IMG/VR virus record: IMGVR_UViG_3300030107_000800
Location: 14,501-78,500 of that record
Reading direction: 5' to 3' (one strand)
Length of the DNA stretch: 64,000 nucleotides
Source: a virus
The notes below the pieces were generated by a model. The model saw nothing but the letters and a program-made list of their open reading frames with translations. It had not been told where the DNA came from and did not search any database. Position numbers and translations under genes: made by a program. Positions 1 through 64,000 of this stretch are shown here, piece by piece (positions within the stretch are counted from its first letter, which is position 1; every line of letters starts with the position of its first letter).

Positions 1-3000
1 AAGTTGGAAAGAATAGACTGGATAGAACTCAATAATTTGATCTCTTCTTCCAAATCTATCTTCTTGACCACTAGCATTTTCTACTCTATTAGAAGATGTT
101 ATGACAGAAGAAGTAGAAAGATCTACAATTGGACTCAAATGAGACACAGTAGACGAGAGCCACATTTTATAAACCAATGAATTAGATACATTGTTCATAG
201 TTTCATTGATCTTAGAAGCAATAAACTTCTGATTTGTAAAATAATGAGACTCATTTAAGAATGTCTTCTCATAATCTGTTTGAGAATAAGAAGTATAATT
301 GGTTGTTGTAGAGTCTACTGGTATTACATTAGTAGTCTTAACCCAACTTTCTAATTTAGTTCCAGTAAATGTTAGATAACTTACTTGTGGATATAAAGTT
401 TCAAACTTTCTATTGTAACTAGCATAAGTTACATCTCCACCACCAATAGTATTACCTGCTGCTTTAGAAGTAGAAGTAATATTATAAGTGTCAATACCAG
501 AGTTTGTTACTTGGAAGAGAGTATTATTTAAAATATCTGCTGTTATACCACCAGTTTCTTTTGCATCTCTATAGAAGACGTAAGAATCACCACCAGTTTC
601 AAATCCATTATCTCTATGATGTACTCTTAATACACTGTTATTATTCTTGAATAATTTTGCAGTAGCAGCTGTACTTGCACCAGCATTTGTTTCAAATGGA
701 TTACTATCAAGTAATTCATATCCAAGACTCTTATTCTTAAGAAGTAACTCAGCAGGTCTTGTTATATCAAATTCTGCACGATAAACTTTAAACTTAAGAT
801 CCTCAAATATATCTTCTGTCCAGTTATCTACGTTTTGTGATCGGTATACCGAACCTAATGAAGGTTGAGTCGTGATAGTTGTACTTGTTGATATGTCGGT
901 TTCCCCTAAACGAGATGCCCACATTTCATAATCTACAGAATCAGTCTCTGCTGTTAATGCATACTCAGTATCATTCTGTAAATATACAGGATAATCAAAT
1001 GCAAAGTGTGTAGGTGTTGTAGATTCAGTAACTCCTACTTCATCTATTGCTACACCCATACTAACTGCTGGAGAATCAATATCAATAAATGTTTCAATCT
1101 CACATCCACCTGCACCATTACCAACACCTTTAACTACAACAGATGGTGGTTCTGTATATCCATAACCATTAAGAGATATTTCTGTATTATAAACTTTACC
1201 ACCAGAAACTTCTATACGTGCAGTAGCAACTGATCCACCTGGAAGTTGAGGACTTTCAATAGTAAGAATAGCACTATCATAATTAAGTCCTGGGTTAGTA
1301 ACTCTAATATCTGATAACTTACCACTATCCTTAGCAATAGTTAATTTTATTTCTGTTCCTTCAGTAGCATTTGCTAATGTAACAGATGGAATAGATAGAT
1401 CTTCATTCTGTTGGAATGAACGTCCATTATGATTACTTAAAACAAGTGTATAAACTTGTTCATTAGTTAGAGAAAACTTACCAGAAGCAGATGCAACTAG
1501 ATCAACACCATTCTTATCAATTACTTTAAGAATAGGGCCACTAGCAGCAGAAGATGTACCAGTTACTTTCTCATCTTTATATACTGATGCATTACCATTA
1601 GTATAACATTTAAGGAATGTATTTGGTGTTAAAGTTTTCTCTGTACCAGGAATAACATTCTTACCAGGTTTATCACTATCTACATTAGTTAAGTATACTT
1701 TAACAGGGATATTACTACTCTTCTTATTAAAGAATAAATCAACTCCAGTTGCAAATACACCACCTTCATAATTCTCAACTTTAAATGTCTGAGCAAGAGG
1801 ATTAGGTCTAATTGGATTGTCTGTATTACTATCAACTAATTGAACACCTTCATTTGCTTTGAAGTATGCAGGTTTAGTTGAAACAATACTAGATGGATTT
1901 TCTGGAAGAATACCTGTAGCATAATATGTAACCTCTGCATAACTATCTACTGTTGCTTTATCTTCATCAGTAGAACTAGAAGTAAATCTTATTGTCTTAG
2001 CACCAGTAGTGATTCTTATCTCTTCTGCTGTTGTGTCATAATCAACAGTATCAACATCTCCAGGCCAAGTAGCATTTTCTCTTGGTGGATTACCAGCAGG
2101 AAGTAAAATTATTCCACTAGCATTACCATATTCATCAGTAATAACTTCACCATTAAATGCTGATAATGAGTTACCAGCAATACCAGTAAATCTAAGGTCA
2201 GGGTTAACCCAACGATTAACATTTCTACCTTCTAAGAAAACATTAATCTTAGTATTTGGTTTTAGTCTTCTTACAGCAAACTTAATAGGAGTACTCTTAG
2301 CAAAGAATTGTAATGCAGTAGATACAAGATTTCCTCTTACACTCTTAGTTTGTAGTCCTTTTCCAACATCATTATTTTGAGGACTGATATTAGAAGAACT
2401 TGAAACAGATGCTAAATTAATTGATGATTGAGCCTCTTGTGTATTAACTGTTCCTAATGAATTAATAGAACTAAATGATGGAGCAGAACCAACCCAGTTT
2501 ACAACAAATGAATTATGTAAACTAGAGAAACTTTCTTTAATACTTTCCTTAGCAAGGAATATTGTGTATAAGTTAGTATTTGTATCAACAACTAATGGTT
2601 CTACACTTTGATCATACCAAGTATTAACACTAGGTGATATTTCACTATCACCAACATATTGAATAACAACAAATGGATTTGGATTTAATTTCTTAGATGC
2701 AAAATCATTTCCTAAAAGATCTAAATGTGAATATGGTAAAGTAATAATATCACCAGACTTCTTATATCCAGAAACAGATCTTTGATCTTCTCTTGTATTA
2801 ACTTCTACTAGAGATACAGAATCTTCTTTCGACTGTGGCCTTAGAACAGACTGTTGAGTATTAATAGAACAATTATAATCTAATGATGATAGATTACCAA
2901 CTTGATGTGCCTCAAAGTTATCAACAAAGAATCCACTCTTAAAGCGATCCATACCAATCTCATCCTTGACCTGCATGTTCAATGCCTGTTGCTCAAGAAT

Positions 3001-6000
3001 GCTTAATGTTGTGTAATATTCTAAACGATCAATACGTTTCTCCAACTTACCAATATCACGCATTGTATAACGCTTATTGTCAACAGGAGTAATTCTTACA
3101 TCCTTACTTGTTGTAGTATAAGCAGGAATATAAACATAGAATAATGATACAGCATCATCTACAGGATCTGGTTTTGATGGGTTAAGAGAAGAATTACCTT
3201 CCTTAATGAGAAACTCACCCTTCTTATTGAGAAAGACTCCATCAATACGATCTAAGTATTGAACCTGACTGAATGAGAATGTATATTCTAAATTAGTATC
3301 TGGAGCAGGAGTAGAAGCAACTACAGAACCAGCACCAGCAAATTGACCAGCTGTAACTTCTAATGAAGATACATCTTGGAATCCAGCAATAATTGCATCA
3401 TTATCTACCTTTGGTCTAAAGTCAATAACATTCTTAAGTTGTAATATTCCATGAACAGATGAGTTGAAAGAAGGAATTTCATCTTCTGTAACACCTGCTT
3501 CATGTAAGTAACTATCAATAGTACAGAAATCACCTTGTGATTGCTCGAAGTAATCAAAAGCAACTACTAATTGTCCTGTAGGTTGCTCGAATCCTGGCTT
3601 GAGAACAATTCTTGAAACGTCGTAAATCGTATCTCTTTGACCATTATCGAAGGTGAACCTGTTAGTAACGTCAGTACCACTAATAAGATTACCAGCACTA
3701 TCAACTTCAGGCGGTTGTGATGTTGATCCTTCATATACATATCTAAGTTTGTATGCATCAGAATAAGATAATATTTCTACAACTTCAGTATCATAACTAG
3801 TTCCTCTAAGTGGAACTACACGATCACCTGAAGAATCAATAACAATCCTCTTATTCTTAATTGCTGTCTTAAGTCTTGGCTTAGCATTAATAACTTCAAG
3901 TGTAGCAGTTAATTTTAATGTTGGGAATGTTCCATTAGATGCAATACTACCAAAGTAATTAGATGGTAATTGAAGACTAATACTACCAGAAGTAAGGCCA
4001 CTAGCAGTATCAGTAGCAGAAGTTACTTCGACAGAATCAGCAGGAACATAGATTATATCACCATTTGAAATATCAGTTGAATCACCTTTGTTTAATACAG
4101 TAATAATAAAGTTACTTTCAGAGAAAGTAGCAAATCTTTGTGTTCCAAATGGTAATTGTGCAGCGAATGTTACAGTACCACCAGATGTAGAAGCAGTAGT
4201 AACAAAATCTCTACGGAAGTAATACTTAATTTTACTATCTTCAGTACCAGCAGATATCTTCTCTACTTGCTTACTTCCAGTTGGGAATAATAATGTTCCA
4301 GAGTTTGAATTATTAACTTTAGGACGTAACCTAACAATACTTGTATTAGTTACATCACCAGGTAATGCAATATCAAGATATATACGAGTCTTAGCAGATC
4401 CTTCTTGTTTAGTAGCATATTGAACTACTGCACGTACAAGATTGTTTGCAGAATCTGAGAACTGTACTAAATCTCCTTGTTGTAATAAAGGAGCAGCATC
4501 AGCACTAAAACTAGTAGACTCTACAAAATTGTATCCTTTGCTACCAAAGAATGTAAAATCTGTTACACTCTTAATTTCTGAAAAATCTTGACTATCTACA
4601 ACAATATCAGCACTGAATGTATTTGCATTTCCAGATCCATATGAACATCCAACAGACTTAACATTCTGTGGTGTATATGTTGTTACTGCATTCCTATTTA
4701 AAACAGGAAGTATATTAGCAGCAGTACTTGGATTACCAGCACCACTTGGGTTCTTGGCAACTATAACTGGTGGTTGAGCATATTCAACATTAACAGCATT
4801 TCTATTAACTACTTCTACTTTAAGAACATTACCAGCAGGATTCTTAGTTACAAGAATCTTAGATGGATCATATTCAACACCATTAACAACAACAGTAACA
4901 CCATCTGCATATCCAACACCTCTATTGTTAACAATGAAATGAGATATTGTATTATCTTTAGCAATCTTAATTGTTACTCCACCTTCATCTCTAATCGTCT
5001 CACCAGACTGGAATCTACCAGAGAGCGTCTTAATGAACAAAATCCTACCAGTAGTATAAACACCAGAAGGAGCACCTTCTACGACACCATAAGCACCACT
5101 GTTGATGCCATAGACATACTTACCTTCATCAAATCCTGTTACTGGGACAGATTCTAATAAAATCTTAGTAAAGAATTGGGGATCAAAGTACGATAGTCCA
5201 AATGTACTATTATAAGAAGCAGTACCTTCAGAAAGACGGCCTTTAGATAAAACAATATCAGAATCAGAATTAAATCCTAATCCTCTCTTATGTAAGAAGA
5301 AGTTACTTGGTTTTACCTTACCTATAACAGGAGTAACTGTTTCACCATAATCTACAATATGTCCTAACTCATTATTATCATTTTCAGCATCACTTGCAGA
5401 TAAGAATAACTTTCTACGATTATTTCCATCTCCAGCATCATATTCTGTTAATAATAATTCTAATTCATCTTTAGAACCTTTAACTGTTAGTTCTAAGAAG
5501 AATACAGAATCAGAAGAATTAACAAGTGGCTTATTAACTTTAGCATATGCTAATGATGTAATAGAACTAGTAGCAGTTGGACTTCCACCACCACTTCTTG
5601 ATTTAACAATATAAAGAGTACCAAGACTACTTTCAAATGTTCCATCTGTAATGGAAGTTATAGTTGTAGTAGCATTAGTTATAGCAATACTAATAGTTTT
5701 TACAGCATCATTAGAACTGAAAATAGTACCTCTCTTATTAAGAGTTTGTCTATGATCAGTTGCTAATTCAGTTCCATTTAATCCTATAGAACCATCATTA
5801 AAAGTAGAATATAAAAATACGTCAGGATATGCAGTAAGTTGAGATCCTTCTTTATTAAGTGGTACACTACCAAATACATTAGATACATTAAATGTAGGTA
5901 GACCTTTAGTTTTTAAAGTTACATTATCACTAGAGAGACTTTCTCTTGCTTTTTGAATATCTAAGTACTTAGTCTCTTTATTGACAATTTCATATCCCTT

Positions 6001-7149
6001 AATATATGCTTTACCTGGACCAATACTTGCAACCATCTTCTTAGATGCATCAGTTGCTGATTGGCCATTAAAAAGTCCAAATTCATCAACAGCATATATT
6101 CCTTGATTGCCATCCTTCTGAGCATATTCTCTAATATCAATAGAAAAATCTCTTACAACATAATCACCACTCTCGTCATATGTTCTACGAGCAAGTGTTT
6201 GTTCTAAGAGATTATAATTTGTTGGTGATATCTTCTTCTGTACAACTCCTCTTGAAACAGTGAGAAGTTGAATAAAATTCTTATCTGTAATTGCATTAAG
6301 AGCAAACTCCTTAAGAGTAAGAGATATCTTTAATCTATGTCCACCTGGAGCAGTATAGTTAGATGATCCTATTGCATTATCATATAGAGATGCATCCTTC
6401 TCAGGAGTTATAATATCTTCTACAATATTAAATCCAACCTTTGCAGATGGTTTATTGTAATACTCATCAATAACAAGCAATCCAGCGTCGTTACGGACAA
6501 AGTAACCATTAATGAAGTATATACCTTCTTCTACCTTAACAGCAGATCCATATCCCATTGCAGGACTCTCTAAAGAAGCAACTTCACCTGTATCAGGATT
6601 AGTTACTTGAATACTCGTAGGAAGTACACTACCGTCTGTACCTACCACGAGTAAAGGAGTATTTACACCATCAACAACTTCCAGAGTTTCACCTTGTCTG
6701 AAAGTTGGTTCAGTATTTGAGTTACCACTGTTTAAGTAATTAACATAAACTGTATCAGCAGTTGCTTCAGTTGCTAGTTTAGTTGTTAATACAGTACCAA
6801 TAACACCAGAAGTTAGACCTTTCAACTGCTGACCAACTAGCTGAGAAATGTCGTACTTTTTATAAACTATATTACCTGCACCATCGTTAACTGCTACCTC
6901 TGAAACAGATGATAGTTTAACGTAATCTAATTTCGTATTTAATCCTACTTCACCAGGTATGACAAGTTCACCCTGTTTAAAGGCATACTTACCAAAACTT
7001 TCTACTTGGTTTTGTAGAATAGATTGTAATTGAGTTAATTCCCTTCCTTGGATTGAATATCCAGGTCGAAAGAGAATTTTATAAAAATTCTTACTACTGT
7101 CAAAGTCCTCGTAATAAGGAGCTACATTTAAGTTGGTCTTCTGTGGCAT
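1..7149 (-). CDS. Large virion structural protein, VrlC/DUF4815-like (3' end outside window, >2,380 aa)
   Basis: ATG at 7149 reads MPQKTNLNVAPYYEDFDSSKNFYKILFRPGYSIQGRELTQLQSILQNQ, an N-terminus typical of this cyanomyovirus protein after gp8. Its absence from the ORF track fits a frame with no stop before the window edge. Confidence 0.85.
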   Translation of the reverse strand, partial: MPQKTNLNVAPYYEDFDSSKNFYKILFRPGYSIQGRELTQLQSILQNQVESFGKYAFKQGELVIPGEVGLNTKLDYVKLSSVSEVAVNDGAGNIVYKKYDISQLVGQQLKGLTSGVIGTVLTTKLATEATADTVYVNYLNSGNSNTEPTFRQGETLEVVDGVNTPLLVVGTDGSVLPTSIQVTNPDTGEVASLESPAMGYGSAVKVEEGIYFINGYFVRNDAGLLVIDEYYNKPSAKVGFNIVEDIITPEKDASLYDNAIGSSNYTAPGGHRLKISLTLKEFALNAITDKNFIQLLTVSRGVVQKKISPTNYNLLEQTLARRTYDESGDYVVRDFSIDIREYAQKDGNQGIYAVDEFGLFNGQSATDASKKMVASIGPGKAYIKGYEIVNKETKYLDIQKARESLSSDNVTLKTKGLPTFNVSNVFGSVPLNKEGSQLTAYPDVFLYSTFNDGSIGLNGTELATDHRQTLNKRGTIFSSNDAVKTISIAITNATTTITSITDGTFESSLGTLYIVKSRSGGGSPTATSSITSLAYAKVNKPLVNSSDSVFFLELTVKGSKDELELLLTEYDAGDGNNRRKLFLSASDAENDNNELGHIVDYGETVTPVIGKVKPSNFFLHKRGLGFNSDSDIVLSKGRLSEGTASYNSTFGLSYFDPQFFTKILLESVPVTGFDEGKYVYGINSGAYGVVEGAPSGVYTTGRILFIKTLSGRFQSGETIRDEGGVTIKIAKDNTISHFIVNNRGVGYADGVTVVVNGVEYDPSKILVTKNPAGNVLKVEVVNRNAVNVEYAQPPVIVAKNPSGAGNPSTAANILPVLNRNAVTTYTPQNVKSVGCSYGSGNANTFSADIVVDSQDFSEIKSVTDFTFFGSKGYNFVESTSFSADAAPLLQQGDLVQFSDSANNLVRAVVQYATKQEGSAKTRIYLDIALPGDVTNTSIVRLRPKVNNSNSGTLLFPTGSKQVEKISAGTEDSKIKYYFRRDFVTTASTSGGTVTFAAQLPFGTQRFATFSESNFIITVLNKGDSTDISNGDIIYVPADSVEVTSATDTASGLTSGSISLQLPSNYFGSIASNGTFPTLKLTATLEVINAKPRLKTAIKNKRIVIDSSGDRVVPLRGTSYDTEVVEILSYSDAYKLRYVYEGSTSQPPEVDSAGNLISGTDVTNRFTFDNGQRDTIYDVSRIVLKPGFEQPTGQLVVAFDYFEQSQGDFCTIDSYLHEAGVTEDEIPSFNSSVHGILQLKNVIDFRPKVDNDAIIAGFQDVSSLEVTAGQFAGAGSVVASTPAPDTNLEYTFSFSQVQYLDRIDGVFLNKKGEFLIKEGNSSLNPSKPDPVDDAVSLFYVYIPAYTTTSKDVRITPVDNKRYTMRDIGKLEKRIDRLEYYTTLSILEQQALNMQVKDEIGMDRFKSGFFVDNFEAHQVGNLSSLDYNCSINTQQSVLRPQSKEDSVSLVEVNTREDQRSVSGYKKSGDIITLPYSHLDLLGNDFASKKLNPNPFVVIQYVGDSEISPSVNTWYDQSVEPLVVDTNTNLYTIFLAKESIKESFSSLHNSFVVNWVGSAPSFSSINSLGTVNTQEAQSSINLASVSSSSNISPQNNDVGKGLQTKSVRGNLVSTALQFFAKSTPIKFAVRRLKPNTKINVFLEGRNVNRWVNPDLRFTGIAGNSLSAFNGEVITDEYGNASGIILLPAGNPPRENATWPGDVDTVDYDTTAEEIRITTGAKTIRFTSSSTDEDKATVDSYAEVTYYATGILPENPSSIVSTKPAYFKANEGVQLVDSNTDNPIRPNPLAQTFKVENYEGGVFATGVDLFFNKKSSNIPVKVYLTNVDSDKPGKNVIPGTEKTLTPNTFLKCYTNGNASVYKDEKVTGTSSAASGPILKVIDKNGVDLVASASGKFSLTNEQVYTLVLSNHNGRSFQQNEDLSIPSVTLANATEGTEIKLTIAKDSGKLSDIRVTNPGLNYDSAILTIESPQLPGGSVATARIEVSGGKVYNTEISLNGYGYTEPPSVVVKGVGNGAGGCEIETFIDIDSPAVSMGVAIDEVGVTESTTPTHFAFDYPVYLQNDTEYALTAETDSVDYEMWASRLGETDISTSTTITTQPSLGSVYRSQNVDNWTEDIFEDLKFKVYRAEFDITRPAELLLKNKSLGYELLDSNPFETNAGASTAATAKLFKNNNSVLRVHHRDNGFETGGDSYVFYRDAKETGGITADILNNTLFQVTNSGIDTYNITSTSKAAGNTIGGGDVTYASYNRKFETLYPQVSYLTFTGTKLESWVKTTNVIPVDSTTTNYTSYSQTDYEKTFLNESHYFTNQKFIASKINETMNNVSNSLVYKMWLSSTVSHLSPIVDLSTSSVITSSNRVENASGQEDRFGRRDQIIEFYPVYSFQL

Positions 7150-7184
7150 GGTATTATCGCCAATACTAGCATTCTTATCTCTAG

Positions 7185-7192
7185 TATTTAGC
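7185..7192 (-). promoter_or_regulatory. T4-type late promoter variant (GCTAAATA)
   Basis: Intergenic, about 35 nt upstream of the ATG at 7149. Confidence 0.6.
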
Positions 7193-7206
7193 GACTTTTA
7201 CCAAGA

Positions 7207-9021
7207 TCAGAACTCGATAACTAGTTTGATATCTTCAATCTGGTCAGGAGCACGAGTAATTAGTCTTCTGTTCTCAATGTAGATCACATTACCTGAGTTA
7301 TTCTCAATCTCAGGAGTTGCAAGACCTGAAGCGAATGTAGAACCTAATAGTGAGTTACTATAACTAGTATCTACATTACCTGATCCAGCAGATTGTGCTC
7401 CACTAACAGCATTAGAACCATTACTCTCAAATGCTCTTACAACACCAGTATCAGTGTGAGCATCATTTGTTTGGATGTACTTAAGAACACCAGCAGTTGT
7501 TGAACCACTATCAAGTGTCCAAGAAACTACAGTTCCTTGTGCAGTACCACCTGTTACAGTTTGAGAGATTGTTTCATCAGGAATAAAGTCAGCAGTTGCT
7601 CCAGTAATCTTAAGTGCTTTTAGGCCACTAAGAGTATCAGCAGTAGCAAATGTTGTTGTTCCAAACTCATATGGATCCTGAATTATACCAATACGACGGA
7701 AATCGTTATCTACTGGGAAGTCTCCAGAACCTTCAGCATATGTTAGACGAATATTTGTCATAACACGCTTACCATTAAGTTCTGTCTCGTGGTCAGAACC
7801 ATGTCCACCTTGAGGTGAAATGATTGCTTCAATAGCACCAGTTGCAGTTGCACCAGTTGCTACACCACTAGAAAGTCCAGCATCACTGAATAGGTTACCA
7901 TTACCTAAAAGAACGTTAGCATAGGTATAACCTGTTCCAGCAGTCTGTATTTCAGCAGATGTAATAGATCCAGATCCATCAGTTACGAACTTAACAACTC
8001 CGTTAGATCCGTCTCCTTTAAGACCTGTATAAAGTGTCTGAGAAGCAGGGAGGTTTGCTCCAGCATTCTCGATTAAAGCTACATGTACAGCACCAGCAAC
8101 AGCAGCACCAGTTACGGCAGTACGAGTTGCATCAGCAGGAAGTACGATAGGCATGAAGTCAGAAGAAAGGAACTTCAGAACATCATCTGTTGGAATCGTG
8201 TACATATACTTCCAAATATATCCAGCACCAGTACTCTCTGTATAAAGACCTGTACCAGATGCATAGTTACCACCAGTTGTGGTAGGCTCTTCAGTAGCAT
8301 TCTGTCCTGTTGCGTTTGAAGGATCTTCTCCATTATAGAGACACTTGAATACTTCATATGAAGAGTTCATTACATAGAACTTGGCATCAGCAATAGATGT
8401 TGCACCAGTTGCAGTTGCTTTACCTATTTGACCACCACTACCAGGAGTAGCAGAATAGTCAGGCTTCCACATATCAAACTTAGGGTTGGCAACCAAATCC
8501 CAGTTATAACGACGGATTACTGTACGAGCATATGCATCGTTAATTCTCTTAGCTGCGATAATCTCATCATAGAGATTAACTTTTTCAGTTTGGTTGTCCA
8601 GTGGTAGAGGTGGCACATCCTCTGTTGCATAACGATAAACGCCTGAAACTGCTGTAGCACCTGTGTCAGATCCACCTGATCCACCAGTTCTACCTTTAAG
8701 AGTAGATCCTAGAGTAGGAGCAGAGTTAACACCAGATGCACCAAAGATGTCGGTAAGAAGAAGTGCATTGTCATAAACAACACTAATCGTTCCACGGAAC
8801 GCTGTTGATCCATACGTACCAACGTATACTTCATCTCCCACATTAAATGCAGTAGAATTTTTAGAGTGTATCTCTACATATGCCTTCCATGCTTGCGGAC
8901 GACCTACAAAGAAGTACATTCTTGTTCTTTCCGCAGAGGTGGCGTTAGGGCCTTCACTCAGGGATTCTAGGAACTGTTTCGCGTTGAATATCCTAAATTT
9001 ATCAGAAATAATAGCAGCCAT
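7207..9021 (-). CDS. gp8: Baseplate wedge protein gp8
   Basis: MAAIISDKFRIFNAKQF start, FYVMNSSYEVFKCLYN and GYIWKYMYTI motifs, C-terminal QIEDIKLVIEF; follows gp7. Confidence 0.9.
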   Translation of the reverse strand: MAAIISDKFRIFNAKQFLESLSEGPNATSAERTRMYFFVGRPQAWKAYVEIHSKNSTAFNVGDEVYVGTYGSTAFRGTISVVYDNALLLTDIFGASGVNSAPTLGSTLKGRTGGSGGSDTGATAVSGVYRYATEDVPPLPLDNQTEKVNLYDEIIAAKRINDAYARTVIRRYNWDLVANPKFDMWKPDYSATPGSGGQIGKATATGATSIADAKFYVMNSSYEVFKCLYNGEDPSNATGQNATEEPTTTGGNYASGTGLYTESTGAGYIWKYMYTIPTDDVLKFLSSDFMPIVLPADATRTAVTGAAVAGAVHVALIENAGANLPASQTLYTGLKGDGSNGVVKFVTDGSGSITSAEIQTAGTGYTYANVLLGNGNLFSDAGLSSGVATGATATGAIEAIISPQGGHGSDHETELNGKRVMTNIRLTYAEGSGDFPVDNDFRRIGIIQDPYEFGTTTFATADTLSGLKALKITGATADFIPDETISQTVTGGTAQGTVVSWTLDSGSTTAGVLKYIQTNDAHTDTGVVRAFESNGSNAVSGAQSAGSGNVDTSYSNSLLGSTFASGLATPEIENNSGNVIYIENRRLITRAPDQIEDIKLVIEF

Positions 9022-9051
9022 TTAATTTACCGACGTGTTTTGTGCCAAAGT

Positions 9052-9065
9052 TATTTATATTTATA
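9052..9065 (-). promoter_or_regulatory. Two overlapping T4 late promoters (TATAAATA x2)
   Basis: tatttata at 9052-9059 and 9058-9065 between gp7 and gp8. Confidence 0.8.
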
Positions 9066-9069
9066 CAGA

Positions 9070-12000
9070 TTATGTGGGTTCAAACGGGATAATATCCTCT
9101 CCTGCATTAATAGAGTCAGGCCCAGAGAAGAGAGTGCATCCCTCAAAGGTTGTTGCAGTCTTACTTGTGTATTGAATTACAGTACCACCAGATGTAAATA
9201 TGTATCCAGCAGCAGGGAAGTTGTCAGTCATTGCTACAACTATAGGACCACCAATAGTACCAGTAGATTGAGATATTGCAACAGGATTTTGAATAGATCC
9301 ATTTACAATTCTCCAGTACTGGCCAGCAAGTGTCCACGCGGACAATCCTCTCATCTCAAAGTCTTGGATACCCAATGATGGATAATGTATATCCAATTCT
9401 TGTAGTGTTGTACCAGATACATTAGTGAATCCAACATCCCATCCAGAGATATCAAAATGATTCAATGTATTACCAACATTAGTAACAATATAGTCACCAA
9501 TATAGTCTTGTGTTTTTCCAAATACTAAGTTAGTAACATCAACTATTCCACCACCTCTTTGTACAACATCATAATCATCTGTAATATCTACAGATCCTGT
9601 ATGAACAGTACTAGTTGCAATTCCTCTTGTAGGAACTGGATCATTGATGAATGCTTCTTCAACATATTGATCAATAGCACCAGAAGCAGGTGGTGTTAAT
9701 ACAACTTCTGTTTGTGTTGTACCAGGACTTGCAATTGATTGAGTAATAGTGATCTCTGATAGTACATTTGTACTAATTGATACATCAAGTATCAAATCAG
9801 TCGTAGTAGTCTCAGAAGTAGACTCAATCTTAGCAACTCCAGCAGGTGCAACAGATATACGTTCTGGAACTTGACGTAAGAATGTTCCAGCAGCCCAGAA
9901 CTTAGCAGTCGTATCTTCTTGGCCTCTTTGAACCATATAGAAACGATCAGTCAACTTACGATAGTAACGAACTACCTCATCACCAATTAATAGATATCCA
10001 CTATTAGAGAATTTCCATGTATCTGGAATGTATATTACTTCATCAGCAATATCAGTATCAACGTTAGTATAAGCACCAACCTGATAGTAATTAATATTAT
10101 CTAATGAAGTATTATCAATATCAACAGTGAAGGAAGAAGTTATTTGCTTACTTACTGTTTGAATAGAGTTGAGAGATACAATATCCTGAATTGCAACATT
10201 AGCAATAGATGGTTGAGCACCACTACCTGCTGCACCACCAGACTCAATAACTAGAGGATCAGGTTCAATGAAAACAATTTGACTATTATCTGGTTGTTCA
10301 GTTCCAGCTGGCATATCAAATCCAGATTGTCCTTCTGCAATATTATCGGTATCAATCTGAATCTCTGCTTCAATATCAGGAGTAACTGATTTAGGACTCT
10401 CAAATGCTGTACTTGTGAAAGTAGAAATATTCTGAACCTGAGTACCAAGGATAGTAATATGTGCAGAAGATGTCTGAGTTTGAGAAACATCAACTTTAGT
10501 AACACCAATCCTTTGTGTAATAACAATACCAATATCTCTTTCAGCTAAGATGTCATATCTTCTTGCAACCACTACCTGTGGTGCTTCTGTATAACCAGAT
10601 CCACCATCAAGAAGATCAACACTAATAACTTGTCCTTTACTTACTAGAGCAGTTGCTCTAGCACCACCACCATTACCATTCTTAGGAATGAAATGTAGTA
10701 TGGGTGGTGTTTCATACTGATATGCAGTTGGTTGAGTTAAAGGATCATAACTACGTTGATTCCATTCTAACTTAGTAACAGATCCATTCTCAATAGTGGC
10801 CACTACTGAGAGTCCTTCACCTCTTGTAGTACCATTATATCTCTCAACTTCGACTTGACCAAAGTGTGATGTAGAAACTGGTTCACCAGCTCTCTGTTCT
10901 TTACTGGTTGTACTTCCAGGAAGTTTCTTAATTGCTCTGAATCCTTCCTCACCTTCAATTCTAATCTTATCTAAGTTAGAAATACCTATAAATGGTTGTC
11001 TATAATTCTTACCTAATAAAGTACCAGACCATATAGAGTTCAAATCTGATAGAACTGCTCTACCATCAACATCTGCTTCATATACTACACCTGAACCAGA
11101 TGAAGCAAGAGTAACAGATGTATTAATGTTATACTTTCCACCTACAGCAAATACAACAGGTAATGTTTGATCAATTTCTGCTTTTGGTCCTGTTGCTGTA
11201 AACCTGACCATATCATTAAGTCTAAAGAAATTAGAAGCAATACCAATAATTTTCTTTATTCCACCTACCTCTTGGTAAGCATGTACTGGTAATCCAATTG
11301 AATCTCCCATCCAACGGAATCTAAGAAGATCATCTGCTCCAGCAGTAGTTTCTAATGTTACAACACCTTTAGCATAGTAACTATCAGGGTTGAAATCATA
11401 TATGTTTAATACTTGACCGACATTTCTACCATATAGGTATCTCATGTCAATTTTTGTTGCACTATTGATAGGAACATTAAAGTATATGTTAGGCCCAGCA
11501 ACAGTATAACTATATCCCTCTCTTTGTAATATTCCATCAACAAATACATAGAGGAATTCTTTCTGTTCAATTGTTTGAACAGTCATATCCTCAACATCTA
11601 AGATAAGGAAAGGACCAGACTTAACATTATCAACTAAGTTATAGTCAATAGTTAAACGTTTATAGTTAGCAACACCAATACCACTAACTTTCTCAATAGC
11701 AGTTACTTCACCTAAAGTTTTTGCTCCAAGATCCTGATCACATATAGGAGCAACATCAAATATTATTTGGTTTGGTATTACAGATCTATTGATATAATAA
11801 GCATCAGCACCAGGATAAGTTTCAGTATACTTAGGTCTCTGTAATACTGCGTTAATAGTAAGGAATAGATCTTCATCTACTTCAGTATCTACTGCTGTAC
11901 TATCATCCCAATATAATTCAAATATCTTATTCTCTCCATCAATAAAGTCTGGAAGAGATCTAGTAGTAGAAACTTCATTAATTAAAGTATTAACATTAGC

Positions 12001-15000
12001 ATATAAAGAATCAACAGCAGATATAACATTGTCACATTCTTGTGCTGTTAATTGAGAATCAGCAATGATATTATAGTTACTATATGTTAACTTAGTAGTC
12101 CAATTACCAGACTTATTAATATTATCTTTTACAACCTCTATGATACCTGGCCCTTTAACAATAATTTCCTTAAAGGACTCAATCATTGTATCTACAGAAG
12201 ATATTACTTCAACACATGCTGGATTATTGGTATCAAATGCAATACTACCATCTGTTACAGGTGCAATAGCAGTATAAGTTCCTGTTGGAAGATTATTCCT
12301 TACAGTAAGAGTAATTTTATCTTTTAATGTATCCCATGCTTCAATAGCAGCAAGTCTTTCATCAGAAGTTCTGTTAAGACTTGTTAACTCTTGTCCACCA
12401 GGATATGTGCTAACTGTCCAATAACGTCTTGCATAATCAACAATCTTTTCATTACCACCAAATTTTAAATGATAGGTAATAGCATCTATCAAAAGACCAA
12501 TATCTCTAGAACATTTTGCTTTATCACCTGTTTGAAGACTAGTGTAAGTAGCATAAATGTATTCACTGATCTCTTCTTGAAGATATGCTTTATTAGAAGT
12601 AATTAGATTTGATGCATCTACATATTGACCATTATTAACAGCACTGAGAGTAAATGTTGCTATCTCTCCTCCTGTTGTAGCAGGTGCTACTGCAAATGTT
12701 TGTCCTTGTGGAACTTGTAATGTTTGTCCTTGTGGAACCTGAACTGTATTAGTTCCAGCAGTACCTGACTGACTACCAGATAATTGACTAATTCCAGCAG
12801 CAACACCAGTACCAGAAGTTAATAATGCATTGTTAGATAATGTTATCTTAGTTGATGTATCAATTGATACAATCTTAGTATTTGCAGGGAATGCTCTACC
12901 AGCACTGATATACATTCCAACAGCAAGATTATTAGTATCTCCAACTGTTACTTCTGCTGATCCTATTGCATAATCTACACTAATTTGATAATCCCAATTT
13001 CTAATAGCAAGACCTACTAAATTAGTAGCATATCTAAAGATATCAAGAGATTCAGTTTTATTAGATGTAATGTAATCATAGTCACTGCCTTGATTAAAGA
13101 GATTTACATAATCATAAGTTTTAACATTTCCACCAAATCTCAAATCATGTTCATAACCATCTATAATATATCCAATGTCTCTTTGATAATCATCTAACTT
13201 TGTACTCCAATCAAGTGAAGCATACTTAGACTTACCATAACCTACTGCTTCTGCAACTATAAATTCTCTATTCCTTTCAACCTGATTAGCAGCATCTAAC
13301 CATCTACCACCACGTTCAAATATATTTCTTATCTTCTTAAGATATTTTGTATTATACTGATTATCTACAAAGTAGAAAGTTCTACCATAGAAAGTAACTC
13401 CATTATATGCAGATCCTGCTTTTGTACCAGGACCAAGTGGAGGTTGTGCAAATACTATATTATCACCAGATACTGTGTATGCTTTTTCTGGTTCTTGAAG
13501 AACACCATCTAATGTAACAATTAGACTCTTAGCATTAACTGGTGTAAATGGAGTACCATTTTGATCTAATACTTGGAATGACTTTGTGCCAATTAGTTGA
13601 CCGTCATTATTGTATGTTCCATCAAATGCTCCATTAAGAGTAAATGTAAATGCACGAGTATTATTAAAGTTAAATTCAGAATTAGAAGCAGAACCAGATC
13701 CCTTACGAATTCTCTGACTTTCTACCTTCTGAGTTGTTACTGTTACTATTCTCTTAGTACTTTCAACTGTTATCTTATTCTTTTCTGGATCCCAAAGTTG
13801 AACAATAGTGAAATGAGCATCTTTTGGTTGTGATACAGGCATTGGTACTGCTGCATCACTTTCAATATCAACTTGTCCAAATAACTTAAATCCAGCAGGG
13901 TGTGTAGTAGACTTAATTAAGTCTCTCCACTGTTCTATTGAAGTCTTAGACTTAACAACATATGAATAATCCTGATAGAAATTACTATCAATAAGTTTCT
14001 GATTAGAAACACCTAATTTACCTTTATCAGACTTATAGTATCCTAGATTATCATAAAAACTTGTTATAGATTTATCAAAAGTAGTTACGAATACTGAAGT
14101 AATAGTTCCAGTGGCCTTAGATGTTATTCCTTCTATAGAATTGTTCTGTCTAAAGATACCAGTTATATTCTCTACTTTAAGAAGATTAGATCTCCATTCT
14201 GAAACTACTGCTCTTGCAACTTCATTTCCACCAATCTTCTGAATTAATGTTTCTCCTTTCTTAAAGGTTCCATTAAAGTTCTTAAGAACAAAAATACTCT
14301 TAGATGTAAACTTAGATGCTACAGTTTTATCTAAATGGAATGCTCCACCATTCTTAGTAATAGAAACACTCTGAGGAACACCAATAGATGAACTATTAAC
14401 ATAAGCATCTAAATCAGATTCTACTATTTCAATCTCAGGAGCAAAAGTATATCCTACACCAGGATAATCTATAGTAATAGAGAATATAGAACCATCTCTA
14501 ACTACAACATTAAATGTAGCATCTACACCATCACCATTAGTAATTACTATTTTAGGATTGATGTAATTAGATCCTTTATCACTAACATTAACACCTGTAA
14601 TAGTATTAGTAGTTGTATCAAATAATACAGTTGCTTTTGCTTTAAATTCTGAATTAGGATCACATCCTTCTATAATAGGAATTTTTTTATAATTAAGTCC
14701 TAGATTTATAATTTTAAATGAATCAATCTCACCAATAGCAAATTGGCCAGTTGTAGTATATGTTATTGTTCCTGACCCGTCCCAGAGAGGAGGATCGCCA
14801 ACCAAATCATATACAAAGCGATTGCTAGTAACATAGTTTACCTTCCTGACTCCTTGTAATGGGTCATCTACAATTTTTAAATATTTTCCTTCTGAATTTA
14901 CAATACCATTCTTGTCAAAGTAATAGTAATTTGCAAAATCAGTTCCTATCTTCTTATCGTAATTATTTGTTGCTAACCTAGATCCAAATCCAAACTTAAC

Positions 15001-18000
15001 ATCTGTATATGCTCCAAAGTTACCAGGAAGAACTGGAGAAGCAATCTTCTCAACAGTAATTAGATTATAACTTTTACTTGGACTAATATCAAAGTAAGTC
15101 CCAACGAGACTAGAATGAGACGTATCAAATCTATACTTGTAATACTCTTGTATATCAATATTGATGTTTGGTACATATGTACTATCATCTTCTGAGAATT
15201 CAAATTTGTATTCTACTGGTTCTATAGAAGATATTGATACTGTTCTTCTAGGAAGACTAAAATCAAAGAAAGTTGAATTAATAGTTACATCTTGAGCATT
15301 TGATTTCTCAATAGCATAATCAAATATAATACCTACTTGTTGAGTAGTAGGATCATATGACTGAATATATCCAGTACCTGCACCAGTAAAGATTTGATAG
15401 TTACTAGGGAAATTATATTGTGGTTTATAAAGTATTACTTCTTGAGTATTGAAATGATCAGCATCAACTGTACCTTCTTGGCCTCTATCAACATTCAATG
15501 AATCAGTTGTTATAGAAACAACCTTTAATACTTCATCACCAACTTTTACTAAATCATTCTTGCAGAACCCAGTGACATCCTTGATTTTCAGAGATGTCTG
15601 TCCAGCAGCAAATCCTACATGATCAACATATATTGTTAATCTCTGACTACTTAATGATCCACCAGATCTTACAAGACTCTCATCTGCAACACTTAAATAA
15701 TCTCCTTTTCTATAATCAGATCCACTATCTTGAATTGTAACATTTGATACAATACCAGCATTAGAGACTGTAATACTAGCAGTAGCACCAGTACCACTAC
15801 CACCAGTTAAAGGAACATTATTATAAGTGTTAGCAGTATAATCTGCACCACCATTTAATATTTGAAATCTTCCAATTCCAGTATCATCAATAGTACTCTT
15901 ATTGGATGGTGCTTTAAGAACTATATTCTGATAAAGACGTTTTCTTACATACCATGTCTTAAGTTTTGTAGCATCATCTGGAATAATATCAACAGTTACT
16001 TCATCACCAATACCTAGGCCATGACTAGATGCTGTCTCTATAAGAGCAACACTTTGATTAACAATAAATGGTTCTAAATTATCACTTAAAGAAGTTAAAG
16101 TAATAATTCTAGATCCTGATGTATTAAAAAGATTAGAAGATTGTAAGAAATAGGTATCATCAACAATCCATGTTCCTGTAAGAACTTTAATCTTTAATGT
16201 ATTTTGCTGAGTAGTACCTTCTAAAATTTCAGCAGTAGCAATAGGTGCATTTACACCATCAGTTAGACTTAGAATAGCACCTTCTGTATAAGAACTGTCT
16301 TGATCAATTATTAAAGAGAAGGTCTTAATATCAGCAGAGAATGTTCCTGTATTATCAAACGTTCCATTAACATTCTTAAGAACTATAACATTATCGCTTG
16401 CAACATTTCCTACTATTTCACCATAAGCACTTGAAGATGGTTGTCTTAATGTATCATTAGCAAACAAATATGCAGTCTGAATTGTTGTTAATTTAACAAC
16501 CTTATTTTCCTTAGATTGTAGATAACTAACATCTTTACCTTTAACAGAGGATATTATAGATTCTGCTTCTGATCCTTCTGTTCCTCTATTATCGAAATAA
16601 ACTTTTGAATTGACTGAGAAGTTAGCAGATGATCTATCTACAGAGATAGAATCTACTGTTCCAGATTTAACTTCTGATATTGTAGCAATAACTCCTTCAC
16701 CATTTCTAGGCATACCAGCAGTATAAAGTCTCTTAGCATCTTTAGGAATATCATCCTGAGTGATATTAGAGTTGTAATTACTATCTACTGGTAATGAATA
16801 GAAGTTCTCACCTATGATATATGGATATTGCGGTATTTGATTGCTATCAATAGTAAGGAAATAAGCATAAGTTCCTTCTGGAAAGTCTGGGGTAATACAA
16901 AATCTTCCATTGTTTTGATCTAGAGTTCCACTTTTATGATTGTAAACAAAATCATTAGTGAATGATCCTAGAGGCCATTGTCCCTCATCAGGTCCAGCAG
17001 TACGTTGACCAACTATAGAATAACTAGAAGCCATCCTAATAATAGATGATGTTGCATCTAGTGGGTCTTCATATCCAAATGCACCATATATGGGGTTACC
17101 ATCATAAGCAAAACCTATGATAGGTGAATGTGTCTTAGTTGCTGGTTCAGTACCTGCACCATTTAAGTTGTCATTTAAGGCCACCCTAAGTGATTTGGGG
17201 TTACCTACATGAGCATATCCATAATCAAAAACATTATTGAAGTTTTGGAAAACATAACCATTATCAGTATCTAAGGAAAGTTTAGTAAACCTATTCTTAT
17301 TCCACTCTTTCAATAAAGGAATACCAGTAGCACCTTCACCAACAGGTATAATATCTACAACAACTGTATTTTGATTATAGAAATTACCCTCATCAATCTT
17401 TTCAAAATCTGTTATCTTACCATCTGTAAGAAGAGCTTTGTATTCAGCGAACCTTCCTCTACCAGCATTATCTCTAATTCTAACAGTTGGTGGAGAAGAA
17501 TAGTATTCACCAGCATTATCAATAACAAGACTGGTTACTTTAGCACCAGTAACGATAGCACGAACTTCTGCTCTTCTACCAGAGGTAATTAATATCTCTG
17601 GTGTGGTTGGGAATGTATCAGTTGTGTCTACAATAATACTTTCAACTACATTTCCAGAAAGGACTGCTCTTGCCTTATCTCTAACACCATCTACAAGAAC
17701 ATATGGTGGACTAGCATATCCCCTTCCTTGAGTGTTAACTTTAATTTCTTCTAGTTTACCGTAACGTATGCTTTCTTCATCCTTGAAACCGTAGGCCAGG
17801 ACACCGTTTAGAAGGACTCCAATATCACGTTTTGGAGTTGGGTAAACTTCTGTTGTTCTAGTTGCTTGTTTCCTAATAATACGAAGCAACTTCTGATCTT
17901 GTACTGGTTCACTTATAGTAGGACCATCTAATATCTTATATGATGGAAAACCAGAACTTGAGACATAATAATATTGCTCATCTTCAAATAATGCGGATAC

Positions 18001-19380
18001 ATCAGTAGATACTTGATCTAAAGAAGTTTCTACATTGGTATTTGTTGGTGCATCTACAGAATTACCTACCTGTCCTAATACCCACCTAGGCTGGTTTGTA
18101 CCAGTCTTAACAATTTTAGGATCAGTTGTCTCGAATCCTGGGTTAGAGACCTGTATCTGGTCTCCTACAGCAGAGTGTGGGTGTGAATCTTGTGGAGAAA
18201 GATTATAGACTACACCTAGAGTCAATAAAGATGCATTAGTACCTTCAATGATTACTGGTTTATAAACTGAAGTACCAGATGCATGTGTAGTAGGTACACT
18301 ACCTCTCTTTTCAATTATAAACTGTGTAGCGGTCTTATTATCAAATTTTATTTTCTCATCAGCAATAAGAATCTCACCAGTTGGTTCCCATCCAATAGTA
18401 GAGAAAACATCTATTCTCTTTCCTACACCATCTGTACTAGGAAGATTTCTCTCTAAACGAGTCTTAGTTGAGACTGCAAAGAATCCATTAACTGTCTCAG
18501 GAGCAAGTACAATATTCCATATTGATTCTCCATCAGCAGTATTATCTGGATAAACATTATCTACAGTAGCATCAGCATATCCATATTCATCAGTAACAGA
18601 CTGTACTATCTTCTTACCAATTAATAACTTAGGATCTCCTGATATAACTTTACATTTAAGAGCATAAACACTGATCCAATCAGCATTAGATACTTTATAT
18701 GTGTAATCTCTTGGTTTGTATACCTCTGGTTTTGTATCATTATTAACCAGAGTATTGAAAACAAATTCAATAGAACTATTAGTTCCTTTGGCCTTATAGA
18801 ATTTACTGATATTCTTAATCAGTGTTCTCTTATCAACTTCACCTTTAAGATACTTCTCAGGGAAAGAACCTAGATACTGACTCTCAAAATTTCTAACTAA
18901 GGCATATAGAAATAGATTACTTACATTATATACTGTCTCACCTGAATTATGAGGTGCAGCAGTGGTGCTAGAATAGGTTGAAGTATTGTATAGGTCACCA
19001 AGGGTAGTATTTCCACTAACGCCTCTTACACACTCTCTCAGCTCGGTATCAGTACGTGTACCATAGAATATAATTTCATCACCAATTCTTACGTAACCAT
19101 TTGCCTGTGGAAAACTCGACGCATCTTGTAGTACAATTGTATCAGCAGTAGCAGAAATATAAGCATCCAAGCTATCAAACTGTCTAAGAATATTTTGCTC
19201 ATAATAATCAATGTTGGAATAAGTTTGTAAATTGCTGGCAATATCTAAGGGGCCACCCTGAACTTCCTGACCTTCATAGTATTTCTGAACAAACTTGTGG
19301 AAAAGTGGGTATTCAGATACTATAAACTCAGGTAGTTGCGACTCAATAAGAGTGCTAATTCTTTTAGTCTTTACTGCCAT
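9070..19380 (-). CDS. gp7: Baseplate wedge initiator gp7-like, 3,436 aa
   Basis: ISTLIESQLPEFI start, IKNISKFYKAKGT, YQDYSYVVKS...HPAGFKLFG, YHYH-like segment HSPIIGFAYDGNPIYG, GxGYxxxP repeats; lies between gp6 and gp8. Confidence 0.85.
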   Translation of the reverse strand: MAVKTKRISTLIESQLPEFIVSEYPLFHKFVQKYYEGQEVQGGPLDIASNLQTYSNIDYYEQNILRQFDSLDAYISATADTIVLQDASSFPQANGYVRIGDEIIFYGTRTDTELRECVRGVSGNTTLGDLYNTSTYSSTTAAPHNSGETVYNVSNLFLYALVRNFESQYLGSFPEKYLKGEVDKRTLIKNISKFYKAKGTNSSIEFVFNTLVNNDTKPEVYKPRDYTYKVSNADWISVYALKCKVISGDPKLLIGKKIVQSVTDEYGYADATVDNVYPDNTADGESIWNIVLAPETVNGFFAVSTKTRLERNLPSTDGVGKRIDVFSTIGWEPTGEILIADEKIKFDNKTATQFIIEKRGSVPTTHASGTSVYKPVIIEGTNASLLTLGVVYNLSPQDSHPHSAVGDQIQVSNPGFETTDPKIVKTGTNQPRWVLGQVGNSVDAPTNTNVETSLDQVSTDVSALFEDEQYYYVSSSGFPSYKILDGPTISEPVQDQKLLRIIRKQATRTTEVYPTPKRDIGVLLNGVLAYGFKDEESIRYGKLEEIKVNTQGRGYASPPYVLVDGVRDKARAVLSGNVVESIIVDTTDTFPTTPEILITSGRRAEVRAIVTGAKVTSLVIDNAGEYYSSPPTVRIRDNAGRGRFAEYKALLTDGKITDFEKIDEGNFYNQNTVVVDIIPVGEGATGIPLLKEWNKNRFTKLSLDTDNGYVFQNFNNVFDYGYAHVGNPKSLRVALNDNLNGAGTEPATKTHSPIIGFAYDGNPIYGAFGYEDPLDATSSIIRMASSYSIVGQRTAGPDEGQWPLGSFTNDFVYNHKSGTLDQNNGRFCITPDFPEGTYAYFLTIDSNQIPQYPYIIGENFYSLPVDSNYNSNITQDDIPKDAKRLYTAGMPRNGEGVIATISEVKSGTVDSISVDRSSANFSVNSKVYFDNRGTEGSEAESIISSVKGKDVSYLQSKENKVVKLTTIQTAYLFANDTLRQPSSSAYGEIVGNVASDNVIVLKNVNGTFDNTGTFSADIKTFSLIIDQDSSYTEGAILSLTDGVNAPIATAEILEGTTQQNTLKIKVLTGTWIVDDTYFLQSSNLFNTSGSRIITLTSLSDNLEPFIVNQSVALIETASSHGLGIGDEVTVDIIPDDATKLKTWYVRKRLYQNIVLKAPSNKSTIDDTGIGRFQILNGGADYTANTYNNVPLTGGSGTGATASITVSNAGIVSNVTIQDSGSDYRKGDYLSVADESLVRSGGSLSSQRLTIYVDHVGFAAGQTSLKIKDVTGFCKNDLVKVGDEVLKVVSITTDSLNVDRGQEGTVDADHFNTQEVILYKPQYNFPSNYQIFTGAGTGYIQSYDPTTQQVGIIFDYAIEKSNAQDVTINSTFFDFSLPRRTVSISSIEPVEYKFEFSEDDSTYVPNINIDIQEYYKYRFDTSHSSLVGTYFDISPSKSYNLITVEKIASPVLPGNFGAYTDVKFGFGSRLATNNYDKKIGTDFANYYYFDKNGIVNSEGKYLKIVDDPLQGVRKVNYVTSNRFVYDLVGDPPLWDGSGTITYTTTGQFAIGEIDSFKIINLGLNYKKIPIIEGCDPNSEFKAKATVLFDTTTNTITGVNVSDKGSNYINPKIVITNGDGVDATFNVVVRDGSIFSITIDYPGVGYTFAPEIEIVESDLDAYVNSSSIGVPQSVSITKNGGAFHLDKTVASKFTSKSIFVLKNFNGTFKKGETLIQKIGGNEVARAVVSEWRSNLLKVENITGIFRQNNSIEGITSKATGTITSVFVTTFDKSITSFYDNLGYYKSDKGKLGVSNQKLIDSNFYQDYSYVVKSKTSIEQWRDLIKSTTHPAGFKLFGQVDIESDAAVPMPVSQPKDAHFTIVQLWDPEKNKITVESTKRIVTVTTQKVESQRIRKGSGSASNSEFNFNNTRAFTFTLNGAFDGTYNNDGQLIGTKSFQVLDQNGTPFTPVNAKSLIVTLDGVLQEPEKAYTVSGDNIVFAQPPLGPGTKAGSAYNGVTFYGRTFYFVDNQYNTKYLKKIRNIFERGGRWLDAANQVERNREFIVAEAVGYGKSKYASLDWSTKLDDYQRDIGYIIDGYEHDLRFGGNVKTYDYVNLFNQGSDYDYITSNKTESLDIFRYATNLVGLAIRNWDYQISVDYAIGSAEVTVGDTNNLAVGMYISAGRAFPANTKIVSIDTSTKITLSNNALLTSGTGVAAGISQLSGSQSGTAGTNTVQVPQGQTLQVPQGQTFAVAPATTGGEIATFTLSAVNNGQYVDASNLITSNKAYLQEEISEYIYATYTSLQTGDKAKCSRDIGLLIDAITYHLKFGGNEKIVDYARRYWTVSTYPGGQELTSLNRTSDERLAAIEAWDTLKDKITLTVRNNLPTGTYTAIAPVTDGSIAFDTNNPACVEVISSVDTMIESFKEIIVKGPGIIEVVKDNINKSGNWTTKLTYSNYNIIADSQLTAQECDNVISAVDSLYANVNTLINEVSTTRSLPDFIDGENKIFELYWDDSTAVDTEVDEDLFLTINAVLQRPKYTETYPGADAYYINRSVIPNQIIFDVAPICDQDLGAKTLGEVTAIEKVSGIGVANYKRLTIDYNLVDNVKSGPFLILDVEDMTVQTIEQKEFLYVFVDGILQREGYSYTVAGPNIYFNVPINSATKIDMRYLYGRNVGQVLNIYDFNPDSYYAKGVVTLETTAGADDLLRFRWMGDSIGLPVHAYQEVGGIKKIIGIASNFFRLNDMVRFTATGPKAEIDQTLPVVFAVGGKYNINTSVTLASSGSGVVYEADVDGRAVLSDLNSIWSGTLLGKNYRQPFIGISNLDKIRIEGEEGFRAIKKLPGSTTSKEQRAGEPVSTSHFGQVEVERYNGTTRGEGLSVVATIENGSVTKLEWNQRSYDPLTQPTAYQYETPPILHFIPKNGNGGGARATALVSKGQVISVDLLDGGSGYTEAPQVVVARRYDILAERDIGIVITQRIGVTKVDVSQTQTSSAHITILGTQVQNISTFTSTAFESPKSVTPDIEAEIQIDTDNIAEGQSGFDMPAGTEQPDNSQIVFIEPDPLVIESGGAAGSGAQPSIANVAIQDIVSLNSIQTVSKQITSSFTVDIDNTSLDNINYYQVGAYTNVDTDIADEVIYIPDTWKFSNSGYLLIGDEVVRYYRKLTDRFYMVQRGQEDTTAKFWAAGTFLRQVPERISVAPAGVAKIESTSETTTTDLILDVSISTNVLSEITITQSIASPGTTQTEVVLTPPASGAIDQYVEEAFINDPVPTRGIATSTVHTGSVDITDDYDVVQRGGGIVDVTNLVFGKTQDYIGDYIVTNVGNTLNHFDISGWDVGFTNVSGTTLQELDIHYPSLGIQDFEMRGLSAWTLAGQYWRIVNGSIQNPVAISQSTGTIGGPIVVAMTDNFPAAGYIFTSGGTVIQYTSKTATTFEGCTLFSGPDSINAGEDIIPFEPT
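12695..12743. repeat. 24-bp tandem duplication in gp7 (QVPQGQTL/QVPQGQTF)
   Basis: aatgtttgtccttgtggaac at 12695 and 12719. Confidence 0.85.
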
Positions 19381-21176
19381 TACTCTTTATACGCAACGAA
19401 GCTGGAATTTGCAATGTCAACATCAAGATACATCTCTCGAAGTGCCTTGACATCATTAGATAGTGGTTTCACTCTAAGTGAAATACGATTGTCGAAGAAA
19501 CTACCTTTAATAATAGTTAAGTCGTATAACTTTAGTTCACCTTTGACATAATCAATATCACCAACTTCCTTGTCCAGGACAACCTTCTCACCAGTTGAGG
19601 AATCTATTCTATATAGGACAATCTTCTCATCTCTGTCTTCTAAGTAGACATCAAAAGTAGGATATTCTGTTACTCTAAATCCTGTTGATGAGAGAACAGG
19701 ATTATCACAATCCTTATCAAATGCATTCTGATAACAAACTTCATAGAAGAAAGTAGAATTTAATTGAGGATAGAAGTCTCTCCTCATAGTAACTGATGTT
19801 AAATTAGAATTAATACTCGAATCTGCCTCATCAATTACAGCAGTAAACTTACTATATCTAAATTTACCCTTAAATTTCTCTGTACCACTAGTATTAGTAT
19901 ATTGTTTTACTGCACCAATGGCCACATCTCGTATTTCAGCAGGAGGAGAATCTGTTTTTGACCCACTATAATAGATCTCACTGGTCAATTCTACGAATAA
20001 AACAGCAGGATCAACGATAACTGGTTCAACAGAAGCAACAACATACTTCTTTAACTCCTCAACAATCTGATTTTTAGTCAAAGATGTCAAATATGAAGCA
20101 TCAGTTGGCTTTAAAACAACAAAAACTTTACCATAATCAGGTGGATCTTGGTCTTCTCCACCAAAAATTATGATATCGCTAGTAGCAGGATAGATATTTC
20201 TTACGATTGCACCATAGTCTTCAGCAGTTACAGCACGATCTTGAGTACCAAATGTCTTAGGTGCATTAAATTTGATCTTTTCTGTGGTTTCTTGCTCTTC
20301 TCCACCAGCAGCAGGAATAGAATTATTGATTGTTACGTTATATGAATTAGGAGTAAGACCACTTCCATTAACTAAAACACCATTAAACACAAAAGATTTG
20401 ACTCCATTGGACTCAGAACCAGATGTTGTGATGTAAGTTACACGAATTTGAGCATTATTTTCTAATTTTTTACCTAAAACACCATCTCCAAATATCAATT
20501 CATACCTATCATCAGCAATTTCTTCTAAAAAGAAGACTTTTGATGTGCTATCTACACCTAAAATATTGTCTGCCCTCAGATATGGCTCGTTAAATGACCC
20601 TCCAGTAGGATAAACTTGGACTGATATTGTATTTGTATCAATATCTGGGTTGTTTAAAATGAATTTTTGTGATTTTTGTGCTGTCTGAACAGTAAATGTC
20701 TGTGATACTTGTGTTCCTTCTCTTAAAGGAACGTTAGTGAAGACGGCCTGATTGTTTGCAACTGCTGCTTTTACACCTTTTTCCACAACATATTGATAAA
20801 CATTGTTATCATAGGTAGTAAAAAACCCAGTTCCACCTTTTAAGTTTAATTCTGTATCGGTAGTAGGATTGCTATAGTCAACTGTAAAGTCAATATATGC
20901 AGTAGGAGATGTTTTTGACTTAGGTGTATATCCTAACTGCTTTGCAATTGCTACTACATTGTCTCTTAGAGACGCGGAATCAATGAATAATTCATTGACT
21001 ACCATGTTTGTATTGAACGCAGTATAGTACGTATTATAAGCAAGTACGTCTATTAAGTTCGATATAGCAGAACCTTCAAAATCATAGTCAGTAAAATCTG
21101 ACTGCGACTTTAAATAGTCCTTCAGCGTAGTTTTGATCTGTTCAAAATCTAAATTAGCAACTTGAGTATAAGGCAT
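19380..21176 (-). CDS. gp6: Baseplate wedge protein gp6
   Basis: LDFEQIKTTLKDYL..FTDYDFEGS..LAYNTYY and QDRAVTAEDY motifs. Confidence 0.93.
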   Translation of the reverse strand: MPYTQVANLDFEQIKTTLKDYLKSQSDFTDYDFEGSAISNLIDVLAYNTYYTAFNTNMVVNELFIDSASLRDNVVAIAKQLGYTPKSKTSPTAYIDFTVDYSNPTTDTELNLKGGTGFFTTYDNNVYQYVVEKGVKAAVANNQAVFTNVPLREGTQVSQTFTVQTAQKSQKFILNNPDIDTNTISVQVYPTGGSFNEPYLRADNILGVDSTSKVFFLEEIADDRYELIFGDGVLGKKLENNAQIRVTYITTSGSESNGVKSFVFNGVLVNGSGLTPNSYNVTINNSIPAAGGEEQETTEKIKFNAPKTFGTQDRAVTAEDYGAIVRNIYPATSDIIIFGGEDQDPPDYGKVFVVLKPTDASYLTSLTKNQIVEELKKYVVASVEPVIVDPAVLFVELTSEIYYSGSKTDSPPAEIRDVAIGAVKQYTNTSGTEKFKGKFRYSKFTAVIDEADSSINSNLTSVTMRRDFYPQLNSTFFYEVCYQNAFDKDCDNPVLSSTGFRVTEYPTFDVYLEDRDEKIVLYRIDSSTGEKVVLDKEVGDIDYVKGELKLYDLTIIKGSFFDNRISLRVKPLSNDVKALREMYLDVDIANSSFVAYKE

Positions 21177-21569
21177 TTATCGAGTACGTTCTAAGAAGAA
21201 ACCTGCCTGTTGTTGTCTATCTTCTCGTCCTATAATTCTATAGAAAATTTCTACCTCATATCCATTAGTATTGAAGTCTGGTTCGCATAGAACATCCTCT
21301 ACAATTACTCGTGGTTCCCATCTTTTAATGGTTTCCTTAACTTGAGACTTAATCATACCAGCAGTACCATAATCTAATGGTTCAAATAATGACTTCTGGA
21401 GATTAGATCCTAGTTGAGGTTGGAATAGACGCTCACCTTTATTAGTAAGAAGCAGGTTTTTGATTGATTGAGTAATCGCAGCCTTATCCTTCACCGTGAT
21501 TACATCATCGGTTACAGGATGCTTCTTAAATGTAACGCTTAAATCTTTAAACGTTTGGAACGTGGGCAT
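21177..21569 (-). CDS. gp25: Baseplate wedge subunit gp25
   Basis: FKDLS..F..HP, SIKNLLLTNKGERLFQPQLGS, WEPRV motifs. Confidence 0.93.
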   Translation of the reverse strand: MPTFQTFKDLSVTFKKHPVTDDVITVKDKAAITQSIKNLLLTNKGERLFQPQLGSNLQKSLFEPLDYGTAGMIKSQVKETIKRWEPRVIVEDVLCEPDFNTNGYEVEIFYRIIGREDRQQQAGFFLERTR

Positions 21570-21590
21570 TTAGACACAGCAAAGCTATTT

Positions 21591-21884
21591 CTATTTATCC
21601 ACTGTAACTGAATAGAATGTATATTTCAAAAATAATTCCTCGCCCTTGTGGATGGGCTTAATTGTCTTTACGAAGTATTTGTCATCTTCTAACCACTTCA
21701 CACAGTTAGGATCTTCTGAGTGGTTTATGAACCCACCCAGAGGTGTTCTATAGATCACTTCGTCCACAATAAGATGAGACATACCCAATACCATACCAGC
21801 AGGTATATCTTCTCGTGCGAATATACCTTGTCCTGCTATTGGACTATTTTTAATATGGAGTCTACTGGGTAATGCTTGATACAT
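21591..21884 (-). CDS. Minimal SET-domain protein (putative lysine methyltransferase)
   Basis: GQGIFAREDIPAG, FINHSEDPNC and GEELFLKY SET motifs. Confidence 0.85.
   Translation of the reverse strand: MYQALPSRLHIKNSPIAGQGIFAREDIPAGMVLGMSHLIVDEVIYRTPLGGFINHSEDPNCVKWLEDDKYFVKTIKPIHKGEELFLKYTFYSVTVDK
21592..21599 (-). promoter_or_regulatory. Late promoter (GATAAATA) for the gp25 operon
   Basis: About 22 nt upstream of the gp25 ATG. Confidence 0.65.
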
Positions 21885-21914
21885 GATCGGCGTTTTCGGT
21901 GCTCGGAGCGTGCG

Positions 21915-22115
21915 TCAATCTAAAGGTGCGTGACACTTTGGACAGAAATCTTTCTTCTGTGCCATAAACTGTTGATAGATATCCTCACACATCTCATGAG
22001 CAGAGTGTCTAGGAACCATCACCTTGTAGATAAGACCCTCCCTAGCGGAAAGAGTCTCTAACATACTACCCACTTCTTTCCAGAGGGCCTCATTGTCCAA
22101 GTTCTCGTAACTCAA
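21915..22115 (-). CDS. Hypothetical protein with C-terminal CPKC
   Basis: ORF track; overlaps the stop codon of the upstream ORF. Confidence 0.6.
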   Translation of the reverse strand: MSYENLDNEALWKEVGSMLETLSAREGLIYKVMVPRHSAHEMCEDIYQQFMAQKKDFCPKCHAPLD

Positions 22116-22261
22116 TTTCCCTGTCCTCTATACTTCTTCCTCGCAGAGTTACGCGAGGTGGCACTCAACTTCGTGTATTGGCTACGCCCTTGTCGCGTTT
22201 TCTTCGGTTGGGCAGCAACATAACTGCTAGATCCCCACACTCCAGATTTTGCTTTTGCCAT
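22112..22261 (-). CDS. Small basic protein, 49 aa (MAKAKSGVWGSS...RKKYRGQGN)
   Basis: Translated by hand; directly downstream of a sigma70-type promoter; resembles a conserved T4-like cyanophage small protein. Confidence 0.75.
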   Translation of the reverse strand: MAKAKSGVWGSSSYVAAQPKKTRQGRSQYTKLSATSRNSARKKYRGQGN

Positions 22262-22283
22262 AATTCAAAAATAATGTATGTAT

Positions 22284-22312
22284 ATTGTAAATGATTCGGT
22301 AAGACTTGTCAA
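22284..22312 (-). promoter_or_regulatory. sigma70-type promoter TTGACA-N17-TACAAT
   Basis: -35 at 22307-22312, -10 at 22284-22289. Confidence 0.75.
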
Positions 22313-22620
22313 GACCCGACAACCACATCTTCAGATCCATCTGAAATCTTATGATTACTTGCCATATCACCTACAGAAAGACACTTCTTTCCTTCCCACA
22401 ATACCTTACTAGAAGAGGCTGCCGAGAATTCTACAGTTGGACATGTAACACAACTAGGACCAGCATCTCTAGTATGACCAGTAAACACATCTCCTTCCAA
22501 TGACACCAGTTGATTATTCACTTTAATCTTACTAGACTTTACAGCACCTGCAAGATTTGACTCAAGATCACACCCATGAAGGTTGTCAACCTTATCGTTA
22601 ACTCGTGCTACTTCTGGCAT
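22309..22620 (-). CDS. PAAR-like spike tip protein (gp5.4-like)
   Basis: MPEVARVND..HGC, S.KV..EGK...VGD, ISDGSEDVVVG pattern. Confidence 0.75.
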   Translation of the reverse strand: MPEVARVNDKVDNLHGCDLESNLAGAVKSSKIKVNNQLVSLEGDVFTGHTRDAGPSCVTCPTVEFSAASSSKVLWEGKKCLSVGDMASNHKISDGSEDVVVGS

Positions 22621-22847
22621 TAGACTGAACTCGCTGTTTTTACTAGATCTTTCTTAAGACCTTCTATGTTATTATGTAGGTAGTCCAATGTATCTGAGAG
22701 GGACTCGTATTCACTCTTCTGAGGACGACGGTATATCAACGATGGCTGCTCTAGCTGGGATATCCGTTGGTCCAGGCTTTGCAATCTCTCTGACAGCATC
22801 AGGAGTGCTTGCTCCAATTTTTTCTGATTCGCTTGTAACTCTTCCAT
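22620..22847 (-). CDS. Hypothetical coiled-coil protein (probable start MEELQ at 22847; track start 22913)
   Basis: GGAG SD-like sequence before the ATG at 22847; heptad pattern. Confidence 0.7.
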   Translation of the reverse strand: MEELQANQKKLEQALLMLSERLQSLDQRISQLEQPSLIYRRPQKSEYESLSDTLDYLHNNIEGLKKDLVKTASSV

Positions 22848-22965
22848 TATTTTGATCTCCACGTAAAAATGCCTCTGCTGCTCGTGATTCAAACGAGTCG
22901 CAGAAGCTGTCAAAGTTATTGATTACATCATCAATGTTTTTAAACTGTTCCACTGTAACCCTCAT
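22711..22965 (-). CDS. Hypothetical protein overlapping the downstream gene in another frame
   Basis: ORF track, 84 aa; fills the gap between neighbouring genes. Confidence 0.5.
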   Translation of the reverse strand: MRVTVEQFKNIDDVINNFDSFCDSFESRAAEAFLRGDQNNGRVTSESEKIGASTPDAVREIAKPGPTDIPARAAIVDIPSSSEE

Positions 22966-23365
22966 CTAGATTTATATCACCATCATTGCAATGTGCCTGA
23001 TGATGGTGCTCCTCTTGCCTATGCATATGTTCTAATACATGGTCGAGTTTACCTTCAATGTTATGAAGTACATCTATCATCTCACGATGTGGGTCATGTC
23101 CCTCTGGAGGATAAAGATCATTTCCATATCCTGCTGGTGGTGACACGGGCGTTCCTGGAATATTTCCAATTACTTCCTGAATAAGGCCAGGTTGTGAAGT
23201 TACCTCTGTACCAGGCACAGGGCTAGCAGCATCCCTTATGTCTGCATGGAGTCGCTCTGTCCTCTGAATCTCTTCGTTAGTCATATTATTTTCTATCTCC
23301 TCTTTAGTTTTAATTATATCAGGTATATCATCTGCTGTAAAGCTATGATCGACTTTTTCGGCCAT
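22940..23365 (-). CDS. Hypothetical acidic, His-rich protein
   Basis: ORF track; late-promoter motif upstream. Confidence 0.75.
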   Translation of the reverse strand: MAEKVDHSFTADDIPDIIKTKEEIENNMTNEEIQRTERLHADIRDAASPVPGTEVTSQPGLIQEVIGNIPGTPVSPPAGYGNDLYPPEGHDPHREMIDVLHNIEGKLDHVLEHMHRQEEHHHQAHCNDGDINLDEGYSGTV

Positions 23366-23423
23366 TTTTTTGCTGGAAAAATTTTTTGGAATTTCTTGTT
23401 TTAAAAAACCAATTTTGTAATTA

Positions 23424-23431
23424 TATTTATC
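23424..23431 (-). promoter_or_regulatory. Late promoter (GATAAATA) opening the late structural block
   Basis: In the AT-rich intergenic region upstream of 23365. Confidence 0.6.
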
Positions 23432-23502
23432 TCTCGACTGGATACTTTTGTAGGTTAGGGGAGTCTTCGTTTTTTGAAATCGCTTGGCGACCCCTAAGTA
23501 AC

Positions 23503-23528
23503 AAAAAAGGGGGCAAATACTGCCCCCT
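23503..23528 (-). terminator. Intrinsic terminator closing the early region
   Basis: AGGGGGCA-GTATT-TGCCCCCT followed by a T run on the minus strand. Confidence 0.85.
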
Positions 23529-23541
23529 AACTGTTAATAAC

Positions 23542-23694
23542 TCATGCGGTGACTAATTCACATTTAAAACCACAACTTCGGTAGTAATATAACATATCCA
23601 TTGCAGATTGCAGTGATGGAAATGATATTAATCGAGGGTGATTTTGGTCACTATCTGTCCAATAGCGAATTAATTGCGGTCCGATTGTGTACAT
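23542..23694 (-). CDS. Small early protein, 50 aa (MYTIGPQLIRYWTD...YRSCGFKCELVTA)
   Basis: Translated by hand; ends just before the terminator. Confidence 0.7.
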   Translation of the reverse strand: MYTIGPQLIRYWTDSDQNHPRLISFPSLQSAMDMLYYYRSCGFKCELVTA

Positions 23695-23858
23695 AATGAA
23701 GAATCAATTTGACATAATTTGTTGTTACGTTCCTCAACCATATTAGAGAAGGAATGTATTATATTAGCACCCACGATTGCGGACACTAATATAAAAGAAA
23801 TAGCGAGGGTCACTCTCATAACTGTCCTAGTGGCGGTCTGAGATGTACCAAGTCCCAC
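23670..23858 (-). CDS. Small membrane protein
   Basis: One hydrophobic segment; the true start is probably the internal MRVTL. Confidence 0.6.
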   Translation of the reverse strand: MGLGTSQTATRTVMRVTLAISFILVSAIVGANIIHSFSNMVEERNNKLCQIDSSLCTQSDRN

Positions 23859-24024
23859 CCGTGGGAACCTCGCGAGGCATCCAGTTGTTTTCCTGGAGTG
23901 CGGTCAATGCTGCCATGACTGCCGCGTCCTTCTTAGCGGATTCGTTCATAAGAACTGCTCCCCCAAATTCGGGTGTTAGGTCGCGGTTGAAAGTCATGGG
24001 CAAATCCTGTGATTGATTTTTCAT
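23827..24024 (-). CDS. Hypothetical early protein
   Basis: ORF track; early promoter immediately upstream. Confidence 0.7.
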   Translation of the reverse strand: MKNQSQDLPMTFNRDLTPEFGGAVLMNESAKKDAAVMAALTALQENNWMPREVPTGGTWYISDRH

Positions 24025-24030
24025 ATATTC

Positions 24031-24107
24031 ATTTTAGCGGATCGTGAGCGAAAAAAACGAAATGTTAAGAAAAGCAACTGTATAATGACCAGTGCGGTAA
24101 CTGGCAC
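24031..24107 (-). promoter_or_regulatory. Early promoter, class B
   Basis: -10 TAAAAT at 24031-36, GTTGCTTT-TC-TTAACATT box, palindrome gaccagt..aactggcac. Confidence 0.6.
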
Positions 24108-24205
24108 ATTATTTGTTAACTCTTTGGGTGCTTCAAATTGCAAGTTCTTTGTAATAGGAAGTGGGGTGAAATTGTGATGCAATTGTTGTTAGATAGTGGG
24201 AAAAA

Positions 24206-24349
24206 TTAATCCACAATAATGTTAGTTACTAATTCAAATACCTCTGGTTTGATATCATTTTGCCTAGCAAGTGCATCTAGAAAAATGTTAGTAACTATAT
24301 CTAATTCGTCACCAGTTAGTGATTCATAGATGTCGAAAGTTTGTGCCAT
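24206..24349 (-). CDS. Small acidic early protein, 47 aa
   Basis: Translated by hand: MAQTFDIYESLTGDELDIV... Confidence 0.65.
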   Translation of the reverse strand: MAQTFDIYESLTGDELDIVTNIFLDALARQNDIKPEVFELVTNIIVD

Positions 24350-24352
24350 TGT

Positions 24353-24658
24353 TTATATAAATGCGTCAGATGTTTCTACTTCACTAATAAGAACTGCGTC
24401 CTGCCTAAATGCAACTTTGTAGGCGATTGCGATCTTATTAAATACTTTTCTCATAGAATCTAACTCGCTATTCATAACATCTACATAGAGAATCTTCACT
24501 GGTTCGCTAACACCTTTCCACCAACCTTCACCATCAATTAGTGTGCCATATTCCATAACTGGCATAATATTTTGTCTGACAAATTCGTCCATCAAATAGT
24601 CATTAACTGTTCCTCCGTTAGGTATCATTCTACCCATAGAAAGTTCAAGACGTTTCAT
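24353..24658 (-). CDS. DUF3574-like protein (probable start MKRLELSMGR)
   Basis: GxW...E..KIL and IAIAYKVAFRQDAVL pattern. Confidence 0.6.
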   Translation of the reverse strand: MKRLELSMGRMIPNGGTVNDYLMDEFVRQNIMPVMEYGTLIDGEGWWKGVSEPVKILYVDVMNSELDSMRKVFNKIAIAYKVAFRQDAVLISEVETSDAFI

Positions 24659-24698
24659 AATAAAAAAGAGAGAGATTAGGGAAATAAAAATGTGCATG

Positions 24699-24721
24699 AA
24701 AAGAGGGGGATTGCTCCCCCT
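24699..24721 (-). terminator. Intrinsic terminator with GCAA tetraloop
   Basis: AGGGGGA-GCAA-TCCCCCT-CTTTT. Confidence 0.8.
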
Positions 24722-24726
24722 AATTG

Positions 24727-24891
24727 TTACTTAAGAGGAAGGATTGGGCATGAGTTTGTGTAATTAACTACCTTGGAATCTACTCCGCAATAGTTTAACA
24801 AATACGCTTCAATCTCTTCCGCAAAATGTTTAGAATTAAACTCGGATTGTTCATCAAAAATGAAATCACAAGTGAAGCGATATGTGGTCAT
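24727..24891 (-). CDS. Small early protein, 54 aa
   Basis: Translated by hand: MTTYRFTCDFIFDEQ... Confidence 0.65.
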   Translation of the reverse strand: MTTYRFTCDFIFDEQSEFNSKHFAEEIEAYLLNYCGVDSKVVNYTNSCPILPLK

Positions 24892-24893
24892 AA

Positions 24894-25106
24894 TTAACAC
24901 ATTGCCTCAAATCTTTCCATAGTTGTTGACTCTAACTGGTCACGAGTTCCCTGACTAAATGATAACAATTCATCCATCATTGCGACAGTTAATTTGTTAC
25001 TTAGTCTGAAATCTTCATAAACTTCATCATAAAGATTTTCAAGGATTGATTCATTGTTGATGTTAGACATTGGCAAAAAACTTGTTACAAAAGGACTCGT
25101 AATCAT
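24894..25106 (-). CDS. Small acidic early protein (probable start MSNINNE)
   Basis: ORF track. Confidence 0.65.
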   Translation of the reverse strand: MITSPFVTSFLPMSNINNESILENLYDEVYEDFRLSNKLTVAMMDELLSFSQGTRDQLESTTMERFEAMC

Positions 25107-25212
25107 CAGGGTTGATGTTATCGGGAAGACCGCAATCGTTGAAGAAAGTTATCATATCGAGCAAAACTTGATCTTCTTCGGATGTTAGTCTGTAAGTAAA
25201 TTCGTTAGGCAT
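25063..25212 (-). CDS. Small acidic early protein, 49 aa
   Basis: Translated by hand: MPNEFTYRLTSEEDQVLLDM...; first gene after the promoter at 25241. Confidence 0.7.
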   Translation of the reverse strand: MPNEFTYRLTSEEDQVLLDMITFFNDCGLPDNINPDDYESFCNKFFANV

Positions 25213-25228
25213 TAAATGTAAAGAATTT

Positions 25229-25317
25229 GTTTACTCTTTTATTATACAGACAAATTGCAACAAATAGGGCAAATGTAACGGATTACAACAGAGGCGAGGA
25301 CAGTTTATAAACTGGTC
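25229..25317 (-). promoter_or_regulatory. Early promoter, class B (copy 1 of a 62-bp direct repeat)
   Basis: TATAAT at 25241-46, GTTGTAATCCGTTACATTT box, palindrome ggacagttt..aactggtc. Confidence 0.8.
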
Positions 25318-25597
25318 GGGGCCTTGGGCATTTTAGTCGTGTGCTGTGTAATCATATTCCATAGAAACAATTTCATTGCAGTGTGCCTCTAATGCCTCAT
25401 CCTCATTAGGATGTGCATCATAATACTTTAACTCTTCGCGGATGTATTCTTCAAACGTCATTGTTAGTTTCCTCCGCAATTAGTTGTTTATATTCATCAC
25501 TATCAATGGAATAATATCCATTTTCAGTGATAACGTATCCATGAATGATTAGATAGTTAGTTGACATTTTCCTCCATGAAATTGTTTTTAATTGTTG

Positions 25598-25789
25598 TTA
25601 TTTAGATGGATAATATGCAATGAAATCTTCTTGACTTGCATCCCATAATAGCACGAATTGTTTTAACCAATCCTGCTCAAATTGCGATAGTTTATAAACA
25701 TCTTGCTCGTCTGCACTTACATGAGGTAAATCATACTTAGAGCAAAAATCTTCATAGACTGTTGTTAAGAAGTCAATGGAATCAATCAT
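25598..25789 (-). CDS. Small acidic early protein
   Basis: ORF track. Confidence 0.7.
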   Translation of the reverse strand: MIDSIDFLTTVYEDFCSKYDLPHVSADEQDVYKLSQFEQDWLKQFVLLWDASQEDFIAYYPSK

Positions 25790-25850
25790 GGTAAATTAAA
25801 AGAATAGTGTGTGCATTAAATGTTAATTAGTCGATCAAATTGTAAACTGT

Positions 25851-26030
25851 CTATGAGAATAATGGTCTCATATAGTCTTTGAATTCTTCACACATAGCAT
25901 GTGCTAAAATTCTTAATTGTTTATCATCACTGTTATTTCCATCTGCTATTAGTTCATCATAGCACGCTTGCCTGATACCTAAATCAGTAATATCGTACTC
26001 GTGAAGTTTAACGTGCTTGAAAAATGACAT
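25851..26030 (-). CDS. Small early protein, 59 aa
   Basis: Translated by hand: MSFFKHVKLHEYDITD...DYMRPLFS. Confidence 0.7.
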   Translation of the reverse strand: MSFFKHVKLHEYDITDLGIRQACYDELIADGNNSDDKQLRILAHAMCEEFKDYMRPLFS

Positions 26031-26066
26031 AGAAAAATGTTAATTAGTAGTAGAACAGTTGTTAAT

Positions 26067-26093
26067 AAAAAAGAGGGGAGATTGCATCCCCTC
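26067..26093 (-). terminator. Intrinsic terminator with GCAA loop
   Basis: GAGGGGAT-GCAA-TCTCCCCTC-TTTTTT. Confidence 0.85.
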
Positions 26094-26101
26094 GTTGTTA
26101 C

Positions 26102-26422
26102 TTAGTGGTTTAATTCGATTCCAGAGTAGAAAGGAATTGTCCCACCTGATTGTAAATTAACGAACCAATTCCAATTCTTTTGATATACACCAGATCCAAC
26201 ATGAAAATCATCTAAAATTGCATTTAGTCTTGATTTTGTAGTGTTAGACTGCCAACCTCCGTCAAATAGTTGCACGAAATGTTGTGAAACTTTGGCGATA
26301 AAGTTGCCGTGTAAGTAAACTAAAGCATCGTTGGAATCGTTGATGACGACTGCGGTGTTGCCACTTCTCCAGTCACGTCTGCCTCTAATGGCAGAATTCA
26401 TTTGAGATTCGATTTTACGCAT
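26102..26422 (-). CDS. Conserved phage early protein
   Basis: MRKIESQMN..VYLHGNFIA..GWQSNTTKSRLNAIL..YQKNWNWFV. Confidence 0.8.
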   Translation of the reverse strand: MRKIESQMNSAIRGRRDWRSGNTAVVINDSNDALVYLHGNFIAKVSQHFVQLFDGGWQSNTTKSRLNAILDDFHVGSGVYQKNWNWFVNLQSGGTIPFYSGIELNH

Positions 26423-26438
26423 GTAAAAAACTTGTTTT

Positions 26439-26527
26439 GTTTACTCTTCTATTATACAGACGAATGAGACCAAATAGGGCAAATGTAACGGATTACAACA
26501 AAAATAAATCAGTTTGCCAACTGGCAC
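26439..26527 (-). promoter_or_regulatory. Early promoter, class B (copy 2 of the 62-bp direct repeat)
   Basis: TATAAT at 26451-56; identical caaatagggcaaatgtaacggattacaaca; palindrome cagttt..aactggcac. Confidence 0.8.
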
Positions 26528-26543
26528 ATAAAAAACGGACTCT

Positions 26544-26726
26544 TTAGAGTCCGTTCATATAATCGTGGATCGCTTCCATGTATTCGGCATACGTTGAATA
26601 ACGATCTTTGAAACTGTCGGGAACTTCTCGCTTGAGATGTTTTTGGCATGACTCGCGGATCTCGCTTGCAGTGTATCCCTTTTGAATGAGTGAAGGGAAA
26701 AACTCGTTTAAAGTTGAATTATTCAT
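26544..26726 (-). CDS. Hypothetical early protein
   Basis: ORF track; ATG lies 7 nt below a -10 box. Confidence 0.7.
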   Translation of the reverse strand: MNNSTLNEFFPSLIQKGYTASEIRESCQKHLKREVPDSFKDRYSTYAEYMEAIHDYMNGL

Positions 26727-26732
26727 ATAGAC

Positions 26733-26808
26733 AGTCTAAACGATCACGCACAAAAAAACGGCGTATGTAACGCCGTTGTAACAATTTAGGTCAGTTTCTA
26801 AACTGTCC
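26733..26808 (-). promoter_or_regulatory. Early promoter, class B
   Basis: -10 TAGACT at 26733-38, GTTACAAC-GGC-GTTACATA, palindrome ggtcagttt..aactgtcc. Confidence 0.65.
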
Positions 26809-27142
26809 ATGCTTTAACTTGTTTTACCAGTTGAGCATGGTATGGTGTAATAAATGATACACCTTTAGAAAAATCTCTGAATAGTTCTTGAATTTCAAAC
26901 TGGTGGATTGCCCAACGAGTTTGTATATCCTTGAGATAACGATCTCCAGAAATTAGTCTAGCAGTTGAAGGACGCTTGAGCGTTGTAACTTTTGATACTG
27001 CCTTGCCACCTTTAAAAGTAGTGGTGGTCACTTTCGCAACTGTCACAGGTTTTGTCTGCTTTGCTGCTGGTTTTGCTTTGCGTGTTCTGGTCTTCCTTAC
27101 TGGTTTAGTTGAGGTTGACTTAACAGTTGAAGCGGTTGGCAT
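26798..27142 (-). CDS. Basic Lys/Thr-rich early protein (possibly DNA-binding)
   Basis: Strongly basic, low-complexity N-terminal half. Confidence 0.75.
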   Translation of the reverse strand: MPTASTVKSTSTKPVRKTRTRKAKPAAKQTKPVTVAKVTTTTFKGGKAVSKVTTLKRPSTARLISGDRYLKDIQTRWAIHQFEIQELFRDFSKGVSFITPYHAQLVKQVKAWTV

Positions 27143-27168
27143 ACGTTAAAAAACGAATTTACTCTTCC

Positions 27169-27273
27169 ATTATACAGACGAATTGTTGACAAACTCGAAA
27201 ATCGTTACACTATGCAACAAAAAAGTCCAGTTTGTCAACTGTCCGTGGCCTTGTGCCAATTTCTAACTGTCAC
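27169..27273 (-). promoter_or_regulatory. Early promoter, class B, with two tandem palindromes
   Basis: TATAAT at 27169-74; gtccagtttgtcaactgtcc followed by gtgccaatttctaactgtcac. Confidence 0.75.
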
Positions 27274-27468
27274 CCCCATTTGTTTCTCTATAGTCTTTGA
27301 ATTTATTTACTTTCTTTTTACTTTGCCTCTTAACATTTTTGACTGTGTAACCAAAATCCTCGAAATCTTCATCAAATTGTTGATAATCAACATAAGAAGA
27401 TGACTTGATATTATGTGTAGTCATAGGGGTGAATTACCTCGTTAATTAACATTATTTATTTTAAATTG

Positions 27469-27717
27469 TCATGCTTCAACATCAGTTAGTACACCAGATT
27501 TCCTGCTATTTGATATAAATCTGCCCAAACTTGCCTCTTTATTGTTTAATTCAACGCCAGTTAATACTTCACACAAATTATTACTGAAATCTGCTATATT
27601 TTCGCAATTATATACATATTCCTTGGCAATATTACTGTTATATGTAACAAATACCTGATTTTCCTTGGTTTCTATTGAATTAATTGCCGATGAGTCGAAT
27701 CTTGAATAAAATGTCAT
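27469..27717 (-). CDS. KTSC-like small protein
   Basis: SSAINSI...VFVTYNS..EYVY..SLGRFI pattern. Confidence 0.55.
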   Translation of the reverse strand: MTFYSRFDSSAINSIETKENQVFVTYNSNIAKEYVYNCENIADFSNNLCEVLTGVELNNKEASLGRFISNSRKSGVLTDVEA

Positions 27718-27911
27718 TGTTTTTTAGTAATTTGTAGAATAAAGTGTTAAATAGGCACGCGAATAACGTTTTCCACAACCCTGTGAAAAACTTTATAACT
27801 TATAATTCTCAAAAGTCTTAAAAATTAATAAAAATGAGATTATAAGATTTTATAAAAAGTGAAAAACTCGCTTTTCTGAGTTTTTTGGATTTCCTCGAAT
27901 GTCATAAACCA

Positions 27912-27968
27912 ATTATAACGGATTTCCGAGTGTTTTGGAGACACCTTGTGCCACTTTGTGAACTGGAC
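27912..27968 (-). promoter_or_regulatory. Early promoter, class A
   Basis: TATAAT at 27912-17; palindrome starts at 27948. Confidence 0.7.
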
Positions 27969-27996
27969 TCGGAATGTTACAAAGTATTTCAGGGGG

Positions 27997-28025
27997 TTGA
28001 CATTTCGTTCGATAGGTGGTAGCCT
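27997..28025 (+). promoter_or_regulatory. Plus-strand sigma70-type promoter with no obvious ORF
   Basis: TTGACA-N17-TAGCCT with extended TG. Confidence 0.6.
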
Positions 28026-28176
28026 TAGACACCTTCGTGAGCGTCACATAGTTCACACATACTATATTTAATTAACCATTTATAAAGTTTTCCACAACAA
28101 CCTCCTAAACCTGTGGAAAACCCAGTGATAGCAATGTGCGGATGGTTACTCAAGGATAGTATCCTGAGAACATTTC

Positions 28177-28368
28177 TCAATAGTCTGTATCAACCTCCTT
28201 GAAACACATTTCGATGATAGTTTGTCTATCTAATTTGTCACCATGTGATGCCATTAGTCTGTGGAAAACTACATCTAATTCTTTATACTGACCATAACTT
28301 ATGTCAGTCCATGCTCTAGGAAATAGTTCTTGTTGTGATGCCATTTCTTTTGTTGTTAATGTGAGCAT
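28177..28368 (-). CDS. Hypothetical protein
   Basis: ORF track. Confidence 0.6.
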   Translation of the reverse strand: MLTLTTKEMASQQELFPRAWTDISYGQYKELDVVFHRLMASHGDKLDRQTIIEMCFKEVDTDY

Positions 28369-28543
28369 TAGTATGCTGCCCTTAGTAGTGAGTACATTTT
28401 GTCACGAACTTGATGAGTGTCCTCTTCTGCTCCCTCGTATGGTTGTGATTGAGCATAGCAGTCAAGTGCCTGATCTATCACATCCCATTGTGCTTGAGTG
28501 AAGAAATCATACATCAAGTTGAGTTCTTTGTGAGAATAGTTCA

Positions 28544-28828
28544 TTAGTGCTTTAACTGACCATTATCATCATACCACTCATCAGTGACATTTTCCAACTC
28601 TACACCAGTATTGAAACATCCTGTAACATTATTATTGTTTAGGATGTGGATAAACTCATTGTATTCTTGTGTAGTGTATGCTCTCTTGTCACTAGGGTGG
28701 AAGTCTTGCCAGTCAGTTCCTTCTATTTTATATGATAGTGTGTTATCATTGTTATGATAGTATTCTATTTCAGTACCATCATGTGATACAAATACATTAC
28801 GCATTGTCATCCTCCAATGGTACTTCAA
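28544..28828 (-). CDS. Hypothetical protein (probable start MRNVF after GGAGG)
   Basis: ORF track. Confidence 0.65.
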   Translation of the reverse strand: MKYHWRMTMRNVFVSHDGTEIEYYHNNDNTLSYKIEGTDWQDFHPSDKRAYTTQEYNEFIHILNNNNVTGCFNTGVELENVTDEWYDDNGQLKH

Positions 28829-28921
28829 ATGTTACCTCAAAGAAATCAGTGAAGTCCTCGTAACGTGTTATCTTAACAGGACATTCATTTAACCACTCTT
28901 GAAATTCTGTGTACTGTGACA

Positions 28922-29104
28922 TTAATACTTACCTCCAGTATTGTTTACATCAATGAATGTGTTACTATCTTGTGCTTCCCTTATCTTATCAAATACATTC
29001 TCTATTTCTATTGGACATTCATCTATCATATCCAAATCTAACATTGTTTCGTACAATTTATTCATTTGATATGCTTCATCAAATGTGAGATTAATTGATA
29101 ACAT
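28922..29104 (-). CDS. Small acidic early protein
   Basis: ORF track; first gene after the promoter at 29189. Confidence 0.7.
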   Translation of the reverse strand: MLSINLTFDEAYQMNKLYETMLDLDMIDECPIEIENVFDKIREAQDSNTFIDVNNTGGKY

Positions 29105-29188
29105 TTGTTTACTGAATTAAGGAATGGGACTTACAGGACGTAATTTCTCAACTGGATCAAGACAACCATAGATCCCTGCCCTATTAAT

Positions 29189-29244
29189 ATAATACATCAT
29201 TTTGGGATGATTACTATTGGCCTTGTGACACTAATCTAACTGTC
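29189..29244 (-). promoter_or_regulatory. Early promoter, class A
   Basis: TATTAT at 29189-94; ggccttgtgacactaatctaactg. Confidence 0.75.
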
Positions 29245-29258
29245 TTCCTATGAGATGT

Positions 29259-29486
29259 TCATGCAATGTCCTCCTTTAGAATAAACCAATCTTGACGAAA
29301 TACTATCTCATTATCAACTTCTTCCCCTAACTTGTTAAATGATTTGTTTAAACAAGGAACACCAAGTTTCCCATCTGGGTATAAACTATCGAGCATAATC
29401 TTGAACCATTGGTTATTAGCATCATGCTCAAATTGTTCTAAATCAGGAAAGAAAGTTTGACTCCAATTAGTATCATTGTATTTCAT
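29259..29486 (-). CDS. Hypothetical protein
   Basis: ORF track; GGAGG SD. Confidence 0.7.
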   Translation of the reverse strand: MKYNDTNWSQTFFPDLEQFEHDANNQWFKIMLDSLYPDGKLGVPCLNKSFNKLGEEVDNEIVFRQDWFILKEDIA

Positions 29487-29702
29487 TCAATTAACCTCCT
29501 TTAAGTTAGAATTAATGTAATCAATTTGCTCTTGTGTTGTTAATGGTTTTTCAGCATCTTCATCATAAATGCGAATTGATAACTCTGCATCTTGTGATAA
29601 TGCAATGCCCTCATCATCAAGTGCTTCCCATATACGGTTAGCAATTTGTGAATGTTTGTCCTCTGGTATTACTTCCCATAGGTTAATGTAATCTTGGTTC
29701 AT
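29487..29702 (-). CDS. Small acidic protein
   Basis: ORF track; coupled to the upstream stop codon. Confidence 0.7.
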   Translation of the reverse strand: MNQDYINLWEVIPEDKHSQIANRIWEALDDEGIALSQDAELSIRIYDEDAEKPLTTQEQIDYINSNLKEVN

Positions 29703-30004
29703 TTGTAACTTGTTAATGGGTGGATTAAATTAAGTGTGTAATCAATATTTCTTATGCACCATCCTGTAACATCACTTATCTTATCTACCAACTCATCTTC
29801 ATCTTCTACTTCCCATATACCTAGTGCGGTATCATGTAATGAAATCTCTTCATCAAATGTTAATTCATCATCAGTATCAAATTCAATGTCAGTAACTAGA
29901 ATTTTCATGCTACCTCCCAATCTGATTTGTTGACTGATTCTCTGCAACATTGGCATGTAATTGCCGACCAACAAAAATGATATACTCTGTTGTATTGTTG
30001 GCAT
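29699..30004 (-). CDS. Small very acidic protein (probable start MKILVTDIEFD)
   Basis: ORF track; GGAGG before the internal ATG. Confidence 0.65.
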   Translation of the reverse strand: MPTIQQSISFLLVGNYMPMLQRISQQIRLGGSMKILVTDIEFDTDDELTFDEEISLHDTALGIWEVEDEDELVDKISDVTGWCIRNIDYTLNLIHPLTSYK

Positions 30005-30111
30005 TTAGGACATACAATTTCTTTACCATTGTATCCTGCCCTAGTGTAACGATTGACTTTACTCATAATACTGTGGTCTTTGCTTAGGATACTGTTGAGT
30101 AATATTATCAA
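29905..30111 (-). CDS. Small zinc-ribbon protein (probable start MSKVNRY)
   Basis: CPKC...CQCC. Confidence 0.7.
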   Translation of the reverse strand: MIILLNSILSKDHSIMSKVNRYTRAGYNGKEIVCPKCQQYNRVYHFCWSAITCQCCRESVNKSDWEVA

Positions 30112-30304
30112 CTAACTCATCATACAACTCAGGATCATAATTATCAATTTCTTCTTTTATCTCATCACTGCTGCACTTTTCATAGTATTCAGTCAGTTGA
30201 TCTGTTACTACTGCAACTAGAGTTTTGAGATCCATGCCATCTACAATTATTTCAACAAATTGTGATGCCACTTCTCTGTCTTGATCTTTGGTTAGATTAG
30301 GCAT
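30059..30304 (-). CDS. Small acidic protein
   Basis: ORF track; AGGAGG SD. Confidence 0.75.
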   Translation of the reverse strand: MPNLTKDQDREVASQFVEIIVDGMDLKTLVAVVTDQLTEYYEKCSSDEIKEEIDNYDPELYDELVDNITQQYPKQRPQYYE

Positions 30305-30455
30305 AGTGTCCTCCTTGTGCCTGTTCGACTGCTACCACATACCCAGTTCTTTCAAAGTATTCATGTGCTATATTACTTGCTTCTTCCAGTGATTTTGTAA
30401 ATTTAACTGGACTGGTGAATACACAATAGAATTGTGGAAGATCGGGATTGAGCAT
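30297..30455 (-). CDS. Small early protein, 52 aa
   Basis: Translated by hand: MLNPDLPQFYCVF... Confidence 0.65.
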   Translation of the reverse strand: MLNPDLPQFYCVFTSPVKFTKSLEEASNIAHEYFERTGYVVAVEQAQGGHYA

Positions 30456-30480
30456 AAGTGCCTTGCTTGACTACCTTTAT

Positions 30481-30535
30481 ATAATAACAGACCATGAGAG
30501 ATTATCCCATGGCCTTGTGACACTAATCTAACTGG
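30481..30535 (-). promoter_or_regulatory. Early promoter, class A
   Basis: TATTAT at 30481-86; ggccttgtgacactaatctaactg identical to the copy at 29219. Confidence 0.75.
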
Positions 30536-30538
30536 TTG

Positions 30539-30844
30539 TTACTTGCGTGTGTTTTCCACATCATACTCTATGATGATCTTCTTAGATGCTCTACCAACAC
30601 TATTAAGTGTCTCAATACGCTCTACACTTCCGTTTAGACACGCTGCTATCTGAAGTATTTCAGATATTAGTTCACCTCTATCCATATACATGAACTGATC
30701 CTCCTGTAGGCGACTACAAGAGATCTCAGTGTCATCCTCGTAACACTTCACATCATTATTGTTCATTTTGTTTGATCTCCTTCCAGTGGGCATACATTCT
30801 TCCGAATAACATTCCTTCATGCGATTTGATTGAATCACCCTCAA
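30539..30844 (-). CDS. Hypothetical protein (start uncertain)
   Basis: ORF track. Confidence 0.55.
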   Translation of the reverse strand: MRVIQSNRMKECYSEECMPTGRRSNKMNNNDVKCYEDDTEISCSRLQEDQFMYMDRGELISEILQIAACLNGSVERIETLNSVGRASKKIIIEYDVENTRK

Positions 30845-31328
30845 GAATCTCTCTCTGTCTCTTGTCTAACGTCACATTCATTGAGAGATATTCTTTCTCC
30901 CAGTTCTGTATTTGCTCAACACTGAGTTTCATTGTGTAATAATGATCGTATGATTATTTGTTTGGACATTAAAATGTTTCTGAACATTCATGTTATTGTC
31001 TAGCATGTGTTTTGCTAGATCTTGTAACAGTCTTTCAGTGGCAACTGTCATAGGGATGATGTTACCATGATCGGATTTATCCATCGTCCATTTTGCTTTC
31101 TTCATTGTTAAGTATCAATTTTAGTAAGTATATTGGTATGAGAGCGAGCGAACCGCCGAGCATTGTGAATACTACTATAGAATATAGATCAATTAGATTA
31201 TTTGCCATTATTCCAAGGCATTGTATTACCAGTTTCATTATAAGGAAATAGTTTATGTTCCTTGCGGTAGTGTACTATTTCCATGATGTCATCACGTTTT
31301 GCAATACATTGACGAATTAGATATTCTA

Positions 31329-31487
31329 TCATAAAAGAATTGCACCTATGATGAATCCCTTAGCGAAACTTATACAAACTACTTGATAGTCTGTCCATCC
31401 AAATTTGTCTTGACACTTCTTGATAAGTTTCTTATCCCAAGTAACTATCTTGTCAAATATTTGTGATGCTTTATTACCTAATTTCAT
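31329..31487 (-). CDS. Small membrane protein, 52 aa, resembling a Prochlorococcus conserved hypothetical
   Basis: Translated by hand: ...DKKLIKKCQDKFGWTDYQVVCISFAKGFIIGAILL. Confidence 0.7.
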   Translation of the reverse strand: MKLGNKASQIFDKIVTWDKKLIKKCQDKFGWTDYQVVCISFAKGFIIGAILL

Positions 31488-31690
31488 TTCTTTTTAATAT
31501 AATGGTTAATTACTTCTATTTGGTCATGCCATCGAGCGATCTTGTCTATTTCCTGTTGCATTGCTTCAGTAATATCAGGATGCTCACCTATACCAACAGG
31601 ATTATTTAGATATACTTCAATATTGGCAAGGTGCATCTGGATTTCACCATTTGCATGTGCTAGTAGTGCCTTGATTAGTTGTTCTCTCAT
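31484..31690 (-). CDS. Conserved phage hypothetical (start MREQLIKAL)
   Basis: ANIEVYLNNPVGIGEHPD motif. Confidence 0.8.
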   Translation of the reverse strand: MREQLIKALLAHANGEIQMHLANIEVYLNNPVGIGEHPDITEAMQQEIDKIARWHDQIEVINHYIKKK

Positions 31691-31755
31691 AGTTACAAAT
31701 GATACAATTAAAAATATATAGGTATAAATTTTTGTGTCTATTTCAACACTCTTTA

Positions 31756-31763
31756 TATAAATA
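31756..31763 (+). promoter_or_regulatory. Late promoter TATAAATA on the plus strand
   Basis: Perfect consensus upstream of the only convincing plus-strand gene. Confidence 0.7.
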
Positions 31764-31845
31764 ATAGTAGAATTGAGGAAGAGCAAGATGTACCCAAAAC
31801 ACATACATTATGCTGTCCACCGAATACAATTAATGGTTTAATCTC

Positions 31846-32025
31846 ATGCACAATATAATTTCTCAAAATAGAATGGCAAACTGGAATCATCATAGTTACG
31901 ACACTTATGCCGTTAGTCATCAAATGGATGACGAAATGTTAGATGATTACTACGAGTGCCTTATTGAGTGTGAAGATAACCAGTCTAGTTGTAAGAGGAT
32001 ATGTAGAGAATTACTGATAACATAG
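31846..32025 (+). CDS. 59-aa protein with a CxxxC-x6-CxxxC C-terminus
   Basis: Translated by hand: MHNIISQNRMANW...DDYYECLIECEDNQSSCKRICRELLIT; has its own promoter and terminator. Confidence 0.8.
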   Translation: MHNIISQNRMANWNHHSYDTYAVSHQMDDEMLDDYYECLIECEDNQSSCKRICRELLIT

Positions 32026-32050
32026 GCCAAGACAATTAAATAACTGTCAC

Positions 32051-32083
32051 AAGACCTCTGAGAATCCTCTCAGGGGTCTTTTA
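32051..32083. terminator. Terminator hairpin between convergent genes
   Basis: aagacctctgag...ctcaggggtctt followed by tt. Confidence 0.8.
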
Positions 32084-32088
32084 ATATG

Positions 32089-32340
32089 TTATCTGATAAT
32101 CATAGGGTGATCTTCCCATCCTCGTCCTGTATGGGGAACAGGGATGACTTTAGGAGTAGGTATTTCAATTAAGACTTTAATTCCACTCATTAAAGTATCA
32201 ATGGAATTACTCATCTTACGATAACCAGTACCGACATACAACTGACCTGCGAACACTGATACTGTTGCTGCACCCCAGAATAGATAATAAAATCTACTCT
32301 TTACTTGATGTCTTAGTTTTTCTTTGTTCTTTTTGGTCAT
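32089..32340 (-). CDS. Hypothetical membrane-anchored protein
   Basis: KSRFYYLFWGAATVSVFAGQLYVG. Confidence 0.75.
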   Translation of the reverse strand: MTKKNKEKLRHQVKSRFYYLFWGAATVSVFAGQLYVGTGYRKMSNSIDTLMSGIKVLIEIPTPKVIPVPHTGRGWEDHPMIIR

Positions 32341-32611
32341 AGTATTTCAATAAGTTAAATTCAGACTCTTGTAATTTGAGTCGTTCAAGGTGCTTTCTTG
32401 CATCAATTATATCCCTGAACCATGCACGATTGAAAGCATCTTTTTTTGTTGGTTCAAGGTAGATAGGGAACATTGTGTAAGGAAAATTCTCTTTGCTCCT
32501 GCAATACTTTGCTTCTATCTTATCATAATTGATTTTACGTTTACGTCCGCTTGTCCTCCGCTTAGTTAATTTCTTTGCATTTTCATCAAAGTTACGCTGA
32601 GTTCTTGCCAT
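32294..32611 (-). CDS. Hypothetical basic protein
   Basis: ORF track. Confidence 0.7.
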   Translation of the reverse strand: MARTQRNFDENAKKLTKRRTSGRKRKINYDKIEAKYCRSKENFPYTMFPIYLEPTKKDAFNRAWFRDIIDARKHLERLKLQESEFNLLKYYDQKEQRKTKTSSKE

Positions 32612-32727
32612 TTAGTTCATCAATTAATGATCTTAGTTGATTAATTCTTTGAAGTAATATCTCTGACTTCTCATCATCTGACTCGTTAAATGCAGTCATA
32701 TAATCGAGAATCAATGATCTTAGTTCC

Positions 32728-33039
32728 TCACTCTTTGCATGATTCATAGAGTTCTTGGAGTTCATCCTCATTATAGAATAGAGTTGACTCAGTATTTAAT
32801 AGATCTGGGTTCAACCACTCGAACCATTCATCCGCAAAATATAATGCGGAATCTACGCAATCCGTTGCCATTAGTGACTGGAATCGTTCAACAACCCAGT
32901 CACGAAGCACTTCGCGTTGTGCGGAAACTATACTCAATTCCTGCTCATTTACAGTTAGATCTTCATTGTTCATTGGAAAATTCCACTTTAAGTTTAGCAT
33001 CAGCGAGTGCTGCCACCATTGTCCATGCGGTCTCTCCAC
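32728..33039 (-). CDS. Hypothetical acidic protein (probable start MNNEDL)
   Basis: ORF track. Confidence 0.65.
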   Translation of the reverse strand: MERPHGQWWQHSLMLNLKWNFPMNNEDLTVNEQELSIVSAQREVLRDWVVERFQSLMATDCVDSALYFADEWFEWLNPDLLNTESTLFYNEDELQELYESCKE

Positions 33040-33129
33040 TCACCATATTTGTATCACAATAATACTCAATAGTATCCTCAAGTAATTCCTTGATTTCTAC
33101 GAGTTGTGATGCTCTTTCATTAGAAATAT

Positions 33130-33420
33130 TCATCGTCTTACCAGTGTAAGGTCATTGGTCAAGTGATTGTATGAATAAAATGCCAATTCACTTGGTAATA
33201 CTTCTTCTATTGCTTTACAGAACTCAAGTGTAAAGAAAGACTGGTATCTCCAGAATTTCTTCTCTTCATCTGAGTGTGGTAATGCACTGGTCTTAACTTT
33301 AATAGTATATTGCTTAGAATCCTCTAACTTAATTTCAGATAGAAGTTCCTTAACATGAGCAACAATCATAGGTGCTGCTTTCTGTGCCTTCAATTTAGTA
33401 AGTGATGGAAGATTTTTCAT
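33130..33420 (-). CDS. Hypothetical protein (start MKNLPS)
   Basis: ORF track; sigma70 promoter upstream. Confidence 0.7.
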   Translation of the reverse strand: MKNLPSLTKLKAQKAAPMIVAHVKELLSEIKLEDSKQYTIKVKTSALPHSDEEKKFWRYQSFFTLEFCKAIEEVLPSELAFYSYNHLTNDLTLVRR

Positions 33421-33440
33421 TAAAAAGATGCAATGGGAAT

Positions 33441-33480
33441 AGTATAGCATGAAAAATGGATGCAGTCAAGACTACATCCA
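33441..33480 (-). promoter_or_regulatory. sigma70 promoter TTGACT-N17-TATACT overlapping a terminator hairpin
   Basis: -35 at 33464-69 inside TGGATGTAGTCTTGACTGCATCCA-TTTTT; -10 at 33441-46. Confidence 0.75.
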
Positions 33481-33489
33481 CTATTGAAT

Positions 33490-33957
33490 TTATCTCATAT
33501 ATAAATATCCTCCTGACCAGTCACAACTCAGTAAGCAATTCTCTCTTGACTTATCATCAAGTAAGTTGTATCTTACATGTTGTGCTGGTTTTGCCCAACC
33601 TGCTGGTTTGTAAACATCACCAGTGATCTTATCAACAAAAGCATGAACACTACCATCACGATACTCATTACGATTTTGGAATGTATCGTAATCTTGTTGG
33701 ATGATCTTGAAATACTTTCTGCCTGATTGAACTCTGAATCTCATCAAGTTAGCAGTACCATTATCTAATGCTGCTAATTGACCCTTGGCATAATCAGATA
33801 AATCTGTTCTGCCATTTGAGAATCTCTCAACATTGCCCTCAATCATTCTTCTATGGTATCCTTCATACTGTGCTGCTAGTGCATCACATAAGTCATCAAC
33901 ATACTGTCTGACTTGTTCTGTTTTGGAAACGAATAATGTTTTGGACATAAACCTCAA
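33490..33957 (-). CDS. Conserved phage hypothetical protein
   Basis: GRKYFKI...SVHAFVDKITGDVYKPAGWAKPA..VRYNL motif. Confidence 0.85.
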   Translation of the reverse strand: MRFMSKTLFVSKTEQVRQYVDDLCDALAAQYEGYHRRMIEGNVERFSNGRTDLSDYAKGQLAALDNGTANLMRFRVQSGRKYFKIIQQDYDTFQNRNEYRDGSVHAFVDKITGDVYKPAGWAKPAQHVRYNLLDDKSRENCLLSCDWSGGYLYMR

Positions 33958-33971
33958 TGTATTTTAAGTGA

Positions 33972-34057
33972 GAGAAACAAAATCCCAGATGTCTGACCTA
34001 TGCTAACTTGTTTACCAAGTCTAATTAAGATCTCAGGGATGGGATTTCGTTTCCCAT
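33972..34057 (-). ncRNA. Putative structured leader RNA (~85 nt)
   Basis: 16-bp closing stem with two G-U pairs that form only on the minus strand; starts at the predicted TSS. Confidence 0.6.
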
Positions 34058-34063
34058 ATTCTT

Positions 34064-34119
34064 ATTATACATCAGTTGAGGATGTTGTCTCTGTGGCCTG
34101 TGCCACTTTCTCAACTGGT
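34064..34119 (-). promoter_or_regulatory. Early promoter, class A
   Basis: TATAAT at 34064-69; gtgccactttctcaactgg at 34100. Confidence 0.75.
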
Positions 34120-34367
34120 TTTGATTTGCTGCTTTCCTGTGCCTTTGCCTTTATACTATCAATGGTCTTTAATGACCATGAATATACGTTCTTAGCAGTA
34201 GGTACAATAACATCAGTGGTAAATTCATCCCACTCATATAGATGTATCTGCCAACGTACCTTGGCATCTTCAATGTATTCACCTAGACTGATATGTGTTT
34301 CATCAGGTCTATCTGTTGGTGGTTTGTAGAGACTGCCTTTAACTTTTGGTCGTGGTGATTCAGTCAT
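34065..34367 (-). CDS. Hypothetical protein
   Basis: ORF track. Confidence 0.7.
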   Translation of the reverse strand: MTESPRPKVKGSLYKPPTDRPDETHISLGEYIEDAKVRWQIHLYEWDEFTTDVIVPTAKNVYSWSLKTIDSIKAKAQESSKSKPVEKVAQATETTSSTDV

Positions 34368-34385
34368 AGCATTGTATAATATGTA

Positions 34386-34763
34386 CTATTTGGTATTTAT
34401 TCTAACTGGTACATCTATCGTCCAAGAGGGTGATGATAACTTAACCATCTTAAATTGTTTCTTTGCTGCTTCTCTTGCCTTTGCTGCTTTCTCCAGTTGA
34501 TTTAATTCCTTTTCACGACCTGCTTCAGGTTGTATCTCACCATAATGAGTATCCCATATCTCAGGATGTTCGTGATTATCAAAGAACTCTAAGATAGAGG
34601 TATCTACCATGTGATACAATGTATCCCATGTTAATGTTCTTCTTAATTTCTCAGCAATATAATCATTCTGATTAACAGACATTTCTTGCTTAAGAAATTC
34701 ACCTCTATCCCATACGAGTCCATTGAGATCAATGGTAATAGTTACGTTAGAATGAATACTCAT
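34386..34763 (-). CDS. Hypothetical protein
   Basis: ORF track. Confidence 0.75.
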   Translation of the reverse strand: MSIHSNVTITIDLNGLVWDRGEFLKQEMSVNQNDYIAEKLRRTLTWDTLYHMVDTSILEFFDNHEHPEIWDTHYGEIQPEAGREKELNQLEKAAKAREAAKKQFKMVKLSSPSWTIDVPVRINTK

Positions 34764-35017
34764 TAGTCGTTAAATCCATTGTGAATACCTTCAATTAAAT
34801 CTGCCTGAGCCCCTAGTTTGGTAACAACAGTACGAGCATTGACACCAAATGCGTCAGCACTTTTCCCAACTGCATTTCCTTTTGATGCCATAATAAGGTC
34901 AATTAGAAAATCACATTCTTTGGCATCTAATCTGTTTTTCATGTCTCTAATAAAACTATTTGTTGTCATCATCAACCTCCGTAATTTCTGATAGTTTTCT
35001 AAGGATACTTTGACCAT
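34763..35017 (-). CDS. Hypothetical protein (probable start MKNRLD)
   Basis: ORF track. Confidence 0.6.
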   Translation of the reverse strand: MVKVSLENYQKLRRLMMTTNSFIRDMKNRLDAKECDFLIDLIMASKGNAVGKSADAFGVNARTVVTKLGAQADLIEGIHNGFND

Positions 35018-35150
35018 CCTTGTCTTCGTCAGGAGTAAACTCTGACCATTGTTGTTCTAAACAATATGCAATGAGATTGAACTCATTTTCATTTAATTTT
35101 ATATGCGAAGCATATAAATTAGGTTCATCAGGAGTAATAATTAATGCCAT
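34956..35150 (-). CDS. Small acidic protein
   Basis: ORF track; AGGAGG SD. Confidence 0.7.
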   Translation of the reverse strand: MALIITPDEPNLYASHIKLNENEFNLIAYCLEQQWSEFTPDEDKDGQSILRKLSEITEVDDDNK

Positions 35151-35151
35151 T

Positions 35152-35382
35152 TTAAATTCCTCCTTTAATTGTTAATGAACCTCCATGATTCCATGCGTTA
35201 TATAAACATGATTGATGGATAGAAAGAAGATTTTCAAGATTAACACCTTCTAAATCTGTCCACTCTGAAACATAATCAGAACAGTCAAAATCTCCTGTTC
35301 CATCTATATGTTGTGGACATGATCTAAATTCATTATCATTATCTACCCAAAAGATTCGTCCAAAAGATTCACTGTGGAACAT
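35152..35382 (-). CDS. Hypothetical early protein
   Basis: ORF track; GAGG SD; downstream of a structured leader. Confidence 0.75.
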   Translation of the reverse strand: MFHSESFGRIFWVDNDNEFRSCPQHIDGTGDFDCSDYVSEWTDLEGVNLENLLSIHQSCLYNAWNHGGSLTIKGGI

Positions 35383-35402
35383 TAGTTGACCTCAAATAAA
35401 AG

Positions 35403-35545
35403 AAATGTTGAGAGAGTGGGGCATCGACATAGGTTTCACCTATATGCCCAAATTTACCTACTGGGAATCGCTTACACCTGAATACAAGGTCAGGTACTAA
35501 CTCAGTCAATGTTCGGGCAGTAGAACCACATATCCCTCAACATTT
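35403..35545 (-). ncRNA. Putative multi-stem structured RNA (~140 nt)
   Basis: 13-bp closing stem plus internal stems and a GAAA-loop hairpin; starts at the predicted TSS. Confidence 0.65.
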
Positions 35546-35547
35546 AT

Positions 35548-35604
35548 ATAATACATCATTTTGAACCCAATGCTCGTGGCCTTGTGACACTTATTATTCT
35601 GTCC
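35548..35604 (-). promoter_or_regulatory. Early promoter, class A
   Basis: TATTAT at 35548-53; ggccttgtgacac with the palindrome at 35584. Confidence 0.7.
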
Positions 35605-35941
35605 CTAATCTTTCCTCTTTGGTTCTCTTCTTGATAAACTTTAGATTCTTCCAATCCTCCTCGTAACAAAGTAGCAAGGTATGTATCATCTTATGGTGAT
35701 CGTTTTTTGCATACCTACATTTAGGTTTGGGTTTAACACCAGTTTCAATAGTAATATAACGAGGATGTGGTCTCCCTTTAAGATCATGTGAAATTCCTTC
35801 ACACTTAAAATAGACCCATCCCTCATCATAACCATATTCACCCTGATCCCAGACTACATAGTCGTCAACTTCAGGTTCATACATGTTAATCGTCTGATTT
35901 TTTAATACCAGTGATTTCATCGTAGAACTCGAATGGTTCAC
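35594..35941 (-). CDS. Hypothetical protein (probable start MYEPEVDDYV)
   Basis: YEPEVDDYVVW..EGWVYFKC..YITIETGVK pattern. Confidence 0.75.
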   Translation of the reverse strand: MNHSSSTMKSLVLKNQTINMYEPEVDDYVVWDQGEYGYDEGWVYFKCEGISHDLKGRPHPRYITIETGVKPKPKCRYAKNDHHKMIHTLLLCYEEDWKNLKFIKKRTKEERLGTE

Positions 35942-36113
35942 GATTCTTGTTGCTTGTTTTAGGAATATTGAATAGATCTCTGAACTCTTTCATTTGATCT
36001 ATCTGGTCTTGTAGTTTGTCTATCTGCCTTTGTAGAATTTCAAAATTTCTTTCATTATTATTCTGCATCATCAAGAAGTTCTTGATTGCTGCTTTAAACT
36101 CATCTTCTTTCAC
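35886..36113 (-). CDS. Hypothetical coiled-coil protein
   Basis: ORF track; AGGAGG SD, GTG start. Confidence 0.7.
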   Translation of the reverse strand: MKEDEFKAAIKNFLMMQNNNERNFEILQRQIDKLQDQIDQMKEFRDLFNIPKTSNKNREPFEFYDEITGIKKSDD

Positions 36114-36125
36114 GTTAAGAACCTC

Positions 36126-36668
36126 CTAATATAATTCGTGTAATTTGTATAAACTGATGAGATCTACGTTAGCGGACACACAATTATTATGTGCTTCCTG
36201 ACTCTCTTGTCTATCTACAATAGTAATTATACGATCAACTTGATATTCAAGTTCCCTGAGTCTTACCACTGCTTGTATTGATGAACTAGCAGTTGTCACT
36301 ACATCTTCAAGGACTGCAATTTTACTACCTTTGGGTGGAAGTTTACCTTCTACCCATTTATTAGTGCCATAACCTTTAGGTTTCTTCCTAACGATTAAGG
36401 CATCTACATTGTTATGATTCTTGCTAAGATATGATGCCATTGATACACCAGTTACTAAAGGATCAGCACCTAATGTTAATCCTGCAACTGCAATCGTATC
36501 AGGTTCTATACATTCTAGCATCAAACATGATGCCATAGATATACCTTCAGCACTTAATGTAACTGGTTTACAGTTTACATAATGTTCGCTATGTTTACCA
36601 GAAGATAATACATAGTTACCTCTTTTATAGGCATATTGTTTTAACAATTCAAGGAAATCTTTCTGCAT
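36126..36668 (-). CDS. pyrE: Orotate phosphoribosyltransferase
   Basis: LSSGKHSEHYVNCK, AGLTLGADP, VRKKPKGYGT, PRPP-binding VLEDVVTTASS. Confidence 0.95.
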   Translation of the reverse strand: MQKDFLELLKQYAYKRGNYVLSSGKHSEHYVNCKPVTLSAEGISMASCLMLECIEPDTIAVAGLTLGADPLVTGVSMASYLSKNHNNVDALIVRKKPKGYGTNKWVEGKLPPKGSKIAVLEDVVTTASSSIQAVVRLRELEYQVDRIITIVDRQESQEAHNNCVSANVDLISLYKLHELY

Positions 36669-36808
36669 ATTAATAATAACAATTAATTAATATCTTTCAG
36701 GTATTTCATTATACCTATCAGTTCTATTTTCCTTTGATTCTTTACATTTAGTGTCCGAATCTTCAGTTGATTCTTTATACTTAGGGTCAGGATCTTTCGG
36801 TCTAAGTT

Positions 36809-37507
36809 TCATTTTTCCAATCCTAATTTAGATTTGACAAAATTACATAACAATTTGACAAAAGATTTAGAAGCACTACCTTCTAACTCTTCAAACATAT
36901 ACATATTCAACTTGAATGCATAATTGGCCTCGCGTATGATGAGGTCTACATCATCTTGTCCTACGTCAAGTCCGTCTAAAAGCTGACGGTACACTTTTTT
37001 GTAATTTTTAGAATCTGAGATTTCTGAAAAATCGTAAAAACTCAATCCTTTGCCTTTTTCAGGTTTAAGAGAATTTTCAGCAATGCCTCTAAGTATTTGA
37101 CCTCCAGAGAGGTCACCCAAGTATCGGGTGTAATGATGACCAACCAATAGGTTGGGATCATCTTTTGCAATTTCACGAATCCTGTTAACATACTTCACAC
37201 ATGCCTCTGATTGTTTAATCTCGGTCTCCCAAGATGGGCCATAATAATATGACAGATCCTCCTTGAGTGACTCTTTACGAGGTAACTCTGGTAGATTGAT
37301 CTTACCAACTACAGGATGATCTTTAAGTGCTTCTACCTCTTCCTCCATTGCAGAGTAAACAAAGTAGAAGTTAGCAATTAATTTACGATACTCTTGTGGA
37401 TCTAAGACACCACGAAGAAATGAAGCAACGAACTTGGTGTTCTCTGCTGCTGAGTGAGACTCTTTAGTCCCTTGTTTAATTTGTGCTGCAAAATCTGCGA
37501 CTGCCAT
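36809..37507 (-). CDS. ho1: Heme oxygenase
   Basis: GTKESHSAAENT (proximal His), HHYTRYLGDLSGGQIL, EANYAFKLNM. Confidence 0.96.
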   Translation of the reverse strand: MAVADFAAQIKQGTKESHSAAENTKFVASFLRGVLDPQEYRKLIANFYFVYSAMEEEVEALKDHPVVGKINLPELPRKESLKEDLSYYYGPSWETEIKQSEACVKYVNRIREIAKDDPNLLVGHHYTRYLGDLSGGQILRGIAENSLKPEKGKGLSFYDFSEISDSKNYKKVYRQLLDGLDVGQDDVDLIIREANYAFKLNMYMFEELEGSASKSFVKLLCNFVKSKLGLEK

Positions 37508-37509
37508 AA

Positions 37510-37707
37510 TTAATCATCAATATATTTTCTTGGGTTAGACATCCCACGAACATACTCAACTACCTGTTCTCTTAACATCATTAGATCGTCATAACACTCT
37601 TGGTTATGAGCACATCCTCTGAGTCTAGTGTCAGGTTTATATAATGACTCTAATAACAGAGTCCTAGCACGATCCCATGATTCATGTGATTTAGAAGGAG
37701 TGGTCAT
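37510..37707 (-). CDS. Hypothetical protein
   Basis: ORF track. Confidence 0.75.
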   Translation of the reverse strand: MTTPSKSHESWDRARTLLLESLYKPDTRLRGCAHNQECYDDLMMLREQVVEYVRGMSNPRKYIDD

Positions 37708-37729
37708 GTGCTTTTAATAGTGTAAGTAT

Positions 37730-37786
37730 ATTATAGGTGTTCTTGCAATTCAATGGGGTTGCCTTGTGACACTTCTTTTTGTGTCC
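37730..37786 (-). promoter_or_regulatory. Early promoter, class A, upstream of the ho1-pyrE operon
   Basis: TATAAT at 37730-35; gtgacacttctttttgtgtcc at 37766. Confidence 0.65.
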
Positions 37787-37982
37787 AACCAAATCCATTT
37801 TTCTCTTCTCTTCGTGCGTTAATAAGTTTATCCTCACAATCACGAAGTTCTTTCTTCATCTGATGGATTTCTTCCTCAGTATATAGAAATGGACTTCGTT
37901 CACTTGCTTGAAGACATTTCTTAAGTATTACTGTTTGACTCTTATATCCTACAATAGGATCATATGGTTGGTTATTCATCAT
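37731..37982 (-). CDS. Hypothetical protein
   Basis: ORF track; LYTEEEIHQMKKEL motif. Confidence 0.7.
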   Translation of the reverse strand: MMNNQPYDPIVGYKSQTVILKKCLQASERSPFLYTEEEIHQMKKELRDCEDKLINARREEKNGFGWTQKEVSQGNPIELQEHL

Positions 37983-38154
37983 CTACCATCTCAAATTCAT
38001 CTATATTTTGTGCAGGAAGCAAATGTCCTCCTATCTCATATATATGTTCTCCATTGACACAACCTTTGTACTCAAGGCCATTAAGAGAGCCATGCTCACG
38101 CACGGCTGCTTGGATCTTATAGTGCATCAGTTGTCCTTTATCAGGTACTTTCAT
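37972..38154 (-). CDS. Hypothetical protein
   Basis: ORF track. Confidence 0.7.
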   Translation of the reverse strand: MKVPDKGQLMHYKIQAAVREHGSLNGLEYKGCVNGEHIYEIGGHLLPAQNIDEFEMVDDE

Positions 38155-38175
38155 AACAAAATGCGATTTGATATA

Positions 38176-38204
38176 ATGCTAAAGCATTATGCTAGATTTG
38201 TCAA
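38176..38204 (-). promoter_or_regulatory. sigma70-type promoter TTGACA-N17-TAGCAT
   Basis: At the late/early boundary; overlaps the palindrome ataatgct-aa-agcattat. Confidence 0.55.
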
Positions 38205-38548
38205 GTAGGTTTGTTTTCCCATACAATATCACCCCATGTATCAACCACGAATGCTTTCATATAGTGGTCAGCATCAGGACAGTCTGCTAACTTAGGGAAC
38301 CATGATGCTCCCATTAATGTGGCCTGATCCTCATCTTGATACTCAACAGTATTAAAGATACCTTGCTTCATTATATCAACAATATATTCATCTACGAAAC
38401 CTTCGTAATATGCTGTAACAGTTGCTTTCTTATCTGCAGCCAGATTATTATAGGTACTCAGGTCAAAATATAATACTGACACTTGATGTCTCTGAGCCCA
38501 ATAAGCAATGAGATCAAAGTGTGATAGTTCTTTTCCATTGATAATCAT
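38201..38548 (-). CDS. Hypothetical protein in the tail-fibre operon
   Basis: ORF track. Confidence 0.8.
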   Translation of the reverse strand: MIINGKELSHFDLIAYWAQRHQVSVLYFDLSTYNNLAADKKATVTAYYEGFVDEYIVDIMKQGIFNTVEYQDEDQATLMGASWFPKLADCPDADHYMKAFVVDTWGDIVWENKPT

Positions 38549-38549
38549 C

Positions 38550-39461
38550 TTAAGAACCTCCTAGTGCATCTAGCTCCGCTTGTGCTTCGATAATTATTTT
38601 ATCTAACCAATCTTTCTTCGCTGAATTTTCAGAGTTTGCAAACTCATATGCAGTAGGAGTTTCATCAGCAGCAAGTTGAGCAGCTCTTACATTCTCATAC
38701 TCTAGTAATAATTGTGGGAAGTATGCTGTTTCAGTCAATGATTTCTGTAGTAGATAATATGAGATCTTCTCTCTAAATGCCTTAAGATAATGCTTACCTA
38801 ATGGTAAGAACTGTTCAGGTGTAGTTAAGTAATCAATATCAGGGAAATCCTTAGACCATACTTCTGTATAGAAATCAGGTGAGATTGGAAACTTAGTATT
38901 CTCTACTTCAGTAGCAAATTCTGCTGTTCCTGTTAATTCTCTTAGTTTCTGTCTGTATAATGTATATTTTGCTTTAGTGTCTGCATCTAATGGTGAGTCT
39001 GTGACCATGACCCAATCAGTCTCACTTAACAAGAAATTTCTAGCAAGTCTTACGGAAAATGGAGTAACTATCCTTTGTTTAGCATATAATCTACCTAGTT
39101 CTTTCTGGTAGTCTTCATTCTCAAGAGAGTCTATTAAATAAAATGCTTCAATCAGTTTATCTTTTAGTTGAGTGGCTTCAGGTATGTCAGCCTGCTCCAT
39201 CTCATAGTCTTTCCATTCAAAGGCATCAGTCTTAAAATTCTTTAAGAACTTCCTACGCTTCGCATGATATGTTCCATTAGTATACCAATGAAATGATATG
39301 AGTTTATCTTTATCACTATCCCATAGAGGATATAAAAATGTAGACAAAGTATCCTTCCAGTAACTCTCTGGAATTACTTTGGGTGTTCCATTGTATGATA
39401 TCTCCTGTGCTATTGTATCTAATTCAATTTGTAGTACAGGTGGATCAGCATTGATAGCCAT
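38550..39461 (-). CDS. Tail-fibre assembly chaperone-like protein
   Basis: RNFLLSETDW..DSP...YRQKLREL motif; follows the fibre genes. Confidence 0.7.
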   Translation of the reverse strand: MAINADPPVLQIELDTIAQEISYNGTPKVIPESYWKDTLSTFLYPLWDSDKDKLISFHWYTNGTYHAKRRKFLKNFKTDAFEWKDYEMEQADIPEATQLKDKLIEAFYLIDSLENEDYQKELGRLYAKQRIVTPFSVRLARNFLLSETDWVMVTDSPLDADTKAKYTLYRQKLRELTGTAEFATEVENTKFPISPDFYTEVWSKDFPDIDYLTTPEQFLPLGKHYLKAFREKISYYLLQKSLTETAYFPQLLLEYENVRAAQLAADETPTAYEFANSENSAKKDWLDKIIIEAQAELDALGGS

Positions 39462-39485
39462 CTTGTTAACTATAGTCTCCGTATG

Positions 39486-39493
39486 TATTTAGT
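39486..39493 (-). promoter_or_regulatory. Late promoter variant (ACTAAATA)
   Basis: About 25 nt upstream of 39461. Confidence 0.55.
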
Positions 39494-42400
39494 ATGCCTT
39501 GATCAAGTATTTGCATGTTCTATAAGGATGTAGTAATGGTACATGAATATCAGGATCAATGGTTGCCTGTGGTTCTATCTTAGTTGTTGACTTTAAAGTC
39601 AACTTTGCATCAGATGCACCAAGACCAGAACTGTATGTTATACCTGGCCCAGTTTCACCTTCAACAGTATAAGTTAGACTATCAACCAATGGTTTTGATA
39701 TAGCACCAGGACTCTGTTGGAATACAAGACCAGATACCTGAGAGTACCACCAAATAAATTCAATAATACCATAATGATCACTATCATCAGCATTATCATT
39801 AGCACCAGATGGTGTTGCTCTTGGTTGCTCAAGTCTGAATCTAGTATCAGTTGCTCTTGCTGCTTCAGGTACTGCCACTGAATATGTATACCAATTAGTT
39901 GTACCATTACCATCCCAAGTATTCTCAATAAGAGGAACATTACCAATGATAGGATCATTCCTTACTGATATTGGTGAGATAATAGTATCAATTAAATTCC
40001 AGTTGGTTGATCCTGAAAGTTGATAGTACACACGTAGTGATTCTTCAGGTGTGTTTCCACCATTAACTCCATTACCTCTACAAGCCTTAATTGAGAAGTA
40101 ATTGCAATTAGTGGTATCAACTGGCCTTAAATTAATCCAACGTGTTCCTCCATTACCACTCAGTCCACCAAATTTAACATACTGTGTGTATGACTGTGAT
40201 GATGCAGGTGTTAATGTTAAACCACTTACTTGTCCAGCAGCCTCATCAACAGTAGCTGTTGCTGTAGTACCACCAGATACTCCATTCATTATATAAACGT
40301 ATGGTTGAGATTGATAACCAGCACCATTACTATCAAGAGAAATAGCATTGACTGTTCCTGCACCAGATAATGTTACTGATCCTGCTGCATTAGTAGTTGC
40401 TCCACCTCCTGCAAATATAACGTCAGGTACTTGAGAAGCTGTTGGTAAAGCAAATGATCCTGCACTTCCAGTACCAGTACCATTACCAAAGATGTCAACA
40501 TCCCACACATTTGCATCTTGTGATGCAGATTCAATTATATCACCAGTAGTAGTTCCAGTTTGACCACCTTCATATCCAGTGATAGTTCCTAATCCTATCT
40601 TAGCATATCCATTACCAGCACTAGCACTAGATCCTGTGGTTTGTCCACCCATTGATACACCAGCACCACCAGTTCCAACTTCTACAGTAATATCAGCAGG
40701 ATCATTTAAGAAAGAAAAATCAATATTACCAACGAATGAACCTCCAGCAGCACCACCACCGCCACCAGCAGTCCAATAATCATTATTATATTCTACTTGT
40801 AATCTTACAGCTGCTTCTCCTCTTTGAATGAGGTCAGTAGATGCACGAGAATGAGTTTCAGCAAAACTAGCATTTTCCAAATAATCTGAACGATATGATG
40901 AAATACCTTGTCTACCACCAGCACCACCTTGGTGCTGACCATCACCACCAGGTCCACCACCGTCTCCAGCAGAACCACCACCATTTCCTGAACCACCAAA
41001 TGTGAGACCGTTGCGAGCGACACCGCCACCGCCTCCTCCACCGCCACCACCGACGCAGGTATAGTTACCACCAACACCACCTTGTCCAGCACCGAGAGCT
41101 TGAGTTGTTGCATCAACTCCTTGAGGTGGTCCAATACCAACAGTACCAGTACCTCCATCATCACCATCTGAACCAGCACCACCTCCACCACCAACACCAG
41201 CGATGATAAGTGATCCACGTTTTATCAATGTAGATGCTCCTCCACCTCCACCAGCATTGACTCCATGACCATTACCACCTTGTCCACCATTACCAGAGTT
41301 ATAATCATTACTTGCACCAGCAACGTTATTCTGAGCAACTTGCCAAGGACTTACACCAATTGCTTGTCCTGCTCTTCTTCCTATCTCTACACTCCATACC
41401 TGTGATTGAAATGTAGTTAATTCTCCACTAACTAAATCAACCTGTAAATATCCACCAGAAGATCCTTGATAGTTACCTCTATGTGATCTTCCTCCCTTAG
41501 CACCCCACATTGTAAATGTTGCACTAGTAGGATTAGCAATCAAATTAGTATCAGGGAATATTGTTGTTGGAGAAGTATTACTACCACCAGTACAATTTGC
41601 TCTTGATTCTGCTACTACATTATTAGTTCCTGCATCCTTAATTTCAAATGCAAGTCCACCAGGATTATCAGACCATGTATTTTGATTAATACTACCAGTA
41701 TTTCTGACTCTAAATGTTACTCTATTCAATCCTGCATCAACTGGTCCAATTGTAACATTTGTAGATGTAGTAGTACCTGCTGCTGGGCTGTTATTAGTCG
41801 TACCCAAGTCATTAATTGCACCTGTCCAATGCATAGTGGCTTCATTATCAGAAGCAAACTCTACATCATATGAGTTACCACCAGTAGCAGTTATTTCTAT
41901 TACACATTCTAGCCAATCACCATAATAAGGATCTGGATTACTTAATCCTGGAAATGTTTTATATATTGCATGATCCTTCATGAACTGAGACCATACACCT
42001 GCTGTTCCTGTTGATAACTGTGCTGTTCCTATTGCTACCCAATTTCTAGTATATAATCCAATAGTAAGATCTAATGTTTGATCATATGTACCAGTCTGTC
42101 CACCTACCAATACGTTAACACCATTAGATCCAGATGAATAAGGATCAACAGTAGCTAATGCTCCGTTACCTCCACCTTGAGGATCATTTGGATACTGTGA
42201 ATATAACCAACCTGGAGAAGTTGGAGCATTTGCTCCCGTTTGACCAGCAGCACCCGTAGCTCCACCAATAACATTAACTGATCCATTATTAACAGCTGAA
42301 CCACCTATTCCACCAGTTCCACCACCCATTCCAACATTTCCTTGGCCACCACCGCCACCACCTACTACTAAATCAACCTCTGCTCCATCACCAACCTTTA

Positions 42401-43856
42401 TCCTACTTCCAGTACCCTGATTACCTGCTGTTGTACCAGCAGCACCTGATCCACCACCAGCAAATACTTCATATATTAATTTGTCTGGAGCACCAGTTAT
42501 ATTTCCTAAATTTATACTATAATTTCCTGGTGTAGTATATGTCCATTCATTAGAATAATCATATATTGGAGTACCACCTGTATTAACAGTTCTTCCACCA
42601 ATAACAGATGATCCACTGAATTTTCTAAAGACTGGACTAGGTATAAAAGTTTGGAATACATATGTTCCTACACCACTAGTACCTGAAGCAAGATACTTTT
42701 GTTCTGATGCTGTTACAGTTGGGTCTTGAATTGTTCCAGGACCACCAGCACCACCAGCATAATCAAGTACATCATATGTACCAACAGTATTATCTGTATT
42801 TGGTTGTCTTAATAATCCATGACTATGTGTAAAGACCTGTCCAGTTGTAGGATACCATCTTGTTATTCTTCCTGTTCCTTCACGATAATCTTGTTGGTAT
42901 CTATCACCACTAGCCTCTTGAATCCATGAGTTAGTACCTGCTTGTGCATGATAAACTGTATGACTGTGTTGTTGAGCACCAGAGAGTTTAGTCTCTCTCA
43001 TACTTATCTCAACTGTCTGCTGTCCTATTATAGTACACTCTGTAGTTTCAACTACATTCTCATATCCAGAAGTAACTATCCTACCTAATGAAAAATAATT
43101 ATCTTGTAATGTCTTATCTAAGTACCATCCACCACCTGTAGTACCCACACCCATTGAAGAGTTTGCTATAGTTGGTGAGTTCTGACCCCATACAGGGCCA
43201 TTACCAACTACTTTCTTGGCAACCATATTAGGAACTTTAAATGTTCCCATTAATGTATCACCTAAAAAATCTAATACATTATTCTGAGTTATACCTTCTA
43301 ATGATCCATCATTAGGATTAATTCTTGCTTGAACTGTAGCTTGCGTTGATGCACCACCACCAGTAAGAACTACATTAGGTGCAGTAGTATATCCAGATCC
43401 TTGTTCAAATACTGTAAGAGATATTACTACACCATTTACAGCAGTTGCAGTAGCAGTAGCAGTAGTTCCTCCTGGAGTTGATGGAGCATCAATAGTTACA
43501 GTTGGATTACTTGTATATCCTACACCTCCTGTTAATATATCTAATCCATTACTAGCAGTTCCACCATAATCATTACCAATTATTTCAAATAATCCTGGAT
43601 AATCATTTATATTATATTCTGTGCCATCACAATATAAGTATCCCTCATGTGTATAAGCTGGATCATCACCAGCTTGATATGCATTACCAGTATTTTCACT
43701 TAATGCTGGAAATGCAGCTGCACCTGCTTTAATAAAACTATGATCATAAGAATTTGCACCAGCCTTAAGGTTAGGCACAATAGCACCTATAGGTGTTGTG
43801 TCTGTTAAGATATCTGTTAGATATCCTGTCCTTGCATTTCTATAAGTCTGGGTCAT
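39489..43856 (-). CDS. Tail fibre with collar domain, Gly-rich segments and lectin-like inserts
   Basis: PIGAI..GYLYCDG..DYPGLFEIIG..YG collar motif; poly-Gly runs; ends YLIKAY. Confidence 0.85.
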   Translation of the reverse strand: MTQTYRNARTGYLTDILTDTTPIGAIVPNLKAGANSYDHSFIKAGAAAFPALSENTGNAYQAGDDPAYTHEGYLYCDGTEYNINDYPGLFEIIGNDYGGTASNGLDILTGGVGYTSNPTVTIDAPSTPGGTTATATATAVNGVVISLTVFEQGSGYTTAPNVVLTGGGASTQATVQARINPNDGSLEGITQNNVLDFLGDTLMGTFKVPNMVAKKVVGNGPVWGQNSPTIANSSMGVGTTGGGWYLDKTLQDNYFSLGRIVTSGYENVVETTECTIIGQQTVEISMRETKLSGAQQHSHTVYHAQAGTNSWIQEASGDRYQQDYREGTGRITRWYPTTGQVFTHSHGLLRQPNTDNTVGTYDVLDYAGGAGGPGTIQDPTVTASEQKYLASGTSGVGTYVFQTFIPSPVFRKFSGSSVIGGRTVNTGGTPIYDYSNEWTYTTPGNYSINLGNITGAPDKLIYEVFAGGGSGAAGTTAGNQGTGSRIKVGDGAEVDLVVGGGGGGQGNVGMGGGTGGIGGSAVNNGSVNVIGGATGAAGQTGANAPTSPGWLYSQYPNDPQGGGNGALATVDPYSSGSNGVNVLVGGQTGTYDQTLDLTIGLYTRNWVAIGTAQLSTGTAGVWSQFMKDHAIYKTFPGLSNPDPYYGDWLECVIEITATGGNSYDVEFASDNEATMHWTGAINDLGTTNNSPAAGTTTSTNVTIGPVDAGLNRVTFRVRNTGSINQNTWSDNPGGLAFEIKDAGTNNVVAESRANCTGGSNTSPTTIFPDTNLIANPTSATFTMWGAKGGRSHRGNYQGSSGGYLQVDLVSGELTTFQSQVWSVEIGRRAGQAIGVSPWQVAQNNVAGASNDYNSGNGGQGGNGHGVNAGGGGGASTLIKRGSLIIAGVGGGGGAGSDGDDGGTGTVGIGPPQGVDATTQALGAGQGGVGGNYTCVGGGGGGGGGGVARNGLTFGGSGNGGGSAGDGGGPGGDGQHQGGAGGRQGISSYRSDYLENASFAETHSRASTDLIQRGEAAVRLQVEYNNDYWTAGGGGGAAGGSFVGNIDFSFLNDPADITVEVGTGGAGVSMGGQTTGSSASAGNGYAKIGLGTITGYEGGQTGTTTGDIIESASQDANVWDVDIFGNGTGTGSAGSFALPTASQVPDVIFAGGGATTNAAGSVTLSGAGTVNAISLDSNGAGYQSQPYVYIMNGVSGGTTATATVDEAAGQVSGLTLTPASSQSYTQYVKFGGLSGNGGTRWINLRPVDTTNCNYFSIKACRGNGVNGGNTPEESLRVYYQLSGSTNWNLIDTIISPISVRNDPIIGNVPLIENTWDGNGTTNWYTYSVAVPEAARATDTRFRLEQPRATPSGANDNADDSDHYGIIEFIWWYSQVSGLVFQQSPGAISKPLVDSLTYTVEGETGPGITYSSGLGASDAKLTLKSTTKIEPQATIDPDIHVPLLHPYRTCKYLIKAY

Positions 43857-43858
43857 CT

Positions 43859-45259
43859 TTATATCTTAATTAAGTATTCCATTACAATAAAAGGAGCAGC
43901 AGCAGAATCAATTGATACTGAAGAATCAACTCCTATAGACATAGTTGTAGATAAATTCTCTGGTGGAATTGATATAGCAGCAGTCTTTACTTTATATGTA
44001 TGATCTCCTTTAACAATATCAACACGATGGTTATGTGATGTAGGATCAATTCCACCTTCTCTAGGTAAATCAAGAGTATCCGTCATCTCATTATCACAAT
44101 CTGGAGTACATTGATTACTATTAACATCTAAGTTAGATTGTAATGGTAATACATCATACAAACTATTTCCTGCCCAATCATCAGGAACTCCTTGAGCACC
44201 CTGAACATATGTTACTGGAACAGTCAATGATGAAGTTGCTAAGTTACCACAACCACCAGGCGTTCCAACAAGACAAACATATGTTAAAATTAACCAAATT
44301 CTACTAGCATTACAATATCTTGCTAGATTCTGTCCATCAGCAGAACCAGCGAGATCAAATCTATTCATACTATAACTGGAGTTACTAAGACAGTTATATG
44401 TGTATTGAGATCCAGCACCAAATATACAATGTCCGTAATAAACAGTCTGTTGTAATCCTAATGCTTGAATAGATGTAGGTCCACCATTATCACCTGGACT
44501 CCATTTATCTATTGCTTTACATGGTTCTTGAGCACTACCTGGTGGTTGTGCAGGATCATTATTATATCTTGTTGCATCCAACCAATCTTGAATAGGAACA
44601 GTAGATGCATTTCTTCTACCAGTTCTACCAGCACCTATAGGATTTTGTGAATTTGTTTCGTTGGTCTGTAAGTTTCTTGATCTATTCCATGTACCAAAGT
44701 GAGCATGAGGATGTACAGCATTTTCTTCTACACCTTCACTATCAGTTCTATGTGTTTCACCAGCATAATTCCATGATGGCTTACCACGAACTTCTATCTC
44801 TTGGCTGGGAACACTAATTGAACCAGAATATTGTATGGTAACATTTTCACCAATAGCAGATGCAATTTCTACACCAATACCACCTCTACTTATCTCAGTA
44901 CCTAGAGCATTGGTAGTTCTTATATTATCATATACACCAGCATTAGCACCAGAAGTAGGCTCTGGATACTTAGATCCAAAGTCAGGAACCATGAACTGAT
45001 CATCTGTTATAAAATCAAATGCAGTATTATCAAGATTTCTTCTAAGAAACTTAGTCTGTTCACCTGTTCCTAATATAGCAGCAAGTTGTGGATAATCCTC
45101 TGCATAATATATTGTACCATCACACCTTAAATATCCAGCTGGTAAATTTCTAACGTTGTTAGTCTCTTCAGGTGGTCCCTCATACTCAACTGGCCAAATA
45201 ATTATTTGACCTGTAAGATTACCATACTTTGATTTTTCTTTTCCGTATAGTACTGTCAT
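43859..45259 (-). CDS. Tail-collar-domain (short fibre-like) protein
   Basis: PAGYLRCDG..DYPQLAAILG, HxH motifs, ends YLIKI. Confidence 0.85.
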   Translation of the reverse strand: MTVLYGKEKSKYGNLTGQIIIWPVEYEGPPEETNNVRNLPAGYLRCDGTIYYAEDYPQLAAILGTGEQTKFLRRNLDNTAFDFITDDQFMVPDFGSKYPEPTSGANAGVYDNIRTTNALGTEISRGGIGVEIASAIGENVTIQYSGSISVPSQEIEVRGKPSWNYAGETHRTDSEGVEENAVHPHAHFGTWNRSRNLQTNETNSQNPIGAGRTGRRNASTVPIQDWLDATRYNNDPAQPPGSAQEPCKAIDKWSPGDNGGPTSIQALGLQQTVYYGHCIFGAGSQYTYNCLSNSSYSMNRFDLAGSADGQNLARYCNASRIWLILTYVCLVGTPGGCGNLATSSLTVPVTYVQGAQGVPDDWAGNSLYDVLPLQSNLDVNSNQCTPDCDNEMTDTLDLPREGGIDPTSHNHRVDIVKGDHTYKVKTAAISIPPENLSTTMSIGVDSSVSIDSAAAPFIVMEYLIKI

Positions 45260-46914
45260 TAGTATGCCTTAATGAGAAATGTACAAGTTGCTGATGGTTG
45301 AGTTACGTCCGCAGAAATATTTAGAGCATTTTCAAGACTATCTGCCTGTAATGCTGATCCATCAGCATCACTAGCAGTGTGTGATGGTGGCCCTGACATA
45401 GATCCCATTCCTTGAGAAATTTCAAAACTACCATGATTATGCGATTTAAAGGCTTGGTTTAATGGATCTTTGTTAGTAGCACTTAAGTTCATACTTGTTG
45501 GCCAAGTACCATTCTTGAATACTAAATTTCTTGTTCCACTAGCAAGAGTCTGTTGATTTAATGTAATTTCATAGACACCACCACCAATATCTTCAATGGT
45601 TTGTACCCATGTTCCTTCCCTTAAGTATGTATATTTCTGATCATTATCAGCATCAACAATATACATTAACGGAGTAATCATATCATATTGATACCACCAA
45701 TCTACATTTTGTGTCCCAGTAGGATCACCATATACTCTTCTTATATCTGTACCTGCTGGTAACTGGAATTTGTTAGTACTAGCAGTAATAGTAACACTAT
45801 TAACTGTGAATACTGGTGAGGTTTCTGGATCGTCCACCAATCCATCAGCTCTTACAGGTGCTCCTGTATCATATCCAAAGAAGTTAGGTCTATTCCTAGT
45901 CTCCATTGGTCTTGGGAACATACCTGTATGACATGGTGTTGCATGTGAATCTTCTGGAGTTATATCAACCATATCAGCAGTATCATACCTACCAAATACA
46001 GTCTGTGTATAAGTCTCTGTTGCTTGACCTGATCCTCTATTTGTTCCTCTCCAGTTGGATGCACCAGCTGGGACATTATTCCAATAGTTCTTTCCTGTGC
46101 TATCCTGAACATATTCCCTAAATGAATCCATCATAGGTAATGTATGTTCTTTGTTAGCATCACCATAAAATGTTAAATTTGTAGCACCATTGCTCCATGT
46201 TGTAGGTTGTGCTTCTTCAAGAGCACAAGTATTTGGACCTCTACTTACGTTACAATGAATAGTAGCACTACCAGTCATGGTAATACCTAAGTCAGTTCTA
46301 AAATTCATAACACCAACATCAGTTGGGTTTACAGATGGAATAGTATCAGAGTGACCGTGTGCTGGTGTATGGTTAATACCCAACTTACGATTCAATGTAT
46401 GAACAGTTTCTAAGAAATCTGGTGCTTGTAGAGTAATATCACTAAATTTAAAATATAAATTACCTGCTATGTTAAGACTAAAATCTATATCAGATGTGGC
46501 CTCATATGTGGTAGAGATAATAGTAGTCTCACCATAATCACTAACTAAACTACCAACAACAGTTGCAGCATCATCCTGACCCATTTGATATGCTGGTTGA
46601 TCAAGATGAAATCTCTCTAAGTCCATCAATACACTTGCTGATAACTGAGGTAATCTAAATGTTGCTGCTGTAGCAATATAAGGGAACTGATAATGATTAC
46701 CACCACCATCAGTCATGTCACCTCCATAAGTATCACCAATAACAGATGCTAATAATGGATAATCAGATGCAGGTAGTGTAGATCCATCACAAACAATCCA
46801 ACCTTTAGGTATATTGGATGCGAGGAAACCAGTTCCTCCATCACCACCCCAAGGTAGGATAGTTCCTATCTTGGCGGTTCTCATACTTTTTAGTGAATCG
46901 TAATGTACTGTCAT
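45259..46914 (-). CDS. Tail-collar-domain (short fibre-like) protein
   Basis: IGTILPW..PKGWIVCDG..DYPLLASVIGDTYG, HxH motifs, ends FLIKAY. Confidence 0.85.
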   Translation of the reverse strand: MTVHYDSLKSMRTAKIGTILPWGGDGGTGFLASNIPKGWIVCDGSTLPASDYPLLASVIGDTYGGDMTDGGGNHYQFPYIATAATFRLPQLSASVLMDLERFHLDQPAYQMGQDDAATVVGSLVSDYGETTIISTTYEATSDIDFSLNIAGNLYFKFSDITLQAPDFLETVHTLNRKLGINHTPAHGHSDTIPSVNPTDVGVMNFRTDLGITMTGSATIHCNVSRGPNTCALEEAQPTTWSNGATNLTFYGDANKEHTLPMMDSFREYVQDSTGKNYWNNVPAGASNWRGTNRGSGQATETYTQTVFGRYDTADMVDITPEDSHATPCHTGMFPRPMETRNRPNFFGYDTGAPVRADGLVDDPETSPVFTVNSVTITASTNKFQLPAGTDIRRVYGDPTGTQNVDWWYQYDMITPLMYIVDADNDQKYTYLREGTWVQTIEDIGGGVYEITLNQQTLASGTRNLVFKNGTWPTSMNLSATNKDPLNQAFKSHNHGSFEISQGMGSMSGPPSHTASDADGSALQADSLENALNISADVTQPSATCTFLIKAY

Positions 46915-46917
46915 TGA

Positions 46918-49900
46918 TTATAACTCCATTAGCCACCATCCGCGTAGTGCAGGTGGTATTGTTCTTGAATTTGCAGATCCCTCAATGTCAACCGTACCAG
47001 CAAATACTAGTCCGAATGATGCATTGCGTGTCTGAATAACCAATTCACCTGAATCCCATGCTGTTGCTAGAGACTGACCATTTCCTGCATCTAACTTAGA
47101 TCCAGTTGAATCACCCTGAATAGCAGTGGCAATACCACTAATCTTCTTCGCTCTAATGATTAGACTTGTGTTATATGTTAAGTTTCCACTTAATTCAACG
47201 AATCTAATCATATCACCTGTTTGTGGATTATCTGGTAGATATAGAACTATGTTACTTCCAGAAGATGAGTTAACAAGATAGTTATTATTAACCTGTAGTG
47301 GATTATCTATCTGCTGTCCTACACCAGTAGCAGTATCGAATGCGACATATGTATGTCTTCTACCACCATTTCCTGTCCAGTATTTCTCAATACCAAATGA
47401 ATCAATAGCGTTGTTCTGATAGATTCTAAAGTCCTTAGCACCTTCAGTACCACCAACTCCAGCAGATCCAAGGTTATCAATGTGGAACATTGTCTTGGAT
47501 GCAGTCTCAGTCTCGTAGACCTTACCTGCTTGATAGTACTCTTCACCTAAGAATACATTACCTTCTCTATTAGTAACTTTAAATGTTGTTACATCAGAGC
47601 AGAGACCAAATGCCTGACAGTTCTCATAGTTGATCTTAAGATCACCACCAAGTTGAGCTCCACCATGTAATGTTAGTCCAGAAGTTGATGTCTTCGCATC
47701 AGCAAGTGATCCGTCTCCAGAGTGGCCATCGTCATTAGCGATAGACATAACCAGAGTCTGACCATCAGAACCATACATTCTGAGGTTACCACTGTATATC
47801 TCAACGTCATCGTGAACAGTTAGTTTACCACCACCATATAGATCAACTAAAGGAGTACCAATAGTATTTGGATTTCTAATTTGCTTAGGAGTCTTAACAG
47901 CGAAGCTAATATCATTAGAACCATCAACACTATCAGGTATGAACCACTCAGTTCCAATTCTGACGTATGTTATATAATCAAGTTTAGGAGCAATTAGATC
48001 AGCATCACGTAATGTAATCTCAAGTCTGATATCACTTGTGTTAGGTGTTCTAGCCTTAAGTGCAGTTGCTCTATCACCCTGTGTTGCAGGTACATCATGT
48101 AATAATGTAGTAGTTCTATCATACTTGTCTAACTTAACAACATTAGCACCTATCGAGAATGCTTGTGCTGCTGTTCCTTCTAATCCTCTACCTCCAGATG
48201 GATACTGAGCATTAGTAGCTGTTGGAAGTATTAGTTCTCCACCACCACCTGTGTAAGGATCATCAGTAATCTGAATAACCTCGATTGCAGCACCAGCACC
48301 ACTTACATAGATTGCAACCAAGTCACCTTTCTGGAATGCAGTTAGGTTACCTTGAATCTCAATGTTAGATGTGGCAGTTACAATATTGTCCGCAGTAGTA
48401 GATGAAGGACCACCTGATATAGTAGACTGAGCATTATGTCTATAAACATATACTACATCATTATCTTTACTGTATCCAGCAGGAGATGAACCGAACTGTT
48501 CAGAAAGCATGAATACTGTTCCATGCTGATTACCAACATCTGTATTACCTGTGCAAGTATCAACCTTGAATATATCAACAGTCTGATTATTAGTAATCTT
48601 AAGTTTTCTGTTGGTATCTGCATCAATGTATGGTGTTGTGCATGTTCCTGTTAGGTTCAATGAACCACCAATATTTGCATCACCACCAGTTACTAATGTA
48701 CCATCAGTAGAATCAACAGAGAATACTGACTCTTCTTGTGCAGTATCACAACCATTCTTAATATAGAAACTCTTAGCTACCTGTGATAGGAGAGTTTCAA
48801 CCTTGAATAGTTCACCTTGATCATCAACACCATCAGCAGGGACAGTAGTATCTTCACGATCAATGATTACATAATCACCAAGATCTATATCTCCACCAAA
48901 CTGTGATAGATATACATCTTCTGATACTCCACCAGAATCAATTGCACTAGTAATCCATGTAGCATCATACTGAACATTACACTTATAGATTGGAGTTGTA
49001 TCAGGATGATCTGATCTTGTTGTTGTCCATGTACCAAATGGTAGTCTCTCAACTACAATATAGAATGGAGCAGTACTAATCCTTGGTAGTGAAACGATCT
49101 TAACAAATTCAGGATGTAATGTACCACCTGAATCATCTGTATCAATCAATAGAATATCATTCTCATTGAAATACTGATTACCACCAGCATCTTCTGGCTT
49201 ATTCTTAATAGGTAGATAGTATTGATTACCAGTTAGAGCAGGTAAAGTCTGAGGTTCAATTACTGGTACTCCACCAACATTAGGAATCTCTTGCTGGAAT
49301 GTTGCTCCACCCCATGCACCACTACCAGATGTATCAACTTGGTTGTAAGTATCAATCAGAGTATTGTTTGAAGTCACTCTTAGAACATCAACCAAATCAA
49401 CGTTGCTGTTGAATAGATTGTTACCAAGTACTCCACTAGCATGAGCAAATGCAGTTGATCCTGCCTGTGCTCTCTTAGCACTGAATGAGTAAGAAGCAAA
49501 TCCACCGCATAGAGTAACATCAGCATTGAATCTAGCAGTAGCATCAACAATCAGGTTATTTCTAATTGTTGTAGATCCACCTTGACCAGCAATCTTAATT
49601 TCAGAAGCATTAGTTGCAAAGTCAAGTATAGATGTGGCCGAGTTACCAGAGAAGAATTCTACCTTCTGGGAAGTAGAACTTAATTTAACGATACTACCAG
49701 CACCAGATCTTCTAGATCCTAGTTCTGCATCACCATCTATCTTAAGAACTTTAGTCTTAATTCTAGTAGCAGATAATGATTCGTTATTATCATATGCACC
49801 ACCAATATCAACTAGTGATATTGTAAGAGCACCATCTGAAGCACGGTTGTCTGGTGTAGCACCTAATCTTATGTTACTATGAAGTGAACTACGTCCGATA

Positions 49901-52900
49901 TTGATAAACTGATCTGCTTCAGTTGTATCACCAATAGCAATTGTAGTTGCATTCTGACCAATATTAAGTGTTCCAGTAAATCCTGCTGAATTAACAAGAT
50001 TAAATCCACCTGTTGTGATCGTTGTTGTTATGTCAGCAGTATTAGCACCACCTCCACCATTAACTTCTACATCTTGTAAGAAGATAGCATTATCAGTGAA
50101 CTTGGAAGTACCACCAACATAGAATGTACTATCAAGTGATGCATTATCAACATTAATACCAATACGATTATCAACAGTATTAACTCTGAATAGTGCAGAA
50201 TCTGTAGGAGCAGCACTATCACCACCAACTAAGAATGCAGATGTACTACCAGTTTCAGTCTTAACTGTTCCTGTCTCAGTTAGATAAGAATTAATTGTCT
50301 TACCACTGATGAATGTAGTACCTACAACATCTAAGTTAGCACGAGGTTCTGTTTCAGCAGATACAAATCCCTTCTGGTATGCACTATGTGCAGAACGTGC
50401 AATAGTGTTAATACCAAGTTTGTAATCACCAATAGTGTCAGTTTCTGTTCTTAATGCTTCTGAACCTAGTACGCCAACTTCTTTGAATGAAGAGTTAGAG
50501 AACTCAACAGTTGGATTTGGTTGGCCACCTGGGACATTAGCAATAATATCTCCATTCCAGTTAAGTGTCTCATTTGCTAATGTTATACCTTCAGCAACGA
50601 AGTGAACATAGTTATTAGTACCTGAGAATGCATCTCCATTAGGTGAAGCAACTTGGAATGGTATGGAATTAAATCCAGCATTATGATAGAAATCATTAAT
50701 TCTAATCTGAGATCCAGATGTAATACCAAGATCATCATTAGTAATATCAAGTCCTGTGTTAGATGACTTGAATGTTAACTTAACTAGACTTCCAGAATTA
50801 ATAAACTCAATAGTGAATATACTTGTATCAGCAATTGGTTCATAGTAGTTTGCATATATCCATCCAAGTGAACCAGTTCTTCCTACTTCCTTACCTTTGA
50901 GTAAAACATCACCTGGTCTTGGTAAGACATTACCATACATGGTGTATTGTTCACTAGCAAGTCTAGTTCCACCAGGGTTGCCAACCAAATCACTGTTGTT
51001 TGGTGTCATATTAGATGGAAGAGAACCAGTACCACCAGTATGTGTCTGGAACATGTACTCTTGACCATTACCTCTGGCATTAAATCCAAAGATAGCAGCA
51101 TTAACACGGTTCTTACTGATCTGAATATCACCCTTAGTTGGTGGAGTGAATGCAGTTCTACTTAATGACTCATCTTGTTCTAGTTGTGTTACAGGATCAA
51201 CAGATGATACATTAGAACGAACAATAACAGCATGACGTTCCTGTGTTAGATCATTATCCTGTACAGATACAATTAGAGGAGATTCAAATGTATTAGGTAG
51301 TGTTCCTTCTCCACCAACGACTGTAATATTCTGGTTGAATGTTACAGGGGTGTCAAAGGTAGTAACTAGACTTCCAATTACATCATCCTTATCTCCATCA
51401 TCTTGTAATGTAGCAGCATCTATAAATGTTTCTTCACCTGTGATAGCATTGATTCTTCTATTACCAATGTACAAGTCACCTTGTGAGTTAATACCAGTGT
51501 AGAATACAATACCACCATCTTGCTTCTTAGACTGAGCATAGAAGTCTTCTTCTGGTGTTAGAACTACTTCCTGTCTAGCTGGTAGACCAGTTGAGTAGTT
51601 ACCTGGACCAAAACCAAGGTATTCAAATGTGTGGTTACCTGCTCTTGCGATAGATGGTCGTCTAAGTTCAACATAGTATCTCTGATCTGAGAGAACTGTG
51701 CTGTTACCAGCGATAGGAATTAATCTATCTTCTGATCCAGAGGTTGCATTACCAAGTTGTGCCTGAATCTTATTAGAACCAGTATATGTGTTCTCAATGA
51801 AAGCAGGTTGTTTAATTAGATCCTCAACACCTTCTCTTGTTACAGAGTTCTTATAGTCGTTAACTGTAACTAAACCATGAGTATAGTTATCAGCAGCAGA
51901 GAACGCTTGAGGTGGATCAATTAAATTAGCATATAGATTTTTCTCTTCGTTTGTTGTACCTGAGTTCTTAAACCAGAGAGGATCGTTTCTGTAGTTTAGA
52001 GGATATAGTTTGCTAACTGGCTGAGAGAACTTGAATCTCTGGAAGTTTCCACCAGCACCAGCACCAGTTGGGAATGGTGACATGTTACCACGTAAGCAAG
52101 TTAGATAGTAAACACCATCTTGCTGACCTGCGATACGTTTCTGTAATGTCTCATAACCAAAGATGTAGAATGTATCATCAATGATACCAGCATCAGTAAC
52201 AGACTCAACATAGTATTGAACACCAGCACTGTCAGTTACAGTATCACCAGGAGTAATAGTGTAAACATTTGCACCATCTTGCTTATAGTAATACTCAGGA
52301 TATCCCTTAGCGATCAAGGTCTTAAGTGGTAATGACTTACCAAAGTCCTGATCCTCTACCATATCAGCGAATACAGATCCTTGAGTGAATCTAGTTTGAG
52401 TGAATTCTGAGAACTCTAATTTTCCGCCGCGTAAATTTTTCAGAATTAGGTAATGGTCACTTCCAACTGAGTAGTAGCCATGTATATTACCAAGTCCAGA
52501 TGAATTACCAGTCCATTCAATTTGGTTAGCAGTAATACTCTGTGTCTTACTGGTTATAAAGTCTCCACCTTGAGGAGCAGTGATCTTAACTGTTGTAAAC
52601 TTATCGTTTCTTAATCCAGGATAGTTAACAATGTCAACTGCATGGTCATAAACAGTTAGTTCAAGATAATTGATAGAATTATCTAATTGATCTGCTACAT
52701 AACGAGCACCCTGAATTGTGGCCTGAATACCACTGGTTGTACGAATAAATGCACGGTAATCAATACCAGCACCAGTTAGATCCTTTCTATATGGATCATA
52801 TGCAAGATCTTTGTTTAAGTTATTGGATGTAAAGTCTGTATCAGTGTATCCAATATATTCACCTGCTTGTCTTGGGTTCTCGAACCTAGCACCAAATTGG

Positions 52901-55900
52901 TTACCACTTACAGGTTTCAATAAGATCTTCTGTGGAATTATCTTACGAGTATCGTCAGTTCTTGTCTTGATAACAAATCCATTGATAGGATCTCTTGCGT
53001 TCTCAAGATACTTAGGAATAACATAACGTAACTTGTATGTTCTTTCATCTGCCTCACGAACATCCTTAAGACGCTCATACCACATATCAGTGGTCTTAGG
53101 TCTATCAGCATAATCATTCTGATGAATTCTCCAGAATATATTATCACTGCTTGTATGCTCATCCTTAGTCTGAACATACCACTTACCAGTTGTAGTTACA
53201 TTATCAGTGAATCCAGGTTCAAACTGGAATGGACTTCTACGCTTGTTAGCAAATACATTAAATGATAATGTTTGTCCAGACTGGAATGTTATTGGATTTG
53301 CTCCAGTAATAGCATCAGCATGTGTTTCATGGATGGTAAATACCTTAGCATTTTGGTAACGAGCATAGAACTCTGTCTTACCATTAAGTCTACCAGTAGC
53401 AAGATCTGCAACTGCTGAATTATTACCACTAACATATGTTGTAGCAACTAAAGGTAAGTCACCACCATCAATTCCTCTAAAGAATACTCTATGAGGAGTA
53501 GTAGATGCAGATGGCTTATCAAAGATATTTGAAATATCAGTTTCAATACCAGCATTAACTGCATTAGTTAACTCACACTTATATGTGTGAAGATCGTACT
53601 TATCATCAAGAACAAACTGATAGATATCAATCTCAACATCAGGATCAATAGCATCAGTTTCAGATGCATAGATGTAGATACCAGCAGCAGCATTTTCTTT
53701 TGATGTTGCAAGCATCAACTTGGTTTGATCACTACCATTGAAGAATGTAGTACCATTATAATTTTCTGGTACTGTAACTCTACCTGGAGCAATTACATAG
53801 TAGATTTGGTTAGTAGAGAATCCATTAGGTAATCTAACAAGTCTCTTATCAACCTCAACATACTTCTGTGTGACTGTATCGAAACGGGGTCTTGGAACCA
53901 ATCTTACGGGAGTTCCAGTCTCGAAGTCGTGAGCATTAGATGAACCAGTACCAGTTGTATCAATAGTGAATACAGTTGCTCTGGAAGCAAGTAATGCAGT
54001 ATTAACTGTCTGTTCTTGACGAGTAACTGATCCAACACCACTGTTAATAATTGTAGTACATACTCCTATCAATGTGTCGATAGCAGCAGCTGTACTTGCA
54101 CACTGTAAAGATCCAGGAGCAGTTGTTGTATCCTGAGTGATAGATGTATCTGTTTGAGGTAATGTATCAGCCCATGCACCTTTAGTGAATGCAAAGAATA
54201 GATTAGTTGTGCTACTTGTTTGTAAAGTATTGACTGTGTTACCAGTAATTAATCTAGAATTGATAACACCAAGTTCAATCTTAGTATTATCAACAATTCT
54301 CTTAACATATGTTCCTTCTGGTATGTTAGTATAAATTGGTGTTGCACCAGGTTGTAATGCACCATTGACATAAGGTGATACACCAGTCTCATCATACTCA
54401 GTAACACTCATACCAATGATGATACCTCTTGTATCACCAACATCAACTATAGCTGTCTGATCAGTAGAGCAATTGAATACAAGAACATCAAAGTTCCTCA
54501 TAGCAGCAGTTGCTACTGATCCAACATAGTTGTAAGCATCAATAGTTTCTGCTTTCTCAGCATCAATAAAGTCTAGGTTATTACCAACGAAGTAAGATTC
54601 ACCAGCCTGAACACTATTAATGTTACCACCAAGTCTTAAGTCATTAACAACAGCATCTGTGATGAATGCAATATCACGGAAGCACTTAGATGACTCACTG
54701 TTAAGAGTAAAGTCTCCTTTATTAACTGTAGGTAGGCCACTGATATTACCAGCAGTAATAGAATCTGTTATGATGTCATATAATGTTTCTATTGTACCAC
54801 GAACGTTAGCACAATCCCACTCACCACTGCTTAATGATGGTAGAGTGTCTAATGTACCTGACTTCAATGCATCTCCAACAATACCAATCAAGGTATCGAC
54901 AGTAGCAAGAACATCAGAACAATTACCAAAGGCATATGTACTTGGATGTGTTATCGTTGCTGCTCTTGGATAAGCGTGCTTAGTAGCATTATTATCTGTA
55001 GCACATGTGAAGATTAATGACTCAGTTCCTAACTTAACACTCTCACCTACTGTTAGTGAGTGAGAACCAATAGTTAGTACCAATTCACCTGTTGTTGGAT
55101 TGTAATCAGCAGCAGTAGGTGTATGCTCTACATTTGTGGTAGTTCCAACGTTAATCCAAATCTTACCAGTCTGTCTCCAAACTCCATTACTTGTTGCAGA
55201 TACGAATGTATGAGCATACTGAGCATTAGGACCACCTTTACCAATGAATACATCAAATGAATTTTGTGTTACATTAGAGATAGGCAACCACTCATTGTAG
55301 AATGGATCAGATGTTCTTGGATATGTCTTATTAACAGTATTACCATCCTTCAAGCATGTGAATGTTAAAGAATTATCTGCAAATTTAATAGAATCATTTG
55401 TCTTCTCAATTCCATTAGCAGTTGCAGATACAAATGTATGTACTGAAGAGTTAGTAGATGGAATACCTAATAGAACATTAACTTCAATTGTATTAGCAGT
55501 TACGTTAGTAACAGATAACCATCTTCCACTTACAGGATCAGTAGCACGAGGATATGACTTAACATTACCTGTTGGATTAGCAATACCAACGTTAACTGTA
55601 ATAGTTGTAGCAGTTACAGCAGTGATGGCAATGTTTGTACCAGATACAGGGTCAGTTGATCTTGGATATGAATGATTAGTTGCATGATTGTCAGCATCAC
55701 AAGTAAATGTAATACCACCGTCTGCAATCTGAATTGTATTAGCAGTTGTAAGACTGTGAGTACCAAGAGTGATCTGCATATCACCACTGACAGGATTGTA
55801 TGTTGTACCAGCCTGTGCTGTGAAGTTAGATGCACCAGATGAGATAGCATCAGCAACACCACTTACAAATGTATGAGTACCAGTAGCAGCACTACACTCA

Positions 55901-58900
55901 AATGTTAATGAGTTATCTGCAATTCTTATCCTATCACCATTTCTATAGGTGTGATTAGGAATTGTAAGAACTAACTGACCAGCAGCAGCATCATAAGAAC
56001 CATTAGTTACAGTATCATATGTTGTAGCATTGAATCCATGATTTGCCATTCCAACGGTCAAGACACCAGTTGCAGGATCATATGCTGTACCAGCTCCTGC
56101 TGTATGGAATGTCTTGTCTACAGCATCAATATCAACTGCTGTGTTGTATATTGGATCTGTTGATCTTGGATAAGACTTAACAGTCTCGTTATTGTCCATT
56201 CCACAAGAGAAGAACAATGAATCATTAGCAATCTTCACACCATCTGTCATCATTAGATTGTGTGTTCCAATATCTAATATTAATCTTCCAAGTCCAGCAT
56301 CATAAGTTGCGTCTGAAATATCATACTTAACTTGTTCCGTTGTACCAACATCAACTGTGATTGTTGTTCCAGTAACAGCAGTAATTGTAACTGCCTCACC
56401 AGCAATAGGATCATTACCAGGACGAGGATATGTCTTGTTATCAGTATTGCCATCCATCTCACAAGAGAATGTCAATGAGTTGTCAGCAATCTTAATGCTT
56501 GTACCAACTGCTAATGAGTGAGCACCAATAGTTAATACTAGATCACCTAAAGCAGGATTATAAGTTGCACTACTTACATTAAACTGAACGATAGGTGATG
56601 AACCTACATTAACTGTAAATGTATCTGTAGTTACACTTGTAATTGCTAGTGATTGTCCAGAAGCAGGGTCTGTTGAACGTGGATATACATGCTGACTAAC
56701 ATCATTATCCATATCACAACTGAAGGTTAATGCACCATCAGCAATGGTAATAGTATTAGCAGTTGATAATCCATGGCCTACACTTGTGAATGAAATATCA
56801 CCTGAAGCAGGATCATATGCAGCACCCGTTACTGTGTATTGAGTACCCGTATTTGCTGTGATTCCATTATTAACAGCAGATATGAATGTATGTGTATAGT
56901 TACCACCAGATGATACAGCACCAGTTGTAGCAGATACAAATGTGTGAGCATATGCACCACCAGTGATCAATGCACCTTTAGCAGCATGTGAGAATGTATG
57001 AGGATAGTTACCACCTGAAACTACTGCACCTGTAGATGCACTCAAGAATGTATGAACTGACTTATCAGGAGAAGGTCCAACATTAAGAGTAATTGAAGTT
57101 GCATCAACAGCACTAACTGGCAATGCAGTATCATATGCTGGATCAGATGTTGATGAAATTACTCTACCAACTCCACCTGCACCAACATTAACTGTGAATG
57201 TATCAGTAGTAACTCCAGATACTTCTATTTCCTTACCAGAAACAGGATCTGTTGTTCTAGGATATGAATGTTGTGAGAAGTTATCATCCTTATCACATGT
57301 GAATGTCAATGAATTGTTAGTGATGATTATCTTATCACCATTACTTAATCCATGAGATGCAGCAGTGATAACTAAATCACCAGACTGTGAAGTATAAGTT
57401 GCATTAGTAGCAGTTAATGATCCACCAGAAACTATTGTTATTCCACTAGCAGTAGCACTAACAAATGTGTGGTTGTAATGATCTGTTACTGCATCATAAC
57501 CAGCAGCAGTTCTAACGATACCAGAAAGATTACCAACACCACCAGTTGTAGTTCCAAGTGACTGTATAAGGATACCAATTAATGTATCAACATCAGCAAC
57601 AACTGAACCGCAATGTGGTAAGTTAGCAGGTAGATCCCAATCTTCTACGATTGTTAGATCCTTAGTCTGAGTTAGTGGGTTGTTACCATTAACACTAACT
57701 GTTAGGTTGTTAAGAACTTCTATTGCAATGCTGCTAACATACTCATAAACACGAACGATCTCATCTCTTCTATCGTCTTCAATAACTGTTGTGTAGTTAA
57801 CTCCACCAAACTCATTAGTAATGAATCCTTCAGCAACATCATATGTCTTACTGTTACCACCGAACTTAACATCCCATGTAACTTCTCTTAAGACATCATA
57901 GATATCATCTAAACAATCCTGCATTGTGTTGCCAGTAGAAGGAGTATATGAAGGGAAATCTACCTTCATTCTTTCATATGCTTCTCTAGCAATAAATTCT
58001 TTATTTGTACGAATTAGATCATGTGCATCAGCGTGCATGTTAGAGACTATTGCTGGTTCTCCAACCTGATCTAATGTGATTGTTGTATCCTTAACATAGT
58101 ATAGGTTGTTAAGAGAACGATTCATCAAGTCAGCAGCACGTTTGAATGCTGTGATTACTGGATCAACTTCTCCTTGAACACCATTACCTAGTAATGTGTT
58201 ACCATCGAAGTACTCCTTAGTAGCAGCGATAGTAAATTCATTACCACCGAACCACAAGTCTTGTGCAACAGCATCAACGAAGATACCCATGTCTCTACGA
58301 CACTTAGCTTCACCTGTTAAGAATGTTCCTGCGTTCTCTACTGGCATACCAGCAAGAGTACCATTAGTAATGGCATCTGTTACGATAGTACCAAGAGTTA
58401 CGATTGCTGACTGAACATCAGAACATAAAGCATCATTGTACTGATTAGATGTATTACCAGCAAATGTAACTGCACTAGCAGATGCACTTACAAATGTATG
58501 AACTTCATTTGTAAACTTAGCTCTACCAACATTAACTGTGATAGTATTAGCATCAGCAGCAGTAATTTCAATATATGCTCCGTTTACAGGGTCACTGGAA
58601 CGAGGATAACTCTGTTGTCCTACACTTCCTTGATAGTTACAACTGAATGTAAGAGATCCAGTAGCAATATTAACTCTATTACCAACACTTAATCCATGAG
58701 CATTCATGGTTAGAACTAAGTCACCTGTAGCAGGATCATAAGTTGCAGTAGAAGGAGTAAACTGTTGCTGAGTCTGGCCATAAGGTGATCCAGGAGCATT
58801 ATCAGCAGTGATAGTTAAATCCTTATCATACATTGACTGTGTAACTGCCTTTCTCATTTGAGTTACAGCAGCATTAAGAGCAGTTGTATATTGAGTCTGC

Positions 58901-61900
58901 TCTCCAACAAAACCATTAAGGATAGGTGTTGTTGTATCAGAGAAGTATTGTTGTGCAAATGCTCTTGTATGCTTGTTACCAGTGGTATACAAGTCAGTAG
59001 CAACAGCATCTATAAAGATACCAATGTCTCTGAAACACTTACTCTCATGTACTCCACCAGATCCATTGTTGATCTCTTTTGGTAGAGAGTTAAGATTACC
59101 AGCAGTAATAATATCTGTTACAATAGTACCTAGAGTATCAATAGTTGCCTGTACATCAGCACAGTTATACTGAGTATTAATTGAGTTATCTGTATTAGCA
59201 CCAAAGATAACTGAATCAGTAGCAGCTCTTACAAATGTATGAGTTGCTTGTGGAAGATGCTTAATTGCATTATTTGAAGCAGTTACAAATGTATGAGTTG
59301 TATTTGGTCTGAACTCAACAGCATCAGTAGATGCAGAAACCCAAGTATGTGCTTCGTTGTTACTACCAGTACCAACACCAACGTTCATTGTGATCCAACC
59401 ATCTTGTCTGTCTACACCATTTGAAGTAGCAGATACAAATGTATGATTGAATTGACCGAATGATCCTGCTGCACCAACGTTAACATCGAAGGAGTTAGCA
59501 GTTACATTACTTACAGCATACCATCTACCACTAGCAGCATCGCTAGTACGAGGATAAGTATGTGTGCTTGAATTATTATCCTTATCACATGTGAATGTCA
59601 AAGAATTATCAGCGATCTTAACGTAATCGCCATTTGAGAATCCATGTGTAGGAATTGTAAGAGTTAGTGCTCCAGTTGCAGCTGTGTATGCTGCGTTAGT
59701 TACTGTATGCTGAGTAGCACCAACATTAGTAATTAGAATTGACTTACCAGCATAAGGGTCAGTGCCTGGTCTTGGATATGATCCATTACCACCGCCACCA
59801 AATCCACAACTGAAGGTCAATGAATTATCTTTAAGAACAATACTTCTACCAACACCGATACCATGCTGACCAATATTTAATGTTAAGATACCAGTTGAAG
59901 GTTCGTATGTACCATCAGTAGGAGTGAAGTCTCTATTACTACCAGCAGCATTAATATTAACTGTGATAGTACCATTAGTATAATCTACTGCTGTAATAGT
60001 AGCAGACTTACCTGAATACTCATCAATACCAGCACGAGGATATGTCTTGTTAGTACTATTACCATCCATAGCACAGGTAAAGGTCAAAGAGTCATTCTCA
60101 ATGACAATTCCTTCACCAACTGCTAGGCCATGAGTACCGATTGTTAGTACAAGATCACCTGTAGCAGGATCATAAGTAGCATTACTTGGTGTCCACTGTT
60201 GATCAGCACCAGCACCACCAATATTTACAGTGATTGTGTCAGCTGTTATAGTGGTTATCTGAACATACTTCTCATAGTTTGAACTTGCAGATGTAGGATA
60301 TGTCTTCTGACTTGCATTACCATCCATTCCACATGTGAATGTTAATCCATTCTCAGCAATGTTAATGCAATCACCTGTAGTTAATCCATGACCTGCGATA
60401 GTTAATACAAGATCGCCTGAAGTTGGGTTATATGATGCATCTGTTGGTGTGAATCTCTTTTCATCATTCTCACCATAATCAGATCCAGGTGCCTTATCTA
60501 CAATAGTTAAATCTTTAACGAAGAGTTGGTTAGTAACCGCCTTCTTCATTTCTTCTTTTGCTTGAGCAAAAGCAGCATTTGCTTCTGCCTCTTCACCCTC
60601 AACACCATTTGTTATAGGTGTAGTAGCATTCTGGAAGTACTCAGCAGCAAATCTATATGTGTACTCATTACCTTTAATGAATAAGTCAAGAGCAAGAGAC
60701 TCAACGAAGATCTCAAGGTCTCTACGACACTTAACTTCACCTAACTCACTAACATAACTGGTTTCTGCTGGAAGACCAGACAAGTTACCAGCACTAATAA
60801 CATCAGTTACAATAGTTGTAAGAGTTGCGATTGCATTCCTTACATCAGCACAAGCTGCTGGATCTGTATTAGGAACATTAGCACCACCAGCAATATAATC
60901 TGCTGGACCTGAAGTTAGGGTAAGATCCTGAACTGCTAATTGGTTACTAGCAGCAAGTTGCATCTGATCCCTTGCTTGGTTGAATGCATAATTTGCTTCT
61001 GTCTCTTCACCAGATAGTGAGTTACCGAAACTAGATGCAAACTTACGTGCATATCTGTTACCACCCATGAATACATCAAGAGCAATAGCATCTATGAATA
61101 TACCTGTGTCTCTTCTGCACTTATCTTCATACTGAACATGATTAGGATATGCAGTAAGAGTATTGGCCCATACTGTATTGATAATAGAAGCTTTGTTCTG
61201 TAATATTAAACGATAACCATCTGCAAATCTGGAAGATGGAGTAGTTGCAGCATCTCCAGTATGATAGAAATCTGGATGTTGTACTGCAATATTACCAAGA
61301 CCACGATCTACGATCCAGTCTTTGTTTTGCATAATCAAACGATATGCATCAGCAAATCTTGATCCATCATCTGTTTCTGCATCGTTAGGGAAGTAGAAAT
61401 CAGGATGATCCATAGTAATTTGTGCTATGGCCTTATCCTTAATCTCCTTACTGTTACGACGGATGAATCTAAATGCATCACCAAATCGTGATTGTGAATT
61501 AGTTTGTGTATCTCCAGGACTATAGTAATCTGGATGATATACTGCTACCTCAGCAACAGCACCATCAAGAATATAATCTTTGTTTGCTATGATTAAGTTT
61601 CTAGCATCCTTATTACGACTAGCAGAACTTGTAATTCTATCTGCGTAGATAGTAACTGAGTTAGTTGCTGCACTTACAAATGTATGTGCATATGCACCAC
61701 CAGAAATTACAGCACCAGCAGTAGCAGATACGAATGTATGTGCATACTGATCTCCAACAGAAGCAGCAGCACCAACATTAATTGTTATAGTACCATCTTG
61801 TTTCTTAATACCATTGGATACTGCTGATACAAATGTATGAGCAGATACATCAGAAGAAACACCAATGTTAACTTCAAATGTATTTGTTGATACGTTAGAA

Positions 61901-64000
61901 ACTGGTAACCACTGACCACTAGCAGGGTCAGATGATCTAGGATATGCATGGTTGGTAGCATTATTATCCTTAGCACAACTAAATGTGATTGATCCATCAT
62001 CTAATTTAACTGCACCATTTGCTTTCTCAACACCACCAGCAGTTCCTGATTGGAATGTATGTGGAAAATCTCCAAGAGTTGTAGATCCAACATTAACCTC
62101 AAATGTATTCGTAGTTACATTTGAAATTGGTATCCACTTGTTGCTAACTGGGTCAGTTGATCTTGGATATGTTTTCTGTTGAGCACCACCGTCTTTAGTA
62201 CATGTGAATGATAAAGAATTATCTGCGATCCTTATCTGATCACCATTATTAAATCCATGATTACTAATAGTTAATACTAATGAACCTGATGATGGTGTAT
62301 ATGTTGCAGCAGTTACAGTTCCTGTAGTTGGAGCAGTAATACCATGACCAGCAACAGTTAGTTGCAATGCTCCTGTGGAAGGAGTATAAGTTGCATTTGT
62401 TGCTGTTATGTTAGAAGATCCAACACCAGTAATTGCTATTGCAGTATTAGCAGCAGGATCAGTTCCTGGACGTGGATATGACTGTGCTACACTATTACCA
62501 TCCTTAGTACATGTGAATGATAGTGAGTTATCTGCTAACTTAATGGAACTACCAGAATCTAAATTATGTGTTCCAACTGTGAGAACCATCTCACCACTTG
62601 CTTCATTATATACTGCATTAGAAACATCATAGTTAACTATAGGTGATGCACCAATATTAACAGTAAGTGTATCACTAGTAACTGAATTGATTGCTAACTT
62701 CTTATCATATGCAGGATCTGATACACGAGGATATTTCTTCTGTGATACATTATTATCCATTGCACATGTAAATGTCAATGAATCACTAGAAATCTTAAGT
62801 GTATCAAGTACAGTATAACCATGCCCTACAACTGTTAGAACTAAGTCACCTGTAGCAGGATCATATACTGCATTAGTTGGAGTATATGAAGCACTGATAG
62901 CATTAGCAGGGTCAATAGTAATAGTCTCATCTGTTACTGTTAACAGATTAGCGATTGCTTGCTTAGATAAATCTCTTGCCCTATTGAAAGCATAAACTGC
63001 TTCTCTTTCTTCACCAACTACACCATTTGCGATAGCATTTCCACTACCATCAAAGTATGTCTTTGTTGCTTCTATAATATTAGCGTTACCACCATCTCTT
63101 AAATCTTCTGAGATAGCATCAACAACATATCCAATGTCTCTCTTACACTTATCTTCAGCAGAAGAATGTGCAGGATATGTATCTACCGTCTTCTGCCATG
63201 CAGAATTAACAATCTCTTGACGGTTTGCCTGAATTAGATCACGAGCATCTGCATATCTATTTGCAGCAGGGTCTAGGCCAGGATTTACATAGGAAATATT
63301 TTTTAGATCTGGGTATTTCTCAAGAATGTATCCGAATACCTCTTCTTGGATCATGCGTCTGTTGCTTTCAATCAAGTTAGCAGCGTCAGCATATACATTA
63401 TTAATAGCATATCCACTTGGATTTAATATAGATCCTTTAGCGATATACTTAACAAAACCTGTTGGTTCTAGAGTTACATTAAAGAACTCATCACCAACAG
63501 CACCTTTCTCAAGTTTTACGTTTAATTTTTCATTTGTTTTAGCACCAAGTCTATATCCTGTAATTGTTGCAGCAGGACGAGTCAATGGGTCTATAATATC
63601 CTCACTACCTAAGAATAACTTAGTATAGTTGGTAGGATTTTGAATTGTTCCTTGAATATCAACAGTATAATATTGAATCTTCTCTACATTAGTAGCACTA
63701 TCTACAACCTGTTGAGGAGGAATAATATCAGTAATATATCCACCCTTATCTTGGTTAAAGGAGAATCCCTTATGACCAATAGCATGTAAGGATGTATTAC
63801 CAAAGTTACTGTTAGAGTTGGTGATACTCATATCACCACCACTTTCCATTAGGAAGTGATCAGCATAACCAACAGCGAAGATACTAACACACTGAATGAA
63901 TGCATCTTCTGAAGCACGAACGTGGAAGTTTCTCCAGTCATCCTTCCAATATGAATCACCCTTAGTATGGTAAGGTACTGTTGCAAATGCATCTGTTAAG
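46918..64000 (-). CDS. Giant virion structural protein / fibre (>5,690 aa, 5' end outside window)
   Basis: The frame stays open from 63849 to the window edge (LTDAFATVPYHTKGDSYWKDDWRNFH...); contains repeated beta and helical modules; C-terminus LPDNPQTGDMIRFVEL...GWWLMEL. Confidence 0.9.
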   Translation of the reverse strand, partial: LTDAFATVPYHTKGDSYWKDDWRNFHVRASEDAFIQCVSIFAVGYADHFLMESGGDMSITNSNSNFGNTSLHAIGHKGFSFNQDKGGYITDIIPPQQVVDSATNVEKIQYYTVDIQGTIQNPTNYTKLFLGSEDIIDPLTRPAATITGYRLGAKTNEKLNVKLEKGAVGDEFFNVTLEPTGFVKYIAKGSILNPSGYAINNVYADAANLIESNRRMIQEEVFGYILEKYPDLKNISYVNPGLDPAANRYADARDLIQANRQEIVNSAWQKTVDTYPAHSSAEDKCKRDIGYVVDAISEDLRDGGNANIIEATKTYFDGSGNAIANGVVGEEREAVYAFNRARDLSKQAIANLLTVTDETITIDPANAISASYTPTNAVYDPATGDLVLTVVGHGYTVLDTLKISSDSLTFTCAMDNNVSQKKYPRVSDPAYDKKLAINSVTSDTLTVNIGASPIVNYDVSNAVYNEASGEMVLTVGTHNLDSGSSIKLADNSLSFTCTKDGNSVAQSYPRPGTDPAANTAIAITGVGSSNITATNATYTPSTGALQLTVAGHGITAPTTGTVTAATYTPSSGSLVLTISNHGFNNGDQIRIADNSLSFTCTKDGGAQQKTYPRSTDPVSNKWIPISNVTTNTFEVNVGSTTLGDFPHTFQSGTAGGVEKANGAVKLDDGSITFSCAKDNNATNHAYPRSSDPASGQWLPVSNVSTNTFEVNIGVSSDVSAHTFVSAVSNGIKKQDGTITINVGAAASVGDQYAHTFVSATAGAVISGGAYAHTFVSAATNSVTIYADRITSSASRNKDARNLIIANKDYILDGAVAEVAVYHPDYYSPGDTQTNSQSRFGDAFRFIRRNSKEIKDKAIAQITMDHPDFYFPNDAETDDGSRFADAYRLIMQNKDWIVDRGLGNIAVQHPDFYHTGDAATTPSSRFADGYRLILQNKASIINTVWANTLTAYPNHVQYEDKCRRDTGIFIDAIALDVFMGGNRYARKFASSFGNSLSGEETEANYAFNQARDQMQLAASNQLAVQDLTLTSGPADYIAGGANVPNTDPAACADVRNAIATLTTIVTDVISAGNLSGLPAETSYVSELGEVKCRRDLEIFVESLALDLFIKGNEYTYRFAAEYFQNATTPITNGVEGEEAEANAAFAQAKEEMKKAVTNQLFVKDLTIVDKAPGSDYGENDEKRFTPTDASYNPTSGDLVLTIAGHGLTTGDCINIAENGLTFTCGMDGNASQKTYPTSASSNYEKYVQITTITADTITVNIGGAGADQQWTPSNATYDPATGDLVLTIGTHGLAVGEGIVIENDSLTFTCAMDGNSTNKTYPRAGIDEYSGKSATITAVDYTNGTITVNINAAGSNRDFTPTDGTYEPSTGILTLNIGQHGIGVGRSIVLKDNSLTFSCGFGGGGNGSYPRPGTDPYAGKSILITNVGATQHTVTNAAYTAATGALTLTIPTHGFSNGDYVKIADNSLTFTCDKDNNSSTHTYPRTSDAASGRWYAVSNVTANSFDVNVGAAGSFGQFNHTFVSATSNGVDRQDGWITMNVGVGTGSNNEAHTWVSASTDAVEFRPNTTHTFVTASNNAIKHLPQATHTFVRAATDSVIFGANTDNSINTQYNCADVQATIDTLGTIVTDIITAGNLNSLPKEINNGSGGVHESKCFRDIGIFIDAVATDLYTTGNKHTRAFAQQYFSDTTTPILNGFVGEQTQYTTALNAAVTQMRKAVTQSMYDKDLTITADNAPGSPYGQTQQQFTPSTATYDPATGDLVLTMNAHGLSVGNRVNIATGSLTFSCNYQGSVGQQSYPRSSDPVNGAYIEITAADANTITVNVGRAKFTNEVHTFVSASASAVTFAGNTSNQYNDALCSDVQSAIVTLGTIVTDAITNGTLAGMPVENAGTFLTGEAKCRRDMGIFVDAVAQDLWFGGNEFTIAATKEYFDGNTLLGNGVQGEVDPVITAFKRAADLMNRSLNNLYYVKDTTITLDQVGEPAIVSNMHADAHDLIRTNKEFIAREAYERMKVDFPSYTPSTGNTMQDCLDDIYDVLREVTWDVKFGGNSKTYDVAEGFITNEFGGVNYTTVIEDDRRDEIVRVYEYVSSIAIEVLNNLTVSVNGNNPLTQTKDLTIVEDWDLPANLPHCGSVVADVDTLIGILIQSLGTTTGGVGNLSGIVRTAAGYDAVTDHYNHTFVSATASGITIVSGGSLTATNATYTSQSGDLVITAASHGLSNGDKIIITNNSLTFTCDKDDNFSQHSYPRTTDPVSGKEIEVSGVTTDTFTVNVGAGGVGRVISSTSDPAYDTALPVSAVDATSITLNVGPSPDKSVHTFLSASTGAVVSGGNYPHTFSHAAKGALITGGAYAHTFVSATTGAVSSGGNYTHTFISAVNNGITANTGTQYTVTGAAYDPASGDISFTSVGHGLSTANTITIADGALTFSCDMDNDVSQHVYPRSTDPASGQSLAITSVTTDTFTVNVGSSPIVQFNVSSATYNPALGDLVLTIGAHSLAVGTSIKIADNSLTFSCEMDGNTDNKTYPRPGNDPIAGEAVTITAVTGTTITVDVGTTEQVKYDISDATYDAGLGRLILDIGTHNLMMTDGVKIANDSLFFSCGMDNNETVKSYPRSTDPIYNTAVDIDAVDKTFHTAGAGTAYDPATGVLTVGMANHGFNATTYDTVTNGSYDAAAGQLVLTIPNHTYRNGDRIRIADNSLTFECSAATGTHTFVSGVADAISSGASNFTAQAGTTYNPVSGDMQITLGTHSLTTANTIQIADGGITFTCDADNHATNHSYPRSTDPVSGTNIAITAVTATTITVNVGIANPTGNVKSYPRATDPVSGRWLSVTNVTANTIEVNVLLGIPSTNSSVHTFVSATANGIEKTNDSIKFADNSLTFTCLKDGNTVNKTYPRTSDPFYNEWLPISNVTQNSFDVFIGKGGPNAQYAHTFVSATSNGVWRQTGKIWINVGTTTNVEHTPTAADYNPTTGELVLTIGSHSLTVGESVKLGTESLIFTCATDNNATKHAYPRAATITHPSTYAFGNCSDVLATVDTLIGIVGDALKSGTLDTLPSLSSGEWDCANVRGTIETLYDIITDSITAGNISGLPTVNKGDFTLNSESSKCFRDIAFITDAVVNDLRLGGNINSVQAGESYFVGNNLDFIDAEKAETIDAYNYVGSVATAAMRNFDVLVFNCSTDQTAIVDVGDTRGIIIGMSVTEYDETGVSPYVNGALQPGATPIYTNIPEGTYVKRIVDNTKIELGVINSRLITGNTVNTLQTSSTTNLFFAFTKGAWADTLPQTDTSITQDTTTAPGSLQCASTAAAIDTLIGVCTTIINSGVGSVTRQEQTVNTALLASRATVFTIDTTGTGSSNAHDFETGTPVRLVPRPRFDTVTQKYVEVDKRLVRLPNGFSTNQIYYVIAPGRVTVPENYNGTTFFNGSDQTKLMLATSKENAAAGIYIYASETDAIDPDVEIDIYQFVLDDKYDLHTYKCELTNAVNAGIETDISNIFDKPSASTTPHRVFFRGIDGGDLPLVATTYVSGNNSAVADLATGRLNGKTEFYARYQNAKVFTIHETHADAITGANPITFQSGQTLSFNVFANKRRSPFQFEPGFTDNVTTTGKWYVQTKDEHTSSDNIFWRIHQNDYADRPKTTDMWYERLKDVREADERTYKLRYVIPKYLENARDPINGFVIKTRTDDTRKIIPQKILLKPVSGNQFGARFENPRQAGEYIGYTDTDFTSNNLNKDLAYDPYRKDLTGAGIDYRAFIRTTSGIQATIQGARYVADQLDNSINYLELTVYDHAVDIVNYPGLRNDKFTTVKITAPQGGDFITSKTQSITANQIEWTGNSSGLGNIHGYYSVGSDHYLILKNLRGGKLEFSEFTQTRFTQGSVFADMVEDQDFGKSLPLKTLIAKGYPEYYYKQDGANVYTITPGDTVTDSAGVQYYVESVTDAGIIDDTFYIFGYETLQKRIAGQQDGVYYLTCLRGNMSPFPTGAGAGGNFQRFKFSQPVSKLYPLNYRNDPLWFKNSGTTNEEKNLYANLIDPPQAFSAADNYTHGLVTVNDYKNSVTREGVEDLIKQPAFIENTYTGSNKIQAQLGNATSGSEDRLIPIAGNSTVLSDQRYYVELRRPSIARAGNHTFEYLGFGPGNYSTGLPARQEVVLTPEEDFYAQSKKQDGGIVFYTGINSQGDLYIGNRRINAITGEETFIDAATLQDDGDKDDVIGSLVTTFDTPVTFNQNITVVGGEGTLPNTFESPLIVSVQDNDLTQERHAVIVRSNVSSVDPVTQLEQDESLSRTAFTPPTKGDIQISKNRVNAAIFGFNARGNGQEYMFQTHTGGTGSLPSNMTPNNSDLVGNPGGTRLASEQYTMYGNVLPRPGDVLLKGKEVGRTGSLGWIYANYYEPIADTSIFTIEFINSGSLVKLTFKSSNTGLDITNDDLGITSGSQIRINDFYHNAGFNSIPFQVASPNGDAFSGTNNYVHFVAEGITLANETLNWNGDIIANVPGGQPNPTVEFSNSSFKEVGVLGSEALRTETDTIGDYKLGINTIARSAHSAYQKGFVSAETEPRANLDVVGTTFISGKTINSYLTETGTVKTETGSTSAFLVGGDSAAPTDSALFRVNTVDNRIGINVDNASLDSTFYVGGTSKFTDNAIFLQDVEVNGGGGANTADITTTITTGGFNLVNSAGFTGTLNIGQNATTIAIGDTTEADQFINIGRSSLHSNIRLGATPDNRASDGALTISLVDIGGAYDNNESLSATRIKTKVLKIDGDAELGSRRSGAGSIVKLSSTSQKVEFFSGNSATSILDFATNASEIKIAGQGGSTTIRNNLIVDATARFNADVTLCGGFASYSFSAKRAQAGSTAFAHASGVLGNNLFNSNVDLVDVLRVTSNNTLIDTYNQVDTSGSGAWGGATFQQEIPNVGGVPVIEPQTLPALTGNQYYLPIKNKPEDAGGNQYFNENDILLIDTDDSGGTLHPEFVKIVSLPRISTAPFYIVVERLPFGTWTTTRSDHPDTTPIYKCNVQYDATWITSAIDSGGVSEDVYLSQFGGDIDLGDYVIIDREDTTVPADGVDDQGELFKVETLLSQVAKSFYIKNGCDTAQEESVFSVDSTDGTLVTGGDANIGGSLNLTGTCTTPYIDADTNRKLKITNNQTVDIFKVDTCTGNTDVGNQHGTVFMLSEQFGSSPAGYSKDNDVVYVYRHNAQSTISGGPSSTTADNIVTATSNIEIQGNLTAFQKGDLVAIYVSGAGAAIEVIQITDDPYTGGGGELILPTATNAQYPSGGRGLEGTAAQAFSIGANVVKLDKYDRTTTLLHDVPATQGDRATALKARTPNTSDIRLEITLRDADLIAPKLDYITYVRIGTEWFIPDSVDGSNDISFAVKTPKQIRNPNTIGTPLVDLYGGGKLTVHDDVEIYSGNLRMYGSDGQTLVMSIANDDGHSGDGSLADAKTSTSGLTLHGGAQLGGDLKINYENCQAFGLCSDVTTFKVTNREGNVFLGEEYYQAGKVYETETASKTMFHIDNLGSAGVGGTEGAKDFRIYQNNAIDSFGIEKYWTGNGGRRHTYVAFDTATGVGQQIDNPLQVNNNYLVNSSSGSNIVLYLPDNPQTGDMIRFVELSGNLTYNTSLIIRAKKISGIATAIQGDSTGSKLDAGNGQSLATAWDSGELVIQTRNASFGLVFAGTVDIEGSANSRTIPPALRGWWLMEL

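Follow-up and report, generated by a model that had tools for sequence, protein, structure and literature searches.

Two nested phycobiliprotein-type globin domains in a gp7-like viral baseplate protein

In phycobiliproteins (PBPs) of solved structure, the 84 and 155 bilin attachment sites lie far apart, and it takes the partner subunit to complete the pocket at the 155 site. Asp39 of the beta subunit hydrogen-bonds the bilin on Cys153 (PMC6614406), and T-type lyases act on Cys153 (PMC10452541). In phages, HO, PcyA, PebS and CpeT are confined to myocyanophages (PMC10452541). Phages with bilin genes include those of Prochlorococcus, a host without a phycobilisome (PMC2984593). The T4-like cyanophages P-HM1, P-HM2 and S-PM2 adsorb to cells only in light. 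Receptors and/or tail fibers have been held responsible for this effect, which is unexplained and independent of host photosynthesis; no component that senses light is known (PMC6628666). Our literature search found no published account of virion proteins with PBP domains or bilin.

We analyzed a 64,000-nucleotide stretch of a marine cyanobacterial virus (the window) that contains a gp7-like baseplate wedge open reading frame (P0001) of 3436 aa, located by the list of open reading frames and their translations at 9070..19380 on the minus strand. In a PHROG search, phrog_4406 covers this ORF end to end, and the baseplate wedge families phrog_2885, phrog_708, phrog_17744 and phrog_438 match it as well. 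The ORF lies between a gp6-like (phrog_219) and a gp8-like (phrog_438) ORF, both baseplate wedge subunits, as expected for a T4-type gp7, and its homolog in P-HM2 is annotated gp7. The Pfam family Baseplate_wedge stays below threshold on the ORF (22.5 against a cut-off of 27), and no T4 gp7 chain appeared among the PDB sequence matches of the gp7 segment or of the module described below.

Two helical modules occupy residues 2024-2467 of this protein, and they almost certainly represent two nested PBP-type globin domains that share their descent with the light-harvesting proteins of the host. A first-pass annotation had proposed that gp7 holds two further copies of a module that resembles the bilin-site region of phycocyanin alpha, and our searches bear this out, with both motifs inside the one 3436-aa ORF. 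The Pfam PBP family PF00502 matched a 567-aa gp7 segment in two stretches with 27.4 bits (cut-off 22.2); on the whole protein it scored 20.5 bits, slightly under the cut-off. In the PDB sequence search, all 24 matches with E < 10 were phycocyanin alpha, with a best E-value of 0.014 for the single sequence and of 2.2e-4 for the profile. Profile-profile comparison with hhalign, run in local mode with a low mact because end-to-end alignments in global mode are meaningless, gave an E-value of 4e-8 for module 2 against 71 CpcA sequences. The strong sequence similarity to PBPs is confined to helices B and E/F'.

In order to assess how specific the resemblance is, we searched 301 genomes of the cyanobacterial phylum with the module profile. 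It matched 74 of them, and all but one of the matches fell in open frames of 163-223 aa. We checked the five best of these frames, and each was a cpcA adjoining cpcB. The candidate L229 (a 1893-aa frame, E 3.5e-5) consists of helical repeats of a GAF/histidine-kinase sensor and carries no motif; we consider it a false positive.

Structure models agree with the sequence comparisons. In AlphaFold models made without templates, both modules possess the globin-like core (helices A, B, E, F', F, G and H). Both modules match PBP chains first, with Z-scores of 14-16; sensor globins rank under the PBPs in the fold search (Z ~11). All top Foldseek matches were PBPs, with modest E-values of 0.003-0.1, and a search of the ESM Atlas gave no usable match.

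Module 2 is a contiguous PBP-fold domain with the signatures of both attachment sites (aa 2246-2410; 12151..12645, minus strand). Its model (maf7c2e8da519; pLDDT 78.7, pTM 0.81) has six helices. In a structural search of 48,161 chains, phycoerythrin beta came first (Z 14.2, 148 aa), followed by ApcE and allophycocyanin, and VIA-align superposed the module on chain residues 28-184. The segment K2289-C2290-S-R2292-D2293 (12502..12516, minus strand) corresponds to the Lys83-Cys84-x-Arg86-Asp87 bilin site motif. It is part of the longer motif KAKCSRDIG...KFGGN, with Cys2290 at nt 12511-12513, and aligns residue for residue with the Cys84 motif of CpcA, so that at the sequence level module 2 has the complete Cys84/Arg86/Asp87 site; all of the 117 gp7 homologs have this K, this C, this R and this D. 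The first-pass annotation had regarded this copy as the closest in the window to phycocyanin alpha. By exact identity it is, since KAKCSRDIG is identical in 9 of 9 positions to a Galdieria CpcA, whereas the best Pfam score in the record belongs to a copy in the giant ORF described below (window ~57856-58041).

Module 2 also carries the residues of the second site. Asp2255 (12616..12618, minus strand), within a D-A-x-N-x-I-T-S-N stretch shared with CpcB, aligns with beta-Asp39, and Cys2389 of the ACVEV motif (12214..12216, minus strand), at the N-terminus of helix H, aligns by hhalign with CpcB Cys153, the '155' site; both are invariant in the 117 homologs. The hhalign alignments are collinear with CpcB 31-171 for both modules and pair D2029/D2255 with Asp39, Y2065/C2290 with Cys82 and C2449/C2389 with Cys153, although the CpcB alignments that locate the second site are weak when taken by themselves (E 0.011 and 0.069). 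The VIA-align end points agree: for module 2 (model 163 to chain 184), Cys2389 falls at Cys165 of phycoerythrin beta, provided that helix H has no gap. The second-site cysteine and aspartate (C2389/C2449 and D2255/D2029) are thus present and invariant in both modules.

Module 1 is split. Its helices A to G (aa 2024-2126; 13003..13311, minus strand; helices 10-112 of AlphaFold model mb5d439e0f6f1) lack a Cys84-type cysteine. As the first-pass annotation had noticed, Tyr replaces Cys: Tyr2065 (13186..13188, minus strand), in the motif DDYQRDIG...RFGGN, aligns with CpcB Cys82 and CpcA Cys84 and is Tyr in 117/117 homologs. The Arg that follows is relaxed, being retained in 57 of the 117, and module 1 therefore has no Cys84/Arg86/Asp87 site. 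Asp2029 (13294..13296, minus strand), aligned by hhalign with CpcB Asp39, is invariant in all 117. Helix G is followed by a beta-rich insert in the G-H loop (aa 2127-2245; 12646..13002, minus strand; model strands 116-232), which includes a low-complexity stretch with variable indels and has low pLDDT at model positions 173-236; query residues ~177-222 are missing from many gp7 homologs. The domain is closed by helix H (aa 2446-2467; 11980..12045, minus strand; model helix 432-453) with Cys2449 (nt 12034-12036) in the motif ECDNV, invariant in 117/117 homologs and paired by hhalign with CpcB Cys153.

VIA-align of the AlphaFold model joins residues 2015-2126 and 2446-2468 into a single PBP domain, and module 2 lies between these two parts. 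Module 1 matches PBP beta chains with a Z-score of 15.8 and an rmsd of 2.3 A over 139-144 residues from chain residue 23, and the alignment of model 1..454 with chain 23..177 puts Cys2449 at beta 153/158, in line with the collinearity with CpcB. Because module 2 sits in the G-H loop of module 1, we consider the nesting real, and the nested order previously suggested for the closing helices (ACVEV at 12214, ECDNV at 12034) holds in both the model and the alignment. The Cys-less copy had also been put forward as a negative control. The Cys84-type site is indeed gone, but Asp2029 and Cys2449 are retained, so that module 1 is a negative control for the Cys84-type site only.

The N-terminal X-Y helix hairpin of PBPs is absent from both modules, as the structural alignments begin at chain residue 23-30. 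Module 2 follows directly on a beta strand, and one short helix is all that precedes helix A in module 1. With the X helix missing and the modules embedded in a baseplate protein, they are unlikely to assemble into (alpha-beta)3 discs and phycobilisome rods. Separately, we note that the phage modules lack a partner subunit as well as the X helix, which counts against bilin binding.

The module is not restricted to gp7. It recurs 7-8 times in a 5643-aa ORF of the same window (46918-63849) that encodes a giant fiber protein, in agreement with the earlier proposal of a module common to baseplate and giant fiber, and more than 1000 further representative proteins of virion type also have it, some of them in up to 35 copies. 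All of the matching phage records (74/74 and 171/171, out of 50,697) are cyanophages. The module family is shuffled through giant fiber and baseplate proteins and, among sequenced phages, is found in cyanophages only. We found a cpeT gene in a 96%-complete relative and none in the window's own record, which is only 40% complete.

We surveyed 1615 modules in 149 representative proteins (<50% identical). Cys occupies the site in 1492 of 1554 aligned copies (96%), and 32 of the 62 Cys-less modules have an aromatic residue (F, Y or W) there. The C-x-R-D pattern accompanies Cys: Arg and Asp are both kept in 1446 of the 1492 modules with Cys vs 26 of the 62 without it (Fisher p 1.6e-33, on counts that are phylogenetically non-independent). 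In tandem giants nearly all cysteines are of the Cys84 type (24 of 27 in P0079). Because our closing-helix HMM found Cys-bearing helices only, we compared Asp39 with the helix-H Cys by per-protein counts, which correlate (rho 0.59, again on phylogenetically non-independent counts).

Whether the modules carry pigment is, in our judgment, evenly balanced: the site signatures suggest covalent bilin attachment. The modules would be loaded with bilin during infection, from host or phage enzymes (ho1, pebS, pcyA). The bilin would be thioether-linked to Cys2290, and probably also to Cys2389 and Cys2449, with a T-type lyase, the host's or phage CpeT, serving the 153-type sites. Bound pigment would stabilize the module fold. 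It may also render the baseplate and fibers light-responsive; the light dependence with which T4-like cyanophages adsorb would then have an explanation. The modules are thus candidates for light sensing, although we regard such a role as doubtful. A similarly tentative grade applies to the full scheme, in which T4-like cyanophage virions would be covalently pigmented (gp7 Cys2290, Cys2389 and Cys2449, and dozens more sites on the fibers), the chromophores would work as a photoreceptor and gate baseplate or fiber conformation so that adsorption occurs only in light, and phage ho1, pebS, pcyA and cpeT would serve at least in part for loading.

A plausible alternative, if one that falls short of probable, is that the phages captured a PBP-derived globin fold and multiplied it in baseplate and fiber proteins, where it would be a rigid helical spacer without pigment, with Cys, Arg and Asp kept for packing or salt bridges. 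Module 1 lacks the Cys84-type cysteine, and elsewhere an aromatic residue takes its place in 32 of 62 cases, which makes this cysteine dispensable for the fold. The missing X helix and partner subunit and the weak similarity outside helices B and E also fit an apo scaffold, as does the literature, in which we found no pigmented virion; we know of no report of colored or fluorescent purified cyanomyovirions. Packing, however, leaves unexplained why the residue is Cys, and not Ala, Ser or Val, in 96% of 1554 copies, why Arg and Asp are lost jointly with it, and why Asp39 goes along with the helix-H Cys. Nor does it account for the finding of the family only in phages of bilin-making hosts.

The cysteines could instead serve another chemistry, forming disulfides between subunits or modules that toughen the virion, or binding a metal or other ligand. 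Virions are extracellular and oxidized, the gp7 segment has three invariant cysteines, and a Cys2389-Cys2449 pair is conceivable. We nevertheless find this explanation improbable, because in tandem arrays each module has a single Cys and there are nearly none elsewhere, an odd number of cysteines per trimeric layer cannot fully pair, and the surrounding K-C-x-R-D is the very motif of the bilin site. We also considered and rejected a disulfide that would join the 84-type to the 155-type cysteine inside one module: a tandem module with its single Cys offers no second cysteine to bond with, and in solved PBPs the two sites are distant. Finally, that the PBP resemblance reflects chance or convergence of amphipathic helices without common descent is scarcely credible, for although the single-sequence PDB E-value is only 0.014 and helical models can score high Z with unrelated bundles, Pfam is above its cut-off, hhalign reaches 4e-8, PBPs alone stand atop both fold searches, cpcA is nearly the sole match of the module profile in whole cyanobacterial genomes, and the six-helix order is collinear with both attachment sites in register.

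A virion family of PBP domains with both attachment-site signatures is a candidate bilin substrate and a candidate photoreceptor. It makes two cyanophage puzzles directly testable, namely the light dependence of adsorption and the presence of bilin synthesis and lyase genes in cyanomyoviruses. For this, gp7 is the most tractable member, as a two-site module and a natural variant with only the T-type site are adjacent in a 466-aa segment. Even without pigment, the capture of a host antenna fold and its multiplication up to 35-fold is an unusual host-to-virus domain transfer.

Among known systems, T4 gp7 shares the gene position of the phage ORF, with gp6-like and gp8-like flanks, and the ORF has PHROG wedge matches. 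T4 gp7 is ~1030 aa long, and the phage ORF, with 3436 aa, is more than three times as long. Globin-coupled sensors (HemAT, DosC and Bordetella GCS) have the same superfold (Z 9-12) and offer a precedent for a globin as signal input, but they score lower than PBPs, show no sequence signal and bind haem via a proximal His, not bilin via Cys. The ApcE bilin-binding domain, which attaches its bilin without a lyase, is likewise a PBP domain within a large multidomain polypeptide and has a loop insertion (Z 12.9). ApcE, however, is part of the host phycobilisome and has one PBP domain followed by linker repeats, whereas the phage carrier is a virion protein in which the domain is multiplied and nested. 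CpcA is the closest relative in sequence (hhalign E 4e-8), matching in K-x-K-C-x-R-D-I-G and then in Y-x-L-x-x-G-G; as an alpha subunit it has Cys84 only (PMC6614406), and the phage modules add the helix-H Cys and Asp39. The PBP beta subunits (CpcB, CpeB and cryptophyte beta chains; PF00502) share with the phage modules the globin-type fold from helix Y/A to H (Z 14-16) and the two-site pattern, with Cys82/84 and R-D at one site and Asp39 and Cys153/155/165 at the start of helix H at the other. Unlike the beta subunits, to which they are 12-20% identical, the phage modules have no X helix and thus no alpha-beta pairing hairpin, and they are nested in a 3436-aa baseplate protein in which the G-H loop of module 1 carries both a beta domain and module 2.

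Every large ORF in the window is on the minus strand. One of them, called and translated at 9070-19380 (-), encodes 3436 aa and was matched end to end by phrog_4406 (virion structural protein), as well as by several baseplate wedge PHROGs. It is flanked by a gp6-like ORF (phrog_219) on one side and a gp8-like ORF (phrog_438) on the other, and its P-HM2 homologue is annotated as gp7. Because of these matches, neighbours and annotation, the label gp7 is reasonable. The first-pass annotation had described two phycobiliprotein (PBP)-like modules in this ORF, one of them lacking the bilin cysteine; in the translation, both motifs and both closing helices were as described, and every codon position given was correct. 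Module 1 spans aa 2024-2126 plus a closing helix at aa 2446-2467, and module 2, with a K-C-x-R-D motif, spans aa 2246-2410. The protein also carries a YHYH domain (PF14240, Pfam E 2.7e-30) at aa 693-850 (window 16831-17304, -), which is precomputed for most of the listed gp7 homologues too.

The gp7 modules are true PBP modules, as four independent lines of evidence agree. PF00502 scored 27.4 bits on a 567-aa gp7 segment, in two stretches (cut-off 22.2). Searches of PDB sequences returned phycocyanin alpha chains only; the single sequence gave an E of 0.014, a 16-sequence profile 2.2e-4 and a 55-sequence module 2 profile 7.8e-4. We built CpcA and CpcB alignments from real cpcB-cpcA loci of cyanobacterial genomes; hhalign aligned module 2 with CpcA (probability 95%, E 4e-8), placing Cys2290 on Cys84. 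The module 2 profile, run on four whole cyanobacterial genomes, matched a single place in each, an open frame of PBP size, which in one of the four was on the same contig as the cpcBA locus. Across the cyanobacterial phylum it matched 74 of 301 genomes, and all matches but one fell in open frames of 163-223 aa. The five best PBP-sized frames reached about 300 bits with the CpcA model and each adjoined a CpcB-like ORF. The exception, in one cyanobacterial genome (L229, G156; E 3.5e-5), was a false positive: it falls on helical repeats in a sensor protein (GAF and histidine kinase) without the motif; helical profiles can thus yield false matches around this E value.

Two template-free AlphaFold2 models were made, one of a 466-aa segment (16 sequences) and one of module 2 alone (55 sequences). 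The segment model (pLDDT 67.9) has helices at 10-112, a beta-rich part at 116-232, helices at 238-395 and a final helix at 432-453, and every top Foldseek match to it was a phycobiliprotein. VIA-align placed model residues 1 to 454 on residues 23 to 177 of PBP beta chains (Z 15.8, rmsd 2.3 A) with 139-144 residues aligned, a count that requires the outer module to be split. Module 1 therefore runs through helices A to G, is interrupted by the insert and module 2, and closes with its own helix H, which confirms the nested order proposed from sequence. The beta-rich insert contains, at aa about 2190-2236 (window about 12700-12840, -), a low-complexity stretch in which the short sequence QVPQGQT is tandemly duplicated, modelled with low confidence and absent from many gp7 homologues. 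The module 2 model has six helices (pLDDT 78.7, pTM 0.81). Against 48,161 representative chains, in a search independent of Foldseek, phycoerythrin beta ranked first (Z 14.2, 148 aa), followed by ApcE and far-red allophycocyanin (Z 12.9) and by more chains of the phycobilisome, with sensor globins (about 11) below all of these; Foldseek agreed.

In phycocyanin, bilins are attached at alpha-Cys84, beta-Cys82 and beta-Cys153, and the Cys153 bilin is hydrogen-bonded at its pyrrole nitrogens by beta-Asp39, a conserved residue (PMC6614406). Both modules were aligned with CpcB by hhalign in extended local mode; these alignments, weak by themselves (E 0.069 for module 1, 0.011 for module 2), run collinearly from residue 31-33 as far as 168-171. 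They place Asp39 on Asp2029 in module 1 and Asp2255 in module 2, Cys82 (the '84' site) on Tyr2065 and Cys2290, and Cys153 (the '155' site) on Cys2449 and Cys2389. Asp87 and Arg86 have the counterpart roles at the 84 site of PBPs. If helix H is ungapped, the structural end points give the same register: model residue 454 on chain residue 172 or 177 puts Cys2449 at 153 or 158, and model residue 163 of module 2 on 184 puts Cys2389 at 165 of phycoerythrin beta. The Cys-less copy, suggested earlier as a negative control, can thus serve for the 84-type site (Tyr2065) and not as a general control, since Cys2449 and Asp2029 align with Cys153 and Asp39.

These residues are under strong constraint, at both classical bilin sites in module 2 and at one in module 1. 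All 117 gp7 homologues (49-98% identity over the segment) keep K2289, C2290, R2292, D2293, G2295, D2255, C2389, D2029, Y2065 and C2449; the Arg following Tyr2065 is kept in 57. When 1.84 billion representative proteins were searched exhaustively with a profile, 1182 fell in the module family at E<=0.001 and 375 at E<=1e-30; single proteins carry as many as 35 modules. Among the best 149 (1615 modules, 1554 aligned copies), the Cys is found in 1492 copies. Of these, 1446 show C-x-R-D, as against 26 of the 62 Cys-less copies (Fisher p 1.6e-33, which overstates independence because the copies are related), and in 32 of the 62 the Cys is replaced by F, Y or W. In a set of 154 proteins other than gp7 orthologues, the number of Asp39 modules correlates with the number of closing helices that bear a Cys (rho 0.59), and 31 of the 33 with such helices have Asp39 modules. 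Since C-x-R-D falls with the Cys and Asp39 tracks the helix-H Cys, the two signatures behave like separate units, each retained or lost whole, as two ligand sites would predict. We give covalent attachment of bilin at the module cysteines about an even chance. The main rival, an apo scaffold in which the residues have a pure packing role, would not predict this whole-unit pattern. It accords with the missing partner subunit and with the missing X helix, which forms the alpha-beta monomer in PBPs and is judged absent here from structural alignments that begin at chain residue 23-30. The weak similarity outside helices B and E also speaks for it, as does the fact that no report of pigmented virions is known. 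We regard such a scaffold as a serious if somewhat doubtful alternative.

PBP-fold domains have been shuffled between virion proteins of cyanophages, as proposed from sequence. Six giant cyanophage proteins (P0154, 5984 aa; P0155, 6382 aa; P0054, P0079, P0113 and P0121) consist of 21-35 PBP-like modules in tandem, repeating about every 110-160 aa. They have one K-C-x-R-D cysteine per module and hardly any other (24 of 27 cysteines in P0079 are 84-type); Asp39 is not retained, and a search for a Cys-bearing closing helix in them found none. By eye, P0079 starts with an apparent beta-helix domain. In the window's own 5643-aa fibre-type ORF (46918-63849, -), a closing-type C-x-D-V helix lies about 40 aa upstream of each of four K-C-x-R-D helices (aa 1000/1041, 1563/1605, 1809/1850 and 3013/3056), with no D-A-x-x-L-I-x-x-N helix in that place. 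Within the phage record, PF00502 also scores highest in this ORF (17.9 bits; window about 57856-58041, -), on a D-C-L-D-D variant module with the Cys kept and Asp for Arg.

With tblastn against 50,697 phage records, the gp7 segment matched 74 and a tandem-module protein 171, all of them Synechococcus or Prochlorococcus phages or marine single-cell viruses. A literature search found no paper on PBP domains in virion proteins. CpeT is encoded by a 96%-complete relative and by a second partial relative, and none was seen in the window's own record, which is 40% complete. T-type lyases serve beta-Cys153, and HO, PcyA, PebS and CpeT are found in myocyanophages only (PMC10452541). A light-responsive role of the modules is conceivable but seems unlikely to us. 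P-HM1, P-HM2 and S-PM2 adsorb in light only, independently of photosynthesis, for which receptors and/or tail fibres were the guessed cause (PMC6628666; PMC2984593); in tblastn the gp7 segment is matched by gp7 of P-HM2 and by a fibre protein of S-PM2.

Follow-up and report, generated by a model that had tools for sequence, protein, structure and literature searches.

What does a single protein chain build from seven copies each of three helical parts, when the parts of a set mostly do not stand side by side? The question is raised by a giant virion ORF of the tail-fibre type, found on the minus strand at 46918..63999 of a 64,000-nt window (the whole stretch of viral DNA analysed, positions 14,501-78,500 of the IMG/VR record IMGVR_UViG_3300030107_000800). 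At its N-terminal side the ORF runs past the end of both the window and the 78.5-kb record, and the ATG at 63849 is therefore internal. Its part inside the window is 5,693 codons long, and the whole protein should have about 6,139 aa, the length of its full-length twin P0002, which is 98% identical to the window protein (P0001); in the missing ~496 N-terminal residues, as read in P0002, there are no further copies of the three parts. The C-terminal 2,373 aa match the PHROG profile phrog_4527, 'short tail fiber' (E = 0, 2,257 bits), which at the profile level places the protein in the T4-type short tail fibre family, the label itself being an annotation; the phage is a T4-like marine cyanophage. 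The only labels that giant cyanophage proteins of this kind carry to date are 'short tail fibre' and 'hypothetical'. We think it highly probable that the repeated parts make up seven phycobiliprotein-fold domains, nested to six levels with one fork, as one closed excursion of the chain.

A preliminary description of the sequence had listed three kinds of part, N, M and C, in seven copies each, read their order as last-in-first-out parentheses and noted that module 1 would be split by about 2,900 residues. HMMs, one for each kind of part and made from its seven copies, reproduced the inventory and the order (X is used here for the C helix; amino acid numbers are those of P0001, and all parts lie on the minus strand). 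They located exactly seven N (aa 153, 199, 746, 789, 832, 875 and 1939; window starts 63393, 63255, 61614, 61485, 61356, 61227 and 58035), seven M (aa 234, 910, 1040, 1604, 1849, 1978 and 3055) and seven X (aa 1000, 1563, 1809, 2080, 2977, 3013 and 3250), with no cross-hits among the three HMMs. M consists of the KCxRD helix and two further helices; the second and third helices directly after each M had been absent, as a separate part, from the earlier list. From the N to the C terminus the parts read NNMNNNNMXMXMXMNMXXXMX, and the parenthesis parse holds for this string, as it does for 7,752 of the 399,072,960 possible orderings (1.9e-5 by chance). Under the parse, N1 and M1 stand 2,870 residues apart, in agreement with the split proposed earlier. 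The features, with the evidence for each and with helix and loop assignments as predicted, are:

63304..63393, minus strand: N1 (aa 153-182), helices A/B of the outermost module 1; HMM, two-chain fold, covariation
63166..63255, minus strand: N2 (aa 199-228), helices A/B of module 2; HMM, aligning to C-phycocyanin ~40-68
62890..63150, minus strand: M2 (aa 234-320), helices E to G of module 2, with KCKRD; HMM, two-chain fold
61630..62862, minus strand: beta-repeat array A (aa ~330-740), start of the insert in the module 2 G-H loop, with HTFVSA strands at aa 671, 704 and 722
61138..61614, minus strand: N3 (746), N4 (789), N5 (832) and N6 (875) in tandem with a 43-aa period, the probable outward leg of modules 3-6; HMM, AF2
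60754..61122, minus strand: M6 (aa 910-993) and X6 (aa 1000-1032), with N6 the contiguous innermost module 6; AF2
60475..60732, minus strand: M5 (aa 1040-1125), probable partner N5 from the parse; HMM
59185..60462, minus strand: beta-repeat array B (aa ~1130-1555), module 5 G-H loop; all-strand in the AF2 model (345-765)
59065..59163, minus strand: X5 (aa 1563-1595), helix H of module 5; HMM, AF2
58780..59040, minus strand: M4 (aa 1604-1690); HMM
58450..58767, minus strand: beta-repeat array C (aa ~1695-1800), module 4 G-H loop; AF2
58327..58425, minus strand: X4 (aa 1809-1841); HMM
58051..58305, minus strand: M3 (aa 1849-1933), best covariation partner for N3; HMM
57502..58035, minus strand: module 7, contiguous N7 (1939), M7 (1978, DCLDD) and X7 (2080); HMM, second PF00502 stretch
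54940..57492, minus strand: beta-repeat array D (aa ~2120-2970), module 3 G-H loop
54715..54921, minus strand: X3 (aa 2977-3009) and X2 (aa 3013-3045), closing helices H; HMM, X2 contacting M2
54421..54687, minus strand: M1 (aa 3055-3143), its E and G helices contacting N1; HMM
54115..54417, minus strand: beta domain of ~100 aa, module 1 G-H loop
53995..54102, minus strand: X1 (aa 3250-3285), closing helix H of module 1; HMM

The identity of the module comes from profiles and predicted models. The preliminary description had held that linear HMM scans miss the domain, which turned out to be half right: the phycobiliprotein profile PF00502 does pass its threshold in aa 1-1500 (25.4 bits against a cut-off of 22.2, the best stretch being N2-M2 at profile positions 29-83 of 155), but its matches are confined to contiguous N-M stretches and to profile positions 29-95 of 155, and a second piece stays under the cut-off at 16.7 bits. 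In these giant cyanophage proteins, linear domain scans detect at most one fragment of the fold. Precomputed PF00502 annotations are present on many of the relatives. A single-sequence search with the N3-M5 stretch gave no match among PDB sequences; a profile of the contiguous module, searched against the PDB, found 89 distinct sequences at E <= 1, and the 60 listed were all phycobiliproteins. Sequence identity to phycobiliproteins is 10-19%, and the profile's cysteine aligns with Cys82 of C-phycocyanin beta.

The AF2 model of a 548-aa relative of the form N3(MX)3 (pLDDT 86, pTM 0.85) is matched by some 230 phycobiliprotein chains at Z >= 8, the best at Z 16-17 with an rmsd of 2.0-2.3 Å over 130-139 residues; since model residues 95-253 align to chain residues 31-177, one full core, with X as its helix H, is formed by the last N together with the first M and X. 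For the window protein, the AF2 fragment of aa 787-1848 (1,062 aa) reaches a whole-model pTM of only 0.51; in it, N6, M6 and X6 (model 82-233) match residues 28-177 of phycobiliprotein beta chains at Z 17, with an rmsd of 1.7-2.1 Å over 128-134 residues. In both AF2 models all structural matches listed, 50 per search, fall on the innermost contiguous module. Both predicted models, of window module 6 and of the relative, contain the globin-like core of helices A, B, E, F', F, G and H, and the second helix of the preceding N overlies the phycobiliprotein X/Y helices (in ranges starting at chain residues 1-9). In these models, then, N is helices A/B, M helices E-G and X helix H of one phycobiliprotein globin core, and the C-type helix belongs to the same module as the N and M before it, as first proposed. 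Each N of the N3-N6 run is modelled as two helices, with 10-residue-block mean pLDDT of 73-92 over the helices and of 62 in the N4-N5 linker block.

The architecture that we propose treats a stretch of ~3,100 residues as a single out-and-back excursion of seven globin-like domains. Each domain would offer two insertion loops, B-E and G-H, and the parse, 1(2(3(4(5(6))) 7)), would give six levels and one fork: the B-E loop of module 1 would house module 2, whose own G-H loop would take in module 3, and modules 4, 5 and 6 would each lie within the B-E loop of the module before it, with module 7, a side branch on module 3, and the long beta-repeat arrays placed in G-H loops. The outward leg would thus be a string of N hairpins, turning at one contiguous module and returning as M-X units that zip onto the N laid down earlier, to produce a stiff, beaded stalk with beta arrays projecting from the G-H loops. 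The stalk shape, like the role in host binding, is inferred. As each excursion closes where it started, whole layers and arrays could be gained or lost without shifting the conserved ends of the fibre, and layers and arrays that come and go freely would explain the range of insert lengths among the relatives, from 2.2 to 8.0 kb.

The architecture depends on which N pairs with which M and X, and for the outer modules this can be read from a two-chain fold. ESMFold2 was given aa 145-330 of the window protein (N1 N2 M2) and aa 3006-3290 (X2 M1 X1), outer pieces lying ~2,900 residues apart, and scored 0.86, against 0.00 for the best of three controls; the score mark used is reached by 58 of 80 solved complexes and by 2 of 110 mismatched pairs. 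Contact agreement between runs was at least 74% and partner pLDDT at least 73, and the surest contacts join N1 (chain 1, 13-28) with the M1 helices (chain 2, 55-66 and 103-111) and M2 (chain 1, 114-118 and 144) with X2 (chain 2, 18-25). A pass of this kind may reflect resemblance to solved folds, and here the completion of a phycobiliprotein core is the claim itself. In this prediction, the separated pieces of modules 1 and 2 meet in space, and for these two modules the contacts N1-M1 and M2-X2 come in nested and not in tandem order, as the preliminary description had anticipated.

For modules 3-5, the nested pairing is suggested by covariation, paralogy and the balance of parts across the family. 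A covariation model trained solely on 492 contiguous N-M pairs chose the nested partner for the noncontiguous N1 and N3 of the 7-module family, N1 scoring highest with the M at aa 3055, and for N1 of the 12-module family; in the latter, N4 is the only N tolerating M7, yet its top column is, by a narrow margin, M1st. The score does not separate N4 from N5. Within the window protein, nested pairing makes the paralogy of N follow that of M (r = 0.56, reached by 11 of 5,040 pairings) and that of M follow that of X (r = 0.82, reached by 40 of 5,040), nearest-paralogue agreement being noisy (2 of 7); in the simple N^k(MX)^k relatives, reverse pairing correlates equally or better and the measure does not discriminate. 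A first-in-first-out pairing was discarded: the last N always adjoins the first M, and nested pairing has the higher covariation score in 94 of 94 proteins.

The relatives show the same bookkeeping. The parse is perfect in 153 of 241, that is, in 153 of the 199 with at least two N and two X, and these represent 15 distinct architectures. Some consist of a single run, as N3(MX)3, N4(MX)4 (46 proteins), N5(MX)5 and N6(MX)6, and others of several, as N3(MX)3N2(MX)2, N3(MX)2N2(MX)3, N4(MX)4N6(MX)6 and N10(MX)7N2(MX)5; the last, with twelve modules, is nested ten deep and balances as 10+2 = 7+5. Giant forms have 9, 7, 6, 5 or 4 modules, and the length of an N run tracks the number of MX units that follow. 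The 7-module string of the window protein recurs in the S-RSM4 type, a culturable relative. The expectation that indels between orthologues would keep N, M and C in balance is thus borne out by the 9-, 7-, 6-, 5- and 4-module forms, by N^k(MX)^k with k = 3-6 and by the 10+2 form. The 46 of 199 relatives that do not parse appear for the most part to lack one weak X or to be cut proteins; among clearly complete relatives, no unbalanced intermediates were seen.

Could the same string be read without nesting? The chain might be a tandem series of contiguous units, each an N or an X followed by M, in which case the surplus N would make up a helical repeat of their own and the 7/7/7 balance would be accidental; X does precede M at a nearly N-like spacing (~37-42 aa) with a conserved G-L-P linker, and P0005-type relatives consist of 15-17 contiguous 108-aa N-like+M units without any X. 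Such a reading is hard to credit when X is, in both AF2 models, helix H of a core shared with the preceding N and M, when the N and X HMMs do not hit each other, when the balance is kept in 15 architectures, even as 10+2 = 7+5, and when the two-chain fold sets X2 on M2 and not on M1, and we give it hardly any weight. This reading, in which X takes the place of N for the next M, was dropped after the structural alignments and the family survey. More subtly, the pairing may be right but made between chains. Tail fibres are usually oligomers, and the N run of one chain could complete the M-X units of its neighbour by domain swapping, a possibility to which part stoichiometry, covariation and the two-chain fold are all blind. 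However, the innermost N, M and X always follow one another without interruption, with a short link from N to M, and at least one pairing per run must therefore be intramolecular; the monomer model of N3(MX)3 is a confident single body (pTM 0.85), and branched strings such as N10(MX)7N2(MX)5 suit fold-back and are awkward for a regular swap. We consider swapping distinctly unlikely and nesting within one chain the better account.

How the nest grew is a separate matter. The preliminary description had the gene growing by recursive insertion of domains into loops of their paralogues, and growth by whole modules is only partly supported: it fits the way in which N, M and X of the window protein mirror one another in paralogy under nested pairing, but the comparison of 7- and 6-module forms is ambiguous. 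The nest may be real and its layers nonetheless derive from balanced tandem duplications in the N and MX runs, kept in step by selection, an origin that we hold to be somewhat unlikely. Both runs are regular tandem arrays liable to unequal crossing-over, and paired duplications in them would yield identical strings. Against the 6-module orthologue, N4 and N5 share a single N as their counterpart and M6 and M5 a single M, which gives no clear sign that the additional N and M belong together, and the mapping leaves it ambiguous which N and which M-X the shorter form lacks. On the other hand, paralogy is mirrored among N, M and X under nested pairing both in the window protein and in P0004, where, for modules 4, 5 and 6, N, M and X all indicate the same sister, and unbalanced intermediates were not seen among the relatives that are clearly complete.

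Builds of this kind are otherwise known mainly from one protein. In an ECOD-wide survey of 2.7 million domains, the most complex nesting was that of Si3 of RNA polymerase, with six levels and eight domains (PMC13114784). This six-level insertion in the beta' subunit (RpoC2) of the cyanobacterial enzyme is the closest published analogue: in both, paralogues are inserted recursively (A1-B1-C-B2-A2 in Si3) to give a forked out-and-back arm. Si3, however, is part of a cellular enzyme and its units are small beta sandwich-barrel hybrid motifs, whereas the cyanophage fibre unit is all-helical and split in three at two loops, and the fibre relatives reach ten levels to the six of Si3. No sandwich-barrel hybrid motif fold was found in the nested unit, which in the models is of the all-helical phycobiliprotein type; the fibre protein resembles Si3 in build and is no member of its family. 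With it there would be two independent cases of recursive self-insertion, this one the deeper and in another fold class, and the ten-level relatives would be the deepest domain nesting described. With hundreds of natural variants, of 3 to 12 modules, the rules of insertion tolerance and of the balance between separated pieces become testable. The reading also explains a hypervariable arm of 2-8 kb within a conserved fibre gene, its length changing by whole layers with the rest undisturbed.

In fold, the nearest kin are the phycobiliprotein beta subunits (phycocyanin, phycoerythrin, cryptophyte beta), which share the globin-like core from A to H, the Cys82 site and PF00502. Those are single contiguous light-harvesting proteins of 160-180 aa that assemble into alpha-beta rings, whereas the fibre holds seven cores, mostly discontinuous, inside ~6,100 aa. 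That such a core can host inserts is indicated by the core-membrane linker ApcE, whose phycobiliprotein domain carries the PB-loop insertion in its sequence; unlike the fibre inserts, the PB-loop is one short loop, neither a paralogous domain nor recursive. An out-and-back fibre segment is likewise known from the receptor-binding tip of the phage T4 long tail fibre gp37, where the chain reaches the tip and returns in an intertwined trimeric beta needle, without any nesting of globular domains; this tip and the nested fibre showed no relation in sequence or fold. The literature searched describes neither nested domains nor the phycobiliprotein fold in fibres of cyanophages, and the finding would tie a host light-harvesting fold to the virion.

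A bolder reading is that the seven stacked cores carry pigments and the fibre is a light-responsive chromophore rod whose length is set by its nested layers. Most modules keep the Cys-Arg-Asp motif, whose place in M corresponds to the Cys82 bilin site of helix E, and a conserved cysteine opens every X helix, near the second bilin site of beta subunits, and for these reasons the cores could bind pigments; as a whole, we find the idea rather improbable. No match to CpeT or bilin reductase genes was found in the 78.5-kb record, a 40%-complete fragment of the phage genome; the absence applies to the record and carries no weight for the entire phage. Cyanophages do carry bilin-synthesis and lyase genes of unexplained role (PMC3037559), and a pigmented fibre, if true, would be a substrate for them. 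The motif reads KCxRD in six of the seven M; in M7, it has become DCLDD, with the cysteine retained.

Seven N, seven M and seven X pieces of one type of helical module stand in nested order within a single giant fibre gene:

46918 to beyond 63999, minus strand: single open reading frame carrying all of these pieces

The pieces were detected with regular expressions first and then with HMMs made from the copies. N (30 aa) forms two short helices with the motif R-[FY]-A-D-A..L-I..N and a proline at the end; M (~85 aa) starts with K-C-x-R-D and has three helices; the X helix carries C-x-D-V...I-x-T-L..I-V and ends in G-N-L-x-G-L-P; and the N and X HMMs do not cross-match. The order, NNMNNNNMXMXMXMNMXXXMX, and the seven positions of each piece match exactly those of the preliminary description, whose observation is thereby confirmed; its last-in-first-out bracketing is valid for this order, a property shared by only 7,752 of the 399,072,960 possible arrangements of these pieces (1.9e-5). 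Because the window stops where the 78.5-kb viral record (40% complete) ends, the first ~496 codons are absent and the ATG at 63849 lies within the gene; residue numbers are those of P0001, the translation of 46921-63849. The HMM scan of the equivalent of the missing stretch in P0002, a full-length relative (6,139 aa, 98% identical), found no additional N, M or X; these ~496 residues have a beta-helix-type look.

A perfect nested parse was obtained for 153 of 241 proteins scanned with iterated HMMs (240 relatives and the window protein), which is 153 of the 199 with at least two N and at least two X. The perfectly parsing proteins show 15 distinct architectures.

Parsing architectures among the relatives
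N3(MX)3: 8 proteins
N4(MX)4: 46 proteins
N5(MX)5: 3 proteins
N6(MX)6: 2 proteins
N3(MX)3N2(MX)2: 11 proteins
N10(MX)7N2(MX)5: 16 proteins
N3(MX)2N2(MX)3, N4(MX)4N3(MX)3 and N4(MX)4N6(MX)6: further parsing architectures
Giant forms: 9, 7 (42 proteins), 6 (14 proteins), 5 and 4 modules

Strings that balance only in total (10+2 = 7+5; 3+2 = 2+3) are hard to explain without pairing. In the giant forms, the tandem N run shortens from 4 to 3, 2 and 1, matched exactly by loss of the following MX units; orthologues thus differ by whole nested units, as had been anticipated. The unparsed relatives appear mostly to have one weak X too few or to be cut proteins. A sister group of giant proteins (P0005-P0008, P0012-P0018) is simpler: an N-like helix and M together make a 108-aa unit, and 15-17 of these contiguous units are arranged as short tandem blocks; no X helix is detectable by HMM scan, and the proteins are not nested.

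The parse expects the outermost pieces to pair across ~2,900 residues. We gave them to a complex predictor (ESMFold2) as separate chains, aa 145-330 (N1 N2 M2) and aa 3006-3290 (X2, M1, beta domain, X1), supplying a separate 31-sequence alignment for each. The pair scored 0.86 (0.85, 0.86 and 0.88 in the individual runs) against 0.00 for the best of three controls; at least 74% of contacts agreed between runs, and partner pLDDT was at least 73. That score mark was attained for 58 of 80 complexes with a solved structure and for 2 of 110 mismatched pairs. A pass may reflect likeness to solved folds; in this case such a likeness, with fragments completing a phycobiliprotein core, is what is being claimed. 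The surest predicted contacts follow the nested order, as proposed: N1 touches helices E and G of M1, and M2 touches X2. A pair-score covariation model, trained on 492 contiguous N-M pairs only, favours nested over first-in-first-out pairing in every one of 94 proteins. For the non-contiguous N1 and N3 of the 7-module family it chooses the nested partners (M at aa 3055 and aa 1849), and it does so for N1 of the 12-module family; there, N4 is the sole N tolerating M7, yet its best column is, by a hair, the first M. N4 and N5 are not told apart by the model.

The module itself points to a phycobiliprotein fold on three lines of evidence. Pfam PF00502 (phycobilisome protein) scores 25.4 bits on N2-M2 against a curated threshold of 22.2. 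In searches of solved structures, N2-M2 alone matches C-phycocyanin alpha 32-107 at E = 0.02, and a profile of nine contiguous modules matches, at E <= 1, 89 distinct PDB sequences; all 60 of the matches listed are phycobiliproteins, and the profile aligns a module cysteine with the bilin-binding Cys82. Of two AlphaFold2 models, one covers the N3(MX)3 region (548 aa) of a relative 1,140 aa long (38 aligned sequences; pLDDT 86, pTM 0.85) and the other aa 787-1848 of the window protein (31 sequences; pLDDT 77, pTM 0.51); in both, the innermost contiguous N-M-X matches phycobiliprotein beta chains at Z 16-17, with rmsd 1.7-2.3 A over 128-139 residues (chain ~28-177). On these models, N corresponds to helices A and B, M to helices E to G and X to the C-terminal helix H; our initial doubt, that X might be a substitute N for the following M, was ruled out by the same match, in which X completes the preceding module. 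In the two models, many of the alignments reach back into helix 2 of the N that comes before (model 56-72 vs chain 1-16), so the neighbouring module's N appears to lie at the site of the X/Y hairpin of light-harvesting subunits. A conserved cysteine (C-x-D-V) stands at the start of every X helix, in the G-H loop and directly ahead of helix H, for example at (window coordinates):

60850-60852: cysteine opening an X helix
59161-59163: cysteine opening an X helix
58423-58425: cysteine opening an X helix
54811-54813: cysteine opening an X helix

We take this to be roughly the place of the second bilin cysteine of beta subunits; counting KCxRD as the other, the modules may retain both candidate attachment sites of the beta type.

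Overall, we regard the nested reading as very probable, with modules 1, 2, 6 and 7 resting on predicted models and modules 3-5 argued from paralogy, from the parse and from the rule seen across the family. The window protein's N, M and X similarity matrices agree under nested pairing, with r = 0.56 for N against M, reached by 11 of 5,040 pairings, and r = 0.82 for M against X, reached by 40 of 5,040; among the simple N^k(MX)^k relatives the same test does not discriminate between pairings. As to how the layers arose, the preliminary description proposed recursive insertion of whole modules, and the mirrored N/M/X paralogy favours whole-module duplication. The comparison of 7- and 6-module forms is ambiguous, however, and the same strings would result if the N run and the MX run had each undergone matching tandem duplications, so the growth by whole modules is tentative.

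The parse, 1(2(3(4(5(6))) 7)), has six levels and one fork and uses two loops as insertion sites. Inserted in a B-E loop are module 2 (within module 1), module 4 (within 3), module 5 (within 4) and module 6 (within 5); G-H loops accommodate module 3 (within 2), module 7 (within 3) and every beta-repeat array:

aa ~330-740: beta-repeat array
aa 1130-1555: beta-repeat array
aa 1695-1800: beta-repeat array
aa 2120-2970: beta-repeat array
aa 3145-3245: beta-repeat array

Consecutive HTFVSA strands close such arrays (61686-61839, 3 copies; 59241-59445, 4; 56892-57054, 4), as if the beta repeats were themselves nested and closed in succession. In the relative P0074, a beta array of ~400 aa lies inside M and parts its first helix from its last, which gives the fold a third insertion site; in P0010, one N has its M ~2,600 aa away, beyond beta repeats. 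The outward chain would lay down N hairpins 43 aa apart, turn at the contiguous module and return as M-X units zipping onto those hairpins, yielding a stiff beaded stalk (one rigid body for three levels fits the pTM of 0.85) from which the beta arrays would project as likely binding surfaces. As such an excursion would close on itself, the flanks N1-N2-M2 and X2-M1-X1 (mean column identity 57% and 73%) could stay together despite an insert that varies from ~2.2 to 8.0 kb in uncultured cyanophage contigs (IMG/VR loci L016-L175).

Our literature search found no published description of a phycobiliprotein-fold nest in cyanophage fibres. The most complex case in an ECOD-wide survey of domain insertions is Si3 of cyanobacterial RNA polymerase, with six levels and eight hybrid-motif domains (PMC13114784). 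The fibre nest would work in the same way, but its unit is the all-helical core of phycobiliproteins and it belongs to a phage virion protein; in relatives of the window protein, ten levels are reached. The C-terminal 2,373 aa of the window protein match the PHROG profile phrog_4527, 'short tail fiber', at E = 0, and the nearest named phages are the T4-like cyanomyoviruses ACG-2014e, S-CAM4, S-RIM44, Syn1 and S-RSM4. Downstream of the fibre gene lie further long minus-strand open reading frames, at 1-7149 (>2,383 aa), 9070-19380 (3,436 aa) and 39489-43856 (1,455 aa), the last only 3 kb from it.
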